A stretch of 64,000 nt of DNA from Eubacteriales bacterium. Lineage in GTDB: Bacteria; Bacillota; Clostridia; Oscillospirales; CAG-382. The stretch is from the NCBI GenBank assembly GCA_045612545.1, contig JAZKZH010000001.1, positions 54,513-118,512 on the forward strand. Reading direction: 5' to 3'. Position numbers and translations under genes: made by a program. The notes under the pieces are model-generated. The model was not told where the DNA came from and did not search any database. It saw nothing but the letters and a program-made list of their open reading frames with translations. This document shows positions 1-64,000 of the stretch, one piece after another (position 1 is the first letter of the stretch; the number at the start of each line of letters is the position of its first letter).

Positions 1-2
1 TG

Positions 3-413
3 TTCGGCTTCGGCTGGGCGCTGGGCGTGGCGTTCCTTGGCTGTACGACGCTTTATCTTTGCTTTGCGGGCAGCTTCCGCAAGGTGTGGAAGGGCGTTTG
101 CACCGCGGGCTGCACCGTAGCGGGGATGGCGCTTTTGGCATTGCTTCTTTACGCAGATCCCTTGGGATACGGGAAAAGCACCCCCGACGCGGAGGATGTT
201 CAGTCGGTGCAGATGACCTTCAAGGGGGATGTCTTGGGCACGGTAAACAAGGGCGAAAAAATGCACGGCGCATTGCTCCATGCCATTATGGTGCAGACGG
301 AGGATCTCCCTTTACTGGAAAGCGAGGAGGATATTGCCGCGGCTTTGGCGGTACATGAATTGCTGGCAGAGGACGGCGAGACGGTGTATACCGTGAAGTA
401 CGTTTTGGAGTGA
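3..413 (+). CDS. C-terminal fragment of an uncharacterised membrane protein (5' end outside window)
   Basis: The frame is open from the window edge (FGFGWALGVAFLG...). Hydrophobic segments are followed by a soluble tail, with the stop at 411-413. No family recognised. Confidence 0.4.
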   Translation, partial: FGFGWALGVAFLGCTTLYLCFAGSFRKVWKGVCTAGCTVAGMALLALLLYADPLGYGKSTPDAEDVQSVQMTFKGDVLGTVNKGEKMHGALLHAIMVQTEDLPLLESEEDIAAALAVHELLAEDGETVYTVKYVLE

Positions 414-540
414 GAGGAACCTCATCCACCATCCGCAGGCGGACGGTCCCCCTTCCCCGCAAGCGGGGAAGGCAAGGAACTCCCTTCGGGAGTTAGAAAT
501 GATCGTATGCCCTTACGGGCGCTGAATTAGCAGACAAAAT

Positions 541-578
541 AAGAAGGACAGAGATTTTTTCGTTTCTCTGTCCTTCTT
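541..578. terminator. Bidirectional intrinsic terminator between convergent genes
   Basis: 13-bp perfect stem AAGAAGGACAGAG / CTCTGTCCTTCTT with T/A-rich flanks, lying just downstream of both convergent ORFs. Confidence 0.6.
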
Positions 579-583
579 TGCGT

Positions 584-3325
584 TTATTTCTTGAAAATGC
601 GGCGGATAAGCACTTCCAGCTCGTGGATAACCAGGGGCAGGAGCGCCAAAGCACCGGTGATCAGCCACTGGGTAAGGCTGAGAGGAACGGTGGAGAAGAT
701 CGCGCCTACGGCGGAGACCTGTACCACGATGAGCTGCAAGCCCAGACCTACGGCAAAGGCCAGCGCCATCATGCCGTTTTTATTACGGAAGACCTGCACG
801 GCAGAACGCTTGCCGGTGCTGACACCCAGCATATGGAACAGCTCGCCGAAGGCCAAAGCAGTGAAGGCCATGGTACGCGCCTGCGCCAGAACGGAAGCAT
901 CGCTTGCCAGGAGAGACTTGATCTCACCAAAGGTGGATGCACCGCCCATAACTGCGGCGGCAACGTAGGCACAGAGAACGGAAACGGTCAGCACGGCACC
1001 GTACAAGATCACGTTCCGCAAGCCGCCGCCGTGGAAGATGCTCTCCTTGGGATCGCGGGGCTTTTCGTCCAGGATGTCGGGGGATTTGGGATCCATACCC
1101 AAGGCGATGGCGGGAAGGCTGTCGGTGATCAGGTTGACCCACAAAAGGTGGATGGCGATCAGGGGTGCGGGAAGGCCTACGCAGATCAGAACGAACATGG
1201 CGAAGACCTCCGCGATGTTGGAGGACAGCAGGAAGCACACCGTCTTTTTGATGTTGGCGTAGATGCTTCTGCCCTCTTCCACTGCTTTTTCGATGGAGGC
1301 GAAGTTATCGTCGGTAAGCACCATATCGGCTGCGCTCTTGGCAACGTCGGTACCTGTGATGCCCATGGCAATGCCGATGTCGGCGGCCTTTAAGCTGGGG
1401 GCGTGGTTGACACCGTCACCTGTCATGGCGCAGATGTTGCCGTTGGCCTTGAAGGCCTTGACGATCTGCACCTTATTCTCGGGAGAAACGCGGGCGAAGA
1501 CACGAACGGTCTTGCAGGCCTCGCGGAGCTCTTCCTCGGTCATGGCGTCCACCTCCGCGCCGGTACGGCACTGCTCCTTGGAGTGGCAGATGCCCAGGTT
1601 CTTGGCAATGGCGAAGGCGGTGTCCTTATGGTCACCGGTGATCATAACGGTCTCGATACCTGCGCGGACGAATTTTTCCACAGCACCCTTTGCCTCGGGA
1701 CGTTCCGGGTCTACCATAGCGACCATACCGACAAAGATCAGATCCTCTTCCAGAATAGAGTCGCCGTCGCGGTATGCCAGAGTAAGAACACGCAAGGCGC
1801 GTTCACTGAATGCGCTGTTGGCGGCGGAAATCCTGGCACGGTCATCCTCCGTTATGGGACGGACGGTACCGTGATCCAGAATACGGGTGGCCCGCGCCAT
1901 GATGGAGTCGAAGGCACCCTTGGTAAAGCTTCTTGTGCCTGCTTCTAACTTATGCAGGGTGGACATCATTTTACGGTCGCTGTCGAAGGGCAATTCATCC
2001 ACACGGGGAGAATCTGCCTCCAACGCGCCCTTGGGCATACCCAATTCGTTGGCAAAGCGCACCAGTGCGATCTCTGTGGGGTCGCCGCTGACGCCCTCAT
2101 CCACCACGGCGTTGGAGCAAAGGGACATACCCTTTGCCAGCAAGCGGAAATCCTCATCGGGGTGAGCAGTAAAGTCTTTTTGGAGCACAACCGTTTCGTT
2201 GCTGTACGCCTCCACAACGGTCATGCGGTTTTGAGTCAGGGTTCCGGTTTTATCGGAGCATACCACGGATACAGCGCCCAGTGTTTCCACAGAGGGGAGC
2301 TTGCGGACGATGGTATTGGCGCTGACCATTTTACGGACACCCAAGGCCAGCACGATGGTAACCACTGCGGGAAGGCCCTCGGGGATGGCGGCAACCGCCA
2401 AGGCGATGGCAGAAAGGATCGCCTCTACGTAAGCTTCCACAACGGAGCCGTTACCATCAACAAACAGCCAGGTAATATCCGCCGCCAAAACGAAGATCAC
2501 CACGCCAAGAGCCAAAAGCCCCAAGGTTTTGGAAAGACCTGCCAGTACCTTCTGGAGAGGTGTTTGCTCTTCCACTTCGTTATCCAAAGCGGTGGCGATG
2601 CGGCCGATCTCGGTATTCATACCGTGACGGCAGACGATACCGCTGCCTCTGCCGTAAGTAACGGGGGTAGACATATACACCATGTTCTTACGGTCACCGA
2701 TGCCAACGGGCTCGGAGAAGGTCAAGGAGGCGTCCTTCTCTACCTGCGTGGATTCACCGGTAAGGCTGGACTCGTTTACCTTCATATTGTAAGATTCCGT
2801 AAGACGCAGGTCGGCACCGATGGTGTCGCCTTCCTCCAGAACCACCAGATCGCCGGGAACCAGATCTTCGGATTTCACACGCATACGCTTACCGCCGCGG
2901 ATCACCGTAGATTCCGGGCTGGAAAGCTGTTTGAGGGCGTCCAAAGAGGACTGTGCTTTTACCTCCTGCACCGTACCGATCAAAGCGTTCAGCAGGATCA
3001 CCGCAAGGATGATCACCACGTCGGGCCAATCCCCTACGGCAAGAAAATCAAAGGCGTTGCCCGCTTTGAGCCAATGGATGGTCTCATACACGGAGATGCC
3101 CGCCGTTACCGCAATGGCGGCAAACAGCACGTAGATCATGGGATCCTTCAGCTGGGAGAAAAAGATGGCAATGGGAGACATCTTTTTCTTTTCTTCCAGC
3201 TTGTTCTTCCCGTACTTTTGCAGACGGACGGCGGCTTCCTCTTCGGTCAAGCCGTTGACAGCATCCGTTTGCAGTGCTTCGCAGGTTTCCTTCGGAGACA
3301 GTGTTTCAAACTCTTTCGTTTCCAT
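584..3325 (-). CDS. Cation-transporting P-type ATPase, Ca2+-type (P2A, SERCA/PMCA-like)
   Basis: 913 aa with [26 protein letters not shown] and [12 protein letters not shown] motifs. The N-terminal cation-ATPase segment and about 10 TM helices fit the family. Confidence 0.93.
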
Positions 3326-3358
3326 AACGATTTCCCTTTCTATATTTTGAAAAAAGAT

Positions 3359-3940
3359 TTACAGAATACCGGTGATAAAAATCTCCAGCCCGATGGCAAT
3401 GAGGATCACGCCCCCCATGACGGAGGCTTTTCCCGCTAGCTTGGTGCCGAATTTTCTGCCGATCACAACGCCTGCCAGGCAGATGACAAAGGTGACGGCG
3501 GCGATGATTGCGGCGTACAGAATGGCCTGAGGTGCGTTATATTCGGAGATGGTAAGTCCTGCGGCCATGGCGTCGATGGAGGTTGCTACCCCTTGCACCA
3601 GCAAAAGAGGCAGGGTGATAGCCTCAATATTGCAGGCTTCCTCTTGATTTTTCAACCCCTCCACCATCATTTTACCCCCAAGAAAGCCAAGAAGCCCAAG
3701 GGCGATCCAAGGAATACAGGGGCGGAAGGCCTCAAAATACTCCGCCGCAGTATGTACGGCAAACCAGCCCAGAAGAGGCATTGCCGCCTGGAAAAAGGCG
3801 AAGATCCCCGCAATGAGGCACATTTTCTTCTTGGGCATACAGGGACAGCTCAAGCCATTGGCAAGGGATACGGAAAAAGCATCCATGGCCAGGGCAATGC
3901 CCAAAGAAAATGCGTTGATAAAAAAAGCAAGATCTAACAT
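3359..3940 (-). CDS. mntP: Putative manganese efflux pump MntP (DUF204 family)
   Basis: 193 aa, 6 TM, with duplicated DAF/DAM-type motifs (LAMDAFSVSLANGL ... TSIDAMAAGL). It is preceded by a Mn-riboswitch-like leader. Confidence 0.85.
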   Translation of the reverse strand: MLDLAFFINAFSLGIALAMDAFSVSLANGLSCPCMPKKKMCLIAGIFAFFQAAMPLLGWFAVHTAAEYFEAFRPCIPWIALGLLGFLGGKMMVEGLKNQEEACNIEAITLPLLLVQGVATSIDAMAAGLTISEYNAPQAILYAAIIAAVTFVICLAGVVIGRKFGTKLAGKASVMGGVILIAIGLEIFITGIL

Positions 3941-3975
3941 AAGTATACACTCTTTTACGAAAAATTTGCTTCAGC

Positions 3976-4150
3976 AAAGAAAAACCCGGTATGACCGTAA
4001 GCCATACCGGGAAAATCCCATAATCGGACACCCAAGTATAACGTCGGTTATACATGAGTCTCGCAAATGAAAGCAAGCCAGGCGAAAACGCCAGGATGTT
4101 GACTTGCTACGCAACGAAGGTCGTTACGCTTGCTACTCCCTCACGAATGA
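3976..4150 (-). promoter_or_regulatory. yybP-ykoY-type Mn2+ riboswitch with terminator expression platform
   Basis: The minus-strand leader contains GGGAGTAGC ... CAAGTCAACAT ... TGGCTTGCTTTCATTTGCGAGACTCAT, resembling the conserved yybP-ykoY cores. A stem CCCGGTATG/CATACCGGG plus T-run follows at 3980-4011. Confidence 0.7.
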
Positions 4151-4159
4151 AGTGTAGAC

Positions 4160-4188
4160 AGTTTATCACAAAGGGATACGTTTGTCAA
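4160..4188 (-). promoter_or_regulatory. Sigma-A-type promoter for the riboswitch-mntP transcript
   Basis: Minus strand TTGACA (4183-4188), 17-nt spacer, TAAACT (4160-4165). Confidence 0.55.
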
Positions 4189-4207
4189 GCCCCAACGGAG
4201 GCTTTTT

Positions 4208-4432
4208 TCAAACGCGAGCTTCGATGTAGGCGGCAACGTCGCCGATGGTGATGAGAGAAGCCAGATCTTCATCCTCAAAAACGATACCGAAACGATCCTC
4301 GCACATAACGATCAGGTCTGCCAGCTCCAAGGAGTTAAGCCCCAGAGAGGAGATCATTTCTGCCTCGGGAGTGATGAGGTCGGAATCGATATTCAACTCG
4401 TTTACAAGAATGCTTTTGATTTTTTCAAACAT
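4208..4432 (-). CDS. Acyl carrier protein
   Basis: 74 aa, acidic, with a phosphopantetheine-attachment-like motif LGLNSLELADL. Sits directly downstream of an acyl-AMP/CoA ligase. Confidence 0.85.
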   Translation of the reverse strand: MFEKIKSILVNELNIDSDLITPEAEMISSLGLNSLELADLIVMCEDRFGIVFEDEDLASLITIGDVAAYIEARV

Positions 4433-4454
4433 AACTTTTTACCTTTCCTTGCGG

Positions 4455-6185
4455 TTAGACTTTATAGCGAATGATTTTTTTGGTAGTGGTCTTTTCGAAC
4501 TCGGTCTTGCGAAGCTCGATATTGCGCACCTGCTTAAAGGTGGGAAGCTTTTTGTTGACAACGGCAACCTCTGCCTTCACGGCGGCAACGATCTCCGCTT
4601 CGGACTTACCTTCAAACTTATCGTAATCGGGATAGATCACGGCAGTGATCGTTTCTTCCTCTTCCCCGCGGTCACGGGCAACAACCACACATTCCTTGAT
4701 GCTCTCGATCTTGCCAAGGAATTCCTCAATCTCCTCGGGATAGACGTTTTTACCGTTGGAAAGAATGATGATGTTCTTCTTTCTGCCGGTGATGTACAGG
4801 AAGCCGTCCTTATCCAAGCAACCGTAGTCACCGGTACGGAAATAGCCTTCATTATTGAAAGCCTCGGCGGTAGCTTCTTCGTTGTTGTGGTAGCCGATCA
4901 TTACCTGAGGGCTCTTGACACAGATCTCACCGATCTCCCCTGCGGGAGCATCGAACTCTCTGCCGCCTTCATCGGTGATGACGATCTTTACCTTTGTGCC
5001 ATAGGCAGGGAGACCGACAGAGGTCTTGCGGATAGCGGTATAGGGAACCACACAAACCAAAGGAGAGCATTCGGAAATGCCGTAGCCCTGGCAGACGGTG
5101 ATGCCGAATTCCGCAAAGCGATCCACCAGATCGGGATCCATAGCTGCACCTCCGCAGATGATATTCTTCAATCTGCCGCCCAGTGCTGCGGTAACTTCTT
5201 TAAAGGCAGTACCGCGCAGGTCGATACCAACCTTGCGCAAGGTCTTGGTCACAACGATGGCGCCCTTGACCAGCTTTTCTTTATCCTTCTTTTTGATCTC
5301 CTCGCAGATCTTCTTGTAAATGGTGGACAAGAACAGCGGCACCATGATCATGGCGGTAGGACGGAAGATCTTGATATTGCGCAGGAAGTACTTCAAGCTG
5401 TTGTTAAAGCAGTTGGTTGCACCCACGCAAATGGCGCCCAGCTCTCCGCAAACCAGCTCGTAGGTATGGTGCATGGGCAAAACGCTGAACAGCACATCTC
5501 CCTCGCCGATCTTCACCATGTTCACAGAGTGGAAGATACAGGAGGTCAGGTTATCCTGAGAAAGCAACACGCCCTTGCTGGTTCCGGTGGTGCCGGAGGT
5601 AAACAGCAGCGTACAAGGCTTGGAGGTATCGAAACGGGCTGCGGTGTATTCCATGTAACCGTCGGAAAGGAGCATTTTGCCCTTCTTCTGCAGGTCGGAA
5701 TAGTTCTCCACATCACCGGTTCCATCGGCAGTGTTGTCAAAGTTAATGATGAATCTTGTGGTGGAAAGCTCGGCAAAACGTTCTTGCAAGCGCTTTGCAA
5801 AACGGTCGGAGCAGAAGATCAGCTCGGATTCGGAACGGTTCAGGAATTCAATGATCTGATCCTCTTGCAATTCCTTATCCATGGGAACCACCATACCGCC
5901 GCCACAAACCACAGCGCAGAAGGACACCATCCACTCGGGACGGCTTTCCGCCAAAATAGCCACGGTAGCGCCGCGGAGACCTCTTGCCGCAAGGGCGGTG
6001 CCCACACGGTCCACTGCCTCACGGAACTGACGGAAGGTCATCTCGCCAATCTCGGTGCCTTTGGTGAAATAACGGTACTGCACCTTGTCGCCGTATTTTT
6101 CGGCAGCAAAATCCAGCATATCCCGGATGCTTGCGAATTTATCATATTTCTGCTTGGGGTAGAGTCGTTTCAATTTCCATACCAC
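4455..6185 (-). CDS. Long-chain-fatty-acid CoA ligase / AMP-dependent synthetase
   Basis: 576 aa with the AMP-binding signature LFTSGTTGTSKGVLLS, plus YGISE, TGDYG and a C-terminal KKIIR-type lysine motif. Confidence 0.9.
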   Translation of the reverse strand: MVWKLKRLYPKQKYDKFASIRDMLDFAAEKYGDKVQYRYFTKGTEIGEMTFRQFREAVDRVGTALAARGLRGATVAILAESRPEWMVSFCAVVCGGGMVVPMDKELQEDQIIEFLNRSESELIFCSDRFAKRLQERFAELSTTRFIINFDNTADGTGDVENYSDLQKKGKMLLSDGYMEYTAARFDTSKPCTLLFTSGTTGTSKGVLLSQDNLTSCIFHSVNMVKIGEGDVLFSVLPMHHTYELVCGELGAICVGATNCFNNSLKYFLRNIKIFRPTAMIMVPLFLSTIYKKICEEIKKKDKEKLVKGAIVVTKTLRKVGIDLRGTAFKEVTAALGGRLKNIICGGAAMDPDLVDRFAEFGITVCQGYGISECSPLVCVVPYTAIRKTSVGLPAYGTKVKIVITDEGGREFDAPAGEIGEICVKSPQVMIGYHNNEEATAEAFNNEGYFRTGDYGCLDKDGFLYITGRKKNIIILSNGKNVYPEEIEEFLGKIESIKECVVVARDRGEEEETITAVIYPDYDKFEGKSEAEIVAAVKAEVAVVNKKLPTFKQVRNIELRKTEFEKTTTKKIIRYKV

Positions 6186-6355
6186 CTTCCAATAGATTCA
6201 AAATACGACATGGAGAAAAAAGTCCATAAGAACGCACTTTACTGTTTATATTATATTCATTTTCGGAAAAATGTCAATAGAAATGTGCGATCAGGTGCAT
6301 ATTTTATTCCCGCTTCGAGGAAAATAAAAGCAAAAGAAATGGGAAAGAAGGTTTT

Positions 6356-6730
6356 TTGTTGAAGCAAGAGGCTTATAAAAGCTACACCGAGACCAGGGCG
6401 AAGCGTTCCCCTTGGGTGAAAAATGCCATCAAGGCGTTCTTCTGCGGTGGAGCGATCTGCTGTTCGGGGCAGGGTCTGGGAGAGCTTTATCAATGGGCGG
6501 GGATTTCCGAAAAGGAAGCGGGGACTTGGGTTTCCGTGACGTTGATCTTTTTGGCGGGACTGCTCACAGGGATCGGCGTTTTTGATAAGATCGCAAAATT
6601 TGCGGGAGCGGGAACGCTGGTGCCCATTACGGGATTTGCCAATTCCGTTGCCTCCCCTGCCATCGACGCGAAGGCGGATGAGCGTGATATAATAGGACTC
6701 AGTCGGAAAGCCCAAACATTCTCGGGTTAG
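6356..6730 (+). pseudogene. spoVAC: Stage V sporulation protein AC, 3'-truncated at the element junction
   Basis: The first ~107 aa carry SpoVAC-like motifs (FFCGGAICCSGQG, LTGIGVFDKIAKFAGAGTLVPITGFANSVASPAIDAKAD). The last 16 codons are unrelated and coincide with a drop in G+C. Confidence 0.6.
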
Positions 6731-6880
6731 TATGATTTTTAGTCCAAAAACAAAAAGTGAAGGGAGGCTACATTCCAACATAACAAAATAACTGCCACGA
6801 TAAAGGCCGGATGAGCATATGATTCTCTCCGGTCTTTATTGATACTTCCAAGTGAATATAACTAAAAAGGAGGCTCCCTC

Positions 6881-7942
6881 GTGAAGTGTTTGATGAAATA
6901 CAATTGGGTAAAACTACGAAGAGATGAATTACCCGGCGGTAAAGGGATAATGAATTCTTGGGCAAGGCTTGCATCGCATGCCGCATTTCGCAAGGGACAG
7001 GCCTCCTATTGCGGTCATATCAATTCTGTAAGCCCCGGGATGTGGTCCGGCGGTATTGTCGGGTTGAAGAGTATCCTCGGTGTTAAAAGTCGCTCACAGG
7101 CCCTAGAAACGCTTGAAAAGTTATCCAAGCTTGGATACTTGGAGTATTCACTGGATGAAAATACAAAGAAGCTTACATACACAATCACAGACTGGGTGAT
7201 CGGATGCTCCGGCATGGCCTGTGCGCAAGGAACCGTTTACGCAACAAACAACTATGGCTTCCTTTGCCTTCCTCGGAACATAACCCAAAAACTGATAGAC
7301 CAAAACTATACATTTGAGGAAGCTGACGCATGGCTTGACCTTTGGTGCCACACGGTATATGAGGATCCAAGCAATGCGTTTTCTTTTTGGGCCCCGTCCG
7401 TTCAGTATGGTAACGTCTGTGCTTTATTGACATTGGAAAAAATGGGACAACGATGGAACTGGGAAAAGACAAAGGTATGGAGATTTTTCAAAAAGCATGG
7501 GGATATCTTTGCTCTATACCGCCTTCCGGGTTCTTTTGGCTGTCTCATTTTCAACAAAAGGTATCCGGCGGATACCTTGGTTTCCTTACCCGAGCAGAGC
7601 GTAGTCCTGCAAATCCTAAGCAAAATACGCACGTTGGGTGCAGATACGAACAAAAGAGGCAACGACCACCAACATCTCAACAAACTGGTTGCATTATACA
7701 GCCAATACATTGCAGCAAAGCTCCTATCCGAAGAGGCTGAAGATCGCGTTGCACTTTTTGACCATATAACACGCGCGTATATTTCTCTGTGTTGGAATTG
7801 TAAGAATTGTGAATATGACTGCCTAGGTAACAACCACTCCCCCATCAACCTGCAAGAAACAAATAAAATCCGAGGGCCGTGTTGCCCTGTGAATATGTTT
7901 GAAACAGAAAAGGAGAAATTCATATATGAGCAAACAGGATAA
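6881..7942 (+). CDS. Hypothetical element protein, function unknown
   Basis: 353-aa ORF with a GTG start after AAAAAGGAGG. It is the first gene of the element block. No motif recognised. Confidence 0.55.
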   Translation: MKCLMKYNWVKLRRDELPGGKGIMNSWARLASHAAFRKGQASYCGHINSVSPGMWSGGIVGLKSILGVKSRSQALETLEKLSKLGYLEYSLDENTKKLTYTITDWVIGCSGMACAQGTVYATNNYGFLCLPRNITQKLIDQNYTFEEADAWLDLWCHTVYEDPSNAFSFWAPSVQYGNVCALLTLEKMGQRWNWEKTKVWRFFKKHGDIFALYRLPGSFGCLIFNKRYPADTLVSLPEQSVVLQILSKIRTLGADTNKRGNDHQHLNKLVALYSQYIAAKLLSEEAEDRVALFDHITRAYISLCWNCKNCEYDCLGNNHSPINLQETNKIRGPCCPVNMFETEKEKFIYEQTG

Positions 7943-8555
7943 CTCGCTGTATGAACAGCAAGAAAGACGTATTCAGGCGCAGTCAGACGCCTTTATTACA
8001 CTTCTGACAAAGCGAGGAATACTAGCCGATCAACAAATCAACGACGAGAAAAAACGCATAGCAAAGCAGGAAAAGACCAAAAACAGCTATCATAACACAC
8101 TAATGCTTCTGCAACATTACCGCACGATCATGTGGATGCTGGAATGCTTCCCCGAAACAATCGCCGTTGAACTGGACAGGCCTTTTGAAGGCATCGATAG
8201 GCTGATCGAAAACGTTGATACTGCAGTCACCCTCGGAAATAAAAAGATTGAGAGCAGAATCAAAGGGATCCAGAAATCTCGCTTGTTGATAGATCGTGTC
8301 AATGAAGCGCTCACTGTTCTGAAAAAGAAACCCGAAAACGGAGAGAGACTGTATGATCTCATCTTCGCCACCTACATAGCTCCCGAAAAGCTGAATCATC
8401 AGGATCTGATGTTCAAGCTGAATATGTCTTCGAGGAACTATTACCGACTTCGTCAGCAGGCAATCACCATTCTTTCAATTCGTTTGTGGTCGGCTCCTGC
8501 ATCCGACGTAGATTTCTGGCTTGAAATGCTGACTCTATTGGAGGGGCTGGAATAG
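7926..8555 (+). CDS. Putative sigma-70 region-4-like / HTH transcriptional regulator
   Basis: ATG at 7926 follows AGGAG. The C-terminal segment LNMSSRNYYRLRQQAITILSIRL resembles a region-4 HTH. Assignment is tentative. Confidence 0.45.
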   Translation: MSKQDNSLYEQQERRIQAQSDAFITLLTKRGILADQQINDEKKRIAKQEKTKNSYHNTLMLLQHYRTIMWMLECFPETIAVELDRPFEGIDRLIENVDTAVTLGNKKIESRIKGIQKSRLLIDRVNEALTVLKKKPENGERLYDLIFATYIAPEKLNHQDLMFKLNMSSRNYYRLRQQAITILSIRLWSAPASDVDFWLEMLTLLEGLE

Positions 8556-8660
8556 TATGCCTATAAAAAGGCAAAAAGTTGGCGGACAAAAGCCGATGAC
8601 ACGGAAAAGGAAAAATGTTATTATGATACTGTCCCAAACTGGGATCGGGCGAAGGGAGTG

Positions 8661-8700
8661 CCGTTTCTTAAGCGAACGCTTTAAGAGACGGCATTTTTAT
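8661..8700 (+). terminator. Terminator-like hairpin in front of the T4SS gene block
   Basis: CCGTTTCTTAAGCG / CGCTTTAAGAGACGG stem (one bulge, one G-U) followed by CATTTTTATT, 35 nt upstream of the next start codon. Confidence 0.45.
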
Positions 8701-8733
8701 TGCCTGAACACTGGAGAAAGGAGGTTTTGAAGT

Positions 8734-9138
8734 ATGGACAAAAAAATGAAGAGGCACGGCAAAAATACCGTAACTGCTTACTGGTCGATTGTGGGCACTT
8801 TAGCGGCAATGATCGTATCCTTGAATCCGGTAATGGCGGCAGATATCTGGGATCGTTTCTCGACAATCATGCAGGACATTTACGGCGAGCTTGTGGCGAT
8901 CAGTACCATCGTGGCAGTCACCATGGCAGCCGTTGCCCTGTTGGTGCGAATGATTTCGCGCAATCAGAGGGCTGTGGATGAAGCAACAAGCTGGCTCAAG
9001 AGAATCGTTGTCACTTGGATCATTCTGAATTCTCTTGGCTTTATCGTAGCTTACCTACAGCCCCTTGTAACCGGCGGCAACTACAGTCCCGGCGGCACGA
9101 ATACGGGCGGAGGCGACGGTGGTGCAGTAGTGCTTTAA
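8734..9138 (+). CDS. VirB2/TrbC-like T4SS membrane (pilin-like) protein
   Basis: 134 aa with a signal-like N-terminus (…SLNPVMA/AD), two hydrophobic helices and a Gly-rich tail. It is the first gene of the T4SS block. Confidence 0.5.
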   Translation: MDKKMKRHGKNTVTAYWSIVGTLAAMIVSLNPVMAADIWDRFSTIMQDIYGELVAISTIVAVTMAAVALLVRMISRNQRAVDEATSWLKRIVVTWIILNSLGFIVAYLQPLVTGGNYSPGGTNTGGGDGGAVVL

Positions 9139-9173
9139 CCGTCAATATCAAGCAGGAACGGAGGTGATTTCAT

Positions 9174-11264
9174 ATGCTTGATTGGATATTCGAAGGAATC
9201 ATTGGTTGGGTAAGCAGTATTGTATCTGAACTGATGGATGCTGTTTCCGGCTTATTTCTGGAAGCATTAGGTACCGATATGACGGCAATGGAAGAGTATT
9301 TCCCCTTTGTCACAAAAGCATTTACCGTCATGCAATATACGGCGTGGGCCATTCTGTTCTTGATCACCGTCTGGCAGTTGTTCCGTATTCTCGGCGGCCC
9401 CATCACTGAGGCAGAAAACCCGTGGACACTCCTTGCCCGTAGCGCACTGTTCGCGGTGCTGATTGGATATGCAAAACCGCTCTTCACAATGCTATTGGAG
9501 ATTGCGACAGCCCCTTACACCGCTTTGATGGATCTACAAATGACATCAGCGGATTTTACCTTTGCAGGAATCGAGCAAGCACTGACAAGTGGTTTGACAA
9601 CCATTGTTTCGGTTTTGTCCGTTGTGGGATTGCTGCTGTTACTCATTCTTGAAATCGCATTGGGATGGAACTACTTTAAGCTCTTGCTGGAAACAGTAGA
9701 ACGATACATCGTTGTGGGCGTATTGTGTTACACGTCCCCCCTTGCCTTTTCAATGGGTGCTTCCAAAGCAACCAAGCCTGTTTTTCAGTCCTGGTGCCGA
9801 ATGATAGGATCTCAACTCTTACTACTCGTTTTGAACGTGTGGTTTTTGCGAGGTTTCGCATCCTCGGTCGGTCAATTTACAGGTTCAGGTGGGGCCTTGA
9901 CAAACGGCTATGGCAATGTATTTCTTTGGCTCTTCTGTGCGCTTGCATTCCTCAAAACCGCACAGAAGTTTGATAGCTATCTTGCCGCAATGGGACTAAA
10001 CGTTGCCCAGACCGGTGCCGGCATGGGCATGGAGTTGCTGATGGCGGCACGGGTTATCACAGGTGTTGCCGGTGGCGCAAGAAGTGCCGGTAACGTGTTC
10101 CGAGGCGGAAGTGCGGCAAGTGCGGCAGCAGGAGCAGCGAACGGCTTTACGCCCGGTTTTGCGAGTAAGTTTAAAGGTAATAGTTATGTACGAGATGCCG
10201 TGGTAAACGGTGGAACAAGGATGGGTGCCGGCGGCACATTGGGCTTTGTAGGACGCGCTTTTGGAGGGATTGCCGCCAGAAACGGCGCAACCTTAACAGG
10301 AGAGTCTATTTCCTCTGTTGCTTCCCGACCCACAAATATTTCAGGAGCTATCGGCGGAGATATAGCCAACAGAAGTCTTGCCAACTATATCCCCAACGTT
10401 GGTGGCATGCAGCTTAACGACACACAAATCACCGGAGGGCAGATATCCACTAAGGTGATCGGCGCAGGTGGAAAAGAAACTGCTGTTGAAATGTATGCGG
10501 CATCACAATATGAAAAGCCCGAGGCACCACACGCTGTTGTTAATGCTTCCGATGGAAGTCAGTGGTATCAGATGGCAAGCGGCCCCGATGTTGGTACGTT
10601 CTATGATACACCTGCCTTTAATGGTGATCCCCATGAAGCGGAGCAGGTAGCGGCTACATTCCCCGAAGCAGCGGAAGGCACTACACTGCGAACTGTGGGC
10701 GACGGTGTCATGGAAGCGAGCAACGAGGGGAATAATACGATGTGGTACAACAGTGCCTATTACGAGGAGCCGGATGCACCGCATTCAACCGTTCTCGCCG
10801 CCAACGGCGTTGAATGGTATGCAATGCAAGGACACGCCGAAACACCTCATTTTGAAGATGGTGAAACCGCAAAAGAATATAACCGGGCACAGTTCCAAAC
10901 TTTCATGCCCGGCTATGAACAGCCAATTACCGACGTAGACGGCTCACAATGTATGGATGGATGTTTTGAGGTTCGCCACGAAAACGGAAGCGGCACGATG
11001 TTCTATGACGCTGCGCAATATGCGCCTCCTCGCGGAGAATACCAGGTATACGAGGATAAAAATGGTAATCAATGGTATGCTGTGCGTGGTGAAGCGTCAG
11101 TGGAACGAAAGCCTGTATATGAAAACGGCAAGCCTGTATATGACGGTGAAAATGTTCGTACCGTATCCACAGAAACAGTACGGTATAAAACGATCCCCTC
11201 GCGTTACAACGACCCCAAATCCCGCAAAGATACGAGCATCAAGCCACCTAAGAGAAAACGTTAA
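9174..11264 (+). CDS. VirB6/TrbL-like polytopic T4SS channel protein with a repeat-containing C-terminal domain
   Basis: 696 aa. The N-terminal ~300 aa contains multiple TM helices, followed by a Gly/Ala-rich linker and three related ~50-aa repeats (…P.AP…NG..WY…). Confidence 0.6.
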   Translation: MLDWIFEGIIGWVSSIVSELMDAVSGLFLEALGTDMTAMEEYFPFVTKAFTVMQYTAWAILFLITVWQLFRILGGPITEAENPWTLLARSALFAVLIGYAKPLFTMLLEIATAPYTALMDLQMTSADFTFAGIEQALTSGLTTIVSVLSVVGLLLLLILEIALGWNYFKLLLETVERYIVVGVLCYTSPLAFSMGASKATKPVFQSWCRMIGSQLLLLVLNVWFLRGFASSVGQFTGSGGALTNGYGNVFLWLFCALAFLKTAQKFDSYLAAMGLNVAQTGAGMGMELLMAARVITGVAGGARSAGNVFRGGSAASAAAGAANGFTPGFASKFKGNSYVRDAVVNGGTRMGAGGTLGFVGRAFGGIAARNGATLTGESISSVASRPTNISGAIGGDIANRSLANYIPNVGGMQLNDTQITGGQISTKVIGAGGKETAVEMYAASQYEKPEAPHAVVNASDGSQWYQMASGPDVGTFYDTPAFNGDPHEAEQVAATFPEAAEGTTLRTVGDGVMEASNEGNNTMWYNSAYYEEPDAPHSTVLAANGVEWYAMQGHAETPHFEDGETAKEYNRAQFQTFMPGYEQPITDVDGSQCMDGCFEVRHENGSGTMFYDAAQYAPPRGEYQVYEDKNGNQWYAVRGEASVERKPVYENGKPVYDGENVRTVSTETVRYKTIPSRYNDPKSRKDTSIKPPKRKR

Positions 11265-11349
11265 ACAGCCAACAGCCGAATCGGTATCCAACGGTTCGGC
11301 TGTTGTGCACTCATATAGATTCAAAACTGCTTAATAAAGAGGTGAAAGA

Positions 11350-12876
11350 ATGGCAGAACCGCAAAAACAACAGATAGGCGACGGCTCGGACAACTATCCA
11401 CAAGCCGCAACGCAAGCTGCGAATGCGGCAAGGAATATAGGGAAAGAAGCCGCAACGCAGGCCACGAAAAAAGGCACCGAAGCTGCCGCAAACGCCGCCG
11501 CTGCAACAGTGAAAGCGAGTGTTGAAGGCGGCAAGGCCGCTACAGAGATTGCCGCAGGTACAGCTTCGGGAGGTCCCTGGGGTGCAATCATTTCTACTGC
11601 TTGGGCAATGCGTCACACGTTATTCAAGGTACTGATATGTATCTGCCTTTCGTTAGTGATGATCATTGTCTTGATTTTGGAGTTACCGGGTATTGTCATC
11701 AATAAAGCATTGGGATTGGACGGAAACCAGCCGACCGCTTCCATCATATCCATCTATGAAACGGTAACTGATTCCATTACCGACATTATAAAGATCGGAT
11801 ATAACACATCACTTCTCGGTGTCGACTCTCTGATCAAAGTTGGTGGATATGATTTAAACCTATCCATGAACGCCTTGATAGATAACGCCAAGTTAGCAGC
11901 GGGATACGATGTAACGTATATTATGGCGGCATATTCCACGTCGGTAGATCAGCTGAGCATTGAGCAAGCTGATATGGAATCGAAACTGATGAATGTTACC
12001 GCAGATATGTTTCCCATCACCACCATTATCAGACAAGCGGAAATCATAAAACCGGTTACGTACTATACATACAAGCCTGTTACGCAAACAGTTGTGACAA
12101 ATGTTGTAAGAACCGGGACGATCAACGGCGTTCCCCAATTCCGATACGAAACTGCAAAGCAGACCTTTTATGCACAGGATGGGGAGGCAACCACAAGCAA
12201 AGCTACTGAAATTCCCGCATACGCTTTGGTCAACACAATGCTTCCTGTATATTCAAACGGTGTAATTACCGGAACCTCCCCTGCTTCTTACTATCAGCTT
12301 ATCGGTTCACAGTCAATCGTGCCCACGATGGAAAACATCAGTTACTTGGAATGCACCATTCATCCTTTTGATAATTCCGTTATTGCCAAAGCTTTTGGAA
12401 TCGATCTCAACGCTAATTACAGCGGGACAAGTGCAACCTACGGTGATGTGATTGCTTCAAGAGCTACAGCACTGAAGCGTACCATTTACGGAGCAACCGA
12501 AACAAGTGATACCGTTTCTCTTACGGATCTCGAAACGCTTGAATTCTTGGAGAAGCAAAACTGCAGTGCCGCAAGAAAAAGCATCGTAAAAACAGGTCTT
12601 TCTCTTATGGGCAGAGTTCCGTATTTCAGGGGTGGCAAATCCGACGCAGGCTGGAACGAACAGTGGAATACCCCAAAGCTCGTTACCTCGACAGGTTCAA
12701 CCACAACCGGCACACTTCGTCCCTACGGACTCGATTGCTCAGGATTTACCAATTGGGCTTACAAAACCGCTATGGGAAAAACGATCTCGTCAGGCACTTA
12801 CAGACAATGGGATAACACATATTCCCTTTCTTCTGATGAGTTACTACCGGGAGATCACAACTCTATTATACTCTGA
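11350..12876 (+). CDS. T4SS-associated NlpC/P60 (C40) cell-wall hydrolase, C-terminally truncated
   Basis: N-terminal TM segment, then YGLDCSGFTNWAY (catalytic Cys motif). The protein stops 40 residues later, right after LPGD, before the expected His-containing half of the domain. Confidence 0.7.
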   Translation: MAEPQKQQIGDGSDNYPQAATQAANAARNIGKEAATQATKKGTEAAANAAAATVKASVEGGKAATEIAAGTASGGPWGAIISTAWAMRHTLFKVLICICLSLVMIIVLILELPGIVINKALGLDGNQPTASIISIYETVTDSITDIIKIGYNTSLLGVDSLIKVGGYDLNLSMNALIDNAKLAAGYDVTYIMAAYSTSVDQLSIEQADMESKLMNVTADMFPITTIIRQAEIIKPVTYYTYKPVTQTVVTNVVRTGTINGVPQFRYETAKQTFYAQDGEATTSKATEIPAYALVNTMLPVYSNGVITGTSPASYYQLIGSQSIVPTMENISYLECTIHPFDNSVIAKAFGIDLNANYSGTSATYGDVIASRATALKRTIYGATETSDTVSLTDLETLEFLEKQNCSAARKSIVKTGLSLMGRVPYFRGGKSDAGWNEQWNTPKLVTSTGSTTTGTLRPYGLDCSGFTNWAYKTAMGKTISSGTYRQWDNTYSLSSDELLPGDHNSIIL

Positions 12877-12886
12877 GGATAGGTAA

Positions 12887-13261
12887 ATGGCAATGGACAA
12901 CGAACACGAAAATATCTTTTCGATACCCGCCAACTATACAGATTCCGGAAAAATACTCGGAGGATTTCTTGAGCCGAGGAATGCAATGGAGACAGCAATA
13001 TTACTGATTCTGGTGGGCTATCCGGAATTGATGATTCCTATGCCCGGCACATTGAGAATCATTGCAATGGCGGTTACGCTGATCCCGCTCGGAATACTGT
13101 CGGCAGTGGGCATCAACGGAGATTCGCTTTTTCAATATGTCGGACATGTAATCCGATTTTTTATAAACAGACGAAAACTACATTTACGAAGGGTGGGATA
13201 CAAATATGATCAAAGGCATTTCCCGAAAAGGAAACGAGCCAAAGCGAAGACAAAAGCCTGA
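12887..13261 (+). CDS. PrgI/VirB3-like small T4SS membrane protein
   Basis: 124 aa with two TM helices and a basic tail, immediately upstream of and overlapping the VirB4-like ATPase gene. Confidence 0.5.
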   Translation: MAMDNEHENIFSIPANYTDSGKILGGFLEPRNAMETAILLILVGYPELMIPMPGTLRIIAMAVTLIPLGILSAVGINGDSLFQYVGHVIRFFINRRKLHLRRVGYKYDQRHFPKRKRAKAKTKA

Positions 13262-15740
13262 AAAGCTGAACTTCGTTCAGGATTATATCCCTGTCAAAAG
13301 CCTTGAGCATGGCATTATAGAAACTACCGACGGCAGATTCATAAAGATCCTGGAGATCGAGCCCATCAACTTCATGCTCCGCTCTGACGATGAGCAATAC
13401 AGCATCATTTGCACATTTGCAAGTTGGTTGAAGATCTCCCCGGTGCAATTGCAGTTTAAAGTCATCACCCGCAAAGCAGATTCGGATAAGCACATTGCCC
13501 TTTTCAAAGAAGAATTGAATGCGGAGTCAAATGAGCAATGCAAGGGCATCGGCGAAGGGTATATCCGACTCATCAAAGACGTGGGAAGCAGAGAAGCGCT
13601 GACAAGGCGCTACTTTCTAATATTCCAGTATGAAAAGCTCAGGCGCACTGAAAACAACGATTACAGTCAGATCTACAGTATGCTCATGACCGCTGAACAA
13701 AATGCGAGAGCATATTTTATGCAGTGCGGAAACAGTATTCTTCAACCCAAGGATCCGGATGAAGCAACTGCGGAAATTCTGTATATGTTCTTTAACCGTC
13801 GCTCCTGCGTTGATGAACCGTTTGCCTCTCGTATAGACCGCGTGGTGTTGGATACTATGGCTTCTAAAAACAAGGTCATTGGTATCGATCCAATCCCCAA
13901 TATCCGCATTTCTCACTTTATCGCGCCCAGAGGAATTGACCTAACACATCATAACTACGTTATTATGGATGGGTTATATTATTCCTTTCTATACATCAAA
14001 GGAAACGGATATCCGAGCAAGGTACGCGCAGGCTGGTTGTCTGCTCTGATCAATGCAGGTGAAGGGATCGACATCGACGTATTTTTGAAGCGAGAAAGCC
14101 GTGGCAAAACGGTGGATAAGGTAGCACAGCGCATACGTTTGAACAGATCCAAGATACGAGGCATGCAGGATACCGCAACCGACTACGATGAGCTTGCAAG
14201 CTCTATTCAGGCAGGTTACTACATCAAGCAAGGCATTTCCAACTACAACGAGGATCTGTTCTATATGTCAACCTTCATAACAGTGTCTGCAAAGGCTTAT
14301 GAAGAGCTGGTATGGAGAAAACAGCAGATGACAGATATGCTGAAATCGATGGACATGTACGTAAGCGATTGCTCCTTTCAACAGGAAGATGCATTGAAAA
14401 CGGTAATGCCGTTTTTGCAAATGTCTCCTCGATTGGAAAAGAAGGCAAGGCGAAATGTACTGACCAGCGGTGCGGCATCAACGTATATGTTTACATCCTT
14501 TGAAATGTCAGATGACAACGGTGTGCTCCTGGGTATCAACCGCCATAACAATTCACTTTGTATTGTGGATTTGTTCGATACGAAGAAAAATAAGAATGCT
14601 AACCTAAACCTGCTGGGAACCAGCGGTGCCGGCAAGACCTTCACGATGCAGTTACTCGCCTTGCGTATGAGAATGCGTGGGATTCAGTGTTATATCATTG
14701 CACCGATCAAGGGCCACGAATTCAGACGCGCTTGCAACCGCATCGGCGGTCAGTTTATTAAAATTGCACCCGGCTCTCCTCACTGTATCAATATTATGGA
14801 GATTCGACACACCATTACTCCCGAAATGGAGCTGATCGACGAACTGGATTACAGCGAAATGGATTCGCTGTTGGCGAAAAAGATCCAACAGCTGATGATC
14901 TTCTTTTCGCTGTTGATTCCAGATATGACCAACGAAGAGGAGCAAATGCTGGACGAAGCACTGATCCGCACCTACGCCAAATACGGAATCTCGCATGATA
15001 ACGACTCGGTTTACATAGACCGCGAAGCCAATCCCCCGCGCATGAAAGCAATGCCGATTCTCGGAGATCTTCACGAGGAGCTTTGCAAAAATGAACTGAC
15101 TAAGCGCATTTCAAATATTGTCAGCCGTTTTGTGACCGGTTCAGCGCAATCATTTAATCAGCCGACCAACGTGGATCTGTCAAACAAGTACACAGTGCTT
15201 GATCTGTCAGAGCTGAAAGGGAAGCTTCTTCCTGTCGGTATGATGATTGCGCTTGACTATGTGTGGGACAATGTGAAAAGTGACCGCACAAAAAAGAAAG
15301 CCATTATGATCGATGAGCTCTGGCAGTTGATCGGTGCAGGATCTAATCGCATGGCAGCCGAATTCTGTTTGGAAATCTTTAAAGTCATACGAGGCTTTGG
15401 CGGTGCCGCCATTTCGGCTACGCAGGATCTTTCGGATTTCTTCGGCTTGGAAGACGGCAGATATGGACGCGCCATCATCAACAACTCCAAAAACAAGATC
15501 ATTCTCAACCTTGAACCCGACGAAGCGGAGTTTGTAAAAGATACTTTGAAACTGACCAAAACGGAGTTGCGCTCCATCACCCGCTTTGAACGAGGCGAGG
15601 CGTTAATCTGTTCCAACAACAGCAAGGTATCCGTTTCGATAAAGGCATCACGAGAAGAGCAGGAAATGATCACTACCGACCGTGCGGAATTGGAAGCGAT
15701 TTTAAAATCACGTCAACAAGAAAAGGAAAACAAACCGTAA
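13206..15740 (+). CDS. VirB4-family conjugation ATPase
   Basis: 844 aa with Walker A GTSGAGKTF and Walker B-like AIMIDELWQL. Size and position are typical of Gram-positive VirB4/PrgJ/TcpF-like ATPases. Confidence 0.9.
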   Translation: MIKGISRKGNEPKRRQKPEKLNFVQDYIPVKSLEHGIIETTDGRFIKILEIEPINFMLRSDDEQYSIICTFASWLKISPVQLQFKVITRKADSDKHIALFKEELNAESNEQCKGIGEGYIRLIKDVGSREALTRRYFLIFQYEKLRRTENNDYSQIYSMLMTAEQNARAYFMQCGNSILQPKDPDEATAEILYMFFNRRSCVDEPFASRIDRVVLDTMASKNKVIGIDPIPNIRISHFIAPRGIDLTHHNYVIMDGLYYSFLYIKGNGYPSKVRAGWLSALINAGEGIDIDVFLKRESRGKTVDKVAQRIRLNRSKIRGMQDTATDYDELASSIQAGYYIKQGISNYNEDLFYMSTFITVSAKAYEELVWRKQQMTDMLKSMDMYVSDCSFQQEDALKTVMPFLQMSPRLEKKARRNVLTSGAASTYMFTSFEMSDDNGVLLGINRHNNSLCIVDLFDTKKNKNANLNLLGTSGAGKTFTMQLLALRMRMRGIQCYIIAPIKGHEFRRACNRIGGQFIKIAPGSPHCINIMEIRHTITPEMELIDELDYSEMDSLLAKKIQQLMIFFSLLIPDMTNEEEQMLDEALIRTYAKYGISHDNDSVYIDREANPPRMKAMPILGDLHEELCKNELTKRISNIVSRFVTGSAQSFNQPTNVDLSNKYTVLDLSELKGKLLPVGMMIALDYVWDNVKSDRTKKKAIMIDELWQLIGAGSNRMAAEFCLEIFKVIRGFGGAAISATQDLSDFFGLEDGRYGRAIINNSKNKIILNLEPDEAEFVKDTLKLTKTELRSITRFERGEALICSNNSKVSVSIKASREEQEMITTDRAELEAILKSRQQEKENKP

Positions 15741-15783
15741 GCTTTATTTATACCAACATACTCACTACAAGGAGGTGTCCGCA

Positions 15784-16317
15784 ATGCTTTTGGAAGACGA
15801 GCAATATGTAATCAAATGGTTATCGCAATACGGTGCCTTACCGCGAACCCAACTCTTGAAAATGCTGAAGAAGCCGCCCCAAACAGCAGAAAAGATCCTG
15901 CGCAATCTGAAAAAGCAGATGAGGATCGCTGATGTTTCTGGCGGCTATTATATTGGGCTGGATTCCATGTGTCAGCCTGATCAACGATTGATTCTTGCTG
16001 TTTGGGTATTACTCAAATTTATTGACCAAGTAGAACCGATGGCGCATTACCCTGCGACATATCCGTCTCAACTGTTTTTCTTGAAAGAAAATATGGGATA
16101 TGAGATTGTGGTGCTTTACGAAGACGAACAAAACCTTTTGAAGCTTTTGCAACCTCAAGATGATTTAAAATACATCATCGTAGTACCACACATTTCGATG
16201 GCAAGCAATATCCCCTTACCTAACGCTCCGTGTCTCTTTGCAACGGTGGACTTCCGCGACGGAGAAGAACCCGACATTGCATTTTACAAAGAGGAGGCGG
16301 TTACGGACGAAGAGTGA
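15784..16317 (+). CDS. Hypothetical element protein
   Basis: ATG at 15784 follows GGAGG. 177 aa, no motif recognised. Confidence 0.5.
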   Translation: MLLEDEQYVIKWLSQYGALPRTQLLKMLKKPPQTAEKILRNLKKQMRIADVSGGYYIGLDSMCQPDQRLILAVWVLLKFIDQVEPMAHYPATYPSQLFFLKENMGYEIVVLYEDEQNLLKLLQPQDDLKYIIVVPHISMASNIPLPNAPCLFATVDFRDGEEPDIAFYKEEAVTDEE

Positions 16318-16981
16318 AACCACATACATCAAAACTCTGGATAAAGTGGAAACCAAGCTGCAGCGTATGAAGGAGCAGGTGGAAGCGATCCGATGGTTTT
16401 ATGATAACGACAATCTTCTCGAAAGCTACAAACAAGCCTTGAAGCTGGAAGAACTCTCAGAGGAAACTGTTCTTCTTACCCGCGTATTACCTGCTTATAC
16501 CGGAGCAGCAAATGCAATGGTAGAGGTTGATAAAATTGTTTCCAATACGATTCCCGTCAAAATCGGCTTCACGGCAGAAGGTTGGTTTTCGGTCAGAATT
16601 CCCGCATTGCTTCCCAAGAAAGCTTCGGGTTCCGCAGACTACATTCGTTCTTATCTCTATCCGGCAATGCGAAGATTTTGTGAGGGTAAGCCCCCGGTCC
16701 GATTCAAAGATTGCGTCATTGTTTACCGCCACGTATATGACAAAAGCAGACCTGAACGTGAAATGCGGGATCACGACAATATCGAAATCAATATGGTCAC
16801 GGACATTATTGCAATGTACATGCTTCCCGATGACAACCCTGCGGTGTGCTCTCACTACTATTGCAGTGCCGCAGGATGTGAAGACCGCACGGAAGTCTTT
16901 GTGATTCCCAAGCGCGAATTTTCAAGGTGGATGGCAGAAGAAAAAGGCTTTGATCTTTGCGTAAATACTCTCGACCGATAG
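16238..16981 (+). CDS. Hypothetical protein with RusA-like motif (start uncertain)
   Basis: The C-terminal RDHDNIEINMVTDIIAMYMLPDDNPAV resembles the RusA resolvase core (RDLDN…D…LDD). The ORF overlaps the upstream gene by 80 nt; alternative start ATG 16367. Confidence 0.45.
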   Translation: MQRWTSATEKNPTLHFTKRRRLRTKSETTYIKTLDKVETKLQRMKEQVEAIRWFYDNDNLLESYKQALKLEELSEETVLLTRVLPAYTGAANAMVEVDKIVSNTIPVKIGFTAEGWFSVRIPALLPKKASGSADYIRSYLYPAMRRFCEGKPPVRFKDCVIVYRHVYDKSRPEREMRDHDNIEINMVTDIIAMYMLPDDNPAVCSHYYCSAAGCEDRTEVFVIPKREFSRWMAEEKGFDLCVNTLDR

Positions 16982-17082
16982 GAACTGCGCAATTTCTGTA
17001 ACACTATGACTATTAAAAAAACTACTGCGGTATAGGAGGAATGCGAAGCTGCAGCGATTTTCTCTTCCTGCGAAAGCAATAT

Positions 17083-17170
17083 CCCCAACCGTCGGATCAT
17101 TTTTTCGCCAATCGTCGGATTTATTTTCCGCCAATCATCGGAAAAATATTTCGCCAATTGCCGGAAAAGC
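17083..17170 (+). repeat. Four tandem 23-bp direct repeats (CGCCAAT-CGTCGGA type)
   Basis: Cores GTCGGA 17091, GTCGGA 17114, ATCGGA 17137 and GCCGGA 17160 sit at an exact 23-bp period. The array ends 1 nt before a -35 hexamer. Confidence 0.85.
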
Positions 17171-17171
17171 C

Positions 17172-17200
17172 TTGTAAAATCCATTGTTATAGTGTATAAT
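17172..17200 (+). promoter_or_regulatory. Promoter of the AAA-ATPase cargo gene
   Basis: TTGTAA (17172-17177), 17-nt spacer, TATAAT (17195-17200) preceded by TG. Confidence 0.55.
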
Positions 17201-17233
17201 ATAGACACTGTGAATGAAAATGAGGTGTTGCGC

Positions 17234-18508
17234 ATGGAAAACTACAGAAAAAGAATAGCGGACGATATTCTAAAACGCAAGCTGGAGGGCAAGGGCGCTG
17301 TCTTGATCGAAGGACCTAAATGGTGCGGTAAAACCACAACTGCAGAGCAGATTGCCGCCAGTATTTTGTATATGGACGACCCGGAAAAGAAAGAGCAAAA
17401 CATCGCCATGTCCGAACTGAACCCCAAACGACTGTTAAAGGGTGCAACACCGAGACTGATCGACGAGTGGCAGCTTGCTCCCAAGCTTTGGGATGCCATT
17501 CGCTTTGAAGTTGACCATCGCGGTGAGCTCGGACAGTTTGTGCTTACCGGTTCTGCTGTTCCCGCCGACACCAAGGAAATCACACACTCCGGCACCGGAC
17601 GGTTTACGTGGTTGACAATGAGGCCCATGAGCTTATACGAATCGGGAGATTCCACCGGAGATGTCAGTTTGAAAGACCTGTTTGACGGCGAAGCAACCAT
17701 CGAAGGAGACTCAAACCTCAGCATCGACCGTTTGGCTTTTCTTGTGTGTCGGGGAGGATGGCCGCAAGCGGTAGGCATGCGTGATGAAATTGCATTGGAC
17801 CAAGCGATAGATTACTACGATGCTGTCGTACATTCCGATATTAACAGAGCAGACAACGTACAAAAGAACCCCGAACGGGTGAAAAGGCTTATGCGTTCCT
17901 ATGCAAGAAATCAGGGCGCTCAAGTTCCCAACACTGTTCTTGCACAGGATATTGCGGCAAACGATGAAACCCCGGTCAGCGACGAAACCGTTGCATCCTA
18001 TTTGGGAGCGCTTCGCAAAATCTTCGTTGTGGAGGATATGCCTGCGTGGAACCCCAATCTACGCTCCAAAACCGCTATTCGATCGTCCGACACGCGGTAT
18101 TACATTGATCCTTCTATCGCCGCTGCTGCTTTGGGCATCGGTCCCCATGACTTGATGAACGACTTGAAAACTTTTGGATTCCTCTTTGAAACACTCTGCA
18201 TCAGAGATCTTCGTGTTTTCGCAGATGCCCTGAACGGAGGGATCTATCATTACCGAGATAAGGATGGGCAAGAATGTGATGCTGTTGTTCATCTGAGAAA
18301 CGGCAAATACGGGCTGATCGAAATCAAACTCGGTGGAGATAAGCTTATTGAGGAAGGGGCAAAGAGCCTCAAAGCAATGGAAGCAAAAATTGATACCGAT
18401 AAGATGAACGCCCCGTCTTTCCTGATGGTTTTGACGGGAACCGGCGACTATGCATATCGCCGCGGGGACGGTGTGTACGTTATACCCATCGGTTGCTTGA
18501 AGAACTAA
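17234..18508 (+). CDS. AAA-family ATPase of the DUF4143-containing type
   Basis: MENYRKRIADDIL… with Walker A GPKWCGKTT. Overall architecture resembles the widespread ATPase + DUF4143 proteins. The family name is from memory. Confidence 0.7.
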   Translation: MENYRKRIADDILKRKLEGKGAVLIEGPKWCGKTTTAEQIAASILYMDDPEKKEQNIAMSELNPKRLLKGATPRLIDEWQLAPKLWDAIRFEVDHRGELGQFVLTGSAVPADTKEITHSGTGRFTWLTMRPMSLYESGDSTGDVSLKDLFDGEATIEGDSNLSIDRLAFLVCRGGWPQAVGMRDEIALDQAIDYYDAVVHSDINRADNVQKNPERVKRLMRSYARNQGAQVPNTVLAQDIAANDETPVSDETVASYLGALRKIFVVEDMPAWNPNLRSKTAIRSSDTRYYIDPSIAAAALGIGPHDLMNDLKTFGFLFETLCIRDLRVFADALNGGIYHYRDKDGQECDAVVHLRNGKYGLIEIKLGGDKLIEEGAKSLKAMEAKIDTDKMNAPSFLMVLTGTGDYAYRRGDGVYVIPIGCLKN

Positions 18509-18534
18509 TAAAAAAGAATACAGTTGTTTCAAAA

Positions 18535-18558
18535 GCGGCTCGTAAGAGTCGCTTTTTT
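18535..18558 (+). terminator. Intrinsic terminator after the ATPase gene
   Basis: GCGGCTC-GTAA-GAGTCGC hairpin followed by TTTTTT. Confidence 0.7.
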
Positions 18559-18731
18559 CGCCCCAAATCATGTGTAAAAACGCTCTGCTTTGGCTCTTGT
18601 AAAAATACACAAGAATTCATACGCCGAAAAAACGTTGTGTGACAGCGTTTTTCGGGTGTTGACATTTGAAAAAGCCGACAAAGAGAGCAGTCATGTTGTC
18701 GTAATTTCTCCCAAAGCGAGGTAAGGTCAAA

Positions 18732-19886
18732 ATGTTATATATCCGACCGGGCAGTCAGGTCCGGCAGCTTCTTACACTTCTTTCCTTCGTTGGTGAATAT
18801 CCTTTTCGTTCACTTCATCTGCTGGGTAATGAACGTGTTTATAAAGCGTTGGTCCATAAGCTAACCACTGTTCAGACTTATCGATTCCCCCAGACCGAAA
18901 CAGAACTGACGACACGACTGCTTACCGTTACCGGAAAAGCAAACCAGAAAACGCTCCGACTGTACAAGAGTGCACTTCCGATACTGGATTGGATCCACCC
19001 CGCTGCCAATCGGTATTATCTGGAGGCATTCTGGAACCATCACTTCCCCGGCAACAAAGCGCATCGCGACAGAAATCACCGTGTTGCAGAAGCAGTAGCA
19101 ATGTGCATGCGGGCAGGAATCGAATCTCGACCGTACATCCTGCCACAGCTTCAAAACCAACGAATCGCCAAACTGATTCCCAATGAGCCTTGTTTCTATC
19201 TCGCCAAAGAGCTTAAGCGACTCGGTGATATAGAAATGAAAAAAATAATGTTTACCCGTATGGTTGGGACAATCTATGCCGGAAACATCTCTTACGTCAT
19301 TTACAACACACGAGACTCGGTTATGAAATGGAGCGGTAAGGGTGAATTCAAAACGCTCCATGGTGTTACCGACATCAGCCGCTTGAATGCCGGCTTTGAT
19401 GCGACACCTTCAGCAGTTCTCTTCGGTGAGTCTGAGAATGTAGCACTCAATACGCTTATAGAATCGGATAAGTCCATACGCCCTGAATTCCGATTCGATA
19501 TCATCTATCGAAACATTCATTTTATCCCTATGAATGAATTCGGGATCCGACAGCTCAGATTCCTCTCTGTACCGGACTGGAAAGAAAAGCTGCTTGATCT
19601 GATTTTCGAGCCCGGGGTTCGAACTTACAACCGCGGGCTTTTTGAATATGATGCCAGAATTAACGGCAGCTACGTATTTTCGCATTTGGATAGCGACTTG
19701 GCAAGGCTTGTTCGCTTCAAGGAAGCAATCACAAACCAAAATGGAAAGTATGAGGTTCTCTGTTATCCTCACCAGACGCACTTTCTCCGAGAATATTTGG
19801 GCCAGCTTGTTACGATCAAGACCATCGATATGGACTCGGTGGAAGCGGAACTCGATCCGAAAAGGAGGAATCTACTTGAACAATAA
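18732..19886 (+). CDS. Hypothetical element protein immediately upstream of the coupling protein (positional relaxase candidate only)
   Basis: 384 aa whose stop overlaps the T4CP start. No relaxase His/Tyr motifs could be recognised by eye. Confidence 0.5.
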   Translation: MLYIRPGSQVRQLLTLLSFVGEYPFRSLHLLGNERVYKALVHKLTTVQTYRFPQTETELTTRLLTVTGKANQKTLRLYKSALPILDWIHPAANRYYLEAFWNHHFPGNKAHRDRNHRVAEAVAMCMRAGIESRPYILPQLQNQRIAKLIPNEPCFYLAKELKRLGDIEMKKIMFTRMVGTIYAGNISYVIYNTRDSVMKWSGKGEFKTLHGVTDISRLNAGFDATPSAVLFGESENVALNTLIESDKSIRPEFRFDIIYRNIHFIPMNEFGIRQLRFLSVPDWKEKLLDLIFEPGVRTYNRGLFEYDARINGSYVFSHLDSDLARLVRFKEAITNQNGKYEVLCYPHQTHFLREYLGQLVTIKTIDMDSVEAELDPKRRNLLEQ

Positions 19887-21738
19887 GAAACGAATGGTAG
19901 CGATCATCATTGCTATCATACTGGGATGTGCAGGGCTCTTGTATCTGGGCGGAATGATTGCACAGGTCTTGACCAATTACTCCATCTGGATGTCCGATGG
20001 AGGGATCGCCGGTCAGTCTACCATGAAGCCCGTGAGCTGGAACCCGCTGATATGCTATCCGCTGGCATTCACAGGAAACGGTCTCAAAGGCATGCTTTTG
20101 ATTCTATTAATAGCAGGCGTTATTACCGCTTATATCAAGCTTCATGATAAGTTTAGCGGAAAGCAACACGATCCCAGGGGCTTTACGAAAAGCAAATCCG
20201 GTATCTACGGTACCGCCTCTTGGATGGATGAAAAAGAAATGAAAGCAGTTTTAGAGATATCGCCTGTTTCGAGCGCAGAAGGAACGATTCTTGGCGAGTA
20301 TAAGGGGAAAGCTGTCTGTATGCCGAAGGACACCCGACTCAACCGACATATCGCCATCTTCGGTGCATCGGGTACTATGAAATCCCGCGCCATTATACGC
20401 AACGCACTGTTTCAAGCGCTCAAGCAAGGCGAGTCGGCCATTGTAACCGACAGCAAAGGCGAAATGTATGCAGATACTTCGGAGATGTTTCGCAAAGAAG
20501 GCTACGATGTGAAAGTCTACAACCTTGTCACACCAGAGCACGGAGATTCGTGGAACTGTATGTCAGACTTGAACGGTGATACTCTGATGGCGCAGGTGTT
20601 GACCAATGTCATTATCAGCAACACCAGTTCGGGCAAAGGCGATCACTTCTGGGATAACGGCGAAGGCAATCTGCTGAAGGCGCTTATCTTACTGGTAGAC
20701 CAAGACAGGACGCGAAGCCCTGATATGAAGCATTTATCCGCAGTGTATCAGTTGCTAACGCGGAACAGTGAACGACAACTCACCGCAATGTTCGAGAAGC
20801 TCCCCTTTGACCATCCTGCCCGTGCTCCATTTAGTTTGTTTGCTCAGTCAAGCGACACCGTCAAATCGGGCATCATACTTGGTTTGGGCACGCGCCTCCA
20901 GGTGTTTCAAAACACCGCAGTTCAAAAAATCACAAGCCGTTCCGACATTGACCTTACCTCACCAGCTAAAAGAAAATGTATTTATTATATCATACTGAGC
21001 GACCAGGATGCGACGATGGCATTTCTGTCATCGCTCTTTTTCTCGTTTATGTTTATCAAATTAACTCGGTATGCTGACAGCCGACCGGGTGGACGCTGCG
21101 ACGTGCCCGTAAATTTGGTACTGGATGAGTTTAACAACGTTGGGCGTATCGGCGGAGCAGAAGACGGATCCGATTTCGCCCGTTCGCTTTCCGTTGTCAG
21201 ATCCAGAGATATTCGAGTTATGTTGGCAGTACAGAGCCTTGGTCAGCTACAGAATCGATACCCGAAGAATCTTTGGGCGGAGATCATCGGCAACTGTGAT
21301 GTCCAATTGATGCTTGGATGCACCGATGACGTTACCGCAGAGTACTTCTCTGCCAGATCGGGAGATATGTCGGTACAGGTTAACTCGACTATGACGGTCC
21401 GCAAAACCATTGCCATTGCACAGTTGATACCGCAATACCGTCATACTGAAGGCCATGGGCGAAGAAGGTTGCTCACCCCGGACGAGGTCCTGAGACTTCC
21501 CAACGAAGAAATGCTCTGTGTCATACGCGGTTGTAACGTGTTGAAACTCAACAAGCTTGACTTCACCAAGCATCCTATATCCAAACAGATCCAAAAAGCA
21601 TCTGTTTATGAGTATACGCCGGCAACAGTCAGCAGCGAGCCAATTCTAAGCGAGTCTACCGCAGAGCATAGCCCCGAAAAGAAAACGTCAACTAAAAAAA
21701 CCTTATACAGTTCGGCTACCCCGCCAACTGAATTTTAA
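19876..21738 (+). CDS. Type IV coupling protein (VirD4/TraG family)
   Basis: TTG start 7 nt after AGGAGG. Two N-terminal TM helices, Walker A-like GASGTMKSRA and Walker B VLDEFNNVG. Confidence 0.88.
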   Translation: MNNKKRMVAIIIAIILGCAGLLYLGGMIAQVLTNYSIWMSDGGIAGQSTMKPVSWNPLICYPLAFTGNGLKGMLLILLIAGVITAYIKLHDKFSGKQHDPRGFTKSKSGIYGTASWMDEKEMKAVLEISPVSSAEGTILGEYKGKAVCMPKDTRLNRHIAIFGASGTMKSRAIIRNALFQALKQGESAIVTDSKGEMYADTSEMFRKEGYDVKVYNLVTPEHGDSWNCMSDLNGDTLMAQVLTNVIISNTSSGKGDHFWDNGEGNLLKALILLVDQDRTRSPDMKHLSAVYQLLTRNSERQLTAMFEKLPFDHPARAPFSLFAQSSDTVKSGIILGLGTRLQVFQNTAVQKITSRSDIDLTSPAKRKCIYYIILSDQDATMAFLSSLFFSFMFIKLTRYADSRPGGRCDVPVNLVLDEFNNVGRIGGAEDGSDFARSLSVVRSRDIRVMLAVQSLGQLQNRYPKNLWAEIIGNCDVQLMLGCTDDVTAEYFSARSGDMSVQVNSTMTVRKTIAIAQLIPQYRHTEGHGRRRLLTPDEVLRLPNEEMLCVIRGCNVLKLNKLDFTKHPISKQIQKASVYEYTPATVSSEPILSESTAEHSPEKKTSTKKTLYSSATPPTEF

Positions 21739-21755
21739 TAAATAGGAGGAAGCAT

Positions 21756-22934
21756 ATGCCTACCAAAAAGCAACTAGAACTTCCCGAAGAGTTGAACGCT
21801 CCTTTGGAAGATTTTAAGCAGCCCCAGACTGCTCAAGAGATCCAGTCAAATCCGATTGTAGCCGATGAAGAGTCGATCTCCATTGATGAAAAAGCTGCAA
21901 CTGCCCAGACCGAAGACGAAACTGTCAAAAAGCCTCGGCGGAGTAAGAAGGCTGACATCGATGATCCCCAGACTGATAAGGAAACTGCAACAGCAACGCC
22001 CAAAAGAACGCGTGTACCCGCCAAACCTTCCGTTCCCGTGCTTTCCATTGATGACCGTCCCACAGTTGAAACAGAAGCGGACAAGGCGCAGAACGATTTG
22101 CTCGATCTCCTCGAATCACAGCGGACAGGACGTATCCTTTCGGGAACGATTCAAGGCGTGGAGCATTCGGAAGATAACCCTGACCTTTCCTTCGCAGTCA
22201 TCTATCACGGTGAATTCAAGGTCATTATTCCCGCAACCGAAGCGGTAGATCCTCCCGAAGATTACCGCGGGCGTAACCCGAACGATGTTCATCACTATAT
22301 GCTTACCAAACGCTTGGGAGCTGAAGTGGATTATATCGTGAAAGGTATTGATCCCACCTCGGGTATTGCCGCCGCAAGCAGATTGGAGGCTATGCGTGCA
22401 AGACGCAAGGAATTCTATTTCGGTACAGACCGAGATGGCAACAACCTGGTTTACGCAGGTGTTTGTGCGGAAGCAAGAATCGTATCTGTTATCCGCGCGG
22501 GCATTTTTATCGATCTGTTTGGCCTGGAACTCTACATTCCGTTGCGAGAACTGAGCTATCAGAGATGGATGGACGCGGCAGCGCATTTCCAACCCGGTCA
22601 GCGTGTTCTTGTCAAGGTTCTTGACGTAGACCGCAGGGACCGCAACAACATCAAGGCTTCCGCATCCGTAAAACAAGCGGGCGAAAACCCGTATGAGAAA
22701 GCGCTTCGAAAATATTCCGTTGGGAACCGTTACGTCGGTACTGTCAGTATGGTAGACGTTAACGGCGTGTTTGTAGCGTTGGACGGCGGTATAGACTGCC
22801 TTTGCAGTTACCCGAAGCGCGGCCGTCCGCCCAGAGGGGCTCGCGTAACTGTTAGAATTCTCGGAATCAATCATGAAACCAATCGAATCTGGGGTGCAAT
22901 CACCCATATAACAACGCAAGGTAACTTGCCTTGA
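21756..22934 (+). CDS. S1 RNA-binding-domain protein with an acidic/lysine-rich N-terminus
   Basis: Three S1-like segments (GRILSGTIQGV…, ARIVSVIRAGIFIDL…, GNRYVGTVSMVDVNGVFVAL…). Confidence 0.65.
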   Translation: MPTKKQLELPEELNAPLEDFKQPQTAQEIQSNPIVADEESISIDEKAATAQTEDETVKKPRRSKKADIDDPQTDKETATATPKRTRVPAKPSVPVLSIDDRPTVETEADKAQNDLLDLLESQRTGRILSGTIQGVEHSEDNPDLSFAVIYHGEFKVIIPATEAVDPPEDYRGRNPNDVHHYMLTKRLGAEVDYIVKGIDPTSGIAAASRLEAMRARRKEFYFGTDRDGNNLVYAGVCAEARIVSVIRAGIFIDLFGLELYIPLRELSYQRWMDAAAHFQPGQRVLVKVLDVDRRDRNNIKASASVKQAGENPYEKALRKYSVGNRYVGTVSMVDVNGVFVALDGGIDCLCSYPKRGRPPRGARVTVRILGINHETNRIWGAITHITTQGNLP

Positions 22935-22949
22935 CAGAAAGGAGAGAAC

Positions 22950-23360
22950 ATGACACATGACATTAGCAAGGCGGAACAGCGACGGCGAAAAGAGATTGCC
23001 GAACATACGCGACAAATGATCACGAAGCAACTGCAGATTGATAATCAAGACGAAACGTCGATTATGACCGATTACCGCGATTATTATCTGCAGATCTCTT
23101 TTTCCGAACTCCATCCTTTGATGGTATTCTGCCTTGCAAAAGCACTTACCCATCCCGGCACATACAAGCAATGCGAGATCACCAATCACCTGAATCTAAG
23201 GAGTGTCTTGGGAAGCCACGCCATCAATGATGAAGTAGGCTGCTATTCTTACCGCGCAACGCATTGGTTGGATACTGAGTTGGAAGCAGATCGTTTTTAT
23301 GAGATTCTCGACAGATGCGTCGATGAAGCAAACCGAGGTTTTGTAAAACTTGCGGTCTAG
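22950..23360 (+). CDS. Hypothetical protein
   Basis: 136-aa ORF with a good RBS (AAAGGAGAG). No motif recognised. Confidence 0.5.
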   Translation: MTHDISKAEQRRRKEIAEHTRQMITKQLQIDNQDETSIMTDYRDYYLQISFSELHPLMVFCLAKALTHPGTYKQCEITNHLNLRSVLGSHAINDEVGCYSYRATHWLDTELEADRFYEILDRCVDEANRGFVKLAV

Positions 23361-23452
23361 AAGTTGTAAATTCCCCTTCTCATTCGTGTAATGATTGTGT
23401 AGCATACATTCTTGATGCTTGCTATAACAAAAATCGAAAGAGGATCAAAAGC

Positions 23453-24538
23453 ATGAAGAGAATCATACTTACAGTTTTCATTACCCTATTTATCCTTTTG
23501 GGAATAGCTGGTTGTGAAGACAACATTCACGACGCTACGACCCCCACGACGAGTGCTGCGGTATCTGAGACTTCATTTGCAGAAAGCCCTTCTGAATTCA
23601 TTGATGACAAGAGCGACAATGTCCCCGAAAAATCCACGGAGAGCGAGTATTCACAAACGCAACCCATTGCCTCTGGTAGCGAATCAAGCGAGACTATTCA
23701 TAGCGAGAGTGACGAATCGAGCACATCTGAAGAAGCCTTCCAACAATCATCCAAGGAAGAAACAGGTGAGAAAGACGAAAATCCTTCTATTCCTCAAGCG
23801 CCCATCGAAGAAGACACCGGGGAGCTCTCCACAGCAGGAAGTGACCCGGAAGAGCTCCACCCCGAAGCATCCACTCCAAGCAATGAGAGCGCAGAAGAAA
23901 GCTCGGTTCCCGAAACAAGTGAAGCTGAACCTTCAGCGCCGGAACCAAGCGAAGAGAATAAAGAAGAGGCTTCAATTCCCGAGCCAAGCGATTTTCTGCA
24001 ACCGGATACTTCTGACATTTCCGATGAAATTGAACCTGACGAGTCAGAGGCAGAAGTATCTGAATCAAGCGAAGTTAGTGAGGAAGATAGTTTTATTCCC
24101 GAACCCATCGAAGAAGAATCTTCTGCTCCTGAATCGAGCGAAGAAAACGAAACTTCACTTCCCGAAGTGAGTGCTCTGCCCGAAGGATCCTCTTCACCGG
24201 ATACAAGCGAACCAGATGATGTTCTGCTGACCGAACAGGAACACAACCATATTATGTCAGAGGTCATTGCATACGCAGAAAGCTATTCTGCCAAAGGATT
24301 TGTCTTTGAATGGAACGAGTCGATGACGTTCGGATGGGATGTGGGCTTTATGGGAACGCCAAGAGTTAAATATGACGGAGTTGACGGTGTGATCAAAATG
24401 CTGAAGCACCATATCGACCTCATATATCAAACATCAACCGATCCTATGTACGGACTGACCACCAACTATATGACATACAAAATAGAGCAAGTGATTGTAG
24501 ATGGTGACCTTGCCTATGTGGTCATCTACGGAGGATAA
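23453..24538 (+). CDS. Lipoprotein with a long acidic Ser/Glu/Pro-rich linker
   Basis: Signal peptide plus lipobox LLGIAGC, ~220 aa of low-complexity S/E/P sequence, and a globular C-terminal ~110 aa. Confidence 0.7.
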   Translation: MKRIILTVFITLFILLGIAGCEDNIHDATTPTTSAAVSETSFAESPSEFIDDKSDNVPEKSTESEYSQTQPIASGSESSETIHSESDESSTSEEAFQQSSKEETGEKDENPSIPQAPIEEDTGELSTAGSDPEELHPEASTPSNESAEESSVPETSEAEPSAPEPSEENKEEASIPEPSDFLQPDTSDISDEIEPDESEAEVSESSEVSEEDSFIPEPIEEESSAPESSEENETSLPEVSALPEGSSSPDTSEPDDVLLTEQEHNHIMSEVIAYAESYSAKGFVFEWNESMTFGWDVGFMGTPRVKYDGVDGVIKMLKHHIDLIYQTSTDPMYGLTTNYMTYKIEQVIVDGDLAYVVIYGG

Positions 24539-24612
24539 AAAACAATATCATGCAAAGGCACCGTGATAACAAATTTACGGTGCCTTTTCCATTTCAAAAA
24601 CGGAGGAAACAC

Positions 24613-27600
24613 ATGAAAAACAAAAAGATCTATGCCTTTGCGGTGTTACTATTGGCCATTGTAATGACCTTGGCGTTTACCGCTGTCACGATTTCTGCAG
24701 CAGAAGTAACAATGGATCTAAGCAAGGCAAAAGTGTCGGAGGAATATACCCTTAAGGATGCTGAAGGGAACGTATTCACAGCCTATTACGGATTAAAAGC
24801 GGAAGACAATCCGTTTGGCTACGAGATCAAACCCAAGCAAAGGGACATGCACGACTATATTGCAGTCAGTCCAACAGCTCCGGAGAGCAAAAGTGATTGG
24901 ATCTATGGGCAGGACTATCTATATTGCTTTTGCATCGAGCACGGGATCCCTTTGCCGGATAAATCAAATTACAGCGGTTCCGGAGAAACCGGTTACGGAA
25001 ACAAATACGAACAGCTTTCCGAAAACCAAAAGACGCTGCTATCTCTTGCGCTGGCATACGGATACCCCAACCGCACGGATATTGAGACAAGTAAGGATGC
25101 AAACGCTTGCTACAGCGCAACACAGCTCATTGTCTGGCAGATCACGCTCGGCTTCAGAAGCTCTGCCACGGAGTTGGATGACAAGACGTATCCTATGGAT
25201 GGATATACCGGCACGATGACTGAGCAGTATACCGATAATCCGTATTTAAAGGAGTATTACGATCTGATCCTGACGGATATGACTTCCCATTATATGCGTC
25301 CAAGCTTTACCGGTAATGTCCCTGCCACGGCTCCGTCATATGAAATGCAGTATGCGGATGGAAAATACAGTATCACGCTTACAGATACAAACCAAGTGTT
25401 ATCCAACTACAAGGTATCTGTCAGCGGTGGTGCTACTGTTTCAATTAATGGAAATCAATTAACGATCAGTTCGGCAAAGCCGATTACAAATGCAATTACC
25501 ATTAAGCTCAACCGGAAGATGCCCAAGACCACCCTTACTACAGGCTTCCTGATCTGGTCTGTGGCAGGCAACGAGGATAGAAACCAGGACATGGTTTCCG
25601 GTGTTCCGGCAAACAATGACCCGGTTCCTGCATATTTGAAAGTCGTCTCCCCTACCGGCTCTGCAAAAATCGTTAAAACTTCGGAAGATGGAAAGATTGA
25701 TGGTATTCGGTTTACTATCACCGGAAACGGTATAGACAAAACTGTTTCGACCGATGAAAATGGTGAAATCACCATTTCGGATTTGACACCGGGTGCATAT
25801 ACAGTTACCGAGCATACCGACAATGTATACGAACCGCAGGAACCTAGAACGGTGACTATTGTTTCCGGGCAAACAACAACCGTTTCATTTAACAACATGC
25901 TGAAGCTGGGGCATCTTGTGGTTACAAAAACCAGTGAAGACGGATTGACCAGCGGTGTACTATTCCGACTTTACGGCACCTCCGAAAGCGGCACGTATGT
26001 AGATAAGTATGTTTCTACAGATGGATCTGGGAAAGCTTTCTTCACCAATATTCCAATCGGCTCCGATTATATCCTTGAGGAAATGGCAACAAAGGATTTT
26101 TATATAACGCCAGTCAAGCAAACAGTTGAAATTGAGTGGAAACAAGCAACTACCAAGGCCGTAAGCAATGCTCTAAAAAAAAGTGAACTAAGAGTCATCA
26201 AAACTGCCGAAGACGGTATGGTAGAAGGCGTAACATTCCATCTTACGGGCACTTCGGATTCAGGGGCCAAGGTAGATCTGTATGCAACAACGGATGCAAC
26301 CGGTGTTGCAATTTTTAAAGATGTCCTTATAGGTTCCAACTACACGCTATCCGAAGAGAATACCGAATTCAAGTATATCACCCCGGTCAGCCAAGATACT
26401 GCGATCGAATGGAATCATATTACCGAGAAGAGTTTTTACAATGAGCTTAAACGTGGTGATTTGACCGTCACAAAGACTTCCGAAGACGGTTTGGTGGAAG
26501 GAATCACATTCAGGCTTTACGGCACGGCTGAATGCGGCCAGCATGTAGATGTGTATGCCACCACCGATAGCGAAGGAAAAGCGTATTTCAAAGATGTTTT
26601 GATCGGTTCCGAATATACTCTGGAAGAATGCGAGGTGAGTGAAAAGTATATCACCCCTATCGCGCAAACAAACGTATCGGTGGAATGGAATAGGGTTTCG
26701 GAGAGAGCTTTTTACAACGAGCTGAAACGTGGCAGCTTGACAGTCACCAAAACCGCAGATGACGGTTTGATAAGCGGAATTACCTTCCGCTTGTACGGAA
26801 CATCCATCAGCGGCGGAAACGTGGACTTGCAAGCCACAACGAATGAATCCGGGAAAGCAACCTTTTCGGACGTCTTGATCGGTTCAAATTATACGTTGGA
26901 GGAAGTTGCGACAGATAGCAAATATATGACTCCCCTTGAGCAAATCGTTGTGATCCAATGGGCAAAGGTAACCTTTGCGGAGATGCACAATGCGTTAAAT
27001 CACGGTGAATTACTGATCACCAAGGCTTCCGAGGACGGAAAAGTTGACGGTGTCCGCTTTACCATTACCGGAAACGGCGTGAACAAAACTGTTATGACCG
27101 ATTCCAACGGTGAGATCAAAATCCAAGACCTCCTACCCGGTACTTACACGGTAACCGAACAAAACGAAGATTACTACGAACCTCAGCCAGGCAAGACTGT
27201 GACGGTGGTGCATAATCAAACTGCTACAGTGCATTTTGAAAATATCCTCAAGCGCGGTGATCTGACCGTAACCAAGACAGCCGAGGACGGGCTGACGGAA
27301 GGTATTCGGTTCCGCCTTGCCGGCACTTCCGACAGCGGCGCCAAGATCGATGTAACCGCTACCGTAGACAACACAGGGAAAGCATATTTCAAGGACATCC
27401 TCATTGGTAGCGGTTATACGTTGGAAGAAGTGAATACCGATCTCAAATATATCGTACCCGATAGCCAGAATGTGGAGATTGAATGGAATACGGTAACTTC
27501 GGCACATGTACATAATACGTTGAAGCGAGGGGATCTAAAGGTAGTCAAAACATCTGAAGATAACTTCGTAGAAGGTATAAAGTTCCGACTCTATGGCACA

Positions 27601-30600
27601 TCACTCTCCGGCGAGAAGGTCAATGTATTCGCATATACAGACAAGGACGGTGTAGCACACTTTGATGATATTCTCATCGGCGAGCACTACACCGTAGAGG
27701 AAGTGGAAAACGCCGAGCGATATATCACCCCCAACAGTCAAACTGTCGCGATCGAATGGAACAAGGTAACCCAAAAGGACTTCTATAACGAGCTGAAACG
27801 CGGTGCCCTCAAGGTTATCAAAACCGCTGAAGATAACCTCGTAGAAGGAATCAAGTTCCGCCTCTACGGAACATCGCTCTCCGGTGAAAAAGTGGACATT
27901 TACGCCTACACCGATAAAAACGGTGTAGCTTTTTTTGAAGACATCCCTATTGGCCAAAATTACACCGTGGAGGAAGTTGACGCCTCTATCCGTTATGTCG
28001 TACCCGAAGGTCAGAACATCGACATCAACTGGAATGAAATAACGGAAGTTGAGATTCATAATGTCCTTAAAAAGTGGAGAGCGGAAGTATTCAAAATCGA
28101 CAGAGCGCTTTCGAATGAGCATGTCGAAATCCAAGATGAATTGCTGCCAAGGCTTTTCACGCTAACTTCTCACGAACAGGTAAATGTTCTTGGCGCTCCT
28201 TACGGACAGTCCCAGGGTAATGCTACCCTCGAAGGCGCGGTCTACGGTGTGTACAAGGACGGTGCGCTCATCGACACCTATATCACTGACAAAAACGGAT
28301 ATTTCCTTACTGACTACTATCCTTGCTACGAGAACGTGGAATGGATGATCCGTGAGATCAGCCCCAGTGAAGGATATCTGCTGGACGATACCGTCTATGA
28401 TATCGACACCTACGCAGGGCTTTACACCGTGGAACTAAACACCGTCTATCCCGACGTGTATGAGGACATCATCAAGGGCAAGATCACCATCATCAAGCAT
28501 ACCGATGACGGCTCCACCAAGATCGAAACTCCCGAAGTCGGTGCCATGTTTGAGATCTATCTCAAGAGTGCAGGCAGCTATGAAGTCGCCGAAACCACCG
28601 AAAGAGATATCCTCACCTGTGATGAGTTCGGCTATGCCGAAACCATCGACTTGCCTTACGGCGTGTACGTGGTAAAGCAGATCAAGGGCTGGGAAGGCCG
28701 TGATCTGCTCGATCCCTTTGAGGTGTTCGTCAGTGAGGACGGCGAAGTATATCGCTATCTCATCAACAACGCCAATTTCGAGTCCTATCTCCACGTGGTC
28801 AAGGTGGACGGCACGACCGGAAATACCATCCCTTATGCGGGAGCAGGTTTTCAGGTCTACGCACCCGACGGCAAGCTCGTCACCATGAGCTACACCTACC
28901 CGACACTGACTGTGATCGACACCTTCTACACCAACGAGGAAGGTACGCTTCTCACCCCCGAAAAGCTCCCTTACGGCGAGGGCTATTACCTTGTGGAGGT
29001 GCAGGCACCCCACGGTTACGTCCTCGATGCTACTCCTATCTACTTTGACGTGACTGAGGAAAACTCCGCCGATGAAAACGGCATTACACTCGTCAAGGTA
29101 GTCAAGGAGAACGAACCGCAGAAAGGAACGATCACAATCACCAAGACCGGTGAGGTCTTCACCTCTGTGGTGGAATCCAATGGAGCATATCAGCCCGTAT
29201 ATGAGATCAAGGGCTTGGCAGGTGCGGTCTATGAGATCACTGCCGCCGAGGATGTGGTAACCCTCGACGGTACGATCCGCTATAAGAAGGGCGACGTCGT
29301 TGCCACCATCACCACAGATGCAGACGGAACAGCTACCACCGAGCCGCTGTTCCTCGGCAAATTTGAAATCCGTGAAATTACAGCCCCTTGCGGTATGCTT
29401 TTGAACGGCGACACCGTAACTGCAGAGCTGACCTACGCCGGACAGGAGATCAAGATCACAGCCACCTCCGCAGCTTTCGTCAATGAAAGACAGAAGGTAG
29501 AAATCGACCTTACCAAGACCTTGGAACAGGACGAGAAATACCATATCGGTATGAATGGTGAGATCACCTCCGTCAAGTTCGGCTTGTATGCCTCTGAGGA
29601 TATCACCGCAGCTGACGGTAATATCATCCCCAAAGACGGTCTCATTGAAACCGTAACCTGCGACGAAAACGGCAAGGCGGTATTCATGGCTGATCTTCCC
29701 GTGGGCGCAAAGGTATATGTCAAGGAGATCGCAACCGACAACTACTATATCCTCGACCACAGCACCTATACCGTGACCTTCGACTATGCAGGCCAGGACA
29801 CCGCGGTGGTGAAGATCTCCGTGAATAACGGCGAAGCCATCACCAATGAGATTATCCGTGGCAACATCATCGGCAAGAAACTGGCTGAGGACGGCTTCAC
29901 CATCTGCGGTGCGTTCTTCGGTCTCTTCTGCGAAAACGAAACCGAGTTCACTGAAGAAATAGCCCTTGCTACCTGCCAGTCCAATGAGATCGGTGTCTTC
30001 ACCTTCGAGGATGTACCCTTCGGCAGATGGATCGTCCGTGAGATCAAAGCAGCTCCCGCATTCGTACTGAACGAAAACAGTTACGCTGTAACCGTAAGCA
30101 CAGACGAGGAAGTGATCGAGATCACCATCGAGAATGAGTTCATCACCGGCTCGGTCAAGACCACGAAGGTGGATAAGGAATACCCCGACAACAAGCTGTC
30201 CGGTGCTGTTTTTGAAGTCTATGTGGACGTGGACGGCAACGGCGAATTCAATCCCGAAATCGACCTCTTGGTAGGCGAGATGACCGAAACCGAGGACGGC
30301 ATCTATGAGATGCACGACCTTCGCTATAACGGATATTTCCTCTATGAAAAGACCGCGCCCGAAGGCTTTCTCAAGGATGAGGACTACCACTATTTCGAAA
30401 TCAGAAACGACGGCGAAACCGTTATCGTAGAAAACGAGGCAGGCGTTGGCTTTGTGAACAACCCCCTGCTTGCCAATTTGAAAATTGTCAAATCTTCTAC
30501 CGATGGACAGCTGGAAGGCTTTTCGTTCCGTATCACCGGGCCAAACTACGACGCAGTATATACAACTGATAGCGGAGGTGAAATTTTCGTTGAAAATCTG

Positions 30601-30846
30601 AGAATCGGCAACTACACGATTACAGAAATACTCGACGAAGCAAGTGAAGGTTACCTTATCCCCTCCCCCATTGAAGCAGAGCTACTCAACGGTGAAACCC
30701 TAACAATTGAGGTATACAACGAGAAGCTTCCGCAGACCGGAGATGATTCCAGTTTGTTTCCCTGGTTCATGCTTATGCTATTGAGCATGGGAGGGTTGAT
30801 CGGTGTATTCGTTTATACGCATACAAAGAAGCGTTATGATTTATAA
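24613..30846 (+). CDS. Giant LPxTG-anchored surface adhesin: N-terminal thioester-type domain plus many Cna-B/SpaA-like repeats
   Basis: 2077 aa with a signal peptide, YCFCIEHG and ATQLIVWQ thioester-domain-like motifs, more than 15 Ig-like repeat units, and a C-terminal LPQTGD + TM + KKRYDL sorting signal. Confidence 0.9.
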   Translation: MKNKKIYAFAVLLLAIVMTLAFTAVTISAAEVTMDLSKAKVSEEYTLKDAEGNVFTAYYGLKAEDNPFGYEIKPKQRDMHDYIAVSPTAPESKSDWIYGQDYLYCFCIEHGIPLPDKSNYSGSGETGYGNKYEQLSENQKTLLSLALAYGYPNRTDIETSKDANACYSATQLIVWQITLGFRSSATELDDKTYPMDGYTGTMTEQYTDNPYLKEYYDLILTDMTSHYMRPSFTGNVPATAPSYEMQYADGKYSITLTDTNQVLSNYKVSVSGGATVSINGNQLTISSAKPITNAITIKLNRKMPKTTLTTGFLIWSVAGNEDRNQDMVSGVPANNDPVPAYLKVVSPTGSAKIVKTSEDGKIDGIRFTITGNGIDKTVSTDENGEITISDLTPGAYTVTEHTDNVYEPQEPRTVTIVSGQTTTVSFNNMLKLGHLVVTKTSEDGLTSGVLFRLYGTSESGTYVDKYVSTDGSGKAFFTNIPIGSDYILEEMATKDFYITPVKQTVEIEWKQATTKAVSNALKKSELRVIKTAEDGMVEGVTFHLTGTSDSGAKVDLYATTDATGVAIFKDVLIGSNYTLSEENTEFKYITPVSQDTAIEWNHITEKSFYNELKRGDLTVTKTSEDGLVEGITFRLYGTAECGQHVDVYATTDSEGKAYFKDVLIGSEYTLEECEVSEKYITPIAQTNVSVEWNRVSERAFYNELKRGSLTVTKTADDGLISGITFRLYGTSISGGNVDLQATTNESGKATFSDVLIGSNYTLEEVATDSKYMTPLEQIVVIQWAKVTFAEMHNALNHGELLITKASEDGKVDGVRFTITGNGVNKTVMTDSNGEIKIQDLLPGTYTVTEQNEDYYEPQPGKTVTVVHNQTATVHFENILKRGDLTVTKTAEDGLTEGIRFRLAGTSDSGAKIDVTATVDNTGKAYFKDILIGSGYTLEEVNTDLKYIVPDSQNVEIEWNTVTSAHVHNTLKRGDLKVVKTSEDNFVEGIKFRLYGTSLSGEKVNVFAYTDKDGVAHFDDILIGEHYTVEEVENAERYITPNSQTVAIEWNKVTQKDFYNELKRGALKVIKTAEDNLVEGIKFRLYGTSLSGEKVDIYAYTDKNGVAFFEDIPIGQNYTVEEVDASIRYVVPEGQNIDINWNEITEVEIHNVLKKWRAEVFKIDRALSNEHVEIQDELLPRLFTLTSHEQVNVLGAPYGQSQGNATLEGAVYGVYKDGALIDTYITDKNGYFLTDYYPCYENVEWMIREISPSEGYLLDDTVYDIDTYAGLYTVELNTVYPDVYEDIIKGKITIIKHTDDGSTKIETPEVGAMFEIYLKSAGSYEVAETTERDILTCDEFGYAETIDLPYGVYVVKQIKGWEGRDLLDPFEVFVSEDGEVYRYLINNANFESYLHVVKVDGTTGNTIPYAGAGFQVYAPDGKLVTMSYTYPTLTVIDTFYTNEEGTLLTPEKLPYGEGYYLVEVQAPHGYVLDATPIYFDVTEENSADENGITLVKVVKENEPQKGTITITKTGEVFTSVVESNGAYQPVYEIKGLAGAVYEITAAEDVVTLDGTIRYKKGDVVATITTDADGTATTEPLFLGKFEIREITAPCGMLLNGDTVTAELTYAGQEIKITATSAAFVNERQKVEIDLTKTLEQDEKYHIGMNGEITSVKFGLYASEDITAADGNIIPKDGLIETVTCDENGKAVFMADLPVGAKVYVKEIATDNYYILDHSTYTVTFDYAGQDTAVVKISVNNGEAITNEIIRGNIIGKKLAEDGFTICGAFFGLFCENETEFTEEIALATCQSNEIGVFTFEDVPFGRWIVREIKAAPAFVLNENSYAVTVSTDEEVIEITIENEFITGSVKTTKVDKEYPDNKLSGAVFEVYVDVDGNGEFNPEIDLLVGEMTETEDGIYEMHDLRYNGYFLYEKTAPEGFLKDEDYHYFEIRNDGETVIVENEAGVGFVNNPLLANLKIVKSSTDGQLEGFSFRITGPNYDAVYTTDSGGEIFVENLRIGNYTITEILDEASEGYLIPSPIEAELLNGETLTIEVYNEKLPQTGDDSSLFPWFMLMLLSMGGLIGVFVYTHTKKRYDL
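25663..28075 (+). repeat. Tandem in-frame ~88-aa repeat array inside the adhesin gene
   Basis: About ten units of the type LKRGDLTVTKTSEDGLVEGITFRLYGTS.SG..VD.YATTD..GKA.F.DVLIGS.YTLEE…YITP..Q…IEWN. Two units belong to a shorter FTITGNG subtype. Confidence 0.85.
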
Positions 30847-30860
30847 ACGCAGGAGGAAAT

Positions 30861-31406
30861 ATGAAGAAAACCATTCTTAAGGCTATCTTTCTTGTAGTCA
30901 CTGTCATCTGCATTATGTGTATCCCCGTCATCCCGACTTATGCTGCCAAGCAAGGCACTGCTGGAGATGAATTGCAAGTCATGGAGGCAGAGCAGTTGGA
31001 AATTCAGCTTGGCGTAGAGTGGGCCGATGTTGAATTCCGTTTAAAAACTGATGCCGGCTTATATCCCAACACCGTTGCCGTGGGCAAAGACGGCGTCTTG
31101 CGGCTGGAAATCGGCGGCAGCTCAAAATACATTCTTTCCTGCGTAAACTCCGCTGTGCCGGTCCCCGAACCGGATGGTGCTCCACTTTCCTCAGAAACGA
31201 CGCAAGCTCCTGCCACAACTGAGAGTTCTGAAAGCCAATCTGAAGAGATCAAGGAGCGGGATCCCAAAAGCACCGGTTCTGCATTTGGGATTCCCGTTGC
31301 GCCTCTGGCTCTTTTCGGCGCAGGGATGATCCTATCGGTCTGCGCGCTGATCCTTTTATGTCGCACAAAGAAAAAGCGTAAAATGGTTCACAAAGACGAT
31401 GAATGA
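30861..31406 (+). CDS. Secreted protein with a C-terminal membrane anchor
   Basis: Signal peptide (…PTYA/AK), Ser/Thr/Glu-rich stalk, and a C-terminal TM helix followed by RTKKKRK. Confidence 0.6.
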   Translation: MKKTILKAIFLVVTVICIMCIPVIPTYAAKQGTAGDELQVMEAEQLEIQLGVEWADVEFRLKTDAGLYPNTVAVGKDGVLRLEIGGSSKYILSCVNSAVPVPEPDGAPLSSETTQAPATTESSESQSEEIKERDPKSTGSAFGIPVAPLALFGAGMILSVCALILLCRTKKKRKMVHKDDE

Positions 31407-31476
31407 CGCACCAGACTGAGCTGGCATGAACAGCATGCATTTCTTTGTAAAACATCTGTGAACATTCCAAAATCGC

Positions 31477-31505
31477 TTGACTTTCAACTGCTTTTTTGAT
31501 ATACT
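31477..31505 (+). promoter_or_regulatory. Near-consensus promoter
   Basis: TTGACT (31477-31482), 17-nt spacer, TATACT (31500-31505). It is followed by a ~255-nt untranslated leader. Confidence 0.55.
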
Positions 31506-31766
31506 ATAAGCGTGGCAGGAGCTTGCGTTCAGGCTCTCGATACGCTCATAGTTCAGCGTCAGACTTGACCTTTGCAAAAGGCAGGAAATCGTTACGGATC
31601 TGTGCACAGAACAAGATCCACAATAACGCAAGCGACGATATATAGCCGGAAGGCTGCTTAAATACTTACAGAGTCAATTGGTTGGATGAGACGAATATTC
31701 CAACGCTTTGGCTCTGTTTGTTTTTGCAGTTCTTCCGGCTTTTCTTTTTTGAAATCGGAGGAGAAA

Positions 31767-32234
31767 ATGAAGAAAAAGAGAAAGGGATTCCAAACAACCC
31801 AAATGAGATGTCCGTATTGCGGTAGTCACGTCGTATACAGAAGTGCCGATGGCATTTACCAAGACAATAGCAAAGGCGTTATGCTTTATGTATGTGCTAA
31901 ATACCCCGCATGCGATGCCTACGTTCGGGTTCATCGCGGTACCAAGCTACCTGTGGGAAGCCTCGCCAATCACGAGTTACGTGCTTTGCGCAGAACGGCG
32001 CACTACTATTTCGATCAACTCTACAAATCGGGATATATGTCGAAACAGGACGCCTACCAATGGCTTGCACACCTCATCATAGCTCCGTTATCAGAGGCTC
32101 ACATTGGCTATCTCGGAGAATATTACTGTACGCAGGTTATACAGGAAAGCAAAAAACTTCTGGAACGGAGCAAACGAAAAGGTTGCAAGCATTCATTCCC
32201 TATTGAGGGAGGTATGGCGATCTCATGCGGTTAA
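31767..32234 (+). CDS. Zinc-finger protein (CPYCG…C..C type)
   Basis: ATG 31767 follows GGAGGAG. MRCPYCGSHVVY…YVCAKYPACDAYV forms a four-Cys zinc-ribbon-like N-terminus. Confidence 0.6.
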   Translation: MKKKRKGFQTTQMRCPYCGSHVVYRSADGIYQDNSKGVMLYVCAKYPACDAYVRVHRGTKLPVGSLANHELRALRRTAHYYFDQLYKSGYMSKQDAYQWLAHLIIAPLSEAHIGYLGEYYCTQVIQESKKLLERSKRKGCKHSFPIEGGMAISCG

Positions 32235-32767
32235 CTGCCGAGCAACAAGAAAAAGTGACCCAAAATATCCGCCTTGTGCACAAGGTGATCAACGATAAGG
32301 GTTGCAGTAGCAATCAACCGGGGATCTATTCTTACGAAGATGTTTTCCAGATCGGTTGTATCGGGCTCTGCAAAGCGGCCGCCACCGACAAAGGGGGTAC
32401 CTTTTCAACTTACGCTTACAGACTTATTTGGCATGAGATCTGCGACGCGTTGATCCATGCCAACAGGCGTCAGACTGCCGAGGTCATCTGTGATGTGCCG
32501 CCATATGACCTCCCAGCTTACGACGGCGGACCAGAAAACGTGCTGTTGTCAATAGATCTGCATACAGCGCTTCAAAGAGCTAAGCAAGAGGCTTCTCCGT
32601 GCGTACGTAAAGGGATCGAGGCAATGCAGATGATGTCCTGCGGCTACACAAGCCGCGAAATAGGTGATCAACTCGGTGCTTCCGCAAAACTCGTATGCGC
32701 TTGGATTTCCAAAGCAAAAAAGTTCCTGAGAGCACGGCCAGAGATACAGGCACTGGCCACCACATAA
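32225..32767 (+). CDS. Sigma-70 family RNA polymerase sigma factor (regions 2 and 4)
   Basis: Region-2-like YEDVFQIGCIGLCKAAATDKGGTFSTYAYRLIWHEI and region-4 HTH GYTSREIGDQLGASAKLVCAWISKAKKFL. Confidence 0.8.
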   Translation: MRLTAEQQEKVTQNIRLVHKVINDKGCSSNQPGIYSYEDVFQIGCIGLCKAAATDKGGTFSTYAYRLIWHEICDALIHANRRQTAEVICDVPPYDLPAYDGGPENVLLSIDLHTALQRAKQEASPCVRKGIEAMQMMSCGYTSREIGDQLGASAKLVCAWISKAKKFLRARPEIQALATT

Positions 32768-32778
32768 TTCACAAACGA

Positions 32779-32812
32779 AAGACGCAAAGGTTGGCCCTTC
32801 GCGTCTTTTTTG
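32779..32812 (+). terminator. Intrinsic terminator after the sigma factor gene
   Basis: AAGACGC…GCGTCTT stem followed by TTTTTTG. Confidence 0.6.
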
Positions 32813-32827
32813 TTTGGAGGTATTTTT

Positions 32828-33232
32828 TTGAAAAAGCACTGCAAGATACAAAAAACACTGCTGATTCCAATAGTGATCGCCTTGATCGTCATTATCTTAT
32901 TCCGCACAGTTTTTTTATTTGGATATGTTCCTTCGTGTTCAATGGAACCTACATTGAAAGAGGGAAGCTTTGTTATTGGACTACGGCTCTACGTGGAGCT
33001 TAAAATCGGCGATATTATCGTTTTCCGGAAAGAAGATGTTTTCTTGGTCAAACGTATTGCCGCTACCGAAGGCGACATTGTAGAACATGGCGGAATGTAT
33101 ACGACCGTTCCCGAAAACAACTTTTATGTGCTCGGAGACAATCGAGAGCATTCATATGACTCGCGGTATTGGGAAGACCCGTTTGTATCCGCTGAGGATA
33201 TTATTGCGAAATTAATATTACCGACGACTTAA
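32828..33232 (+). CDS. lepB: Signal peptidase I
   Basis: TTG start after GGAGG. Catalytic-Ser box SCSMEPTL, VKRIAATEGD, and GDNREHSYDSRYW. Confidence 0.85.
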   Translation: MKKHCKIQKTLLIPIVIALIVIILFRTVFLFGYVPSCSMEPTLKEGSFVIGLRLYVELKIGDIIVFRKEDVFLVKRIAATEGDIVEHGGMYTTVPENNFYVLGDNREHSYDSRYWEDPFVSAEDIIAKLILPTT

Positions 33233-33254
33233 TCGCAAACGGTACATACACCGG

Positions 33255-33278
33255 TTCGGGGTTCCCCGAATCTTTTTT
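33255..33278 (+). terminator. Intrinsic terminator after the signal peptidase gene
   Basis: TTCGGG-GTTC-CCCGAA hairpin followed by TCTTTTTT. Confidence 0.6.
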
Positions 33279-33285
33279 GCGCCCG

Positions 33286-33336
33286 GAAATCTCGTCGAAG
33301 CAACCAAAATTCGGCTAATCGTCGAAAAATATGGCG
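33286..33336 (+). repeat. TCGTCGA-type repeat motif upstream of the recombinase promoter
   Basis: CTCGTCGAAG (33291-33300) and ATCGTCGAAAAATATGGCG (33318-33336). The second copy closely matches the copies at 17.1, 35.7 and 37.9 kb. Confidence 0.7.
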
Positions 33337-33341
33337 TAAAT

Positions 33342-33370
33342 GTAGCACAGGCAGAAAAAAACAGTATAAT
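33342..33370 (+). promoter_or_regulatory. Putative activator-dependent promoter of the recombinase gene
   Basis: TATAAT at 33365-33370 with a weak -35 (GTAGCA) 17 nt upstream. The repeat motif ends 6 nt upstream of the -35. Confidence 0.45.
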
Positions 33371-33409
33371 AGGAAATACATCATTTTATCATAAGAATGG
33401 AGGATTCAT

Positions 33410-34246
33410 GTGAGAAGAATAACAGAAATACAGGTCAATACGTTTCTGGCACAGCTTCGCGATGAAGAAAAAAGCGAAGCAACAATCGAGAAATACCGAA
33501 GAGACGTTTATTGTTTCAGGGACTTTATTGGCGAAGAACCGATCGACAAGCAAAGCTGCATGAAATACAAAGCGTACATCAGTGAAAAATATGCTGTTGC
33601 AAGTGTCAACTCGATGATCGCTTCCCTGAATTCGTTTTTTAAATTCTGCGGCTGGTACGACTGTTGTCTAAGGCAACTACGTGTTCAAAAGCGTGTATTT
33701 TGCTGTGAAGAAAAAGAGCTGAGCAAAGCGGAATACACCAGGCTTATCCATACGGCAAGATTCCAAAGGAATGAACGACTGTATTATTTGTTGCAAACAA
33801 TCTGCAGTACCGGCATACGAGTCAGCGAATTAAAATTTATCACGGTGGAAGCCGTGCGAAAGGGCCTCGCGATCATTCAGTGCAAGGGAAAGACGAGGGA
33901 AATTCTGATCGTATCCGATCTGAAAAAGTGCCTTTTGAAGTATGTCCGCAAAATAGGTCTGGAGTCTGGATCTATCTTTGTTACAAAATCCGGGAAGCCG
34001 ATCGATCGTTCAAACATCTGGCGAGAAATGAAGGCGCTGTGTAAAAAAGCAAAAGTTTCTGAGAAAAAAGTGTTTCCCCACAACCTTCGACATCTTTTTG
34101 CAAGGCTTTTCTATAAAATAGAAAAAGACATCGCAAAGCTTGCGGATGTCTTGGGGCATTCCAGTATTAACACCACTCGAATCTATATTATTTCAACCGG
34201 CTCCGAACATCGAAGAACAATGGAACATATGCACTTGATTTTATAA
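33410..34246 (+). CDS. Tyrosine site-specific recombinase (XerC/XerD-like, short form)
   Basis: 278 aa with GIRVSEL (Arg), HNLRHLFA (His-x-x-Arg), LGHSSINTTRIY (His…Tyr), and a SAM-like N-terminal core-binding domain. Confidence 0.85.
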   Translation: MRRITEIQVNTFLAQLRDEEKSEATIEKYRRDVYCFRDFIGEEPIDKQSCMKYKAYISEKYAVASVNSMIASLNSFFKFCGWYDCCLRQLRVQKRVFCCEEKELSKAEYTRLIHTARFQRNERLYYLLQTICSTGIRVSELKFITVEAVRKGLAIIQCKGKTREILIVSDLKKCLLKYVRKIGLESGSIFVTKSGKPIDRSNIWREMKALCKKAKVSEKKVFPHNLRHLFARLFYKIEKDIAKLADVLGHSSINTTRIYIISTGSEHRRTMEHMHLIL

Positions 34247-34248
34247 TG

Positions 34249-34268
34249 CAACATAATTAGCATTATGT
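34249..34268. repeat. Left inverted repeat of the candidate invertible segment
   Basis: CAACATAATTAGCATTATGT, starting 3 nt after the recombinase stop codon. It is the perfect reverse complement of 34461-34480. Confidence 0.9.
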
Positions 34269-34305
34269 GCTATAACACGATATGATACCAATATTTTCCG
34301 CTTCC

Positions 34306-34334
34306 ATTATACCAATTAAAAGCAATAAAGTCAA
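34306..34334 (-). promoter_or_regulatory. Consensus sigma-A promoter inside the IR-bounded segment, currently pointing toward the recombinase gene
   Basis: Minus strand TTGACT (34329-34334), 17-nt spacer, TATAAT (34306-34311). Confidence 0.6.
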
Positions 34335-34460
34335 GTTATCATACAGCGAAAACTCAAGCAAATAACTAATTTTTGCATGGCAAAAAGCCCTTTGAAAAAA
34401 AGAGCTGTTAAAAAACACAAATTTAATGTTTTACAGAATACGTCTATGTTTATTCGTACA

Positions 34461-34480
34461 ACATAATGCTAATTATGTTG
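34461..34480. repeat. Right inverted repeat of the candidate invertible segment
   Basis: ACATAATGCTAATTATGTTG, the reverse complement of 34249-34268, lying 20 nt upstream of the XRE gene start. Confidence 0.9.
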
Positions 34481-34500
34481 TATTATTGGAGGAATGAATC

Positions 34501-34863
34501 ATGAAGCATTTGCGTGAACTGCGCGACTTAACAGGGACACCCCCAAAAATGCTTTCCAAGCTTTTGAACGTAACCGTGCACACCTATATAGCGTTCGAAC
34601 AAAAAAGAATGACTTTAACCCCCGAGATTATTGTAATGCTCTCCATGATGTACCATGTAGACAAACAAATGATCACCGGGGAGCTGAGTATCGACAACAA
34701 TACGCGGATCCAATTGTCGGTGATTGGCGAGATGGGCGAAGAAGAAAAGCTAACCTTTTACGCTGAGCGATTGTTGGGCAAGCACATCAAACCTACCGGA
34801 AAAAATATCCGCGACAAGAAAAAAGAAATTGAAGACGCGCTGTTCGAAAAGCGTGGAAGATAG
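34501..34863 (+). CDS. XRE-family helix-turn-helix transcriptional regulator
   Basis: 120 aa. The N-terminal LRELRDLTGTPPKMLSKLLNVTVHTYIAFEQKR is HTH-like. RBS GGAGG. Confidence 0.7.
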   Translation: MKHLRELRDLTGTPPKMLSKLLNVTVHTYIAFEQKRMTLTPEIIVMLSMMYHVDKQMITGELSIDNNTRIQLSVIGEMGEEEKLTFYAERLLGKHIKPTGKNIRDKKKEIEDALFEKRGR

Positions 34864-34910
34864 AAAAGCAACAGGTGCCGATCCTTTCGGTGGCGCCTGT
34901 TGCTTTTGTT
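34864..34910. terminator. Bidirectional intrinsic terminator between the XRE gene and agrD
   Basis: 16-bp stem AAAAGCAACAGGTGCC / GGCGCCTGTTGCTTTT (one G-U) with A/T runs on both sides. Confidence 0.8.
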
Positions 34911-34924
34911 TGCAAATAATTCAA

Positions 34925-35065
34925 TTATTTGCGGAATGCATCCATTGCGCTAGGGGTCTCAGGCTGGTAGAAGAAGGAAGCGCAAGCAGAATTTGCTGCG
35001 AAGATGCCTACAGCCAATGCCAGTGCGGGAAGAGTAGATGCGAGTTTTGCGAAAAATTTCTTCAT
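34925..35065 (-). CDS. agrD: AgrD-like autoinducing peptide precursor (46 aa, absent from the ORF track because it is under 60 aa)
   Basis: MKKFFAKLASTLPALALAVGIFAANSACASFFYQPETPSAMDAFRK. Amphipathic leader, Cys + 4 residues (CASFF), then a YQPETP tail. Its ATG overlaps the agrB stop (ATGA). Confidence 0.7.
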   Translation of the reverse strand: MKKFFAKLASTLPALALAVGIFAANSACASFFYQPETPSAMDAFRK

Positions 35066-35679
35066 GGGTTTTGTTTCTCCTTTGTTTGTTGTATTTTAGC
35101 ACTCAAAAGAGCGAATGCTGCAGAGAAGATACCGAGGGAAAAGCTCAATATGTATGTACTGAGTTGTGTTGCAAACAAAACGAGGACTGCCACTATTATG
35201 GGAATAATATATGCGTATACGCAACACATTTTTCTGAATCGTTTGCGTTCTGTTTTGATAAACGGTTTATTTGGATGATCGATTGGCGCAAAAATCAACA
35301 GAAGCACCGAAGATATCAAGATGGCTACTACAGAAGCAACAGGATGATGCTCTTGAGGTAGAAAGACGATCAGAAGTATAAACAGAACCTGATTCAGCAA
35401 AGAAAGCAAATGACACACAGAATAGGTTGCAGCGTGATATCCTCCAGCAATTGAACGTGTAGTAAAAAAGGCAACGCCGAACAACAGAGAATAGAAAATC
35501 GTTCCGGTAAAAACCGCTAGGACAACAAAAAGCAAAATATATGCCACATACGAAAGAAGGATTTCAAAACCATAGCAATACACGTCACGTTGTTGGGGTT
35601 CAATAATTCCCGATTTTACAAATTTGTCAGTTAAAACACTTGAAAGTTTCTTATACAAATGAAAAACTCCTTCCAACAT
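35062..35679 (-). CDS. agrB: AgrB-family AIP-processing membrane peptidase
   Basis: 205 aa, polytopic, with RSIAGGYHAATYSVCHLLS carrying the conserved His/Cys pair region. Confidence 0.85.
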   Translation of the reverse strand: MLEGVFHLYKKLSSVLTDKFVKSGIIEPQQRDVYCYGFEILLSYVAYILLFVVLAVFTGTIFYSLLFGVAFFTTRSIAGGYHAATYSVCHLLSLLNQVLFILLIVFLPQEHHPVASVVAILISSVLLLIFAPIDHPNKPFIKTERKRFRKMCCVYAYIIPIIVAVLVLFATQLSTYILSFSLGIFSAAFALLSAKIQQTKEKQNP

Positions 35680-35693
35680 GATTGAACAAGTAC

Positions 35694-35723
35694 ATTATCA
35701 ATCTTAATGGAAGGAGTTGTCAA
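35694..35723 (-). promoter_or_regulatory. Possible agrBD promoter
   Basis: Minus strand TTGACA (35718-35723), 17 nt, TGATAA(T) (35694-35700). The leader to the agrB ATG would be very short and no SD is visible. Confidence 0.4.
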
Positions 35724-35730
35724 CAGATAT

Positions 35731-35762
35731 CCCCTATTCGTCGAAAAAATCGCCTCAATCGT
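35731..35762. repeat. TCGTCGA-type repeat motif between the kinase stop and the agrB promoter
   Basis: CCCCTATTCGTCGAAAAAATCGCCTCAATCGT, which aligns with the reverse complement of 37841-37880 over ~28 positions. Confidence 0.75.
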
Positions 35763-37062
35763 TGCGCTGCGGGCAGAAGTTGCTTAAAATAATAGATGTC
35801 GTGAATTCCTCCTCAGAGCATAAGAACGTAACATCTCCATTATATCTCTCGGAAAGTTGCTTCATGCTAATGATTCCGTAACCATGCATCGAAGACTTCT
35901 CCTTTGTTGTACGAAGATTAGCAACATCGACTTTTTTCTCTACAGGATTCTTGATAGTAATAACTATTGACTTATTTTTAATTGTTACCACTAAACGAAT
36001 TGTTTTCCTCGTGTAGTCCGAAACATTCGCAGTGGCCTCAATGGCATTATCTAGCGCATTACCAAGGATGACAGAAAAATCGATTGCCGGTAATACAAGT
36101 TGCTCAGAACATCTATATTCAAAGTCAATACAGATGCCATTCTTTTTTGCAATTTCATTTTTGATAGCCACGAGCAAGCGTACTATATCATTTGGCTTCT
36201 CCGTCATATCATTTAAAAAAGCGTTTTCTGACTCGAGCTTATTTACAACCGTTTCTATATTTCCAGTTTGTAACTCCGCTAAAACGCCAATGCAGAAATT
36301 TTTTTGATCATGACGCAATTTTACAACTTCAGAATGATGCTCTATTACAGCTTCATATTGCTTGGTCTGTTGAGAGATAATTTCATTTGCCGCATTTATT
36401 TTTGTTTCGTAGATAGTATTTTTATAAAGCGTATCAATGAATTCGAAAATTAGTATATTAGCAATAATTAAAAGAGAATAGCAAACAAGCACTAAAACAG
36501 AAATAAAGTCGCTTTGACCCGGCGAATAAACAAAAATACCATGTTGCAATAAAATGATAGCTAAAGTGGCAAAAGGATAAACAAAAACAGTGAAATTACC
36601 TTTTTGAACGATTTGAAACAATGCTTTTTTTCGTTTGAGTTTTATCGAAATAATCAATATAAACATGAGAAATTTCGATAAAAGCATCCCCGAAATAAAC
36701 AAAACCCCTTCTTTTATCATTGTTAATTCCACATGAAAAAGCCACGACATTAAAAACGCCACAATCATCTCAATGGCAGCAATGATGACAAAAAATATCA
36801 TTGTACATAAAACTCTGCTGAGGAATTTAGCTTGATATAAGTATGACAAACAAAAGGATAGGACTAGCAAAGCCAAATATTGTATAGCCGATCCTTTAAA
36901 GCACAGCAAAAACGGGGTGCATATCACACTGGTAACCACGAGCACACCAATCGAAATATATGAACGATAAAGTTTTTGCCAAAAACAATCAAAGAGCCAG
37001 TATGCTAGAAAAAAATGAAGAAACGCATTAACAAATTCTGTGACAATATTCAAAAACAACAT
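35755..37062 (-). CDS. agrC: AgrC-like sensor histidine kinase (GHKL ATPase, HPK10-type)
   Basis: 435 aa. ~6 N-terminal TM helices, a coiled linker, and ATPase motifs GNALDNAIEA and HGYGIISMKQL. Confidence 0.85.
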   Translation of the reverse strand: MLFLNIVTEFVNAFLHFFLAYWLFDCFWQKLYRSYISIGVLVVTSVICTPFLLCFKGSAIQYLALLVLSFCLSYLYQAKFLSRVLCTMIFFVIIAAIEMIVAFLMSWLFHVELTMIKEGVLFISGMLLSKFLMFILIISIKLKRKKALFQIVQKGNFTVFVYPFATLAIILLQHGIFVYSPGQSDFISVLVLVCYSLLIIANILIFEFIDTLYKNTIYETKINAANEIISQQTKQYEAVIEHHSEVVKLRHDQKNFCIGVLAELQTGNIETVVNKLESENAFLNDMTEKPNDIVRLLVAIKNEIAKKNGICIDFEYRCSEQLVLPAIDFSVILGNALDNAIEATANVSDYTRKTIRLVVTIKNKSIVITIKNPVEKKVDVANLRTTKEKSSMHGYGIISMKQLSERYNGDVTFLCSEEEFTTSIILSNFCPQRND

Positions 37063-37063
37063 T

Positions 37064-37765
37064 TTATCGAACCTCTATATACTGAGCATATGCAGTCAGC
37101 ACTTCCGAACGTTTTCTGACGCTGACGGGAACAGCTTCATCGTTGCAAAGGATAGCGGAATACTTATCGAAATGGCTAATCTTATCTAAATTAACAATAT
37201 ATCCTTGATGGACTTGCAGGAATCCGAAATTGCGCAAGCTTTTGTACGCCTCTGCCAAAGTTCCGAGGGTAGTGTATTTCTTGTTTTTCAAGTGATAAAT
37301 CACGTGTTTTTGGCAGCATTCGACATAGTAAATGTCTTTACACCGCAGGCGAATAAATTCCGTTTTGATTTTGATAATATGGAACTGATTGCTTTCACGG
37401 TAGCGCAAAATCAAGCGCTGCAAAACATTCGTTGCTTTTCCCACACAAAGCGGCTTTATCAAATAGTGAAACGCATGGCAGTCATAGCCTTCCAATGCGT
37501 ATTGTGGATAACTGGTCACAAATACGATCTCCGTTTGAGGACTCTTGCTTTTAACCAGCTTCCCCAATTCAATTCCGTTCATCCCGGGCATGTCGACGTC
37601 CAGGAATACAACATCGTACATACGTCCACTTCTTATGGCCCGAGACATTTCCAAGCTGGAGGTAAAGGGGTCCACCTTATATTCCATTTCTCCCATATTG
37701 TCGATGATTGTTTTATGAATCGCTTCAACATCGGGTTTCGAATCATCACAGATCGCAAAATACAT
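37064..37765 (-). CDS. agrA: LytTR-family response regulator (AgrA-like)
   Basis: Receiver domain (FLDVDMPGMNG) plus a C-terminal LytTR DNA-binding domain (IYYVE…QVHQGYIVNL). Confidence 0.9.
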   Translation of the reverse strand: MYFAICDDSKPDVEAIHKTIIDNMGEMEYKVDPFTSSLEMSRAIRSGRMYDVVFLDVDMPGMNGIELGKLVKSKSPQTEIVFVTSYPQYALEGYDCHAFHYLIKPLCVGKATNVLQRLILRYRESNQFHIIKIKTEFIRLRCKDIYYVECCQKHVIYHLKNKKYTTLGTLAEAYKSLRNFGFLQVHQGYIVNLDKISHFDKYSAILCNDEAVPVSVRKRSEVLTAYAQYIEVR

Positions 37766-37798
37766 GATTGAATTACCATCCTTTTTTGTTTCGGTTTT

Positions 37799-37827
37799 AT
37801 TATATCATATCTTTATTTCGTTTTCAA
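37799..37827 (-). promoter_or_regulatory. Promoter of the response-regulator/kinase operon
   Basis: Minus strand TTGAAA (37822-37827), 17 nt, TATAAT (37799-37804). Confidence 0.6.
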
Positions 37828-37840
37828 CAACCCGCAACAT

Positions 37841-37880
37841 GGTTTTTTCGACAATGAGGCGAGTTTTTTCGACGAATGGG
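37841..37880 (-). repeat. Two TCGTCGA-type direct repeats (21-bp period) upstream of the regulator promoter
   Basis: Minus strand CCCATTCGTCGAAAAAACTCGCCTCATTGTCGAAAAAACC, ending 13 nt upstream of the -35. Confidence 0.8.
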
Positions 37881-37973
37881 CTTTTGAAGTTGTTATTATT
37901 TGCGGATGCTATATAATGAATACAATTAAGGAAAGATATTTATTTCTTCACCTGAAAAATCATTTGGGACGAG

Positions 37974-39755
37974 GTGATTGTATTGCTCGATTTTACCACA
38001 TTGAAACTTCCGCCAATAGTAGTTTTTAATTGTTTTAAAACAAGTAATCTCCCCCATCAAGTTTCACGGGCGTACCCCATTGAACTCTTTAAAGATGAGA
38101 TTAAAGATTTGTTGCAACGTGGCTATGTTTCGATTTCTATCAAACAGCTATGCGAGTTTGCCAAGAATCAATTACCGGTTCCACCAAAACGATTTTGCAT
38201 TGCTTTTTTTGGCGGCTATATCGACAACCACACCATCGTATTTCCCGTTTTAAGAGAACTCGGAATTCATGCGGACCTTTTTATGGCAAATAATTTGGCA
38301 GGCTACACCGAATGTCCCGGCGTATCAAATTTCACTCCACATTACAGTTGGGAGCATGCAAAAGAAATGCACGAGAGTGGCTTGGTGGATATTTATAGTC
38401 TATGGCATCCCTTTGACAACGGGAAAGATCTGGAGCTAACCATTGCGGAAAAGATTCAACAGATTTCAGATCAACTCCCGGGAAGCGAACCCAACTCCTC
38501 TTTTTGGATCAACACAGATACGGACTTGAAAAACAAGCTGAATGCATTGTCCAATGCCAATGTATCATCATATCTGTATCCGGTCTTAAGCACCACGCAA
38601 AAGCGCTTGAAAAATGGCGGTTTACCGTACATCGAGGTTTCAACGGAAAAAGGTCTCATGGCGGCAATGGAATATTTTGATGAGGTGTATAATCGCCTTA
38701 CGCAAAGAGAACTGGCACTTCGTGATAAGGAGAAAGACATCTTCAAGTGGTCTCCCGAGAAACGTGAAACCCTTGTTTTACCGATTGACAAAAATCCTAT
38801 GGCAAGGAACTATCTGCGGCACGCCATTCCCCTGAGTGTAATCGGCGCAGACAGAAAAGAGCTGGCGGAGCTAGTGGTTCTCAACGACTACATTGAAGTT
38901 GTTTTTCGACCATGGTATCACTGGTTTGATTACGATAACTATCTCTATGATACCTGGAATACTTTGGTGTGCAATGTTCTGAACCGCGATATTGTGGAAG
39001 CCAATGAGATCAATATTGCTGAATCAATCATTAAAGGGCTTGCGAAAGGCTACTATGCCGACGTTTGGATGGATTCCTACTACATTCCAGGCAAACCTGC
39101 CTATCAAAAAATACATCTAGCACACAATATTCTGATCTATGGCTACGATGCGGAAAAAGACAAGTTCTTATCGCTGACTTATACCAAAAGCGATCATTAC
39201 GAAGATCTGGAAATCTCTCCAGTGCACATGCTTCAAGCGTGCTCCACGGAGTATTTTATGAGGGTGTGTTTTTTGAAGCGGAATAAAGAGTCCTGCATTC
39301 TGTACAATCCCAATCATCTCTTACAAAAATTAAAGCGATATATCCACTCGGATTATGAGCCCGGAAATTACAACCGTTATACCTCGTATGATGTAAACCA
39401 GCATATAAATTATAATGCTTGCTTGGCATTCCCAGATTATCTCCGGGATATTGCGCATAAGGAGCATAAAATCTATCCGGTTACTCTGTACAGCTATACG
39501 GAGCATAAGCGCTGTATGGCGTGGAGGTTGCATTATATTGCTCGCCGAGAAGGACTGGACATCTCCCCTTTCACGGAATACGAATCATTCACCAATCGGA
39601 CCTGTTCGTTGATTCTTTCTTTGGGGATGAAATACAACCTTACCCGAAACGATCATATCATTCAGGAAATGCAAAGTTACATTGTAGAGTGCAATGAAAA
39701 GGAATTTCGAACTATAGAAGAATTATTGGATTCATTAGAAGAACAAAAAACATAA
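37974..39755 (+). CDS. Hypothetical two-domain protein with an N-terminal polysaccharide-deacetylase-like region
   Basis: 593 aa with a GTG start. FCIAFFGGYIDNHTIVFPVLRELGIHADLFM and WEHAKEMHESG resemble the NodB fold, but the usual Asp-Asp is FG. The C-terminal ~300 aa is unrecognised. Confidence 0.5.
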   Translation: MIVLLDFTTLKLPPIVVFNCFKTSNLPHQVSRAYPIELFKDEIKDLLQRGYVSISIKQLCEFAKNQLPVPPKRFCIAFFGGYIDNHTIVFPVLRELGIHADLFMANNLAGYTECPGVSNFTPHYSWEHAKEMHESGLVDIYSLWHPFDNGKDLELTIAEKIQQISDQLPGSEPNSSFWINTDTDLKNKLNALSNANVSSYLYPVLSTTQKRLKNGGLPYIEVSTEKGLMAAMEYFDEVYNRLTQRELALRDKEKDIFKWSPEKRETLVLPIDKNPMARNYLRHAIPLSVIGADRKELAELVVLNDYIEVVFRPWYHWFDYDNYLYDTWNTLVCNVLNRDIVEANEINIAESIIKGLAKGYYADVWMDSYYIPGKPAYQKIHLAHNILIYGYDAEKDKFLSLTYTKSDHYEDLEISPVHMLQACSTEYFMRVCFLKRNKESCILYNPNHLLQKLKRYIHSDYEPGNYNRYTSYDVNQHINYNACLAFPDYLRDIAHKEHKIYPVTLYSYTEHKRCMAWRLHYIARREGLDISPFTEYESFTNRTCSLILSLGMKYNLTRNDHIIQEMQSYIVECNEKEFRTIEELLDSLEEQKT

Positions 39756-39778
39756 TAAACATAAAAACGGAGGACACT

Positions 39779-40933
39779 ATGAAACTCACTAAGAAGACGC
39801 TTATCCTTTTCGCAGTCATGACCGCATTGATCGCCACTATGATCGTAACTGCTGTTGCAGACACCACACCCTCGTTAACGTACTTAAACCCGGTTTCAAC
39901 CAACCTCAGTTCCACGCCATTGGAGGAGTATTCCGGAGTTACCCCCTTGACATTTACTAGGAATAACCGTCCGATCGTCTACACCAACTATCCCGAACAG
40001 ATCGGCGCTAACGGGAAATGCATGCCCTTTGCAGAGGATGGCTATTGTGTCAATCAACAGGTAATTACTGCCGGTGAAGCCCATGTGTTTTTCTCCCACT
40101 GGAACCGTAGCGGAAGCGCCATCAAGTACCGTATTCACGTGTTCAATATGTCTGTAGGCTCTACAACGGTCAATGTATCCAATATCGGCTTCAGCAGCGG
40201 ATGGTCTGATCCCGGCGAAACCGTAAAGCAGTTCTTTACGACCAGTGGGAATCAGATGACTTTGGCACAAGGCGCATCCGGATGGCTGTCTCCCGAATAC
40301 ACCATTGCCAACAATCAGCCTTTTAACGGCCTTATTCGCTTTACTTGTAGCCAAGCTGTTATCGTGACAGTGTACATGTATCATGACGTTAGTGCCATCG
40401 ACGGTTACGAAGTTGTCTATCCTTATGATGCAGAACATTCCGATGATCTGCAGGTGTATTCCGGCGTTGGTAACGGCTATTTCTTGAGTGCGGCTCATGG
40501 CACTATCAAGCTCAGCGAAATGCCCTACCGATATGTAACACATAAGGCGAATGCAAACGAAAACGAAATCACAGCAATCAATATTGCAGGAACAAATCTG
40601 CAGGCGAACGAGGATGCAGCGTACCCTCTGAACAATCTCGGCAACTGGTGCACGCAATATTACCACACCATGACTCTCGTAAACGATACCAACGAAACCA
40701 AGACTGTTTACGGATATATTGGCAGTAACGCAATTGGCAATACGGTTGTGGTACAGCGAGGCACCAATGTGCAAAGCGCACGTCTTGAGAACGGTGATCG
40801 CACTTGGAAGTGGTGCGAAATTGTTCTCGAACCCGGGCAGTCGTATACCTTCGATTACCAAACGATTCTTGCTTCTTACGGTGCGGCTGTAACTTTCCAC
40901 GAGTGGAGTCTTGTTGACCGTATGGGTGATTAA
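39779..40933 (+). CDS. Secreted protein of unknown function (paralog of 40964-42877)
   Basis: Signal peptide (…VTAVA/DT). Shares YxNxPEQxG, VxFxHxN…VxNxG and NxxNW blocks with the next gene. Confidence 0.6.
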   Translation: MKLTKKTLILFAVMTALIATMIVTAVADTTPSLTYLNPVSTNLSSTPLEEYSGVTPLTFTRNNRPIVYTNYPEQIGANGKCMPFAEDGYCVNQQVITAGEAHVFFSHWNRSGSAIKYRIHVFNMSVGSTTVNVSNIGFSSGWSDPGETVKQFFTTSGNQMTLAQGASGWLSPEYTIANNQPFNGLIRFTCSQAVIVTVYMYHDVSAIDGYEVVYPYDAEHSDDLQVYSGVGNGYFLSAAHGTIKLSEMPYRYVTHKANANENEITAINIAGTNLQANEDAAYPLNNLGNWCTQYYHTMTLVNDTNETKTVYGYIGSNAIGNTVVVQRGTNVQSARLENGDRTWKWCEIVLEPGQSYTFDYQTILASYGAAVTFHEWSLVDRMGD

Positions 40934-40963
40934 GTTTCGATAACAAGCAGTTGGAGATTTGGA

Positions 40964-42877
40964 ATGAAGACAACCAAGTATATCAAACCAATCGCTTTGA
41001 TGATGGTGGTAATTATGCTTTTGACAACATTAGGTGCATGTTCTGAAGAGCTGACCGACCATTCTTCGGCCGAAAGCGCAAGTAGTCAAGTCGGGGTATC
41101 TACTGACACTAGCGAGAGTAACGCAGAAAGCTCTGAAAATTCTGCGGAATCATCCCTGCCAGAGGACAGCTCCGTTCCTTCCAACGAAAGTTCCGAGGAA
41201 ACCAGCGGCGAAAACTCTCTTCCTGACGAGCCTACGCCTCCCGACAATCCTGTGGAAGAGCTTGACGGTTTTCGTCTTTCCTCCATTGACGACGTGACGG
41301 GTGAGGATGGGAAGCGTGTCTACACGGTTCACGCGCCCTATACGGACACCTATTCCCTGGTTGGGGACGGGGTGAAGGAGATCACGCTGCTGCAGGACGG
41401 CGAAGAAATCGCTTCCGGTACGGAGCTTTCCGTGAGTTTGGAGCAATACGCCGTTTACACCCTGGAGGTGGAGACGGAGGAAGCGGGGGCGGATTTCAAG
41501 ATCACCACCAAGGCGGAGAATCATTTGGTGACCCTCCCCTACGGGGTGGCGGGGGCTGTGGATGCCTCGCAGTTTGACGTTTACGGCAACGACAAGCTTA
41601 CCGCCGCAGAGGTGAATTACATCAAGCGCAAGGGCGGGACTTACATCTATTCCAACAATCCCGAGCAGTTCGGCTCCCAGCACGTGGGACAGGCCTTTAT
41701 GCGGAACGAGGGGTTGGCGGGCGAGGTGTACGTGACCTTTGAGCACGCCAACTACGCAGGGCGGGACGTGTATTTGGGGTATCAGCTGAAGAATAATACC
41801 GACCACGACGTGTATATCACCGTCACCAACGTGGGGTATCAATGGATCGGCACTTGGTTCGGTCAGTTGGCGTGGTATGATTTTTACAATACGTCCTTTA
41901 AGCTGCCCGGGGATTATCTGAACGCATACGGCGGCATTACTTCCAAGTATGCGCATTTGGACTATGCGTATAAGAAGTATGAGCCCAGAGTGTATCAGCC
42001 CACCACTTACCGCTTGCCTGCGGGTGAGTATTTCTGGGTGATCGGGGGAACCTCTGCGGATGCCTACAGAAACATCAACGTGGATAACTCCGCCAACCAC
42101 TACGTGAACAACATCCGCTGTGCCAACGGCAACGTGAAGTTTACCGTCACAGGCGGCGAGGTGACGGGCACCATGTACTGCTACACCAATGCGGAGCAGG
42201 TGGCAAAGGAGCCCAAGGCCTTGGGTTACGTGGCGGGGAATTACGCACAGCAGTATTCCGGTATTGCCCACCATCATGGTGTCATCGACAACTACATGGA
42301 GTGGACCTTTGGGGATGATGACAAGGCGGGGAGACTGCCCGTGACCTACACCAACTGCTATGCGGATTACGTGTCCTCCGTGGGGTCGCCCTACAAGGAA
42401 TACAACAATAAGGATCACGTGGTGAACGGCACCACCTGGATGACCCATCTGAACCCGCAGAACAACCACCAGGCGGTGGGAATGGATATGGTGGAGTTTA
42501 TCTGGCACGCTTCCAACGGGGCGGAGATCGTCATTGACAATTATCACGCAGACGGCTCCGGTGCACCTGCCAACACGGCAAACTGGATGATCGAGTATCA
42601 GGACCATTTCACCTTCATCAATCAGGGAGATCAGGACAGGACAATCACCTTGCATTTGCGTGATCACGGTACCTTGGCGATCCTTGTCCGTGACAGCTTG
42701 ACGGGTGAGGTCTTGGAGGCTTCCTACACGGCGGGGCTTGGCGAAAACAGCGGTGTGTTCAGCAATTACAAGTATGTACTTACCGTGCCTGCACACAGCG
42801 TACAGCAGGTGACCTTGGATTATCTGTTGGTGGCTTGTTCTTACGGCAGTGTGATCCATGCGGTGGAGATGAAATAG
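40964..42877 (+). CDS. Lipoprotein of unknown function (larger paralog of 39779-40933)
   Basis: Lipobox LTTLGAC, Ser/Glu-rich linker, then a G+C-rich body with the same conserved blocks as the upstream gene. Confidence 0.65.
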   Translation: MKTTKYIKPIALMMVVIMLLTTLGACSEELTDHSSAESASSQVGVSTDTSESNAESSENSAESSLPEDSSVPSNESSEETSGENSLPDEPTPPDNPVEELDGFRLSSIDDVTGEDGKRVYTVHAPYTDTYSLVGDGVKEITLLQDGEEIASGTELSVSLEQYAVYTLEVETEEAGADFKITTKAENHLVTLPYGVAGAVDASQFDVYGNDKLTAAEVNYIKRKGGTYIYSNNPEQFGSQHVGQAFMRNEGLAGEVYVTFEHANYAGRDVYLGYQLKNNTDHDVYITVTNVGYQWIGTWFGQLAWYDFYNTSFKLPGDYLNAYGGITSKYAHLDYAYKKYEPRVYQPTTYRLPAGEYFWVIGGTSADAYRNINVDNSANHYVNNIRCANGNVKFTVTGGEVTGTMYCYTNAEQVAKEPKALGYVAGNYAQQYSGIAHHHGVIDNYMEWTFGDDDKAGRLPVTYTNCYADYVSSVGSPYKEYNNKDHVVNGTTWMTHLNPQNNHQAVGMDMVEFIWHASNGAEIVIDNYHADGSGAPANTANWMIEYQDHFTFINQGDQDRTITLHLRDHGTLAILVRDSLTGEVLEASYTAGLGENSGVFSNYKYVLTVPAHSVQQVTLDYLLVACSYGSVIHAVEMK

Positions 42878-42927
42878 GACGGCCACATTACGGAAAGCTC
42901 CACATATACTTAAAATGTTCTAAAAAG

Positions 42928-42963
42928 CGAGGTGCAACACAATAAGTTGCACTTCGTTTTTTC
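42928..42963 (+). terminator. Intrinsic terminator
   Basis: 11-bp stem CGAGGTGCAAC / GTTGCACTTCG followed by TTTTTT. Confidence 0.75.
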
Positions 42964-43146
42964 AATAAGATCACGATTCGGCCATTTTTTTAGCCGAAGG
43001 CGCCCTAACGCTTGCATTCTCTTTTTTCGGGTGTTATCATACGTATATCAATGGTTGGTTCGTTGTTGATAAGTTTGATGATTTTTTGCACAGAGGGAGT
43101 ATCGTTTATCGGTACTCCCTCTGTGTTTTTTCTTTTTATGGTCAAA

Positions 43147-43770
43147 TTATTCGCCACAAGTAGAACTGGATAGAACATCAAAGCCAAGATAGCTGCTGAG
43201 TTTTTTCGTATAGCGTTGCGTTTGCAATTCATCTTCTGCGTAACCCGGGATCATTTTATACAACAAATGGTTCGCAAGCATATAGCCATAAAAATGCGCA
43301 AGCTTTGTTCCGTGGTCCTCCAACAAAATGAAATAACTTGCGAGGTCTTCATATATGGCTTTCTGCTCCTCGGTCATGGCTTCATATACACTTCGCAGTT
43401 TGGAAGCGGTTTGAACCGAAATTGGCATATTCCTCATGACGAATTCGTTCAGATATTGCTCTGGTTCGTCGAACTGTACGGGCGATAAGGAATTCTTTAC
43501 GAAATTATCTTTGTTTGCTTGGAAGCCGAGATGTCCCGCAAAAAGCATACTCGCGGCAATTGATTTTTCGCGCAGTTCAATCACTTCGCTGATGATCGTC
43601 TCGGAAGTATCACCCGTCCCTTCAAACTCTTGAAGCCTTTTCAGGTACTGCTTTTCTGCTTCTGTATAATCATTGCACCGTTCGCTTAGGTATCTTTTCA
43701 GTTCCTCGATGAGAAGCGAATCAATAAATTGCGGCTTAGAGATAAACTCTGCAATATTTTTCATTTCCAT
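43147..43770 (-). CDS. Hypothetical helical protein (family recurs as two decayed copies at 50.0 and 56.5 kb)
   Basis: ATG 43770 follows AAGGAG (207 aa). The C-terminal part (MTEEQKAIYEDL…FYGYMLANHLL) resembles the small genes at 50008 and 56465. Confidence 0.5.
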   Translation of the reverse strand: MEMKNIAEFISKPQFIDSLLIEELKRYLSERCNDYTEAEKQYLKRLQEFEGTGDTSETIISEVIELREKSIAASMLFAGHLGFQANKDNFVKNSLSPVQFDEPEQYLNEFVMRNMPISVQTASKLRSVYEAMTEEQKAIYEDLASYFILLEDHGTKLAHFYGYMLANHLLYKMIPGYAEDELQTQRYTKKLSSYLGFDVLSSSTCGE

Positions 43771-43991
43771 TAAATATCTCCTTATTTTAAATTGCGTAAC
43801 AACCTTACACGGGATGTTTTTTTGTAAAAGTCCCTCCCCTCTTGCGACTCCCTCTGTTTGTGTATTTGTTGCGCTACAAGAGAATTTTACCATAAGAAAA
43901 CAAAGAATTATGTCGAAGTACGCTGTCGAATAAAATTTTGTTTTGACAAAAAAGAGCCGACAAAACGTCAGCTCCGGATTAACAAAACAAC

Positions 43992-44312
43992 TTATAAATA
44001 CTTTACGTATGTATCGATCATTTCTGCTACGCATTCGCGCTGCTTGGGGGTAAGTGTCTCGAGTTTATCTGTCAGATCGTCATATATGACATGCTTTCCT
44101 GCAGAGATCTCGCCTCGCAAAATAAAGTCTGCAGAAACATCCAATTTTTCAACAATGACGATAAACAAGCCCAAGCTGGGAAACTTCACCCCACGCTCAA
44201 TATCGCACAAATAGGAAGGCCCAATATTCGCCAATTCGGCTAACGCCTCTTGCGTCATACCACGCAATCGCCGCGCTTCCTTGATTCGTTCGCCCATAGT
44301 CGTCTTATTCAA
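43992..44312 (-). CDS. XRE-family HTH transcriptional regulator
   Basis: MGERIKEARRLRGMTQEALAELANIGPSYLCDIERG is a classic Cro/C1-type HTH. Confidence 0.8.
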   Translation of the reverse strand: MNKTTMGERIKEARRLRGMTQEALAELANIGPSYLCDIERGVKFPSLGLFIVIVEKLDVSADFILRGEISAGKHVIYDDLTDKLETLTPKQRECVAEMIDTYVKYL

Positions 44313-44546
44313 ATTGAACCTACCTCTTTCGTAATTTAAGAATCTTATACATTCAGTATAAGTTAATTCGGCTTATTGTTGAATCATCCCACAGCCGAAG
44401 TTTTGCACAATCAGCGGAACGATCTTGAAAATTTTACCATTTGTCAACAAAAGATTATTTACCCGAAAAGATTGCCAAGGGATTGATGCGAAATTAAAAA
44501 ACAACAAGTACTACTCGAGAAAATATTTATTGCCAATCAGTCTGTA

Positions 44547-45068
44547 ATGCTAAATTTGGCAAGATCTATCCTGCGAGATCCATACACAGCCGAGGATGTT
44601 GTTCAGGACGTTTTCGTGAAAATCGCCACCAAGCACATGAGTCGAATAGAACAAATGAACAGTGAAGTAGAGATCAAAAACTATCTTTTAAAAGCGACGA
44701 AGAACACTGCGCTGAATGTCCTTTCCAAAAAGCATAACGAAACTATTTCGCTTGACGATGTACCGCTCTCCTTAACCTCCCTCTCCAACGATGGCTTTGT
44801 GGAAAGGATTTGTGACGAGGCAGAATATAATTTCGTCCTGGAGGCAATCAACGCCTTAAAAGAGCCTTACAGAAGCGCTCTGCGCTACCACTTTGTTCTC
44901 GAACTGTCAATCGAAGAAACTGCGAACCGTTTGGAAAGAACACCGTCAGCCGTGAAAAAGCAATTGGTCAGAGGAAAAGAAAAATTGCTACGCAAATTAA
45001 ATAGTTCGGAGGATGATGCCAAGAAGCAACGCTTCATCTCCTACAACAGTTCTCAAAATAGGAAATAA
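44547..45068 (+). CDS. ECF-like sigma-70 family sigma factor (5' end or start codon uncertain)
   Basis: Region 2 DPYTAEDVVQDVFVKI and region 4 LELSIEETANRLERTPSAVKKQLVRGKEKL. Sigma-like sequence continues upstream of the first ATG. Confidence 0.65.
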   Translation: MLNLARSILRDPYTAEDVVQDVFVKIATKHMSRIEQMNSEVEIKNYLLKATKNTALNVLSKKHNETISLDDVPLSLTSLSNDGFVERICDEAEYNFVLEAINALKEPYRSALRYHFVLELSIEETANRLERTPSAVKKQLVRGKEKLLRKLNSSEDDAKKQRFISYNSSQNRK

Positions 45069-45577
45069 GACAATTATTTCTGTAAAAACAGGAAATCCGC
45101 CCACTCACTATTTGTTTGAGCCAAGCACAGCATTTTTCTCGTTACTTAATGTAACGAACGGGGGAATGTTTTCAACGAATAATCACCTATACTTGACTAT
45201 GCAGAAAAGAATCCATAAGATAGTACTTGAAGTTTGTCAATTCCAAAGCACACAGCAATTACACGCTGGAAAAGGAGTCTTGAGAAAGATGAAGCGATGA
45301 ATTAAACTTACTAATACCGAACGAAAGTCTATTCTTGTTCCTGCAGCAAGAGTTACGTGGGCGTTGCTGGTTTCGTAGATATCCGGACGTATATTGATTA
45401 TGCTATATACACTAACAATTTTTGCGGCCATTATTCGCTCATAGTTATAGCTATTGCAATATTGATGCTTGATCTTGCACTCACTATCAAACAAATATCC
45501 CTCAATAGCTAGTCACTAAATAGTCCCTTATAGCTTCAATTATTAACCACTCTAAATAAACTTAGGAGAGTATTTTA

Positions 45578-46468
45578 ATGAGGAAAATTACTTTTTTGAT
45601 TTTACTTGTTGCATTTATTGCATTATGTCTTTGCCTTGCAAGTTGCAACGACGATACAAATAGCAATGACCCTAACACAAGTTACATCATAGCTTCTGAC
45701 CCAGTGGAAAGCTATGATAATGTTTCGATATATTTTCCAGATAACGATAGGTCTGATGAAGAAGAAACTGTATCTACCGAAGGAAGCGAAGAAGAACCAA
45801 GCGAAATCAACGGATTCATTATCAAAGAAAAGAAATTCGATTTTGGGAGCAACAACGTTGTTCTCTTGAACGTGGAAAACAAGACGGCCCAAGACTACAC
45901 GCTGACTGTGAATGGAACGTATTTTGATCAAAATGGCAACGTGTTGAAGACCGACATACAATCGTTCGAGGATTTTGTTGCAGGCTATCAGGGGTATTTT
46001 CTGTTCAATCCGGAAATAGCATTCGACACTTTTAGCTTTACACTATCGTATAACTACTTTTCAGGCAAGCCTAGACTTTCAAATGTAAAACTTTTACAGT
46101 GGAATAAAGAGACTGCATTTTTCATGGTGTGGCAAGAACAATTGATTGAACTGGCAGGAATTGATGACACAATTTACAATACACTTTCTACAAATTACAA
46201 ATTTATTAATGAAAATGATGTTACCTTGCACATCAAGCGAGTTATGATTGCAATCGACAGCAACGATGAAATCATTTCCATTAAGCCGTTTGGATATGAG
46301 AAAGTAGCTCCTCGCGCATTTGGCGGAGGTACATTCCGGTTGTACCATACTTTGGATCCATTGACAAAAGATTCTCAAACTTGGCCTAAACACCTGCAGG
46401 GAGAAATTCAGTTAATCATGATACCAGTGGATGCCTTAACAGAAGAGGAGTATTCAGAATTGTCCTAA
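45578..46468 (+). CDS. Lipoprotein of unknown function
   Basis: Signal peptide plus lipobox LCLASC. 296 aa. Confidence 0.6.
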   Translation: MRKITFLILLVAFIALCLCLASCNDDTNSNDPNTSYIIASDPVESYDNVSIYFPDNDRSDEEETVSTEGSEEEPSEINGFIIKEKKFDFGSNNVVLLNVENKTAQDYTLTVNGTYFDQNGNVLKTDIQSFEDFVAGYQGYFLFNPEIAFDTFSFTLSYNYFSGKPRLSNVKLLQWNKETAFFMVWQEQLIELAGIDDTIYNTLSTNYKFINENDVTLHIKRVMIAIDSNDEIISIKPFGYEKVAPRAFGGGTFRLYHTLDPLTKDSQTWPKHLQGEIQLIMIPVDALTEEEYSELS

Positions 46469-46470
46469 TT

Positions 46471-46492
46471 CACATATTATGCAAATCAAGAG
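46471..46492. repeat. Left inverted repeat bracketing the Cx7C peptide gene
   Basis: CACATATTATGCAAATCAAGAG. It matches the reverse complement of 46775-46798 apart from a 2-nt indel and one mismatch. Confidence 0.8.
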
Positions 46493-46519
46493 AATAACAC
46501 ACAACAAGGAGTATATTCA

Positions 46520-46762
46520 ATGAAAAGAACAATCAAACTTATCAACTCTGAACGTTCCACCCCTTACGTAAACTCTAAAAAAGCAACCGTCTGCGAAGAA
46601 GGATCTTACGATTACTGCGTTTACATTGACGAGGCCAATTGCACAGGACTTTCGTATGATGTGTGCAACAAAGACAATGCCGCTTGTTACGAAGCAGGAT
46701 ACGATTACTGCACCAACTATAGAGATACCGATGCTTGCGGGGCATCTCGCGACTATAACTAA
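46520..46762 (+). CDS. Small Cys/Asp/Tyr-rich peptide (80 aa) with a regular Cx7C spacing; candidate RiPP precursor
   Basis: AAGGAG RBS. A hydrophilic 24-aa N-terminus without signal peptide is followed by seven Cys mostly 8 residues apart (C25, 33, 41, 49, 56, 64, 73), each followed by Asp within 3-6 residues. Confidence 0.55.
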   Translation: MKRTIKLINSERSTPYVNSKKATVCEEGSYDYCVYIDEANCTGLSYDVCNKDNAACYEAGYDYCTNYRDTDACGASRDYN

Positions 46763-46774
46763 CAACTAAAAAAA

Positions 46775-46798
46775 CTCTTGTTTTGCATAATATATGTG
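46775..46798. repeat. Right inverted repeat bracketing the Cx7C peptide gene
   Basis: CTCTTGTTTTGCATAATATATGTG. Confidence 0.8.
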
Positions 46799-46878
46799 TT
46801 TGGGGTACACCATGCGGTTGCTACGCGCAACCGCATGGTGAGTTTCGATGTACACTTTTTTTCACATAGGAGTTCGCA

Positions 46879-48060
46879 ATGAGAAAATGGATCTTTATAA
46901 TCTTCCCGTGCCTCGCTATCATATTGATTACAGTATTATTGTCTCAGCAGAATAGTACGTCCAACCATTCCTCGCAGGACTCGTTCTCCGAGAGCTCGCC
47001 GGAAACAGAATCAAGCACAATTATCGAATCCTCTTCCGAAGAACCATACAATGCCGCTCGTATTTTCTCTCGGGACGAAATTGAATCGATCCTACTCGAA
47101 AGAGAAAACGGTATCTATCGTTCTTTGACAAGCGAGCAGATCCACGAAATGATTTCGCATACCATTGAACTGTTTTCTACCTACGAACGGGTGGAGGTCA
47201 TGGATATAAATTATAATACGCATACTTTCTACGGGCTTCCATTTTACGCTTCGCAAGAATATTATAACTGTTTTAACAAAACCGCGTCGGCTTTAACCCT
47301 CGATTGTACGTTCGACTTACGCAAAGATATTTATGAAGCGATTCTTATGCAAATCGGTATTTTGCACGCCGAAGTCAACGCAGGATTTACCGTAAGTGGT
47401 TGGGAGATCGATTGCACCGTGGTCATATCCGGGTTGGACAAACAGTTGTCTAAAAAAGAATTCGACAACCTATCCGAGAAAATCGTGCAAGTGTTCCAGG
47501 AAAAAACGGGTTCGCAAAGCGACTTAAAGCAATTCGAGTGTGATGCCTTTCTCTTTATGGGGCCAAACTATATCGGCTATATACAAAACATTGCAACGGC
47601 AACAACTATGACGGAAGTATATCCCGACGCTTTGTTCCCCTATAAATCCAAGAAGTACGAATTTTCGACCGAAGAGAAAAGCGCGGTAGTGGAAGTTTGC
47701 GATTATCAAACCGATCGCGTCGTCGCGCGTATTCGTATTGCCGAGAGCGAACATATCTCAACCATTGATGCATTATGGGGACAACTTAACAGCCGGTCTG
47801 AATCCGGAGCTGTTGCCGCTACTCCCTCGCCTGATTATTATTTCGTGCTATATTTGAATGGATTTGAAGATCTTTTTGGAGACGGTACCGTTTTCGAGCC
47901 CACCACAAGAAGCATTGCATATTATCTCACCGATCACGGAATGAATTATGCCTTAGCTGACGACGGCGTGATCCGTGCCAAGCAATTCCAAATGAAAAGC
48001 GATTCGGCCTTGGGACAATATATTTATACCGTAGTTTCCGAACATATTAGCTTGGAGTAA
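46879..48060 (+). CDS. Membrane-anchored extracytoplasmic protein of unknown function
   Basis: N-terminal TM helix, Ser-rich linker, and a ~330-aa domain with no recognised motif. Confidence 0.55.
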   Translation: MRKWIFIIFPCLAIILITVLLSQQNSTSNHSSQDSFSESSPETESSTIIESSSEEPYNAARIFSRDEIESILLERENGIYRSLTSEQIHEMISHTIELFSTYERVEVMDINYNTHTFYGLPFYASQEYYNCFNKTASALTLDCTFDLRKDIYEAILMQIGILHAEVNAGFTVSGWEIDCTVVISGLDKQLSKKEFDNLSEKIVQVFQEKTGSQSDLKQFECDAFLFMGPNYIGYIQNIATATTMTEVYPDALFPYKSKKYEFSTEEKSAVVEVCDYQTDRVVARIRIAESEHISTIDALWGQLNSRSESGAVAATPSPDYYFVLYLNGFEDLFGDGTVFEPTTRSIAYYLTDHGMNYALADDGVIRAKQFQMKSDSALGQYIYTVVSEHISLE

Positions 48061-48071
48061 GGGAGGCACTT

Positions 48072-48938
48072 ATGTTTTTTGCAACTTACAAATCGACCTG
48101 CAAAACGCTTGTACGCTCTAAAACATTTTGGCTCTCGTTATTTGTCGTTATCGTTTACTGCGTTTATGACGTAGTTTTCGTGAATCACTACGGGTATTTT
48201 GACATGGTTGAACACGAAATGATATACGATACCGATCCTCGTTTCATTTTGGAATATTCTCAATTTGTCAAGCAGTCGATCAATTCCGCGGAAATGCTTT
48301 TGCGATTGTCCATGTCTATCTTTTTCGTCATTACCACCGTTTTGGCGTTGAACCGCGACTACGGCGACAGGTTTTTTGAGATCGAAAAGGCGGCAGGTGT
48401 AAAGCCCTCTTGTTATTTGTTCGGAAGACTTGCCGCGCTAATCTCCGTCAATTTTGGGTTGTTGCTTTTGGTACATACGATCACTTTCCAATGGTACGTG
48501 CTCTCCCGCGGCGGCGTGGCGGGGATGGCGTTTTGGGACTACGCATGGGAAGGCTTGGTACGTACGGCGCGCATTGATCTCCTTATGGGGTTGCCCTGCG
48601 TCATCTTTTTCGTGGGGCTTACGTATATGATCGGCTCGCTTTTCAAAAACGGTCTCCCCGCGGCCATCATGGGCATGGCGTACGGAATCTTCTGTATGCT
48701 TGTGGGGAAACTGTACACGGCGGGAGCTTTTGTGACCTTCTTCCAAGACTATCTTCGGCCGGAGCCTATGAAAATGTTTTGGTATTTGTATTATTACGAT
48801 ACGGAATGGTTTGAAGATGCTCTGAATACCATGCAGACCTCCGCGGGACGAGCATTTTTCAGCGTTGGCATTTTGGTGGGCGTTGCCGTTTTGTGCAGTG
48901 GGATTGCGTACGTAAAAATTCGCAAAAGGGCAATTTAA
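48072..48938 (+). CDS. Polytopic membrane protein, ABC-2-permease-like
   Basis: 288 aa with ~6 TM helices. No ATPase partner is adjacent. Confidence 0.5.
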   Translation: MFFATYKSTCKTLVRSKTFWLSLFVVIVYCVYDVVFVNHYGYFDMVEHEMIYDTDPRFILEYSQFVKQSINSAEMLLRLSMSIFFVITTVLALNRDYGDRFFEIEKAAGVKPSCYLFGRLAALISVNFGLLLLVHTITFQWYVLSRGGVAGMAFWDYAWEGLVRTARIDLLMGLPCVIFFVGLTYMIGSLFKNGLPAAIMGMAYGIFCMLVGKLYTAGAFVTFFQDYLRPEPMKMFWYLYYYDTEWFEDALNTMQTSAGRAFFSVGILVGVAVLCSGIAYVKIRKRAI

Positions 48939-49117
48939 TAAAAACGCTTCTATTATCACTTCACCAGTGATGATAAAAGCGTTTCATTAGTACCCTTTAA
49001 GACGTGGAAATACCCACACAGTTCTACTGGGGGAAGATAAAATACTTTAAAGCCTCCAAGATATAATGTGTAAGGTCTGGCGTCCGCATTACACAGAAAA
49101 TTAAGGAGGTTTTAATC

Positions 49118-49459
49118 ATGTTCAATAAAGTAGAATAGAACGAGATCAAAAGCACAGCGTACTCGAAGTATCGAGGCCAATATCACATCGTCTTTGCACC
49201 GAAACACAGACGTAACGACAAATTCATGGGATATCTCAAGAGGAGAAGATCTTTAATGATTTTCGTTCGACACGCAAATTTGAAACACAAGTATGGATCG
49301 AGGCATTTTTGGTGCAGAGGATACTATGTCGATACGGTAGGCAGAAACCAGAAAGTGATCGCAGAATGCGTCCGAAATCAACTTAAGGAAGATAACGCTT
49401 CGGATCAGATCAGTTTCAAGGAATTCACAGACCCATTTACGGTCGCCAAGAATAAATAG
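49118..49459 (+). pseudogene. tnpA: IS200/IS605-family tnpA (Y1 transposase) relic
   Basis: MFNKVE*…YHIVFAPKHRR…FMGYLKRRRSLMIFVRHANLKHKYGSRHFWCRGYYVDTVGRN. It has an in-frame TAG at codon 7, and the central ~50 aa (with the HUH motif) is missing. A TGTGTAA…TTACACA hairpin lies upstream. Confidence 0.75.
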
Positions 49460-50007
49460 GCAAAAAGGCAACTACACGTGAGCGGCTGCCTATGAGGTAA
49501 TGCAATGTCAAACTTCAGTGGTCCTTTTTAAGGGCGAAGCCTGTATTAACCCCTTATAGAGACTGTGCAAGTCACTGATTCAACCGGTGGTCTTGACTTG
49601 TCGGAGTGAAAGGATTTGAACCTTCAACTTCCACTCCTGAACTGTAAAAGCCTTGTACAACAGGTGCTTTTGAGTGATCTCCGGTGCTTTTCGGGCTAAA
49701 ATCACTGCTTTTGTGTGCTCTTGCTCTCGGGGTTTCCACATAGTCCAAGCCTGTAGATGGTCAAAGGTGTAGTCAGCATCGATTTTACGAGATTACTCGA
49801 ATCGTCCCAAAAAGCATCCCACCGTTTCTTCTGTTGTCGGTACAGCATACTTATACTCCAATTGCAAGGTCCACTCATAAAAACGAAAAATTACATCGCA
49901 GAAAATAAAGAAAAGACCTTGAGAAAAAAGTTGAATTTGTTGCGAAACAGATCTGAACTTTCTCGCCCTTCTGTGGTATTGTTATATGCTGACAAAAGCT
50001 GCAACCC

Positions 50008-50274
50008 ATGAAAAGTATTATAATGGGATTTTTGCGAGGAAACATTATACCGCTCGAGGGCGGAAGACCGAATGCTCACGAGGTGCAACAGCTGTTGGAG
50101 TACATCAGCAGACACAATGATGACCTGCAGAAGATCATGACCGATGAACAGGAGAAGACCTTCGAAAAGTTCCACGATTGCTGGAGTAAACATGCAAGCC
50201 TCTTAGATGAGGCATAGTTCGAACATGCGTTTAGACTCGGTATGCAGATTGCAATTGAAGTTCTATCACAGTGA
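50008..50274 (+). pseudogene. Small helical-protein gene interrupted by an in-frame TAG
   Basis: …DEQEKTFEKFHDCWSKHASLLDEA*FEHAFRLGMQIAIEVLSQ. Homology to the 43147 and 56465 copies continues in frame across the stop at 50215-50217. Confidence 0.45.
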
Positions 50275-50364
50275 GAAATAGGAACAAACAACATCGTGTT
50301 TCAATGGCAAGTAGAACTATTGCAAATCATTTACATATATTTGTCGTAAATTATGCATAACCGC

Positions 50365-50393
50365 CTGGCAAGTTTTCCCGAGCAAAGTATAAT
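50365..50393 (+). promoter_or_regulatory. Putative promoter of the A+T-rich operon
   Basis: CTGGCA (50365-50370), 17 nt, TATAAT (50388-50393). Confidence 0.45.
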
Positions 50394-50429
50394 TACGATG
50401 TCGAATTATAAGTAAATTAAGGAGATATT

Positions 50430-50540
50430 ATGGATTTTAACTATTTTCCCACGAAAGAAGCTGCCAAAACGCTTTCGTTGCCGAGTTATATGTCAAATGA
50501 TTTGCAAAGAAGTCAAGCTCGAGGGCGCAATTTAGTTTAG
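50430..50540 (+). CDS. 36-aa ORF with a strong RBS at the head of the rSAM operon (precursor-peptide or small-HTH candidate)
   Basis: AAGGAGATATT-ATG. MDFNYFPTKEAAKTLSLPSYMSNDLQRSQARGRNLV. No terminator before the rSAM gene. Confidence 0.3.
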   Translation: MDFNYFPTKEAAKTLSLPSYMSNDLQRSQARGRNLV

Positions 50541-50608
50541 CAAAGCGTTTGACTGGCGCCTCAAAAACTTGTCTCAGATATGATAGATAAACCAAAGGAA
50601 AGATAAAT

Positions 50609-51760
50609 ATGCCTCATTGTAACAAAAAAATGCTTTTTTTTTTTCTTACAACACGTTGCAATTTATGTTGTAGATATTGCTATAACGCTAAAGAACGAAA
50701 TGCTATAGAGGAAAAAACTATTCCTCTTGAGATCGCTTATGCAGCTATTGATCGGTATTTTAAAACAAACGATAGCCGCCACATCCGTTTTTACGGACCC
50801 GGTGAACCCACCCAAGAGTTTAAAAAAATGAAGCAGATCACCGAATACGCCAAGAGCCATCAAAACGGTGGCGAGCGTGTTACTGTTGAAATTCAGACCA
50901 ACGGTGTGTTTACAGAGGAAGTTCGCAACTGGGTTCTGGAGAACATGAATATCGTTTGGATGTCTTTCGACGGAATGAAGGACGTTCAAAATTACAACAG
51001 ACCGCTGAATCCCAAATATAATTCTGTTTTCGGCGGTAGAACTTCTGCTGATGTGTTAGAAGAGAACGTACGTTGGCTTAATGCAAATAAGGGTGAACGA
51101 AACTTGATGGTCGGCGCTCGCGTAACGATAACCGATAAAAACATCACCAAACAACACGAAATGGTAGATTATTTTTATAACTTGGGCATTCGTTATGTAT
51201 GGACTAACCCTTTGTTTTATTCTGTTGGTAAAATTCCTGTATGCGATGATGAAGCGAAACAACGAAACTACAGTTTTGATATGGATGCATACATAGAGAA
51301 TTATCTTGATGCCTATCATTACGCAAAGGAAAAAGGTGTATTCTGGGGCAGTTTCCTTACTATTAATTTTGATGGAGAGTCTGCATATCATTGCCGTTGT
51401 TGTACACCGCAAAACGCACCTCACATTACACCGGACGGATATATTTCCGCTTGTGATATGGTGGTCTTGGGTTTGGAAGCTTACCACATGGGCTTATTTA
51501 TTGTTGGTAAGTGGAACGAGAACGAAAAGGAGTTTGAGTTTTACGAAGATAAAATCAAGGCATTGAATGATAGAAAATCTACTCTCATGAAGCATTGCCA
51601 GAAATGTCCTGCACAGCTTCACTGCGGAGGATATTGTCTTGGCGAAACGGTAAATGAAACCGGTAGACTAGATGGACAAAATGTTGTTAAATGTGCTGCG
51701 GTGAAAAAACTTTATAAGGCACTTGGTGATAGCCCGGCATATCCGTACTTGCATCCGTAA
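50609..51760 (+). CDS. Radical SAM / SPASM-domain enzyme (no N-terminal peptide-recognition extension)
   Basis: CNLCCRYC (CxxxCxxC) at residues 17-24. C-terminal Cys clusters CRCCTPQNAPHITPDGYISAC and CQKCPAQLHCGGYC. Confidence 0.85.
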   Translation: MPHCNKKMLFFFLTTRCNLCCRYCYNAKERNAIEEKTIPLEIAYAAIDRYFKTNDSRHIRFYGPGEPTQEFKKMKQITEYAKSHQNGGERVTVEIQTNGVFTEEVRNWVLENMNIVWMSFDGMKDVQNYNRPLNPKYNSVFGGRTSADVLEENVRWLNANKGERNLMVGARVTITDKNITKQHEMVDYFYNLGIRYVWTNPLFYSVGKIPVCDDEAKQRNYSFDMDAYIENYLDAYHYAKEKGVFWGSFLTINFDGESAYHCRCCTPQNAPHITPDGYISACDMVVLGLEAYHMGLFIVGKWNENEKEFEFYEDKIKALNDRKSTLMKHCQKCPAQLHCGGYCLGETVNETGRLDGQNVVKCAAVKKLYKALGDSPAYPYLHP

Positions 51761-51796
51761 GTGTGCATATGTTGCTTATAATAGAGGAGAATTTTT

Positions 51797-52930
51797 ATGG
51801 AAAAATTTATTAGAGAATTTCTTGATTTGGTAGATAATGGCTCGGAAAAAGAAAGGGATGATTATTTAACAAATTTGGGAAAAGAGCAGTTGTACGATAT
51901 TATTAAGTATGCTATAGATAATAAATCGTTAGCATGGAAAAACAGAATGTTACTGCAAATGGTACAATATTCTCCCTTTTCATTTTGGGCGTGTGATGAT
52001 CAATATGTCATCAAACTTTGGGAAGCTGCGAGTACTGAAATCTATGGCGATGATTATTTGGGAAAGGAGTTCTGGCGTTTTGTTGAGAAAAAAGAACGCG
52101 AAAAAGCTCTTCGCGATTGTTTGACAATTATTTCCAAAAAGGGTGGACGTGTGAAAGCATTCGATAATTATTATGCCATAGAGGAAGATAATATTGGTAT
52201 TATAACTCAAAGCATTTCAATATACGATGATATAAATGATGAGTATTTGCAAGGCGAGATTGGATTGCATATAAATCTATCCAGCGTTCAAAAAAAACAT
52301 GAGGATATAATTTCCGAAAGAAATATTGCTGTAAAACGATTTGAAGCTGATTGTGATGCTTTACTTGCCGAATTTCGCGAGTATAGAGAAGAAATTTACC
52401 GAAAAATAAAAGAACATGCAAAAATCTCTGAAAGAGCAAAATTAAGAGATGAGTGTTGTAAGACGGTTGACTTTTTTTGCAAGCAACTTAATGAATTGCG
52501 CATAAATGCAACAGTATTGGAACAGTCTAATTTGGATAGTCTTCGAAATCAATTTTATTCTGCTATGGAAGAAATTGAAGATCAGATAAATCAAGAAAAA
52601 GTATGTGTGCTTGCTGATACTTCCATTAAACAATCGCGAAATAAAGCGATTACGATAGCATATGCAAAGCTAGAAGAAGTCAAGAATTGTGTAAAAACAG
52701 AAGCAGATCGCTTGCATCAATTGATGAAAATAAGCGAAAACAATAGGGCAGAGTTGAGCGATCGGTTAAACGCAATTCATATCTCTCAAGCCGATTTTGA
52801 AAATCATATTAACGAGATAATTGATAGTCTTAAGGTAGCTCCCACAATAGCTACGGTAAATGCCCTTAGTAATGATGTGGAAAATATAGCACGAAAGACA
52901 TTAGCAGAAATACGAGGATATGAAATATGA
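51797..52930 (+). CDS. PAS-like domain protein with a long C-terminal coiled coil
   Basis: 377 aa. Residues ~55-155 look PAS-like (FSFWACDDQYVIKLWEAAST…), and the remainder is heptad-rich helical sequence. Confidence 0.5.
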   Translation: MEKFIREFLDLVDNGSEKERDDYLTNLGKEQLYDIIKYAIDNKSLAWKNRMLLQMVQYSPFSFWACDDQYVIKLWEAASTEIYGDDYLGKEFWRFVEKKEREKALRDCLTIISKKGGRVKAFDNYYAIEEDNIGIITQSISIYDDINDEYLQGEIGLHINLSSVQKKHEDIISERNIAVKRFEADCDALLAEFREYREEIYRKIKEHAKISERAKLRDECCKTVDFFCKQLNELRINATVLEQSNLDSLRNQFYSAMEEIEDQINQEKVCVLADTSIKQSRNKAITIAYAKLEEVKNCVKTEADRLHQLMKISENNRAELSDRLNAIHISQADFENHINEIIDSLKVAPTIATVNALSNDVENIARKTLAEIRGYEI

Positions 52931-53319
52931 AGTTGTTTAAGTTGAATCATGAATATTATACATTTATAAGTGGTGCAATAATTTCCATTGCAATCTCGCT
53001 TATGTTTGAAGCTGTGAAAAACTCAGACTTATTACCTTTGTTACTTTGCCTTTCTTCAATGCTTTTGATGCTTTTTTCAAGCGTATTGTGCTTTGTTCTA
53101 TCCATTCGAGTTAAAATAACACAAGAAACTTTTATAAAAAACTTAGAGGTTCAAGAGGCTCTGCGTTATAACGATCCCAAAGCGGCCTGGAATGATACGG
53201 TTTTCGCAGGAGAAGGGAGACTTAATCACAATGGTAAGATTCTTTTAACATTATTTATTACTACCATGTTAACATGTGTTGGGAGTTTAGTATTATATTT
53301 ATTTTCAATAATTATGTAA
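52927..53319 (+). CDS. Small integral membrane protein
   Basis: 130 aa with three hydrophobic helices. Its start overlaps the upstream stop (ATGA). Confidence 0.5.
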   Translation: MKLFKLNHEYYTFISGAIISIAISLMFEAVKNSDLLPLLLCLSSMLLMLFSSVLCFVLSIRVKITQETFIKNLEVQEALRYNDPKAAWNDTVFAGEGRLNHNGKILLTLFITTMLTCVGSLVLYLFSIIM

Positions 53320-53344
53320 TTTTTTTACTAGGAGGATAAAAAAA

Positions 53345-54094
53345 ATGAAAAATCGTAAAGTTTACCTTGTTACCGGCGGTGCTGGAGGAATCGGTTCTGC
53401 AATTTGTCTTAAAATAGCAGAGATGGACAAAAACTCTCTTGTTTTGATTCATTACAATACATCACATTCAAGTGCTGTCAAGATTAAGAATAAGATTATT
53501 CAAGATGGAGGGGCTGCAGAGATCATTCAAAGTGATTTGGAGAGCAAGAGTGAGGTAGAGCTTTTTGCAAAGTCAATTTTAGAAAAATATTCCAAAGTGG
53601 ATTGTCTTATAAATTGTGCCGGTTATGTTCGTGATTGCAATGTGATCGATCGCGAATATGAAGATTTTGAAAAAACATTCCGTATTAATCTGTTTGCGCC
53701 GTTCCTGCTTTCTAAGATTCTGGGCTTTGAAATGGTGAAAAACCAATCGGGACAAATTATTAATATTTCGAGTACAAATGGTGTGAATACCATTTATCCG
53801 ACAAGTATAGATTATGATGCGAGCAAAGCTGCTTTAAATAGTCTTACCAGAAATCTTGCCATAGAATTGGCACCATATGTTAATGTAAATGCGGTTATGC
53901 CAGGGTGGGTTGGAACGCCTATGAATAATGAATTGCCTGAAGATTTTTTGGAAGAAGAGAAAAAGACCACGTTGCTTGAACGTTTTGCTGAACCAGAAGA
54001 GATAGCAGATATGGTGTTTTTCCTCTCGAGCGATAAGGCAAGATATATTACCGCTGCTATAATTCCCGTAGATGGCGGACTCAAAGTAAGATAA
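53345..54094 (+). CDS. Short-chain dehydrogenase/reductase (FabG-like)
   Basis: TGGAGGIGSAI cofactor motif, NISS…YDASKAAL catalytic motif, and PGWVGTPM. Confidence 0.9.
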   Translation: MKNRKVYLVTGGAGGIGSAICLKIAEMDKNSLVLIHYNTSHSSAVKIKNKIIQDGGAAEIIQSDLESKSEVELFAKSILEKYSKVDCLINCAGYVRDCNVIDREYEDFEKTFRINLFAPFLLSKILGFEMVKNQSGQIINISSTNGVNTIYPTSIDYDASKAALNSLTRNLAIELAPYVNVNAVMPGWVGTPMNNELPEDFLEEEKKTTLLERFAEPEEIADMVFFLSSDKARYITAAIIPVDGGLKVR

Positions 54095-54111
54095 GGAAAT
54101 GGTGTTTTTGA

Positions 54112-55218
54112 ATGGGTAGATTGTTTGGCTCCCCGAGCACAGATGGATATCATTCAGTTGGAGAAGATCAAAGACATCTTGCTACCGTTATTATGTACCC
54201 TGAGCGATGTGACATTTGGCGAAATGAGGCAAAATATGCACAAGATTTGATAATTCAAATTGCAAATACAATTATTGAATTTGAGCCTGTTTTAATGTGC
54301 GTTAAGCCGCATATGGTAGAACAAGTTAGACCTAGATTGGATTCACATATCAAGATTTTTGCGGTAGAATATGATGATATATGGGCACGCGATATTGGTC
54401 CTAATTTTGTTGTAAAGGATGGCAATTTGAGAGCTGTTAACTGGCAGTTTAATGCTTGGGGAGGACTCGAAGATGGCGCATATTATCCGTGGAATAATGA
54501 CGACGCTTTTGCGATTAGATTATCTGACTATTTAGGGATAGATTATTATAATGTTGAAGATGTTGTTTTAGAGGGTGGTGGTGTAATCATTGATAGTGCC
54601 GGTACGCTTATTACAACTGAGTCTGTATTGTTAAATAAAAATCGTAATCCTCACAAAAGCAAATCATATATTGAAACATGCCTAAAACAGTACTATAATG
54701 CAGATAAAGTAATTTGGTTACCGCAAGGACTTGAGTTGGACGAAACAAATGGACACATTGACAATGTTTGTGCCTTTGTTGGTGATGGAGAGGTAAGCAT
54801 TGCTTATACAGAAGATAAAAATAACATTCAGTATAATGTTTTGCAAACATCATATAGGATTTTGAGTCAAGAAACCGATGCAAATGGAAACCAATTAATC
54901 ATTCATAAACTGCCATTACCTACATCACAATTTATTACCAAAGAAGAAAGTGCCGGGATTTTGCAAACGAGTTCTTCAACGAACAGAGTAGAGGGCTTCG
55001 AATTGGTTCCGTCATATCTTAATTACTATTTAATTAATGGTGGTGTTCTTGTACCTTCTTTTGGTTGTGATGCAGATGATAAAATCAAGATGGAAATGTC
55101 AAAAATATTTCCGAACAGAGAAGTTATTCTTATTCCGTCAAAAGAAATACTTATAGGGGGTGGCGGTTTTCACTGCATTATGCATGAAATACCGCATGCG
55201 AATAATATTAAATGGTAA
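54112..55218 (+). CDS. Agmatine deiminase / peptidyl-arginine deiminase (PAD_porph) family enzyme
   Basis: WARDIGPNFV, NAWGG, LEGGG, NGHIDN and a C-terminal GGGGFHCIMHE (catalytic Cys region). Confidence 0.8.
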   Translation: MGRLFGSPSTDGYHSVGEDQRHLATVIMYPERCDIWRNEAKYAQDLIIQIANTIIEFEPVLMCVKPHMVEQVRPRLDSHIKIFAVEYDDIWARDIGPNFVVKDGNLRAVNWQFNAWGGLEDGAYYPWNNDDAFAIRLSDYLGIDYYNVEDVVLEGGGVIIDSAGTLITTESVLLNKNRNPHKSKSYIETCLKQYYNADKVIWLPQGLELDETNGHIDNVCAFVGDGEVSIAYTEDKNNIQYNVLQTSYRILSQETDANGNQLIIHKLPLPTSQFITKEESAGILQTSSSTNRVEGFELVPSYLNYYLINGGVLVPSFGCDADDKIKMEMSKIFPNREVILIPSKEILIGGGGFHCIMHEIPHANNIKW

Positions 55219-56114
55219 AGTCGATTATTTCAAATAAATTAGAGGTTCGGAGCAATAGTGATATAAACAATGTTGGAACGTTTGTCAATGAGCAGTTATC
55301 ACAAGACTCGCTTGTATTTATAAAAGGTGGGCATATATTGACAAGAGATCAAATGTATTCTCTTAATAAAATCGATTCATATTGGCCGATTGATGATAAT
55401 TATGTTTTAGCTGCCAAAAACAAAGAAGAATTTTCTCTTGTAAAACTTTATATCAATCACTCTTGCTCTCCTAATTGTGGAATACGCGGTGATATTGTTG
55501 GTGTAGCTATGAGAGATATTTCAGTTGGAGAAGAGATTACTTTCGATTATGCCTTTTTAGACAACGAAGACAATCGCTTTAAATGTACTTGCGGCAGTCC
55601 GAATTGCAGACATATTGTAACGGGTTTTGACTGGCAAATTAAAGAATTACAAAAAACATATCCGGAGTATTTTATCACATACTTGAAAGAGAAAATAAAA
55701 TCGGATTTTTACTACAAGGCTTTTACAGAATCGAATGCTGAAATAGATCTCTTGTGTCAAGAGGTTTTGAGAAATGATACATCCATTTCTTTTAACGAAA
55801 AAGATTGCCTTCATTGTTGTCTGTATTCTAAAGAACAATTAGTAGCATATGCAAGAGTGAAGTTTTGGCAGAATGAAGCACAAATTGATTGCGTTGTGGT
55901 TCGTCAAAGTGAGAGAACAAAGGGCCATGGAAGACAAATAGTATTTTGGGCAGAAACAGAAGCACTTAAGAAGGATATATCCAATGTGAATATATACACA
56001 CCAAAGCAAGGAGTAGATTTTTATAGCAAACTTGGTTATGTGCTTGGCGATAAAACGTCTCCACAAAAAACTTCGGCAAATGTACTGATGAAGAAAAAAT
56101 TAGCACTTGATTGA
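55212..56114 (+). CDS. SET-domain methyltransferase fused to a GNAT acetyltransferase domain
   Basis: SET core INHSCSPNC…EEITFDYAF…FKCTCGSPNCRHIV, then VVVRQSERTKGHGRQIV…FYSKLGY (GNAT acetyl-CoA motif). Confidence 0.7.
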   Translation: MVKSIISNKLEVRSNSDINNVGTFVNEQLSQDSLVFIKGGHILTRDQMYSLNKIDSYWPIDDNYVLAAKNKEEFSLVKLYINHSCSPNCGIRGDIVGVAMRDISVGEEITFDYAFLDNEDNRFKCTCGSPNCRHIVTGFDWQIKELQKTYPEYFITYLKEKIKSDFYYKAFTESNAEIDLLCQEVLRNDTSISFNEKDCLHCCLYSKEQLVAYARVKFWQNEAQIDCVVVRQSERTKGHGRQIVFWAETEALKKDISNVNIYTPKQGVDFYSKLGYVLGDKTSPQKTSANVLMKKKLALD

Positions 56115-56464
56115 TGGCTGTTATTATCGGGATAAGTAATCTTTAATAATTTGATAACTCTCTTCCTCACCACTGGATATTTACGAAAAAGTGTGGTACA
56201 TTGTGTGGTACCACAAGCCAAGGGGGAAACATACATGACCAAGATTACGATTTAAGAATTGTGCTATACGCTGTAATGAGCGAAGTGTTCTAACCGATGT
56301 TCCTCGCATCGCCCAACAAAGAAGGTATGGATGACCAGACAGCTTGGATCTTGAAATTGTCCGCCAGACCTTAATCGCAGCAGAAAAAATGAAAACGAAC
56401 GGTGATAGTATTGCCGAGGAAGAGTTCGGGAATGCAGTCATCGTTTCTATATACGGAAGTTCTA

Positions 56465-56748
56465 ATGAAAACGCTTGGAGAGCTATGGTACGGAAATATC
56501 TCGCCCTTCGAATAATGCACGCGTGGCGATAAGCGGCTCAAGGAAGTACTTTCGCAATGGCGCGTAACCGAGCCGATCTTGAAAAAACACTAAAAAAAGC
56601 AGAAAGAAACGCTTGGAAAGTTCGAGGACTGCATGACTGAGAAGCACAGCATCACCGAGTGCGAGGCATTCGCCTACGATTCCGCTTAGATGTGCAGCTG
56701 ACGACAGAAGACTTCCTTCAGTCGATGGGAGAGGATGAAAACTTATAG
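56465..56748 (+). pseudogene. Decayed copy of the small helical-protein gene (two stops and a frameshift)
   Basis: MKTLGELWYGNISPFE*CTRGDKRLKEVLSQWRVTEPILKKH*KKQKETLGKFEDCMTEKHSITECEAFAY…, then FRLDVQLTTEDFL in another frame. Confidence 0.45.
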
Positions 56749-57152
56749 GAGCCAAAAAGTCATATCCTATATAACTCGTAAAAATGGGGGGCTGTATAAT
56801 GAATCCCCATAAAAAAGTCTCCCCCCCCCTAAAACCACATTTGCTTTTTACCAATACGTTTCTGGAATCTACATACTCTGTTGTAGTTCTATGATCATTA
56901 TTTTGCCACATCCTACGCCTTCATATAAGCACCTATGAATAAGTTTATTAACTCATTTCACTATACGACTATGTTTACATCGCAACAAATCGATAACAAT
57001 TTTATGTGTTCATTCTCGCTTTGTTATAATCAAACACATACGAACTTGAAGACAACTATCGCACACAAATCCTTGCCATTTAATTACAACTATACCCACG
57101 GAACCACACTAACACGAAGGGGGCGAAATATGCAACGAACAAGAAAGGCCAA

Positions 57153-57181
57153 TTGACACGCTTTTGTCGGGAAGTTAATAT
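57153..57181 (+). promoter_or_regulatory. Promoter of the ligase-ACP-rSAM cluster
   Basis: TTGACA (57153-57158), 17 nt, TAATAT (57176-57181). Confidence 0.5.
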
Positions 57182-57239
57182 ATTTTTGAGGCACGAATAT
57201 AGTGTCTCTTTTATTTTTGAGTATAATAGGGAGCTTCAA

Positions 57240-58709
57240 ATGAAAATTGCAGATCGTTTAAAAGAAAAGCAGTACTGCAAGAATGTGGCAGTAGTAGATG
57301 GTACCGTTCAGCTGACATACCAAGACTTGCACAAAAAAGCCTCCACCCTCTCCCAGGTGCTCGCATTTGTATCCAACCGGCGGGAGCACGTGGCAATACT
57401 CCTCCCCAATTCAGCCAACTATGTTGTCGCATACTGTTCTGTTTTGCTGGCCGGAGATGTAGTTGTTCCAATCTACTTCAAGGCAACCGGCGAAGAGATT
57501 AAAAACTCCGTTGAATATTGCGACACAAACATTCTAATCACCGACACCGAAAACTTTGACCGTGTTGAGAATATAGCATTCGATCATCAAGTTGTGGTTA
57601 TCAACATTGATACACTCTCAATGATCGGTTTAGGCAAATGTGGAATCCGTGCCAACCCTCAAAGCCCTCCTCACGTGGCCGTCATGTTAGGAACCTCCGG
57701 AAGCACCAGCACCCCCAAAAGAGTCATGCTTTCCGATGAGAACCTGATTGAAAATGCCGTTGGAATCATTCACTCGTTGCAGTACACCCAGGATGAGCGC
57801 TTCCTGTGTCTTTTGCCGATGACGTTTGCTTCCGGCAATACTTCTCAGCTGGTCGTTTCTCTTTTGCTGACTTCAACCCTGTATATTTATCACGGCCCGT
57901 TGCACCCTAAATTCATTTTCGACTGCATTAAATGCAACCACATCACCAGCACCACGATTGTCCCTTCGGTTCTGAAAGTGCTGTTTTCCGATGGAAAAGA
58001 CTATTCAAGCGAGTGCCCCTCATTGAAAACTATCTGCTTCGGCGGCGGACCAACAGATGACCTTACCATCAGTAAAATTGTAAACAGCCCCATGCGAGAT
58101 AAATTCGTTCAGATGTATGGGCAGACAGAAGCTTCCACAAGAATATCTCATTTGAACTATAGCAAAGACCACGACAAACCCACTTCTGCAGGAAAACCTC
58201 TTTTCAATGTGCAAGTTGCAGTGAAACGGAAGGACAACGTGGAATTCGAAAACGATCTTGTTCCGGGCGAAATTTTAGTCAAAGGTCCAAATGTTATGGT
58301 GGGGTATTACAAGGAAACCAACTCCCCTATTATCAACGGATGGCTGGCTACAGGTGACGTAGGCTATATTGCTCCCGGCGACTACATCTATATTACAGGA
58401 CGAAAAAAGAACATCATTATTTGTTCCGGCATGAACATTCAAGCAGAAGAGGTAGAAAACATTCTTCTGCAACACCCCGGTGTTTCCGAAGCGTTGGTAT
58501 TTGGAATCGATGACTTTGCCCATGGTGAATTGCCGTGTGCGGAAGTCGTTCTTAAGCAAGAGGCAACTGTAGGAGAAAAAGAGTTGAAAGCTTTTTGCGC
58601 CCGGCATCTCTCTGATTATAAAATCCCGGCGCATATTAAGTTCGTAGAAAAACTCGAGCGCACATACAACGGCAAAATTGCCAGAAAAAAGGAGACAAAA
58701 CATGAGTGA
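57240..58709 (+). CDS. Acyl-AMP/CoA ligase (AMP-dependent synthetase family)
   Basis: ATG 57240 follows AGGGAG. MLGTSGSTSTPKRVMLS, YGQTE, TGDVGY and a GRKKN motif. Confidence 0.9.
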   Translation: MKIADRLKEKQYCKNVAVVDGTVQLTYQDLHKKASTLSQVLAFVSNRREHVAILLPNSANYVVAYCSVLLAGDVVVPIYFKATGEEIKNSVEYCDTNILITDTENFDRVENIAFDHQVVVINIDTLSMIGLGKCGIRANPQSPPHVAVMLGTSGSTSTPKRVMLSDENLIENAVGIIHSLQYTQDERFLCLLPMTFASGNTSQLVVSLLLTSTLYIYHGPLHPKFIFDCIKCNHITSTTIVPSVLKVLFSDGKDYSSECPSLKTICFGGGPTDDLTISKIVNSPMRDKFVQMYGQTEASTRISHLNYSKDHDKPTSAGKPLFNVQVAVKRKDNVEFENDLVPGEILVKGPNVMVGYYKETNSPIINGWLATGDVGYIAPGDYIYITGRKKNIIICSGMNIQAEEVENILLQHPGVSEALVFGIDDFAHGELPCAEVVLKQEATVGEKELKAFCARHLSDYKIPAHIKFVEKLERTYNGKIARKKETKHE

Positions 58710-58941
58710 CATCTATCAAACAATTATCGCACAGAACGCCAAGATCAAGATTGCCCCTTCCGAAATCAAGCCCGAAATGCTTCTTACGGAAGATTTGGGA
58801 TTTGACTCTATTGGGTTTGTCACAATGATCGTGGAACTGGAAAATGCATATAACTTCTCCTTCGATCCCGAATTTATTGACCCCGAAAAACTGAAAGCAG
58901 TAAAAGACGTTATTGAGTATGTCAAGAGTATGCTGAAGTAA
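58702..58941 (+). CDS. Acyl carrier protein
   Basis: 79 aa with an LGFDSIGFVTMIVELE phosphopantetheine site. Overlaps the ligase stop by 8 nt. Confidence 0.85.
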   Translation: MSDIYQTIIAQNAKIKIAPSEIKPEMLLTEDLGFDSIGFVTMIVELENAYNFSFDPEFIDPEKLKAVKDVIEYVKSMLK

Positions 58942-58958
58942 CCATTCAGGAGTACGTC

Positions 58959-60215
58959 ATGGATAAATTCAATTCACGCCTTCAACGAGTTTTGGAGACG
59001 GCGTATAATGAAGTCCCCTATTTCAACAATTTGATCAACGACTACATCGAATCTACCGATGAGTTAAAACCGGAATTGATACATAAGCTTCCCGTTTTTA
59101 ACAAACGAACGATTCTTGACATCGGTTGGGAGAACTTTGTTTCGGGAAACTATCTGAACGAGAACTACGAGTTGCGCCTTAGAGGAAAAGCACGTCTCGA
59201 ACGCACCTCCGGGACCACCGGAAATCCAATGAAGATTCTTTGGAACAACAGCGACTTCTTTTCTTCCAATATGAATCATTGGAAATACCGCAGCAAGAAT
59301 TTCAACATCACGCCTAATTCCCGTATGTGTACGTCTTCGAAAACGATTCCGGGAGACGATGTCTTTTACATTGATCCTCGCAGCAATAAAATGACATTCA
59401 GTATTCGGGAACTCAATCAAGATACTGTAAAACGTATTCTTGAAAAAATGAACGAATTCCAACCTGAGTGGCTATACCTCCAGAACAGTATTTTGTTCGT
59501 GTTGGTCTATTTTGCGAGACAGAACGGTTGGGACTTCCCCTCGTCGATTCGATACATCGAATATATCGGGGAGCCGCTGTGCGACTACTACCGCAAAGAA
59601 ATCGCTAAGATGATTCCCGCACCATCCTCCAACATGTACGGCTGTGTGGAAACCAACGGCATTTCATACGAATGCAACGCTGGTAAAAATCACTTGCTCC
59701 CCGATAACGTCATGGTAGAAATCGTCGATAAGGACGGCAACCCTCTCCCGGATGGAGAAACGGGATACGTTTGCGTTACCGGATTGCATAACACGGCAAT
59801 GCCGATGTTAAAATATCGGTTAAATGATTTGGCAAGTATCCACAGTAATCAAGTATGCGCTTGCGGCAATCCAAATCCCACGATCGACATCAAGGCAGGA
59901 AGAATGACTGAATTTATCATTCTTGACGATCCCTCTGTGTATCACGAAGCAGCCCTGTATTGTCCAATCAATTCTGGGCTATCGATTTCCGTACCCAGCC
60001 AAGACGATATCTTGTTCAACATCAAGCTGAATGCTCTTGATGACTATGAAATTCAAGTGTATCAACAGCCAAGTAAAGATATCAATATCCAGAAGCTTTT
60101 AGGCGAACTCTTCCGAGCTTACAGCCTGCCAAATGTCAGATTCACTGTAACCTATAGCGCTTCGGTAGATCATTCCAAGCCCTCCGGACTCCTGAGAATG
60201 CGAGGTGCGAAATGA
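58959..60215 (+). CDS. PaaK/CapK/F390-synthetase-like adenylate-forming enzyme
   Basis: ERTSGTTGNPMKILW P-loop-like motif; ~420 aa, typical for the phenylacetate-CoA ligase superfamily. Confidence 0.7.
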   Translation: MDKFNSRLQRVLETAYNEVPYFNNLINDYIESTDELKPELIHKLPVFNKRTILDIGWENFVSGNYLNENYELRLRGKARLERTSGTTGNPMKILWNNSDFFSSNMNHWKYRSKNFNITPNSRMCTSSKTIPGDDVFYIDPRSNKMTFSIRELNQDTVKRILEKMNEFQPEWLYLQNSILFVLVYFARQNGWDFPSSIRYIEYIGEPLCDYYRKEIAKMIPAPSSNMYGCVETNGISYECNAGKNHLLPDNVMVEIVDKDGNPLPDGETGYVCVTGLHNTAMPMLKYRLNDLASIHSNQVCACGNPNPTIDIKAGRMTEFIILDDPSVYHEAALYCPINSGLSISVPSQDDILFNIKLNALDDYEIQVYQQPSKDINIQKLLGELFRAYSLPNVRFTVTYSASVDHSKPSGLLRMRGAK

Positions 60216-60877
60216 TCACTTGGATTTTGCTCGTACTTCAATTGCTCTGCACTGCGTTAAACTTCTTCTTTGCCAAGACAAAGTTACAGAGGAAGCTCCT
60301 TCTCGCCGTCAGTTACGGCGTTTTAATTGCTTGGTTGATTCATCACGGGTATCAAGACTTCATATCCTTTAATGTGTGGCTTTTGCCCATCAGCCTTGCG
60401 GCCTCTTATTTGGTGTATCTGCTTTCCCTATTCATCGTCGGAACAAAATTTAATGCAGATAACTTGCTGTTGAAAAAAACGTTCCATTTTCGTGGAAAAA
60501 GAAAACACGCCTTTGCGCGTGAAAGTCTGCGAAATCTTTACTCCGCAACCTACGAAGAATTGATCTACCGATGGTTCCTGCAAAATGCATTGTATGAGGC
60601 GACACACAGTGCGATCTTATCCATTCTGATTACCATCGCTGTATTCTTCGCAGTACATTTGAACAGGAAGATCGCCATCGTACAAAAGATCGATATTTTC
60701 ACCTTTTCGGTTTTTATCACCGTATTTTACTTTTGGACGATCAACCCCATCTACTGTATCATAATCCATATTTTGCGGAACCAATTGATCATTTGTCAAA
60801 AGCATGTTGCAGCACAAATCCAAGATGAAAAAATGAGAAACTATATGAAGCTTTTAAAAGAAAGGACTGTAAAATGA
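60212..60877 (+). CDS. CPBP-family intramembrane glutamic protease (CAAX/Abi-like)
   Basis: YEELIYRWF (EExxxR), FFAVHL (FxxxH) and IIHILRN (HxxxN) set in a polytopic membrane protein. Confidence 0.75.
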   Translation: MITWILLVLQLLCTALNFFFAKTKLQRKLLLAVSYGVLIAWLIHHGYQDFISFNVWLLPISLAASYLVYLLSLFIVGTKFNADNLLLKKTFHFRGKRKHAFARESLRNLYSATYEELIYRWFLQNALYEATHSAILSILITIAVFFAVHLNRKIAIVQKIDIFTFSVFITVFYFWTINPIYCIIIHILRNQLIICQKHVAAQIQDEKMRNYMKLLKERTVK

Positions 60878-62301
60878 CACTCACTGCTAAAAAATGCTAC
60901 CTTAACGAAACGCACCTGTTCGAAAAGAACGGCGTGTGCTTCGTATTCTTCCCACAAAACCTCTTGTTGTTCGAAGTTGACGAAAACACCTATGCAAACA
61001 TCAAGGAGCTAAAAGAAAAATACGGCACAACAACATCCTTTATGAGCGATGACGAAGGACTGTTGGAGGCCGGTATCATTTATGAAGCCGAGGAACCCCG
61101 TGGCGATCTCTACAAACAGGGCTACGAGGAATACATGAAGGATCACCCAGAGGATAAGATCCCCCCTATTACCAATGCTGTGCTTCAAATCGCCAACGAC
61201 TGTAATCTTAACTGTATCTACTGCTACGGTGACGGCGGGTCTTACGGACGTGAACGTGAACTGATGACCATGGACACCGCAAAGAAAGCTGTCGATCTCA
61301 TGGTAGCTAACAGCGAAGGCATTAATGAGTTGACCGTGATTTTCTTCGGTGGGGAGCCATTGATCAACTTTGACGTAGTAAAGGGCACCTTGGAGTACTG
61401 CAAGAGCATTGAAGAAGCCTGCGGCAAAACCTTCCGTTACAGCATGACCACCAACGGCACCATTATGAACGATGAGATCTACGATTTCATCAAAGATAAC
61501 AAAGTGTCCGTAATGATCAGCATGGACGGCGGAAAGGAACTGCAGAACAAACATCGTTGCTATTGCGACGGCAAGGGTAGTTTTGAAGATATTCAGAAAA
61601 ATATTGAACGCTTCAAAGAAGCGCGTGGCGGATTCTTGACCGCACGTGCTACCGTTTGCAGTACGGATATCCGTTTCAAAAAGATCAGAGACGATCTGCT
61701 TGCTCTAGGCTTTACCAATGCGGTAACCTCTATGGTAGATACAGCAGAAGACTCTCCCCTGTTCATCGGCGGCGACTACACACAGCGCGTGCTGGAGCAG
61801 TACGAGATCCTCGCGGAGGATTTCATCGAAGCTGTCATCAATAACAAGAAGCAGCTGAACAATATTTTCTCTGAAAAATTGAATCGTCTGTACTTTAAGA
61901 AGCTGAAGATCCGCTCCTGCAACGCCGGCTACGGTGGAATCGCAATCGGTACGGATGGCAATATCTACCCTTGCCATAGATTTATGGGTATGCCCGAGTA
62001 CATCATCGGCAACCTTGAAAACGGTATCGATGAGGTAGCCCGTAGCGGTTACAGAGAAGCTACTATCTATACAAAAGAGGAGTGCAAAACCTGCTGGGCA
62101 AGATATCTCTGCAGCGGCGCTTGCGCACATACGTCTGCAGTCCACGGTGGTGATGTGTTCCATGCTCCCACTTGCTATTGCGATATTTATAAAGGACTCG
62201 ATGAACTTACGCTTTATGCATATTGGAAGTTAAAAGAGTGGGATGAGGATATTTTGAGAAACAGGCTGGAAAAAGCGGATAAACAGATAAGCACATTGTA
62301 A
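60874..62301 (+). CDS. Radical SAM / SPASM peptide-maturase-like enzyme with an N-terminal extension
   Basis: CNLNCIYC at ~residue 110 after a ~100-aa N-terminal domain. SPASM clusters CNAGYGGIAIGTDGNIYPC and CKTCWARYLCSGACAH…CYC. Confidence 0.88.
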   Translation: MTLTAKKCYLNETHLFEKNGVCFVFFPQNLLLFEVDENTYANIKELKEKYGTTTSFMSDDEGLLEAGIIYEAEEPRGDLYKQGYEEYMKDHPEDKIPPITNAVLQIANDCNLNCIYCYGDGGSYGRERELMTMDTAKKAVDLMVANSEGINELTVIFFGGEPLINFDVVKGTLEYCKSIEEACGKTFRYSMTTNGTIMNDEIYDFIKDNKVSVMISMDGGKELQNKHRCYCDGKGSFEDIQKNIERFKEARGGFLTARATVCSTDIRFKKIRDDLLALGFTNAVTSMVDTAEDSPLFIGGDYTQRVLEQYEILAEDFIEAVINNKKQLNNIFSEKLNRLYFKKLKIRSCNAGYGGIAIGTDGNIYPCHRFMGMPEYIIGNLENGIDEVARSGYREATIYTKEECKTCWARYLCSGACAHTSAVHGGDVFHAPTCYCDIYKGLDELTLYAYWKLKEWDEDILRNRLEKADKQISTL

Positions 62302-62370
62302 AGTGTGTTTATTTCCTCTTTCTTTGCTTCCTGTGTTTGTTTCTTCCAGTACCTAATATAGGAGATTTGC

Positions 62371-63111
62371 ATGTTATTCTTACGTTCTTTATGGAAAAAC
62401 AAATATTATCTCGTGTTGGCGACGGTATTAATGGTGGTGGTCTCCCGGGTGTGGGTGGAATCGCCGTTGATTGCGGCGTTGCCGGAAAAGGGATTTATCG
62501 ACTACACGGAATTATTCGTACCGTTTTTGCTGATCCTGCCCATCTCGTTCTTGCTGTATGACAATTTTGAAATCGAGCTGGCGTTAACCTGCGGGGTGAA
62601 GACGGTGAAGCTCATGCTTTACAAATTCTTCTCAGTGATGATCTATACCCTGATCCCCATGGGGGCGTTGGTGGTGCTTTACAAGTACACGGAGTTTGTT
62701 CCCAACGGGCAGACGAAGATCCGGATTCCCATTGTGATCCCGGAGGATTACAAGGTTTATATGGCTATTTCGGCGTTTGTGACGGTTTTGTTCTTTGCAG
62801 CGTTGTTCCTGTTGGTGCGGGTGGCGACGAAGAACTGCTATGCGCCGGTGGGGTTGGGGATCTTGGTGTATACCATTTTCAACACGCTGAACACCAATAT
62901 TCATAGTGGGTATGAGGACATTCGCAAGTGTCTGTTTGACCCGTTCTTGTCCAACTATTTTCTGGGGGACGAGGTGCTGGTGAATTATTACAAGGTGGGA
63001 CCGCTTTGGACGTATAACAGGATCTTGTTCTTGGGGCTTGCGTTGGTGATGTTGGTTGTTACTTACATTTTGTTGAGAAGAGAAAAACTGCATCAAGGAT
63101 TTAATGATTGA
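62371..63111 (+). CDS. ABC-2-type transporter permease-like membrane protein
   Basis: 246 aa with ~6 TM helices, directly upstream of an ABC ATPase gene. Confidence 0.55.
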   Translation: MLFLRSLWKNKYYLVLATVLMVVVSRVWVESPLIAALPEKGFIDYTELFVPFLLILPISFLLYDNFEIELALTCGVKTVKLMLYKFFSVMIYTLIPMGALVVLYKYTEFVPNGQTKIRIPIVIPEDYKVYMAISAFVTVLFFAALFLLVRVATKNCYAPVGLGILVYTIFNTLNTNIHSGYEDIRKCLFDPFLSNYFLGDEVLVNYYKVGPLWTYNRILFLGLALVMLVVTYILLRREKLHQGFND

Positions 63112-63124
63112 GAGGAGTACATAC

Positions 63125-64000
63125 ATGAAAATCGAAATTAAAAACTTAACCAAGATCTACCCCCGAGGAAAGAAAAAAGCCCTGAACGGGGTGAACATCG
63201 AGATCGGGCAGGGTATTTTCGGGCTGATCGGGCGCAACGGCGCAGGCAAAACCACACTGATGCGGATCGTTGCGACCATCATGGACGCTACCGACGGCGA
63301 GATTTACTTTGACGGCAAGGAGCTGAAGGCGAACAAGGATGAGTTCCGGTCATCCCTTGGGTATCTTCCCCAGAGCACGAAATTGATGCCCAGAATGAAC
63401 ATTGTGGAGTTTTTGGACTACGTTTGTATTTTGAAGGGGATCAAGAACAAGGCGGAGAGGAAGGAGAGAATTGCTTCAGCCATTGAGACGGTTGGTTTGG
63501 TGGGCGAAGAAAAGAAGCGTTTGGGCAAGTATTCCGGCGGTATGTTGAGACGTGCGGGGATCGCGCAAGCGTTGATTGGTGACCCGAAGGTTCTGATCAT
63601 CGACGAACCAACTACGGGATTGGATCCGGAGGAAAGACTGTACTTCCTGAATTTGCTTTCCAAGATCGCTATGGAGAGAACCATTATTTTCTCCACCCAT
63701 ATCACGGCGGATATTGAGCATTTGTGCAACAACATCTGTGTTTTAGAGCAGGGCGAAGTAAAGTATCTCGGTGAGAAGAGCGAGTTTATTGATCGCATCA
63801 ACGGCAAGCTGTACGAGCATACCGGCTCCCAGTACGAGGAGGAGCAGTTGCGAAAAGACACCGTGGTCACCTCTGTGGCGTACGTGGACGGCAGACCGAG
63901 GGTCCGTTACGTGGCAGAATCCCCTCTGTTCGAAGGTTCCGTTCCCGTGGCTCCTACCCTTGAAGATTCGTATATTTACGCTCTGGGCGGTGTGAAGAGG
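63125..64000 (+). CDS. ABC transporter ATP-binding protein (3' end outside window)
   Basis: ATG 63125 follows GAGAGGAG. Walker A GRNGAGKTT, signature YSGGMLRR and Walker B LIIDEPT. The frame is open to the window end. Confidence 0.9.
   Translation, partial: MKIEIKNLTKIYPRGKKKALNGVNIEIGQGIFGLIGRNGAGKTTLMRIVATIMDATDGEIYFDGKELKANKDEFRSSLGYLPQSTKLMPRMNIVEFLDYVCILKGIKNKAERKERIASAIETVGLVGEEKKRLGKYSGGMLRRAGIAQALIGDPKVLIIDEPTTGLDPEERLYFLNLLSKIAMERTIIFSTHITADIEHLCNNICVLEQGEVKYLGEKSEFIDRINGKLYEHTGSQYEEEQLRKDTVVTSVAYVDGRPRVRYVAESPLFEGSVPVAPTLEDSYIYALGGVKR

Follow-up and report, generated by a model that had tools for sequence, protein, structure and literature searches.

Gut Clostridia are abundant, difficult to cultivate and genetically intractable, and most of what is known of their phase variation comes from read-mapping catalogues. 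In the window, i.e. the whole stretch of 64,000 nucleotides analysed here, a tyrosine recombinase gene is followed by two inverted repeats, and close behind the second repeat starts the gene of an XRE-type regulator, which has an agr-type quorum-sensing locus as its neighbour. The question raised by this locus is whether the DNA between the repeats is an invertible promoter, as an earlier note had interpreted it, and which gene it would control. That interpretation is supported overall by natural inversion and by conservation in a family of related loci, and we consider it likely that positions 34243-34486 function as a phase-variation switch in the form of an insulated invertible promoter cassette. 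Switches of this kind are already known and the locus is a newly described instance of them, combining the features of a tyrosine-recombinase promoter inverton: inverted repeats, both natural orientations, an internal promoter (recognised from sequence only) and an intact recombinase.

Architecture of the locus

The switch and its surroundings comprise the following features:

33319-33370, plus strand: probable promoter region of the recombinase gene, assigned from its sequence, with a -10 element TATAAT at 33365-33370 and the 11-mer TCGTCGAAAAA at 33319-33329
33410-34246, plus strand: Xer-like tyrosine recombinase of 278 aa, probable invertase; stop codon at 34244-34246
34243-34268: left recombination site (IRL), with the 20-mer at 34249-34268, the 18-bp core ACATAAT TAGC ATTATGT at 34251-34268 and the centre TAGC at 34258-34261
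34269-34460: invertible segment of 192 bp; in the window state its promoter points towards the recombinase (OFF state for the XRE gene)
34306-34334, minus strand: predicted σ70-type promoter, TTGACT-17-TATAAT with a TG extended -10 element (TGgTATAAT)
34378-34406, minus strand: terminator-like hairpin upstream of the promoter, reading AGCTCTTT-TTTTC-AAAGGGCT and then TTTTTGCC
34461-34486: right recombination site (IRR), with the 20-mer at 34461-34480, the core ACATAAT GCTA ATTATGT at 34461-34478 and the centre GCTA at 34468-34471
34488-34863, plus strand: XRE-type helix-turn-helix regulator of 120 aa with a C-terminal three-helix domain; GGAGG ribosome-binding site at 34488-34492, gene at 34501-34863
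34864-34907: bidirectional terminator common to the XRE gene and the agrD gene, a 16-nt inverted repeat with 94% complementarity and A-run/T-run flanks
34925-37765, minus strand: agr-type quorum-sensing locus, convergent with the XRE gene
34925-35065, minus strand: AgrD-like precursor of 46 aa with a Cys in its C-terminal half; weak Pfam AgrD match (E 0.009, below cut-off)
35062-35679, minus strand: AgrB (Pfam AgrB, 1.9e-34), probable start at the TTG at 35658
35755-37062, minus strand: GHKL histidine kinase (Pfam HATPase_c_5, 6e-23)
37064-37765, minus strand: LytTR response regulator (Pfam LytTR and Response_reg)

The 20-mer CAACATAATTAGCATTATGT of the left site begins 3 nt past the recombinase stop codon and has its exact reverse complement in the right site, both as stated in the earlier note; the chance expectation for such a 20-mer match is 0.01 (100 shuffles). 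The repeat can be extended to 26 nt with one mismatch (96% complementarity, arms 192 nt apart), and the extended left repeat overlaps the stop codon of the recombinase gene. Both sites have the layout ACATAAT-N4-ATTATGT, and no further site of this layout was found in the rest of the 64-kb window. In the right site the arms form a perfect 11-4-11 palindrome, TACAACATAAT GCTA ATTATGTTGTA. The variable centre has a length of 4 bp, compared to crossover regions of 6-8 bp in characterised tyrosine recombinases, and the cleavage positions are putative here.

Within the segment, a sequence scan recovered the minus-strand TTGACT-17 nt-TATAAT promoter (34334 to 34306) that had been pointed out before. 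It scores 11/12 against the consensus, is the top match in the region and has identical hexamers in all six segment variants of the species; facing the XRE gene, no promoter was called by the scan in the OFF configuration. The hairpin is present in the MFE and centroid folds alike, and an Rfam search of the switch returned no known RNA. Read in the direction from recombinase to XRE gene, the hairpin of the window lacks a T-run, and transcription starting at the recombinase promoter could therefore pass it and give basal expression of the XRE gene in the OFF state.

The recombinase matches Pfam Phage_integrase (E 2e-23) and carries a SAM-like N-terminal domain. Alignment to XerA and XerD from the PDB identified R (GIRVSEL), K (KGK), HxxR (HNLRH), H (GHS) and Y (RIY), i.e. 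all six residues of the R-K-H-R-H-Y active site. The enzyme had been termed short, but it has the normal size of Xer proteins and is short only in comparison to phage integrases. It is no member of the XerC/XerD/XerA dimer resolvases, as indicated by NCBIfam scores below the equivalog cut-offs (XerA 137.9 vs 220, XerD 117.5 vs 329.6, XerC 109.5 vs 335), by inverted site pairs and by several copies per genome, and it is no member of the FimB/FimE invertases either (PRK09870 and PRK09871, 24.3 and 20 bits vs cut-offs of 221 and 222). The parallel to fim-type switches drawn in the earlier note holds for the mechanism and fails for the enzyme, which is Xer-like and not related to FimB/FimE. Upstream of the recombinase gene, the terminator of a signal-peptidase gene is located at 33253-33272, and motif matches showed that TCGTCGAAAAA is common to this region and the two agr promoters at 37840-37880 and 35730-35750. 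The element was not found upstream of the recombinase in the relatives L109 and L113, whose agrB promoters have a related CAACGAATA element in common; the link to quorum sensing is therefore a lead for this species only. Should TCGTCGAAAAA be functional, the rate of switching would depend on cell density, coupling quorum sensing to bet-hedging.

The ribosome-binding site of the XRE gene lies 8 nt and its ATG (34501) about 20-21 nt past the right repeat, in agreement with the 20 nt given previously. Assignment of the product to the XRE proteins did not succeed with the single sequence, for which the Pfam HTH_3 match stayed below the threshold (E 0.041), but is borne out by the family profile and a structure model. 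An exact look-up of the protein sequence gave no match, a word-indexed homologue search gave one 93% cluster only, and a JGI metagenome scan with a 10-sequence XRE alignment gave no relatives; a full HMMER search recovered 57 distant relatives of ~115-125 aa. The profile of this family matches CylR2 (6e-6) and other Xre/Cro proteins, and Pfam HTH_3 is matched by 19 of 43 family members. In the alignment-based AlphaFold2 model (pLDDT 94.7, compared to 46 for the single-sequence model) the first 55-60 aa can be superposed with a deviation of ~1 Å on CylR2, ImmR, SinR-N and DdrO-N. Profile and model agree in predicting the five-helix HTH_3-type domain of an XRE/Cro-C1 helix-turn-helix regulator for the cargo protein.

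By their sequences, the AgrB, AgrD, GHKL kinase and LytTR regulator genes constitute an agr-type locus. The regulator was thought to stand back-to-back with it; actually both are convergent (tail to tail) and end at the common terminator. The same XRE/agr arrangement occurs in L109, L110, L112 and L113. In L110, L112 and L113, representing two lineages, the order of recombinase, switch and XRE gene convergent with agr is also kept, with other centres (CATC, CCGC) and with XRE at 39% identity.

Both orientations occur in natural contigs

We compared 27 conspecific contigs, taken from independent assemblies of gut metagenomes, in which the recombinase is identical or at least 90% identical. Samples containing the species include SRR27608078, SRR27608062 and SRR33263741 and those behind ERZ27256862 and ERZ27316590. 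The orientations were read from consensus assemblies of different samples: 14 contigs have the window orientation and 9 have the exact reverse complement of the 192 bp between unchanged repeats, so that heterogeneity within one population is only implied, by 4 contigs that terminate exactly at the end of the left repeat. Two recombinase alleles were each found in both states, P0125 with L095, L097, L099 and L100 versus L096 and L098, and P0124 with L105 and L106 versus L101-L104 and L108. Between L095 and L096, which derive from two independent assemblies, only 3 of 3645 flank positions differ, while exactly the 192 bp between the repeats are inverted, with no mismatch after reverse-complementing. 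The inversion breakpoints coincide exactly with the inner repeat edges. These natural variants demonstrate that the 192-bp segment inverts, and the earlier prediction of inversion rather than excision came true in the nine public contigs with the reverse complement, inversion being the only event observed.

A cassette family in gut Clostridia and alternative explanations

A scan of GTDB species representatives identified 279 relatives of the recombinase at ~60% identity, from which 80 loci were kept for the family analysis. Cultured bacteria with relatives at about 60% identity include Ruminococcus intestinalis NSJ-71 (L036) and Massiliimalia timonensis Marseille-P3753 (L059), and Pusillibacter faecalis MM59 (L114) has a 49% relative whose repeats are different. 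Two core sites, located 5-60 nt past the recombinase stop codon, are present in 65 of the 80 loci; a single site was found in 13 loci, of which 8 are contigs ending 0-6 nt past the site. The ACATAAT/ATTATGT arms are ~100% conserved and kept in 62 of the 65 two-site loci. The centres are variable, with 35 different 4-bp sequences, yet reverse-complementary within the pair in 62/65 loci. The site consensus of the family reads nAACATAAT-N4-ATTATGTTGTA. These comparative data substantiate the core-site architecture that had been recognised in the window, with arms that are kept and a centre that varies but stays paired.

The interior of the segment is also conserved. A promoter at fixed distance from the repeat is found in 44 of the 65 loci and in the family consensus, and 37 of 63 segments have a hairpin at the homologous place, whose stems differ yet stay paired by compensating changes and which often has T-runs on both sides. 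A family HMM built with the window excluded was used to set the orientation of the window segment relative to the family, and it matches 34481 to 34248 over its full length (E 2.7e-12). From centre to centre, the sites are spaced with a period of 10.5 bp (Rayleigh R 0.707, reached by none of 5000 jittered nulls), as would fit if a short synaptic loop has to keep them in helical register. Cargo genes vary between the loci. More than 8000 protein clusters score E<1e-30, and plasmid and phage collections contain only distant relatives (at most 50% identity) with generic annotation, pointing to an essentially chromosomal family. In L109 the recombinase is internally deleted, and the segment and one site are lost; this joint loss suggests that recombinase and switch function and decay together.

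Could the palindromes serve another purpose? Each site is palindromic, dimeric HTH proteins bind such sites and the right site overlaps the XRE 5' leader, so that both might be operators for the XRE regulator or another repressor, acting in autoregulation or recombinase control, and no recombination sites. This is most improbable, since the same arms stand behind ~60%-identical recombinases in 62 loci with cargo unrelated to XRE proteins, the asymmetric centres and the flanks are inverted and not direct, and the segment is physically inverted in natural variants. We rejected the operator reading because palindromes serving only as operators are contradicted by the observed inversions. Conjugation genes (VirB4-like, coupling-protein) at 13206-15740 and 19642-21738, left of the recombinase, together with a large LPXTG adhesin gene at 24550-30846, might suggest that the recombinase is the integrase of a conjugative element and that the repeats are remnants of its attachment site; elements of this type typically have a tyrosine recombinase at their edge. 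However, attachment sites are direct repeats at the ends of an element, whereas the repeats here are inverted and 192 bp apart, and the same repeat pair accompanies family recombinases in many unrelated contexts and in several copies per genome. Moreover, the Xer-like size and architecture include no arm-binding domain. With inverted repeats, unrelated family contexts and inversion as the only observed event, the integrase reading was rejected as well, and we give it hardly any credence.

Two further alternatives accept the inversion as real. It may be catalysed in trans by a paralogous recombinase, the adjacent gene being dispensable: the arm sequence is common to all family members, several paralogous recombinases with the same site arms are frequent in one genome (up to four or more in CAKSIG01, with L043, L064, L069 and L077), and in C. 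difficile one recombinase, RecV, acts on several switches. We regard this as unlikely, since virtually all loci have the recombinase next to the switch, and L109 lost the integrity of its recombinase together with the segment and one site. The adjacent recombinase is presumably the enzyme that flips the switch, as its position and intact active site suggest. There is also some, albeit limited, probability that the main output is control of the recombinase itself, with antisense RNA of the window state lowering the recombinase and stabilising this state in a fimE-like manner, and that XRE control is secondary. The promoter points towards the recombinase in 51 of 60 family loci from reference assemblies, and a minus-strand terminator-like site within the recombinase gene (34144-34132) would limit the antisense RNA to a short transcript across the region of the catalytic tyrosine. 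But this bias could simply reflect OFF being the more frequent state, and in many family loci the cargo gene begins 20-35 nt past the outer repeat and has no promoter of its own. Since such genes lie directly past the repeat without an own promoter, control of the cargo is the simplest purpose of the switch.

Proposed function and comparison with known systems

For the locus in the window we favour the promoter switch, with the XRE gene as the predicted target; promoter activity and the ON/OFF effect are deduced from sequence features. Site anatomy and family data suggest that the recombinase encoded upstream binds two 26-bp sites, each with 11-bp arms of the TACAACATAAT / ATTATGTTGTA type around an asymmetric 4-bp centre, synapses them and would exchange strands within the centres. 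The opposite orientation of the two centres, TAGC and GCTA, would make inversion of the 192-bp segment the product; this segment appears to carry a strong σ70 promoter preceded by a terminator-like hairpin. In the window state this promoter would fire antisense into the 3' end of the recombinase gene, and the XRE gene, having no promoter of its own, would be OFF or low. After flipping, the hairpin would end transcription coming from the recombinase gene, while the promoter, now ~30 nt inside the right repeat, would read across this repeat into the XRE gene with its RBS and ATG, corresponding to the ON state. Several species conserve an XRE-type protein beside an agr-type locus, and the most likely consequence of the switch is a division into subpopulations with different settings of the quorum-sensing circuit or its regulon.

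Taken together, these observations allow a wider reading, which we put forward tentatively. Modular and self-contained cassettes, each with an Xer-like invertase, 11-4-11 sites, a promoter and a bidirectional terminator, may have spread through gut Clostridia to thousands of loci, and the switch may be one of them, recruited here to the regulator of an agr-type circuit; the 4-bp centre may be an address that keeps paralogous switches apart, and the spacing may correspond to whole helical turns. The locus provides a fully dissected example, including the sites, the rule of conserved arms with a free but matched centre and the promoter/terminator cassette, and hundreds of natural variants are available for testing. 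Its cargo is unusual, a transcription factor conserved beside a peptide quorum-sensing locus of the agr type and no surface structure. If the proposed function is true, the setting of a cell-cell signalling circuit would be heritable and reversible within a clone. If the matched-centre rule is true, many mutually orthogonal recombination sites would exist for one type of enzyme, which could serve as genetic tools for Firmicutes.

Like fimS of E. coli with its recombinases FimB and FimE, the locus consists of a short segment with a σ70 promoter in inverted repeats beside a tyrosine recombinase gene, one orientation driving the flanking gene, and a possible orientation-dependent effect on the recombinase resembles the orientational control of fimE. 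In contrast, fimS has 9-bp repeats, a segment of 314 bp and a fimbrial operon as cargo, compared to palindromic 11-4-11 sites of 20-26 bp, 192 bp and a regulator here, and the enzyme of 278 aa is Xer-like with a SAM-like N-terminal domain, unlike FimB/FimE. The RecV switches of C. difficile (flgB, cwpV, cmrRST) are likewise invertible regulatory switches served by a tyrosine recombinase in Clostridia. RecV acts on several switches with different repeats and is encoded away from most of them, whereas each switch described here has its own adjacent recombinase and a site conserved throughout the family; we take the RecV repeat sequences to be unrelated to our sites. Of the RecV switches, cmrRST offers a precedent for a signal-transduction or regulatory system that is phase-variable (bioRxiv 10.1101/690230, PMC5386303).

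In a literature search for the site motif or for a phase-variable agr-linked regulator, the text of the inverton catalogue of the hCom2 community was the only relevant description found. This catalogue reports an inverton group 139, paired with an invertase group 35, that comprises 33 invertons, 32 of them from Clostridia; nearly all adjoin a tyrosine recombinase, with repeats of 13-25 nt and inner segments of about 206-228 bp, and orientation shifts were measured from reads in culture (PMC11892184). In taxon, adjacency and dimensions these groups agree with our switch, and they are very probably the same family. As far as its text goes, the paper (PMC11892184) mentions no terminator-promoter cassette, no 11-4-11 site whose centre covaries, no 10.5-bp rule for the spacing and no XRE/agr cargo.

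By sequence the closest relatives of the enzyme are the Xer recombinases (XerC/D, XerA, XerH, XerS), whose dif sites also have two ~11-bp inverted arms and a short centre (11-6-11 in dif). Unlike dif, two inverted sites with a variable 4-bp centre lie beside the gene here, in several copies per genome; they serve promoter inversion and not dimer resolution, and the enzyme scores far below the XerA/C/D equivalog cut-offs. The invertible promoters of Bacteroides (Mpi and Tsr families) are similar in that many promoter invertons are present per gut-bacterial genome, where they control surface structures, but they differ in phylum, promoter type and repeat motifs. Mpi of Bacteroides is a serine recombinase with global action.

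Precise inversion of the segment between two matched sites

The locus at 34243-34486 is a real, well-supported phase-variation switch, and the earlier note, which had proposed it as a candidate, was correct in essentials. The segment inverts precisely at its repeats. The claimed repeats, the layout of each as ACATAAT-N4-ATTATGT, the internal promoter, the adjoining tyrosine recombinase and the downstream gene start were all recovered from the sequence.

Parts of the switch in the window
33410-34246: recombinase open reading frame, upstream of the left site, with Phage_integrase and SAM-like N-terminal domains
34249-34268: left 20-mer CAACATAATTAGCATTATGT, centre TAGC
34461-34480: its exact reverse complement, centre GCTA
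34243-34268 and 34461-34486: repeat arms extended to 26 nt with one mismatch (repeat finder), 192 nt between them
34334 to 34306, minus strand: predicted promoter, TTGACT-17-TATAAT with TG extension, the best promoter match of the region
34406-34386, minus strand: hairpin followed by TTTTTGCC, present in both MFE and centroid folds
34488-34492: GGAGG
34501: start of the downstream open reading frame

A search allowing up to 3 mismatches detected only two copies of the 20-mer in 64 kb (0.01 expected from shuffles), and a pattern search revealed no third ACATAAT-N4-ATTATGT site in the 64-kb window. The promoter hexamers are identical in all six segment sequence variants known within the species.

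Contigs encoding exactly the window recombinase, or one of four further proteins from its 90% cluster, were looked up, and 27 distinct ones were retrieved from independent metagenome assemblies. The identical 20-mer lies 3' of the recombinase stop codon in all of them except contig L001, which has a single-base variant. After the left repeat 14 contigs show the window orientation and 9 the reverse complement, bearing out the predicted inversion, and 4 end at the last base of this repeat. Where the two orientations are mixed within a sample, contigs would be expected to break at a repeat that falls short of the word length of the assembler. A single recombinase allele can accompany either state: P0125 is found with the inverted segment in L095, L097, L099 and L100 and with the window-like one in L096 and L098, and P0124 with the inverted segment in L105 and L106 and the window-like one in L101-L104 and L108. 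The flanks of contigs L095 and L096 show 3 mismatches over 3645 positions, and their 192-bp segments are perfect reverse complements from the first base past the left repeat through the last base ahead of the right repeat. Inversion is conservative, reversible and repeated within the species.

Several features lie to the left of the switch. An Rfam DUF3268 RNA motif (RF02966, 90 bits; 31514-31634, plus strand) and a promoter-like site (31449-31509) are located upstream of a DUF3268 zinc-finger gene, the first in a DUF3268/sigma-70/signal-peptidase set whose terminator lies just ahead of the recombinase. Within ~9000-31400, conjugation genes, among them those for a VirB4-like ATPase (13206-15740) and, at 19642-21738, a type IV coupling protein, together with an LPXTG repeat adhesin of 2098 aa (24550-30846) suggest an integrative conjugative element.

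A recombinase family with its own sites and cassette

The recombinase can be aligned with XerA and XerD and keeps all six active-site residues. Because its scores lie far under the NCBIfam cut-offs for XerA, XerC and XerD and likewise for FimB/E invertases, it can be placed, as judged from sequence, in a separate Xer-like branch. A GTDB scan with one genome per species identified 279 relatives, often several copies in one genome. Sites were studied in the best 80 (57-65% identity). These belong without exception to gut or rumen Clostridia of the Oscillospiraceae, Acutalibacteraceae, Ruminococcaceae and Lachnospiraceae, with Roseburia, Agathobacter and Blautia among them. The protein database holds >8000 recombinase clusters at E<1e-30, many on contigs of 1-2 kb.

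Recombinase family and site family go together. Two ACATAAT-N4-ATTATGT sites are present in 65 of the 80 GTDB loci and start 5-60 nt 3' of the recombinase stop codon; a single site was found in 13 loci, 8 of them on contigs ending 0-6 nt past it, and none in 2. From outside to inside the consensus reads nAACATAAT-NNNN-ATTATGTTGTA, with arms conserved to 96-100% and an essentially free centre (35 different tetramers over 65 centre-matched loci, counting the window itself and two conspecific contigs). Strand exchange by tyrosine recombinases, e.g. Cre and Flp, needs matched centres in the partner sites. The proposal that the repeats are core sites is borne out, as the arms are kept and the centres, although variable, are exact mutual reverse complements in 62 of the 65 two-site loci; constant arms and a free but matched centre are expected of recombinase-binding elements flanking a crossover region. 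Paralogous switches within one genome mostly differ in their centres, with CTGT, CTTC, CCAT and GGGG in genome CAKSIG01 and a common CTGC in the one pair L058 and L061. Loci L035 and L049, from two species-level genomes, share the same 431-aa cargo, encoded beyond the outer site, and the centre CTGC, but have opposite cassette orientations. In locus L050 the right-hand site is duplicated (L050:5106-5155), and these three sites in all could allow alternative inversions.

A 49%-identical recombinase occurs in the cultured Pusillibacter faecalis MM59 (L114:3324-3643, pMM59_01). Here a different pair of 26-nt inverted repeats with the core GACAAAAACAACATTTCGT, 268 bp apart, extends from the recombinase stop codon on and precedes an S-layer-homology gene. 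This difference shows that the wider clade also pairs with other site sequences; L114 seems to represent a sister subfamily whose site specificity differs, and it may serve as a laboratory model.

Aligned in promoter-forward orientation, the family segments follow a common plan, 5' to 3', of site, ~60 nt, hairpin (AAGCCTTtc...gaAAGGCTT, then TTTTTTGTCATGC), ~50 nt, promoter (TTGACA-17-TGnTATAAT), ~40 nt and site. A strong promoter match, its -35 element beginning 64-79 nt from the repeat, is found in 44 of 65 loci. The hairpin occupies a homologous position in 37 of 63 segments; its stem sequences vary while pairing is kept (e.g. GCCTTTCC/GGAAAGGC, CCCTTTTA/TAAAAGGG and AGCCGGTC/GGCCGGCT), and T-runs often stand on both sides, as in bidirectional terminators. 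In the reference assemblies the promoter points toward the recombinase in 51 family loci and toward the cargo in 9. Since an HMM of the family segments, built without the window, matches it over the whole model (34481 to 34248, minus strand, E 2.7e-12), the window switch is a homologous family member in the promoter-toward-recombinase state, and a compact one (192 bp versus a usual ~243 bp).

Centre-to-centre distances between partner sites (loci L007-L086) cluster at 210, ~231, ~241, ~251, ~262, ~273, 347 and 378 bp. The strongest period is 10.5 bp (Rayleigh R 0.707; 0 of 5000 jittered controls as high), a statistic that gives no clean probability because the loci are kin by descent. Such a pattern would follow if sites brought together in a short loop had to lie in helical register. 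The cassette is a portable switch, given that the family cargo genes are diverse, with surface proteins, SPFH-like proteins and methyltransferases among them.

The XRE regulator and its agr neighbourhood

The cargo in the window is a 120-aa protein with almost no close relatives, which as a single sequence matches HTH_3 below threshold only. A full HMMER search yielded 57 representatives of 115-125 aa, and the family profile matches CylR2 and other Xre/Cro proteins, with HTH_3 matched by 19 of 43 members. In an alignment-based AlphaFold model (pLDDT 94.7) five N-terminal helices superpose at ~1 Å on CylR2, ImmR, SinR-N and DdrO-N; for the three further helices of the model no clear structural match was found.

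The earlier note had placed this gene back-to-back with an agr-like locus. The locus is present, but the XRE gene is convergent with agrD, agrB, a GHKL kinase gene and a LytTR regulator gene, and shares with them a bidirectional terminator (34864-34907). XRE relatives with 39-46% identity are found in the same setting. Locus L110 comprises the 3' end of a recombinase gene, centres CATC/GATG, an XRE gene and a convergent AgrB gene; L112 and L113 carry a recombinase, centres CCGC/GCGG, a promoter toward the XRE gene, AgrD, AgrB and a kinase. In L109 of a related species (L109:1073-1560) the recombinase is internally deleted (residues 134-243 gone), one core site is left (ACATAATCGGCATTATGT) and the invertible segment is lost, but an intact XRE gene and a complete agr locus are present; this is a decayed switch. 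Because the arrangement recurs in L109, L110, L112 and L113, the link between regulator and agr is conserved across species, as is the predicted control of the regulator by the switch.

The AgrD-like precursor of 46 aa (34925-35065, minus strand) ends in ...AANSACASFFYQPETPSAMDAFRK, and CASFF followed by a conserved acidic/Pro motif fits a five-residue thiolactone autoinducer. Through an inverted repeat of 21 nt (35665-35718, 86% complementary), the ribosome-binding site of agrB is matched to sequence within the spacer of the internal promoter of agrBD (TTGACA ... TGATAAT). In transcripts that continue from the kinase gene, this pairing could sequester the binding site.

The 11-mer TCGTCGAAAAA has exactly three copies in 64 kb, all in promoter regions of one 4.6-kb neighbourhood.

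Copies of TCGTCGAAAAA in the window
33319-33329: upstream of the recombinase
35738-35748, inverted: upstream of agrBD
37865 (repeat 37844-37875): upstream of the LytTR response regulator

With a one-mismatch copy at 37844, the last forms a direct repeat with 22-bp spacing, and direct repeats of such spacing are typical of LytTR sites. The presence of the 11-mer at the recombinase, agrBD and response-regulator promoters hints that all three answer to one regulator, perhaps LytTR itself, which may tie quorum sensing to recombinase expression. The 11-mer was not found upstream of the recombinase in L109 and L113.

Proposed mechanism and relation to known systems

We propose that each 11-4-11 site is bound by a recombinase dimer and that strands are exchanged within or around its 4-bp centre; the segment between the sites holds the conserved promoter and hairpin. 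In the flipped state, recombinase transcription would be ended by the hairpin, and transcription from the promoter would run ~70 nt, across the right site, to reach the XRE gene. In the orientation of the window, XRE expression would be off or low, and the promoter would yield an antisense RNA over the 3' end of the recombinase gene, where a terminator-like site lies on the antisense (minus) strand at 34144-34132. This OFF state may be low rather than zero, because a T-run following the window hairpin in the recombinase-to-XRE direction was looked for and is absent.

The window switch shares its mechanism, promoter inversion, with fimS/FimBE and with the RecV-type switches of C. difficile, where cmrRST is reportedly a precedent for phase variation of a regulatory system. 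According to the NCBIfam scores its enzyme stands outside the FimB/E family and is Xer-like, yet no true Xer. A likeness is seen in a 2025 inverton catalogue of a defined gut community: inverton group 139 comprises 33 invertons, 32 of them Clostridial, whose repeats measure 13-25 nt and whose inner segments span ~206-228 bp. Nearly all adjoin a tyrosine recombinase assigned to invertase group 35, and shifts of orientation were observed at read level in culture (PMC11892184). Going by the descriptions in the part of the catalogue consulted, group 139 and invertase group 35 very probably represent the same family as the window switch. That same part appears to hold no description of the rule governing the sites, of the cassette as an insulated unit, of the 10.5-bp spacing or of the conserved XRE/agr recruitment. 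The kind of system is already known, and these details and the family-wide picture add to it.

Follow-up and report, generated by a model that had tools for sequence, protein, structure and literature searches.

In Staphylococcus aureus, the direct regulon of the LytTR regulator AgrA is small and includes the regulatory RNA RNAIII. At the agr locus itself, the AgrA sites are direct repeats in pairs, placed immediately before the P2 and P3 promoters (PMC4227749). The locus described here resembles P2/P3 in its AgrBDCA-type gene set with a LytTR regulator, in a direct-repeat pair placed before the -35 element and in its predicted autoactivation (PMC4227749). It differs from S. aureus agr in several respects. 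The box, ATTCGTyG, is unrelated in sequence to the AgrA box, ACAGTTAAG. The genes run from the regulator through the kinase and agrB to agrD and include an internal promoter, whereas the S. aureus agrBDCA genes are transcribed from one promoter, and one site here (site A) has promoters on both sides while P2 and P3 have a pair apiece. Spacers between -35 and -10 are optimal in length (16–18 nt) rather than suboptimal, and the module adjoins conjugation genes.

Among clostridia, the targets that C. difficile RgaR activates include agrB1D1 and the small RNA SpoZ, and it does so by way of direct repeats in which a G at -51 and at -72 is critical (PMC10602386). Both RgaS-RgaR and C. perfringens VirS-VirR share with the present system a clostridial LytTR regulator, two direct repeats and a handful of promoters, and in the case of RgaR the positions of the G (predicted here) and a set of targets that includes agrBD and a short non-coding transcript. 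However, the box is unlike the VirR-like consensus, and the kinase and regulator genes adjoin agrBD and are not an orphan pair at another place in the genome. The candidate targets are peptide or secondary-metabolite-type operons as opposed to sporulation or toxin genes.

The sites of streptococcal ComE and BlpR are likewise direct repeats whose distance from the -35 is fixed, and serve operons for peptide biosynthesis and export located beside the signalling genes. In S. mutans, one ComE site between divergent genes affects both. The signal of these systems is a linear peptide that leaves the cell through an ABC transporter, in contrast to the AgrB/AgrD cyclic peptide, and they have other boxes and other hosts. 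Finally, agr-type peptide signals such as the Pp-AIPs of Paenibacillus polymyxa are reported to control secondary-metabolite or antibiotic operons (PMC12180512). In the present locus the link to a biosynthetic cluster is predicted from box promoters, and the module adjoins conjugative-element genes.

The design of the locus is an ordinary one. Autoregulation of agr by a LytTR regulator acting on paired direct repeats is textbook; what is new is the sequence of the box. The value of the analysis lies in annotation and in an experimental entry point, and not in a new mechanism.

The agr module

The window, meaning the whole 64,000-nt stretch of DNA that was analysed, contains a complete set of adjoining agr quorum-sensing genes (AgrB, AgrD, a GHKL/HATPase_c_5 kinase and a LytTR regulator) in the order regulator, kinase, agrB, agrD, all on the minus strand. 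The module is bordered by conjugation genes and a tyrosine recombinase. The AgrA-like LytTR response regulator (37064–37765, minus strand, 233 aa; Pfam Response_reg 5e-16, LytTR 6.5e-19) is the sole LytTR protein of the window by tblastn. Its LytTR domain has diverged so far from AgrA that its sequence does not match the solved AgrA-DNA structures, and base contacts could therefore not be mapped; the sole solved LytTR regulator among the structure matches was ComE (E = 1.8e-4). The AgrC-like histidine kinase (35755–37062, minus strand, 435 aa; Pfam HATPase_c_5 6.2e-23) is co-linear with the regulator gene across all relatives. The AgrB peptidase (35062–35679, minus strand, Pfam AgrB 1.9e-34) is 205 aa as listed; translation probably begins a few codons further in, past the ribosome-binding site GGAAGGAG. 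Translation of the AgrD precursor gene (34925–35065, minus strand) gives 46 aa, MKKFFAKLASTLPALALAVGIFAANSACASFFYQPETPSAMDAFRK, and relatives have a small ORF of 46–49 aa at the same place directly after agrB. From known AgrD peptides, the C-A-S-F-F within NSACASFFYQPETP of this AgrD-like ORF is expected to form a five-residue ring that is followed by an acidic, proline-containing tail.

A hairpin with a U-run separates the kinase from agrB (35665–35718, minus strand, inverted repeat I6; approximately -29 kcal/mol). Its 5' arm lies within the agrB promoter spacer and its 3' arm is the agrB ribosome-binding site. An equivalent hairpin of different sequence is present in L165, L166, L169, L172 and L175 (L numbers denote related loci), and it is a probable terminator or insulator against read-through from the regulator operon.

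Paired boxes at the two agr promoters

An earlier note on this DNA had described a near-palindromic TCGTCGA repeat abutting both agr promoters. The repeat is present at 35731–35762, where the plus strand reads CCCCTATTCGTCGAAAAAATCGCCTCAATCGT, and at 37841–37880, where the minus strand reads CCCATTCGTCGAAAAAACTCGCCTCATTGTCGAAAAAACC with two cores (37876 and 37855) that are indeed 21 bp apart. The regulator promoter TTGAAA-17-TATAAT, 13 nt from the motif, was also found as described. On the agrBD side the motif does lie upstream of the -35, at 7 nt as it had been drawn rather than the 8 nt given. The choice of TCGTCGA as the core did not hold. The columns conserved among loci are ATTCGT and the CGA that follows varies, so that the near-palindromy is incidental, the palindrome not being what the loci conserve. 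TCGTCGA is unspecific: it occurs 11 times in the window, for the most part elsewhere than in the three intergenic regions with boxes. The 13-mer exceeds chance, with 11 matches at two or fewer mismatches against 4.35 expected (0 of 100 shuffles reached 11), as does the matrix described below.

Site A (37848–37881, minus strand) consists of two boxes 21 bp apart, ATTCGTCG and cATTGTCG. To one side is the regulator/kinase promoter (37799–37827, minus strand), composed of TTGAAA (37827–37822), 17 nt and TATAAT (37804–37799). The boxes point along transcription with the proximal box 20 nt from the -35; in relatives the corresponding box abuts the -35 (0 nt) or is 10 nt off. To the other side is a divergent promoter (37890–37917, plus strand), with TTGTTA (37890–37895), 16 nt and TATAAT (37912–37917), whose -35 is 12 nt from the proximal box. 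This promoter precedes a BtrH_N-like operon (37974–42877), a service of site A that the earlier note overlooked. A BtrH_N-like gene (79% identical) is likewise divergent from the regulator in L163, and in L161 and L164 the site is kept at the regulator promoter without a divergent -35.

Site B (35732–35765, plus strand; cores at 35737 and 35758) is composed of ATTCGTCG and AATCGTTG and overlaps the kinase stop codon. Its boxes run opposite to agrB transcription, with the proximal one 12 nt from the -35 of the agrBD promoter (35694–35723, minus strand), which consists of TTGACA (35723–35718), 18 nt and GATAAT (35699–35694). The distance of 12 nt recurs at the agrB promoters of L164, L165, L166, L169, L172 and L175. 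As the minus strand encodes the whole agr set, sites A and B are inverted both to each other and relative to transcription.

Conservation in related loci

In loci whose regulator orthologues are 51–83% identical, the regulator promoter carries a pair of ATTCGT boxes with a spacing of 21 bp. If the kinase gene is followed by agrB, a matching pair is found in inverted orientation at the agrB promoter. The loci with an ATTCGT pair are L001/L171, L161, L163, L164, L165, L172 and L175. While the other intergenic DNA of these loci is unrelated, the position, the 21-bp spacing and the box sequence are kept. The site at the regulator promoter was identified in the window and nine non-redundant relatives. 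Both boxes were in register at 21 bp in an alignment of 15 sites, and an unbiased self-match scan of 17 promoter regions produced a sole peak at an offset of 21 (7.06 of 9 positions, compared to about 5.5 in shuffles).

Two further relatives, L166 and L169, have a second type of box, ATTCGC/TGCAyATTCGC, at both the regulator and agrB promoters. At the position of the final C of ATTCGC, all 30 boxes of the first type invariably have T. The regulators of L166 and L169 carry distinctive LytTR-domain substitutions, ECC.KH to EYCRRH and SVRK to STRK. Box sequence thus co-varies with the regulator in a comparison of two lineages whose changes could be one evolutionary event. Because the box changed at both promoters together, the comparison points to the LytTR regulator of the locus itself and not to a global factor.

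Matrix scans and promoter geometry

With a 34-column matrix built from other loci only, sites A and B ranked first in the window (34.0 and 34.1 bits), though the training set behind these scores is not fully independent because the sites in the relatives were first found by eye using the window motif. The offset scan, the promoter geometry and the agreement in gene content are independent of this set. In 100 random windows the maximum was 9.6 on average and never above 21.5; two further sites in the window, F and E, scored 24.8 and 22.5. Among loci with genes for distant LytTR proteins (1.44 Mb), a score of at least 15 was reached only once.

The box consensus is gCCTATTCGTyG, repeated at 21 bp or two helical turns. 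At 16 of 19 sites, a TTGnnn hexamer lies exactly 12 nt from the proximal box and is followed by a -10. Along transcription, the arrangement that would activate reads nnACGAAT, 13 nt, nnACGAAT, 12 nt, -35, 16–18 nt and -10. If the start is assumed to be 7 nt past the -10, the invariant G of the boxes falls at approximately -51 and -72, which as a predicted position is the classic one for a LytTR activator. The sites combine paired head-to-tail repeats at about 21 bp, a fixed position before the -35 and a cognate regulator at the locus, as is characteristic of LytTR sites. A full promoter model scored five promoters in the window at 43.1 (site B), 43.0 (site A, with the -35 taken on its plus-strand side), 31.8, 24.8 and 15.3. 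Random sequence reached 9.7 at most, and only one match of 13 or more was found in 2.5 Mb of real DNA. The strict pattern ACGAA-N16-ACGAA-N13-TTG matched three times where 0.12 matches were expected.

Two gCCTATTCGTyG boxes at a spacing of 21 bp, the nearer of them 12 nt away from the -35, make up an operator sequence and a promoter grammar that can be tested for agr-type quorum-sensing modules of an uncharacterised clade. By means of this grammar the regulons of related modules could be read from sequence. In the window, it predicts direct control of signal production, of the secreted-protein operon divergent from the regulator, of a short RNA and of a cluster for a peptide or secondary metabolite.

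Further box promoters in the window

The earlier note had proposed a regulon shared across the window. Its agr promoters stand, but in place of the recombinase and ATPase promoters it had included there are three others, at 43.0, 45.2 and 57.1 kb, that it overlooked.

The boxes of site F (42970–43003, minus strand) read tCACGATT, 13 nt and agCCGAAG on the plus strand. Despite two core mismatches, the dimer score of 24.8 exceeds that of 100 out of 100 random windows, and the full model also gives 24.8. The transcription unit (43012–43135, plus strand) has a -35 of TTGCAT (43012–43017), 17 nt and a -10 of TATCAT (43035–43040), with a predicted start near 43047 and a bidirectional terminator at 43088–43135. 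It is located between the terminator (42932–42952) of the operon 37974–42877 and the end of a minus-strand gene, 43147–44034. The predicted RNA of about 90 nt has no complete ORF and folds at -35.6 kcal/mol (z = -7.6). It matched no Rfam family and was absent from the few relatives at hand.

Site E (45151–45184, minus strand), which reads TAACGAAC, 13 nt and CAACGAAT on the plus strand, is an exact match to the strict pattern (dimer matrix 22.5). Its promoter (45193–45221, plus strand; TTGACT, 17 nt, TAAGAT; full model 31.8) is separated by a leader of about 350 nt from a lipoprotein-like gene (45578–46468). Site G (57111–57144, minus strand), which reads ACACGAAG, 13 nt and CAACGAAC on the plus strand, is also an exact match. 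On boxes alone it scores poorly (dimer matrix 6.8) because the A-run of the spacer is missing; with its promoter (57153–57181, plus strand; TTGACA, 17 nt, TAATAT) the full model gives 15.3. Downstream are an AMP-binding gene (ATG at 57243) and then a carrier-protein, Rce1-like and radical-SAM cluster that extends to about 62.3 kb. A homologous AMP-ligase/radical-SAM cluster (60% identical) in L165 is an operon divergent from the box site of the regulator. A homologue (34% identical) of the 296-aa protein downstream of site E is also present there, so that the counterparts of the site E and site G genes occur together in one box-driven divergent operon.

The recombinase promoter and the ATPase array

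The most durable of the alternatives extends the regulon, such that the LytTR regulator also drives the recombinase (33.3 kb) and a DUF4143 ATPase (17.1 kb) and cell density sets the rate of switching. The units cited for this proposal exist, but their kinship to the agr boxes is weak. Site C (33313–33346, plus strand), upstream of the tyrosine recombinase (33410–34246), has one good box, AATCGTCGA, and a poor second one. As a single box, AATCGTCGAAAAA scores 12.7 bits, and as a dimer the site reaches 16.1, roughly the 95th percentile of the random maxima. Two of the six CGTCGAA heptamers in the window fall within 27 bp in this one intergenic region, and the good box and the promoter are unaltered in a relative that is 95% identical. 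Against these points, the box is 16 nt from a weak -35 (GTAGCA) and fits neither validated promoter geometry, the full model score of 6.3 is one that random sequence also gives, and the units are spaced 27 bp from each other as opposed to 21 bp at the agr promoters. The second unit of the earlier note is not kept in the 95%-identical relative, and the upstream unit has three changes in L298. A box was found in none of the five recombinase promoters of L165, L166, L169, L173 and L175, and the recombinase family, with at least 7980 proteins at E <= 1e-60, is far wider than the agr module.

The array at the ATPase promoter (site D, 17085–17165) has a period of 23 and 3.5 copies by TRF. Its units score 6.7, 9.9, 3.2 and less than 2 bits, where 26 places in the window reach at least 9.9 bits; the CGT is lost in two of four units, and the array was missing from the hit lists of the matrix and the promoter model. 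The ATPase promoter was accordingly dropped from the regulon. Control of the recombinase by the LytTR regulator keeps one good box in its favour and little of the geometry, the partner box or the orthologous promoters, and density-set phase switching is unsupported for this window given the geometry of site C and the boxless promoters of the orthologues. Taken as a whole, the extended regulon seems unlikely.

Some link between the regulator and such a module does exist elsewhere. In L166 and L169, a box with a -35 at the correct 12 nt is located beside the recombinase inside a segment flanked by inverted repeats, and the promoter points at a small HTH gene. Together with the good box of site C (33317–33329), these promoters raise the idea that element-borne agr modules couple density to a recombinase/small-HTH switch module. 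This is quite doubtful; if true, the coupling would affect promoter inversion or the behaviour of the conjugative element.

Identity of the binding protein

The repeats at the agr promoters are very probably the recognition boxes of the LytTR response regulator of the module, to judge from their sequence, spacing, geometry, conservation and co-variation. Another product of the module, such as the small HTH protein (34501–34863), could bind them instead. Its gene accompanies the agr module in L164, L165, L166, L169, L172 and L175, and locus-specific co-variation of the box would suit any factor encoded by the module. However, proteins of the HTH_3/XRE type typically bind inverted repeats. The 12-kb contigs of L001 and L171 have the boxes and a divergent box promoter, yet encode no counterpart of the small HTH protein, and head-to-tail 21-bp repeats with a G near -51 and -72 are a LytTR signature (PMC10602386, PMC4227749). 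Binding by the HTH protein is thus very unlikely.

It is more improbable still that the units are 0A boxes (TGNCGAA) through which Spo0A exerts sporulation control, although ATTGTCGAAAAAA is a perfect extended 0A box. Clostridia/Eubacteriales include spore-formers, and several of the related loci are from metagenome-assembled genomes of this group. TGNCGAA is present in one unit of site A (37855–37843) and two minus-strand units of the 17.1-kb array; it occurs 48 times in the window, which is the background level. What the loci conserve is ATTCGT, the CGAA part varies (ATTCGTAG, ATTCGTTA, ATTCGTTT), most boxes lack the TG, and the box differs by locus, as L166 and L169 show. Head-to-tail 21-bp spacing and a fixed distance to the -35 are not known as features of Spo0A sites.

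Lastly, sites A and B (I2 and I13) form an inverted pair that flanks exactly the regulator and kinase genes, 1.5 kb from the tyrosine recombinase, but that they are terminal repeats of a mobile or invertible cassette on which this recombinase acts is barely credible, as regulator, kinase, agrB and agrD are co-directional in every relative with no inverted variant, solitary sites with full promoter geometry occur at 43.0, 45.2 and 57.1 kb and in L161 and L175, and the recombinase has conserved inverted repeats of its own, ACAACATAATnnnATTATGT, that are unrelated to the boxes.

Proposed regulatory circuit

With the LytTR regulator as the binding protein, AgrB would process AgrD to a secreted cyclic peptide, and the AgrC-like kinase would sense this peptide and phosphorylate the regulator. 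A dimer of the regulator would then bind the two gCCTATTCGTyG boxes. At the agrBD promoter this would provide positive feedback on signal production, and the terminator hairpin across the agrB promoter may keep agrBD reliant on its own box promoter. Further predicted targets are the BtrH_N-like operon, the transcript of about 90 nt at 43.0 kb, the lipoprotein-like gene at 45.2 kb and the AMP-ligase/carrier-protein/radical-SAM cluster at 57.1 kb.

The earlier proposal that the regulator autoregulates is supported as far as the agr boxes are concerned, with position, 21-bp spacing and sequence conserved at both promoters and the box sequence changed at both in two relatives, and it is very likely from these patterns that the agr module is autoregulated. 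Since site A is common to both sides, with its boxes in the opposite orientation toward the regulator promoter, the regulator probably also modulates its own synthesis. The orientation at the regulator promoter is opposite to that at the other promoters, and it may be that promoters of one orientation are repressed or left unaffected instead of being activated. The clade to which the module belongs is found in Clostridia/Eubacteriales metagenome assemblies, some from the human gut, and adjoins conjugation genes and a conserved recombinase.

The agr-like locus and its two box pairs

The agr-like locus is encoded on the minus strand and is composed of a LytTR response regulator gene (37064-37765), a GHKL kinase gene (35755-37062), an AgrB gene (35062-35679) and a 46-aa AgrD-like ORF (34925-35065), for which the peptide ring is predicted at C-A-S-F-F. 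The sequences that an earlier note had quoted from this region were recovered letter for letter at their coordinates. At the regulator promoter, two cores are 21 bp apart, oriented with transcription and placed 13 nt above TTGAAA-17-TATAAT. A copy of this box pair is found on the opposite strand between the kinase stop codon and agrB, upstream of TTGACA-18-GATAAT. Since the two pairs are on opposite strands, the regulator-promoter site and the agrB-promoter site form an inverted pair.

The shared element had previously been described as a near-palindromic TCGTCGA motif. This motif is not specific, with the majority of its 11 copies in the window outside the three box-bearing intergenic regions, and the near-palindrome is incidental since a cross-locus alignment demonstrates that the three bases immediately 3' of CGT vary. 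A 13-mer was enriched in the window (11 matches against 4.35 expected).

Between the kinase gene and agrB there is also a strong hairpin with a U-run (35665-35718, minus strand). The 5' arm of this hairpin falls in the agrB promoter spacer, and the 3' arm is formed by the agrB ribosome-binding site. Equivalents that differ in sequence and carry compensatory changes are present in five related loci (L165, L166, L169, L172 and L175). Because transcripts from the agrB promoter would not contain the 5' arm, termination or silencing is expected to affect only those that read through from the regulator operon.

Conservation and geometry of the box promoters

Two ATTCGT boxes, 21 bp apart, were identified upstream of the regulator gene in the related loci L001/L171, L161, L163, L164, L165, L172 and L175, and the inverted copy upstream of agrB in L164, L165, L172 and L175. 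The boxes are conserved in these relatives where nothing else is. A gap-free alignment of fifteen sites to gCCTATTCGTCGAAAAAAnnnGCCTATTCGTTGn has the core C, G and T invariant in both boxes, and an unbiased self-match scan of 17 promoter regions produced a sole peak at an offset of 21. A dimer matrix trained without any sequence from the window was then run on it. The two agr sites ranked highest (agrB promoter, 35732-35765, score 34.1; regulator promoter, 37848-37881, 34.0), followed by 42970-43003 (24.8), 45151-45184 (22.5) and a site at the recombinase promoter (33313-33346, 16.1). The maximum per random window had a mean of 9.6 and was at most 21.5, and a single match scoring at least 15 was found in 1.44 Mb of loci encoding only distant LytTR proteins.

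With every site oriented so that its boxes read nnACGAAT, 16 of 19 have a TTGnnn hexamer exactly 12 nt past the proximal box and a -10 element another 16-18 nt on. Given an assumed start 7 nt past the -10, an invariant G is located at about -51 and -72. These predicted positions are those of the critical G residues of RgaR-dependent promoters of C. difficile (PMC10602386), and they agree with the upstream placement of AgrA repeats (PMC4227749).

A full promoter model, in which boxes and -35 were trained on relatives and combined with a generic -10, accepted five promoters in the window against a random maximum of 9.7. These are the agrBD promoter (43.1), a plus-strand promoter on the far side of the regulator site that drives a BtrH_N-like operon at 37974-42877 (43.0), and three further box promoters termed sites E (45.2 kb, 31.8), F (43.0 kb, 24.8) and G (57.1 kb, 15.3). 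Their transcription starts are predicted at about 35685 (minus strand) for agrBD and, on the plus strand, at about 37924 for the BtrH_N-like operon, 45229 for E, 43047 for F and 57188 for G. In 2.5 Mb of real DNA only one match reached 13. With up to one mismatch allowed, the strict pattern ACGAA-N16-ACGAA-N13-TTG picked out agrBD, E and G where 0.12 matches were expected. A sixth match of the full model (13141-13188, 13.4) was discarded, since neither box has the CGAA core and its -10 runs into the start codon of the following gene.

At the regulator promoter, the boxes have the opposite orientation to the other box promoters. There is no gap between the proximal box and the -35 TTGAAA in L163, L165, L172 and L175; the distance is 10 nt in L001/L171, and 20 nt in the window and L161. 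The retention of the site there in L161 and L164, which have no divergent -35, argues that the regulator's own promoter is a genuine target too.

Candidate binding proteins

At these predicted sites, all the defining features of LytTR sites that can be assessed from sequence are present. The LytTR domain has diverged too far to be matched by sequence to solved structures of AgrA, and the base-contact residues of AgrA could not be mapped. In L166 and L169, whose regulators are 52-54% identical to that of the window, TGCAyATTCGC boxes occur at both the regulator and the agrB promoters with the 21-bp and 12-nt distances unchanged; the T that is invariant across 30 ATTCGT-type boxes is replaced by C, and the LytTR domains carry distinctive substitutions.

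A small HTH protein encoded in the module might bind the boxes instead of the LytTR regulator. It is the weaker candidate, as L001 and L171 have boxes but no homologue of this protein on their contigs, and head-to-tail repeats at 21 bp are the signature of LytTR regulators. Spo0A was considered since ATTGTCGAAAAAA is a perfect 0A box; however, the 0A heptamer is not the conserved part of the boxes in the cross-locus alignment, and a global factor of this kind is inadequate because the box variant sits at both promoters of L166 and L169 together with the LytTR substitutions. It was set aside on the basis of both conservation and co-variation. A recombination role for the inverted box pair, as terminal repeats of a cassette, is unlikely, given that the order between the two sites is constant in relatives and the recombinase's own inverted repeats differ in sequence from the boxes.

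Further predicted targets of the LytTR regulator

The site F unit (-35 at 43012, -10 at 43035) lies between two terminators and is predicted to produce an RNA of roughly 90 nt without a complete ORF. Both flanking terminators are intrinsic and bidirectional. The first (42932-42952) closes the 37974-42877 operon, and the second, downstream (43088-43135, 17-bp stem), also closes a minus-strand gene at 43147-44034. An Rfam search of 42.9-45.6 kb, including the site F RNA, identified no family, and a blastn search of the site F RNA and the site E leader against the fetched loci returned nothing convincing.

A leader of 350 nt separates the site E promoter from a lipoprotein-like gene, while site G precedes an AMP-binding gene and a cluster encoding carrier-protein, Rce1-like and radical-SAM proteins. 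In L165, the site G genes (60% identical) and the site E gene (34%) have homologues in one and the same operon, which diverges from the box site of the regulator; this arrangement independently supports sites E and G. Just 3' of the lipoprotein-like gene is an 80-aa ORF rich in Cys, Tyr and Asp (46520-46762, plus strand) with no match in a Pfam search. It possibly lies in the transcription unit of site E and could be a precursor peptide.

An array at an ATPase promoter had also been proposed as a target. Four 23-bp tandem units (CGCCAATCGTCGGA...) at 17085-17165 do abut the -35 of a DUF4143/AAA_14 ATPase gene; however, the period is 23, the CGT core is lost in two units and the score is at background level, placing the array outside what the LytTR model explains. 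No further copies occur within the window. A scan of viral contigs with CGCCAATCGTCGGA gave single chance matches only, and a plasmid search found the ATPase coding region alone, in a Bacteroides plasmid from which the array is absent.

Relatives of the module

The best regulator identity was 55% in a representative genome collection and 35% in a metagenome contig scan. The protein database contains a well-populated regulator family at 40-83% identity; the contigs of eleven members were fetched, and it was through this database and contig look-ups that the useful relatives were obtained. Their gene order is kept: regulator, kinase, agrB and agrD, then a small HTH gene and a 278-aa tyrosine recombinase, both on the opposite strand, with conjugation genes (PcfJ and TraG/VirD4, for example) next. 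On the other flank of the regulator, a divergent operon of the peptide or secondary-metabolite type is present in almost every case, containing radical SAM/SPASM, AMP-binding, carrier protein, ABC exporter or S8 peptidase genes.

In the stretch 37974-40933, the BtrH_N-like gene is 79% and the beginning of the gene after it 98% identical to L163 (1-1927), whereas the adjoining regulators are only 59% identical. This difference suggests that target operons are swapped independently of signalling modules.

Comparison with known systems

In its predicted operation the system resembles S. aureus AgrA at P2/P3 and is closer still to the clostridial RgaR/VirR systems, which have a small direct regulon including agrBD and a short RNA. 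What is new is the box sequence, the sharing of one site by promoters on either side of it, the overlap of a probable terminator with the agrB promoter and the location beside conjugation genes. The mechanism itself is unsurprising; the predicted box grammar is useful for annotating the regulons of the clade.

The recombinase promoter and other features of the element

The earlier note had placed the recombinase promoter (33313-33346) in the same regulon. One good box is present (12.7 bits), but the second is poor and the distances fit neither geometry. Three positions of the upstream unit are changed in a 95%-identical relative in which the remaining promoter is identical, and no box was found at five orthologous recombinase promoters. 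On balance, these comparisons lean against control of the recombinase by the agr regulator.

In L166 (4429-4463) and L169 (5383-5417), a box pair of the ATTCGC type, accompanied by a TTGAAT -35 at the usual 12-nt distance, is aimed at the small HTH gene, inside the inverted-repeat-flanked segment beside the recombinase. This arrangement suggests that the regulator controls the small HTH gene in these lineages, and the switch module may thus be wired to the regulator in some lineages.

The corresponding segment of the window, 192 bp between the recombinase and small HTH genes, is flanked by 26-nt inverted repeats with the core ACAACATAATnnnATTATGT (34243-34486); repeats with this core enclose 190-285 bp in L165, L166, L169, L173 and L175. 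It contains a TTGACT-17-TATAAT promoter that reads into the recombinase gene, in the direction opposite to the HTH gene. No inverted variant was found among the relatives, and the 96%-identical L298 has the same orientation. The recombinase (33410-34246, 278 aa) belongs to a very large family, whose members, mostly around 60-67% identical, make up at least 7980 clusters at E <= 1e-60; the family is much more widespread than the neighbouring agr module.

A full-length match to the Rfam DUF3268 RNA (90 bits, gathering score 65.3) is located at 31514-31634 on the plus strand in the conjugative-element region. In L298, the corresponding neighbourhood contains a gene for a DUF3268 protein.

Follow-up and report, generated by a model that had tools for sequence, protein, structure and literature searches.

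The described systems closest to the locus analysed here are CteB/SCIFF (thermocellin) and PapB/freyrasin, which share with it a radical SAM (rSAM) enzyme with a twin-cluster SPASM and an N-terminal RRE-type domain, as well as a leader-bearing Cys-rich precursor. In the butirosin side-chain pathway (BtrH/BtrI/BtrJ/BtrK), a carrier-protein-tethered unit is transferred to the amine of an aminoglycoside. CPBP/Abi proteases are known from peptide systems, namely the processing of AgrD by MroQ and Abi-type bacteriocin immunity. PapB makes Cys-Asp thioethers (PMC9413430, PMC10739248), and the Asp residues of our precursors are partnered with Cys as in PapA (PMC9413430). In goadvionins, ACP-bound acyl groups are transferred to RiPPs; goadvionins, lipolanthines and selidamides resemble the present locus in combining a peptide cluster with acyl-activating and carrier-protein functions (PMC8784127), but are lanthipeptide/avionin peptides that are GNAT-acylated and accompanied by PKS/FAS genes. 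What sets the present locus apart is that the cluster of a putatively rSAM-cross-linked Cys/Asp-rich peptide also encodes a conserved trio of proteins for carboxylic-acid activation and carriage. Such a trio is not described for this peptide class, and PaaK-family ligases have not been reported in a RiPP context.

The window, a 64,000-nucleotide stretch of DNA from an uncultured gut Clostridia bacterium, contains a biosynthetic gene cluster (Table 1). Seven close-packed genes occupy positions 57240-64000 in the order acyl-AMP ligase, ACP, PaaK-family ligase, CPBP protease, rSAM/SPASM enzyme, membrane protein and ABC ATPase. The tight coupling claimed by the first-pass annotation was borne out, with matching gene coordinates and junctions: the ligase and ACP genes overlap by 8 nt (58709/58702), and ATGA overlaps join the PaaK-like gene to the CPBP gene (60215/60212) and the latter to the rSAM gene (60877/60874). 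The ligase starts at the ATG at 57240, preceded by the ribosome-binding site AGGGAG; position 57153 is a -35 hexamer and not the start codon of the ligase. The TTGACA-17-TAATAT promoter proposed there is present in the sequence and plausible as the operon promoter, but lacks statistical support, as matches of this quality were not significantly enriched (59 observed vs 46.9 +/- 6.2 in shuffled sequence). The same set of genes was found again in eight intact, mutually independent cluster types, with ligase and ACP accompanying PaaK-CPBP-rSAM at rSAM identities of 43-98%. The PaaK-like, CPBP and rSAM genes stay neighbours and mostly overlap, and the ligase and ACP genes relocate as a pair. In the relative L001, the rSAM enzyme is 98% identical; homology with L001 also indicates that the cluster extends past 64000, as had been suspected, with only the stop codon of the ABC ATPase falling outside the window (compared with L001, 292 aa). 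The seven genes are probably the biosynthetic operon within an island for a ranthipeptide-type RiPP; the island stretches from 33.4 kb or earlier to past 64 kb.

Table 1. Features of the island within the window.
Feature	Coordinates	Strand	Evidence
agr-like quorum-sensing module	34925..37765	-	domain and family matches
AgrD-like peptide, 46 aa	34925-35065	-	closely resembles L002 3308-3448
AgrB-like protein	35062-35679	-	domain/family matches
AgrC-type histidine kinase	35755-37062	-	domain/family matches
LytTR response regulator	37064-37765	-	domain/family matches
BtrH_N-like protein, 593 aa	37974..39755	+	PF14399, 29.7 bits, exactly at cutoff
ECF-type sigma-70 factor, just 5' of precursor module	44547..45068	+	NCBIfam TIGR02937, 65.5 bits vs cutoff 42.9
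Lipoprotein, 296 aa, paired with precursor	45578..46468	+	signal peptide and lipobox Cys; no Pfam match
Precursor peptide, 80 aa	46520-46762	+	leader MKRTIKLINSER...KKA; core with 7 Cys, each with nearby Asp
Second lipoprotein, 393 aa	46879..48060	+	homologue of L002 12696-13913, same relative position; no Pfam match
ABC-2-like permease, 288 aa, precursor module	48072..48938	+	homologues in L001, L002 (two copies), L004, L013, L024
Low-GC intervening block, outside conserved core	49226..56114	+	GC3 0.27-0.38 vs operon at least 0.50
Sigma-70-like promoter candidate	57153..57181	+	TTGACA-17-TAATAT
Acyl/aryl-AMP ligase, ANL superfamily, 489 aa	57240..58709	+	PF00501 + PF13193 (AMP-binding + AMP-binding_C)
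Acyl carrier protein, 79 aa	58702..58941	+	PF00550 (PP-binding); phosphopantetheine Ser in FDSIG
PaaK-family adenylate-forming enzyme, 418 aa	58959..60215	+	AMP-binding; PaaK/F390-type NCBIfam matches far under cutoffs
CPBP (Rce1-like) glutamic intramembrane protease, 221 aa	60212..60877	+	PF02517, 42 bits vs cutoff 22.4
Radical SAM/SPASM peptide maturase, 475 aa, N-terminal RRE-type domain	60874..62301	+	Radical_SAM + Fer4_12 + SPASM
Membrane protein, 246 aa	62371..63111	+	no Pfam match; beside ATPase in L001, L002, L004, L013, L024
ABC-2-type ATPase, 292 aa	63125..64000	+	PF00005 (ABC_tran)

The rSAM/SPASM enzyme is predicted to be a maturase of the CteB kind, its N-terminal domain binding the leader. 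CteB was the best match both in sequence (5wgg, E 1e-64) and in fold, where the two align over the full length, N-terminal domain included, in keeping with the initial view of a peptide maturase carrying a leader-recognition domain. Assignment as a sulfatase maturase is very unlikely, since anSME matched at only 2e-19 and lacks the leader-binding domain shared with CteB. The enzyme scores under every NCBIfam equivalog cutoff, including those for PapB (282 vs 340), SCIFF (274 vs 425) and the nif11, QhpD and CcpM models. Its invariant cysteines are C110/C114/C117 together with C349, C367, C404, C407, C413, C417 and C436, all seven SPASM cysteines (7/7) being invariant. The CPBP gene adjoins the rSAM gene in all loci, the trio-less L022 and L023 included, and overlaps it in most; the EExxxR, FxxxH and HxxRN motifs are kept in in-group and out-group. 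CPBP, with intact catalytic motifs, is the general partner of this rSAM lineage and a candidate for leader cleavage, immunity or both. It resembles the CPBP/Abi proteases of other peptide systems in its Rce1-like fold family, its EExxxR, FxxxH and HxxxN motifs and its secreted-peptide locus; unlike in MroQ and Abi systems, this putative protease or immunity protein is translationally coupled to an rSAM maturase.

The first-pass annotation saw no precursor. This is true locally, as no family-like or Cys-rich ORF was found at 56.1-57.2 kb or at 62302-62370, but a family precursor exists 10.5 kb upstream of the operon. This Cx7C gene had been named as the only such peptide in the window, which it is, but was wrongly set aside. 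In tblastn searches with the precursors of six loci as queries, it was matched at E 1e-13 to 1e-16, and its leader is of the KLINNER type; by homology we assign it to the cognate precursor family. The family has 111 clusters/members, all unnamed, and no Pfam or NCBIfam model matches it. Invariant positions in the alignment are K6, N9, E11, K21, C25, D31, C33, D37, D62, C64 and D69. Among 107 members, precursors contain 7.1 Cys on average, the nearest upstream Asp lies 1 or 3 residues from the Cys in 92% of cases, and an Asp follows the last Cys in 106 of the 107. Spacing is sharper for Asp-x-Cys and Asp-x3-Cys than from a Cys to a downstream Asp, which makes the ring topology ambiguous. Precursor genes adjoin the rSAM gene in every related locus, and in relatives they lie directly 3' of the rSAM gene and 3' of the ABC ATPase. 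L001 has extra precursors at 7539-7799 and 11377-11658; one lies inside a 2.2-kb segment (L001 7423-9660) that is missing from the window, and the other just beyond the point matching the window end. By the example of L001, one more precursor gene is probable shortly after 64000.

The ligase is a short MenE-like enzyme (best solved relative MenE 5buq, E 5e-55) and the presumed loader of the ACP. Ligase and ACP genes always occur as a pair, including where they have relocated (L007, L009), and the DS(I/L) serine is kept in 10/10 aligned ACPs. The AF2 model of the PaaK-like enzyme (pLDDT 92) gave BT_0428, PaaK1, ClxA, NatL2 and AjiA1 as top Foldseek matches, and among its nearest solved PaaK-family relatives, all those whose substrate is named act on small or aromatic acids. 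The CoA-independent NatL2, ClxA and AjiA1 have the same two-domain fold, though at only 17-22% identity, and adenylate small aromatic acids before passing them to a nucleophile or carrier. The PF14535 C-terminal-domain model did not detect members of the PaaK-like family. The PaaK-like clade comprises 68 clusters, followed by a gap before generic PaaKs, and the rSAM clusters ranking no lower than P0068, the most distant locus confirmed with the trio, likewise number 68; about 15 entries are apparently common to the two lists. Partnership of the trio with the rSAM gene is conserved, and the three are not unrelated neighbours. In the earlier proposal that they could load and transfer a fatty acyl group, "fatty" is without specific support because the ligase is a short MenE-like enzyme and the PaaK-family relatives act on small or aromatic acids. 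Two more distant clusters, L022 and L023, contain precursor, rSAM, CPBP and ABC genes without the trio, so that the trio counts as an add-on present in only some rSAM+CPBP+precursor clusters.

The 296-aa lipoprotein, a candidate for an immunity or accessory role, has homologues beside the precursor genes of L001, L002 (two copies), L004, L013 and L024. In L004/L014, the ligase gene directly borders the lipoprotein-precursor-permease module, and the L004 permease weakly matches ABC2_membrane_3. The 246-aa membrane protein is the probable permease partner of the ABC ATPase, which is 97% identical to L001 10427-11305 and whose NCBIfam matches (GldA, DrrA and lantibiotic-protection types) all fall under cutoff. 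Rather than the exporter they were taken for, these genes are an ABC-2-type ATPase/permease set that looks like immunity; in relatives, a dedicated exporter (ABC_membrane + ABC_tran, 601 aa) lies past the window end. The higher G+C of the last two genes was confirmed (GC3 0.69 and 0.67, vs 0.50-0.57 from ligase to rSAM), but a later or host-derived origin was not, as transporter genes are conserved in clusters everywhere. The truly foreign segment of the island is the low-GC block at 49.2-56.1 kb, not the transporter genes. It carries an IS200 transposase fragment, a degenerate DUF6809 copy, 377-aa and 130-aa ORFs, a second rSAM/SPASM enzyme (50609-51760), a FabG-like SDR, an agmatine deiminase and a SET-GNAT fusion, and is missing from the L002, L004 and L013 clusters but present in the L028/L001 strain.

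BtrH_N-like proteins occur in 6/9 cluster types (the eight intact plus the decayed L015), with none within 10 kb in L002. Homologues of the window protein, whose N-terminal region is weakly polysaccharide-deacetylase-like, follow the exporter in L001, L013 and L011 and the ligase-ACP pair in L007; L009 has two, and a complete set of BtrH_N, PLP decarboxylase, ACP and ATP-grasp genes there adjoins PaaK-CPBP-rSAM. This recurrence recalls butirosin biosynthesis, where BtrH is an ACP-dependent acyltransferase. Here, in contrast, the acceptor would be a peptide, the window match reaches only the Pfam cutoff, and the family is neither universal nor conserved throughout in its catalytic residues, the catalytic Cys not being conserved in L011 or L013. 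We regard the window protein as a candidate ACP-dependent acyltransferase or C39-like peptidase.

Our main reading, with a probability of about 0.6, is that the product would be a RiPP of the ranthipeptide type to which an acyl or aryl group delivered by the carrier protein is added. The operon would be turned on by the ECF sigma factor, an agr-type quorum signal or both. The rSAM enzyme would bind the KLINNER-type leader and, by PapB/QhpD-type chemistry, link Cys to Asp in the Asp/Cys/Tyr-rich core, giving about seven thioether rings. The MenE-like ligase would load a small or aromatic carboxylic acid onto holo-ACP, the PaaK-family enzyme would perform a second ATP-dependent carboxylate activation, and the carrier-bound unit would pass to the peptide through a transferase that may be BtrH_N-like (e.g. 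37974-39755). At the membrane, CPBP would cleave off the leader behind the conserved K-A/G found shortly before the first Cys, the dedicated exporter past the window would secrete the product, and the lipoprotein, ABC-2 permeases and ATPase would protect the producer. Compared with the CteB and PapB systems, the cores are Tyr-rich and longer, at about 55 aa with about 7 Cys, and the CPBP, ligase, ACP and PaaK-like genes are fixed partners. Compared with the lipidated RiPPs, the scaffold would be an rSAM thioether peptide; there are no PKS/FAS genes and no GNAT in the conserved core, the SET-GNAT lying in the non-conserved low-GC block, and the activating enzymes are the MenE-like ligase and the PaaK-family enzyme.

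No acyltransferase common to all clusters was found across the loci, which favours an alternative in which the trio leaves the peptide unmodified and serves self-protection (e.g. Dlt-like envelope-polymer modification) or a separate co-regulated small molecule. Trio-less out-group clusters work, and since such relatives make their peptide without the trio, it could serve immunity or a separate metabolite; the ligase-ACP pair also resembles stand-alone loading pairs and adjoins exporter/immunity genes in L007 and L009. We nevertheless consider this alternative unlikely, if the strongest of those weighed. Translational coupling links the PaaK-like gene to CPBP and rSAM, both in the window and in most relatives, and the PaaK-like clade is confined to these clusters, in equal numbers. 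Furthermore, no locus contains an MBOAT/DltB/DltD-type envelope transferase, and Dlt-type charge protection makes little sense for a strongly anionic peptide (15% Asp). It is far less probable that the substrate of the rSAM enzyme is a small molecule tethered to the ACP, as had also been proposed, or that the enzyme is a sulfatase/cofactor-type non-peptide maturase. The ACP and rSAM genes do share one operon, and anSME and QhpD families are among the NCBIfam and PDB matches, but CteB is by far the best of these, with the leader-binding domain aligned, and cognate Cys-rich precursors accompany every homologue, even those without an ACP.

Expression and coupling in this strain are made less certain by the 10.5-kb distance of the precursor, the foreign block between it and the operon, and the missing rSAM-adjacent module. 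The cluster might be decaying or silent, with that module deleted, the remaining precursor cut off and no product made. The 2.2-kb difference from L001 directly follows the rSAM stop codon, the foreign block holds the IS200 fragment and the degenerate DUF6809 copy, and L015, with its rSAM gene truncated at 217 aa, shows that decay occurs in such clusters. We think this improbable for the window, where the seven operon genes and the four genes of the module retain their full length and their motifs, their proteins are 93-99% identical to L001, the 46520 precursor recurs unchanged in a second sample, L028, and the additional precursor is expected beyond 64000.

Upstream, the agr-like module is a probable regulator of the island; in L002 it lies immediately upstream of the ligase gene, in divergent orientation. 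Weak homologues of the sigma factor are found upstream in L013 and L015.

The plus strand from 57240 to 64000 carries a compact operon, as determined from the ORF map and domain scans. It encodes an acyl/aryl-AMP ligase, an ACP and a PaaK-family adenylate-forming enzyme (together, the trio), followed by a CPBP protease, an rSAM/SPASM enzyme and transporter genes. All gene junctions called in the first-pass annotation agreed with the ORF map. The long TTG-started ORF from 57153 was an artefact, the real start being an ATG with its own ribosome-binding site. The proposed promoter, TTGACA-17-TAATAT, is present at 57153-57181, but the excess of such sites over shuffled sequence was not convincing (59 promoter-quality sites in 20 kb by consensus scan, compared to 46.9 +/- 6.2 in shuffles), so that it is a plausible rather than a demonstrated promoter of the ligase gene. 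Past this candidate promoter and ahead of the ligase ATG lies a terminator-like hairpin with a T-run (57188-57208, plus strand), which could act as an attenuator or as a leader element. Three long ORFs on the minus strand, within the rSAM and transporter genes (61009-61554, 61705-62163 and 62632-63153), recur across loci as mere shadows of conserved coding sequence and were rejected as genes.

Coordinates of the operon, the precursor module and their surroundings in the window
Feature	Position	Strand	Comment
VirB4/TraG-like ATPase	13206-15740		
Type IV coupling protein	19642-21738		
SpaA/thioester-domain surface protein	24550-30846		2098 aa
Tyrosine recombinase	33410-34246		an HTH gene also present
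agr-like set	34925-35065 (AgrD-like peptide)	-	also AgrB, AgrC-type kinase, LytTR regulator
BtrH_N-like protein	37974-39755		Pfam 29.7 bits, exactly at cutoff
Lipoprotein	45578-46468		precursor module
Second lipoprotein	46879-48060		precursor module
ABC-2-like permease	48072-48938		precursor module
IS200/IS605 transposase fragment	49226-49459		left edge of low-GC block
DUF6809 gene, intact	50008-50217		left edge of low-GC block
DUF6809 copy, frameshifted, degenerate	56400-56700		right edge of block, in ~1-kb gap before ligase gene
Ligase	57240-58709	+	ATG at 57240 behind AGGGAG ribosome-binding site
ACP	58702-58941	+	
PaaK-type adenylating enzyme	58959-60215	+	
CPBP/Rce1-like protease	60212-60877	+	
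rSAM/SPASM enzyme	60874-62301	+	
Membrane protein	62371-63111	+	246 aa
ABC ATPase	63125-64000	+	lacks only its stop codon, judged against L001

The operon had been described as having no visible precursor gene. This holds locally, since no Cys-rich or family-like small ORF was found in 56.1-57.2 kb or in 62302-62370. In the gap preceding the ligase gene, the 73-aa ORF at 56935-57156 and the other small ORFs were rejected as precursors, since none is rich in Cys or carries the leader motif of the family, and an Rfam scan of the 56.1-57.2 kb gap gave no match. The contigs carrying homologues of the rSAM enzyme were located, and the small genes neighbouring these homologues served as queries against the window. 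Next to the cluster, each of these loci has one or two small genes (64-93 aa) with a common leader, M..(K/R)..KL(I/V)N(N/D)E(R/K)...S.K(A/G), followed by a Cys/Asp/Tyr-rich core. The window contains a single strong match to these precursors, at 46520-46762 (E 1e-13 to 1e-16). This is the Cx7C gene that had been recorded 10.5 kb upstream, and the window does therefore hold a precursor of the family. Leader-bearing Cys-rich precursors number one or two in each intact locus with the trio and in both out-group loci (L022 and L023, which have no trio), and three in the strain of L028 and L001, the latter being the closest relative of the window cluster.

The precursor family comprises 111 clusters at 90% identity, all of them unnamed and none covered by a Pfam or NCBIfam model. 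Across 107 members, the cores average 7.1 Cys and consist of 15% Asp, 11% Cys, 10% Ala and 10% Tyr. In 92% of cases the closest Asp on the upstream side of a Cys is 1 or 3 residues away; an Asp is found after the last Cys in 106 of the 107 members and before the first Cys in only 23. Such a pattern fits one Asp partner per Cys. The precursor of L009, unlike most family members, has no Tyr.

In the window the precursor belongs to a module of lipoprotein and permease genes, parts of which also accompany the precursors in L001, L002, L004, L013 and L024. The module directly abuts the ligase gene in L004/L014, whereas in the window it is kept apart from the operon by a block at 49.2-56.1 kb. The composition of this block is clearly foreign, with a GC3 of 0.27-0.38 compared to 0.50-0.69 across the operon. 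Inside it (50609-56114, plus strand) are a second rSAM/SPASM enzyme without the N-terminal domain, ORFs of 377 and 130 aa, a FabG-like SDR, an agmatine deiminase that exceeds its NCBIfam cutoff and an unusual SET-GNAT fusion (55212-56114). The block is shared with L028/L001 and missing from the other clusters, and a search for repeats on either side of it gave none that was convincing. Since a precursor can sit 10 kb away behind an insertion, calls of "no precursor" made from a local window are unsafe in genome mining.

Comparison with L001 also bears on the last two genes, which had been noted as more G+C-rich and perhaps a later or host-derived addition. The higher G+C content was confirmed, but the ABC transporter genes are conserved in all relatives, which rules out a late host-derived origin. 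DNA identity to L001 is 95.7% over 54895-62301 and 88.6% over 62359-64000 (L001 9661-11302); it drops exactly at the rSAM/transporter junction, where GC3 climbs to ~0.68. This coincidence indicates that the cluster is a mosaic with a recombination breakpoint at the junction, and not that the transporter is foreign. Directly past the rSAM stop codon, L001 carries an extra precursor, lipoprotein and permease (7423-9660), and the window has 57 unrelated bases instead. Exact-sequence look-ups of the window's rSAM enzyme, 246-aa protein and ABC ATPase gave no recorded match, and L001 was used as a proxy for gene content past 64000. Its third precursor lies ~70 bp past the ABC ATPase, a position just outside the window end, and is followed by a 601-aa ABC exporter and a BtrH_N-like gene. 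L028, which derives from the sample that gave L001, stops within the gene in which L001 starts; its precursor is identical to that at 46520-46762.

The rSAM enzyme retains the CX3CX2C motif (C110, C114 and C117; PF04055, 70 bits), which is invariant in 41 sequences. Seven SPASM cysteines for two auxiliary 4Fe-4S clusters (C349, C367, C404, C407, C413, C417 and C436) are likewise invariant in the 41 homologues, and PF13186 (SPASM) matched with 28.4 bits against a cutoff of 21.5. The best solved relative by sequence was the SCIFF/thermocellin maturase CteB (E 1e-64), compared to 2e-19 for the sulfatase maturase anSME. The AF2 model (pLDDT 91.4) superposes on CteB (5wgg) over 472 columns that include residues 1-100, whereas anSME aligns over only ~380 columns, covering the core alone. 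The N-terminal leader-recognition domain and twin-cluster SPASM region read from the sequence at first pass are thus both borne out, and the enzyme does not group with sulfatase-maturase or cofactor-type enzymes. Among the NCBIfam models, nif11, PapB (281.6, cutoff 340), SCIFF (274.1, cutoff 425) and QhpD scored high but under their curated cutoffs; nif11, QhpD and CcpM gave score/cutoff pairs of 283.8/518.7, 261/453 and 196.4/500, in some order. As all named equivalogs scored below cutoff, the enzyme represents a distinct subfamily. Because of the CteB match, the N-terminal domain and the NCBIfam scores, it is assigned, on predicted grounds, as a peptide maturase of the ranthipeptide lineage with a subfamily of its own. 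PapB joins Cys to Asp or Glu (PMC9413430, PMC10739248), a linkage that agrees with the Cys/Asp pattern of the cores described here. Together with the similarity to PapB, CteB and QhpD, this pattern points to putative Cys-to-Asp thioether rings in the core, in which the Cys sulfur would be bonded to a non-alpha carbon.

Comparison of all ORFs of the fetched loci by BLAST gave a synteny table with eight intact cluster types (the window with L001, L002, L004, L013, L024, L007, L009 and L011), with rSAM identities of 43-98%; a metagenome scan contributed one further locus only, L024. In all eight, the PaaK-like, CPBP and rSAM genes stand next to each other, mostly with overlaps, and a precursor lies after or before them. 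The ligase and ACP genes move as a pair, located after the exporter in L007 and L009, and were seen in seven of the eight; the L024 contig starts at the ACP gene. They are thus not unrelated neighbours of the cluster. A ninth type, L015, is decayed. In this Oscillospiraceae MAG (SIG666) the rSAM gene (11888-12541) stops short at 217 aa and has unrelated genes behind it, and the ligase, ACP, PaaK-like and CPBP genes are still intact.

At 33% identity or above, the PaaK-like clade numbers 68 clusters; beyond these, identity falls sharply to the 23-26% of generic PaaKs. The rSAM list also has 68 clusters at or above P0068, the entry for the most distant locus confirmed to have the trio, and ~15 of the longest contigs are equal in size between the two lists. 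The boundary of the trio is not sharp in rSAM identity, since one 34%-identical rSAM matches a PaaK-like cluster in longest-contig size. Among species-representative genomes, the PaaK-like clade was found only in four MAGs (Clostridia bacterium, two Oscillospiraceae and Bacillota bacterium). The out-group loci L022 and L023 (rSAM identity 33-35%) encode a comparable precursor together with CPBP, an exporter and an ABC ATPase, and lack the ligase, ACP and PaaK genes. On this comparison, CPBP accompanies this rSAM lineage generally, and the trio is an addition in a subset of clusters.

The proteins of the trio and CPBP keep their characteristic residues. CPBP matched PF02517 (42 bits, cutoff 22.4), with the motifs EExxxR, FxxxH and HxxRN intact in all 10 homologues (YEELIYR, FFAVH and HILRN in the window), and the ACP serine is conserved in all homologues aligned. 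The best Foldseek matches of the PaaK-like model (pLDDT 92.2) were BT_0428, PaaK1/2, ClxA, NatL2 and AjiA1 (E ~1e-21), all of the PaaK family; those with a named substrate use small or aromatic acids. The enzyme shares the PaaK fold but differs from PaaK proper in scoring far below the PaaK equivalogs (82 bits, cutoff 700; 65 bits, cutoff 646) and in having no paa genes nearby. The ligase is a short MenE-like ANL enzyme. Since the ligase is MenE-like and the PaaK-family relatives act on small or aromatic acids, the fatty acylation suggested at first pass is not favoured over an aryl or short-acyl unit. The three listed families of lipidated RiPPs (lipolanthines, goadvionins and selidamides) are built on lanthionine or avionin scaffolds, and GNATs are the enzymes characterised as acylating them (PMC8784127). 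The clusters described here share with lipidated RiPPs an activating enzyme and a carrier protein but have no conserved GNAT. The only GNAT, the SET-GNAT fusion of the low-GC block, is shared with L001 and absent from L002, L004, L013, L007, L009 and L011.

By all-versus-all clustering and a family HMM, six of the nine cluster types encode BtrH_N-like proteins, so the family is not universal. The gene follows the exporter in L001, L013 and L011 and lies immediately after the ligase-ACP pair in L007, and L009 has two. A BtrH_N match at E <= 0.1 was obtained for five of six aligned homologues (best 4.5e-15); the putative catalytic Cys is not kept in L011 or L013, and a profile search of PDB sequences for a solved relative gave noise only. 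In the window, the BtrH_N-like gene is followed by two large ORFs of 384 and 637 aa (39779-42877, plus strand; GC 0.50-0.55) with no NCBIfam match and no counterpart in other loci, the larger also without a Pfam match. In L009 (a Bacillota MAG locus, = L016), positions 4031-7981 encode BtrH_N, an Orn/DAP-type PLP decarboxylase, a second ACP and an ATP-grasp protein directly upstream of PaaK-CPBP-rSAM. We take these extra genes to correspond to those of the butirosin side-chain pathway, where BtrH transfers an ACP-bound unit to an amine. By this analogy, transfer from a carrier protein to the peptide would be a coherent hypothesis.

Collectively, these results support the first-pass interpretation in part. 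They establish what genes are present, a cognate family of precursors, the likeness of the maturase to CteB and the conservation of the trio in a subset of clusters. In the most far-reaching reading, given a probability of about 0.4, the clusters make the first carrier-protein-dependent hybrid of an rSAM thioether peptide, bearing an acyl, aryl or aminoacyl unit added by a route without a GNAT. In the mechanism that we propose, the rSAM enzyme would form Cys-Asp thioether rings in the precursor core. The MenE-like ligase would load the dedicated ACP, on which the unit would be built (in L009 also by the BtrJ/K-like set), and the PaaK-like enzyme would carry out a second carboxylate activation. 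The carrier-bound unit would then be passed to the poly-thioether, Asp/Tyr-rich peptide via the PaaK-family adenylating enzyme and/or a BtrH-like transferase. CPBP would process the modified intermediate at the membrane, removing the leader, and the ABC sets and lipoproteins would provide export and immunity.

The leading alternative assigns the trio to immunity or to a separate metabolite. In its favour, the out-group clusters lack the trio; against it, PaaK-like, CPBP and rSAM genes stay side by side in every intact type of the in-group. We regard it as unlikely. There is also a slim possibility that the copy in this strain is silent or decaying, its precursor being cut off by the foreign block while its maturase retains every invariant Cys. 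The proposal that the rSAM substrate is ACP-bound or non-peptide fits the neighbouring ACP gene, but the CteB-like N-terminal domain and the cognate precursor make it very unlikely. Targeted full-text searching found no description of the architecture in the literature. Few members of the young ranthipeptide class of RiPPs have been characterised, and here ~68 clusters from uncultured gut Oscillospiraceae/Clostridia combine a CteB-like maturase with a carrier protein and two adenylate-forming enzymes. Should the proposed coupling be real, it would extend hybrid RiPP chemistry to rSAM thioether peptides and supply new peptide-acylating enzymes. The genes at 46520-46762 and 60874-62301 offer a defined precursor-maturase pair.

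The predicted RiPP island runs from at least position 33.4 kb to beyond 64 kb. The agr arrangement of the window recurs in L002, directly against the ligase gene, and an agr module lies ahead of the cluster in the out-group locus L023. Conjugation genes fill 13-22 kb of the window, with adhesion genes following up to 30846. Together with the tyrosine recombinase upstream, they suggest that the island is probably carried by a conjugative element or lies adjacent to one. With agr-type quorum sensing and conjugation genes nearby, the cluster may have a part in competition or signalling within gut communities. Rfam gave a single match in the window, a DUF3268 RNA at 31514-31634 (plus strand; 90 bits, gathering score 65.3), located upstream of two ORFs of ~180 aa.
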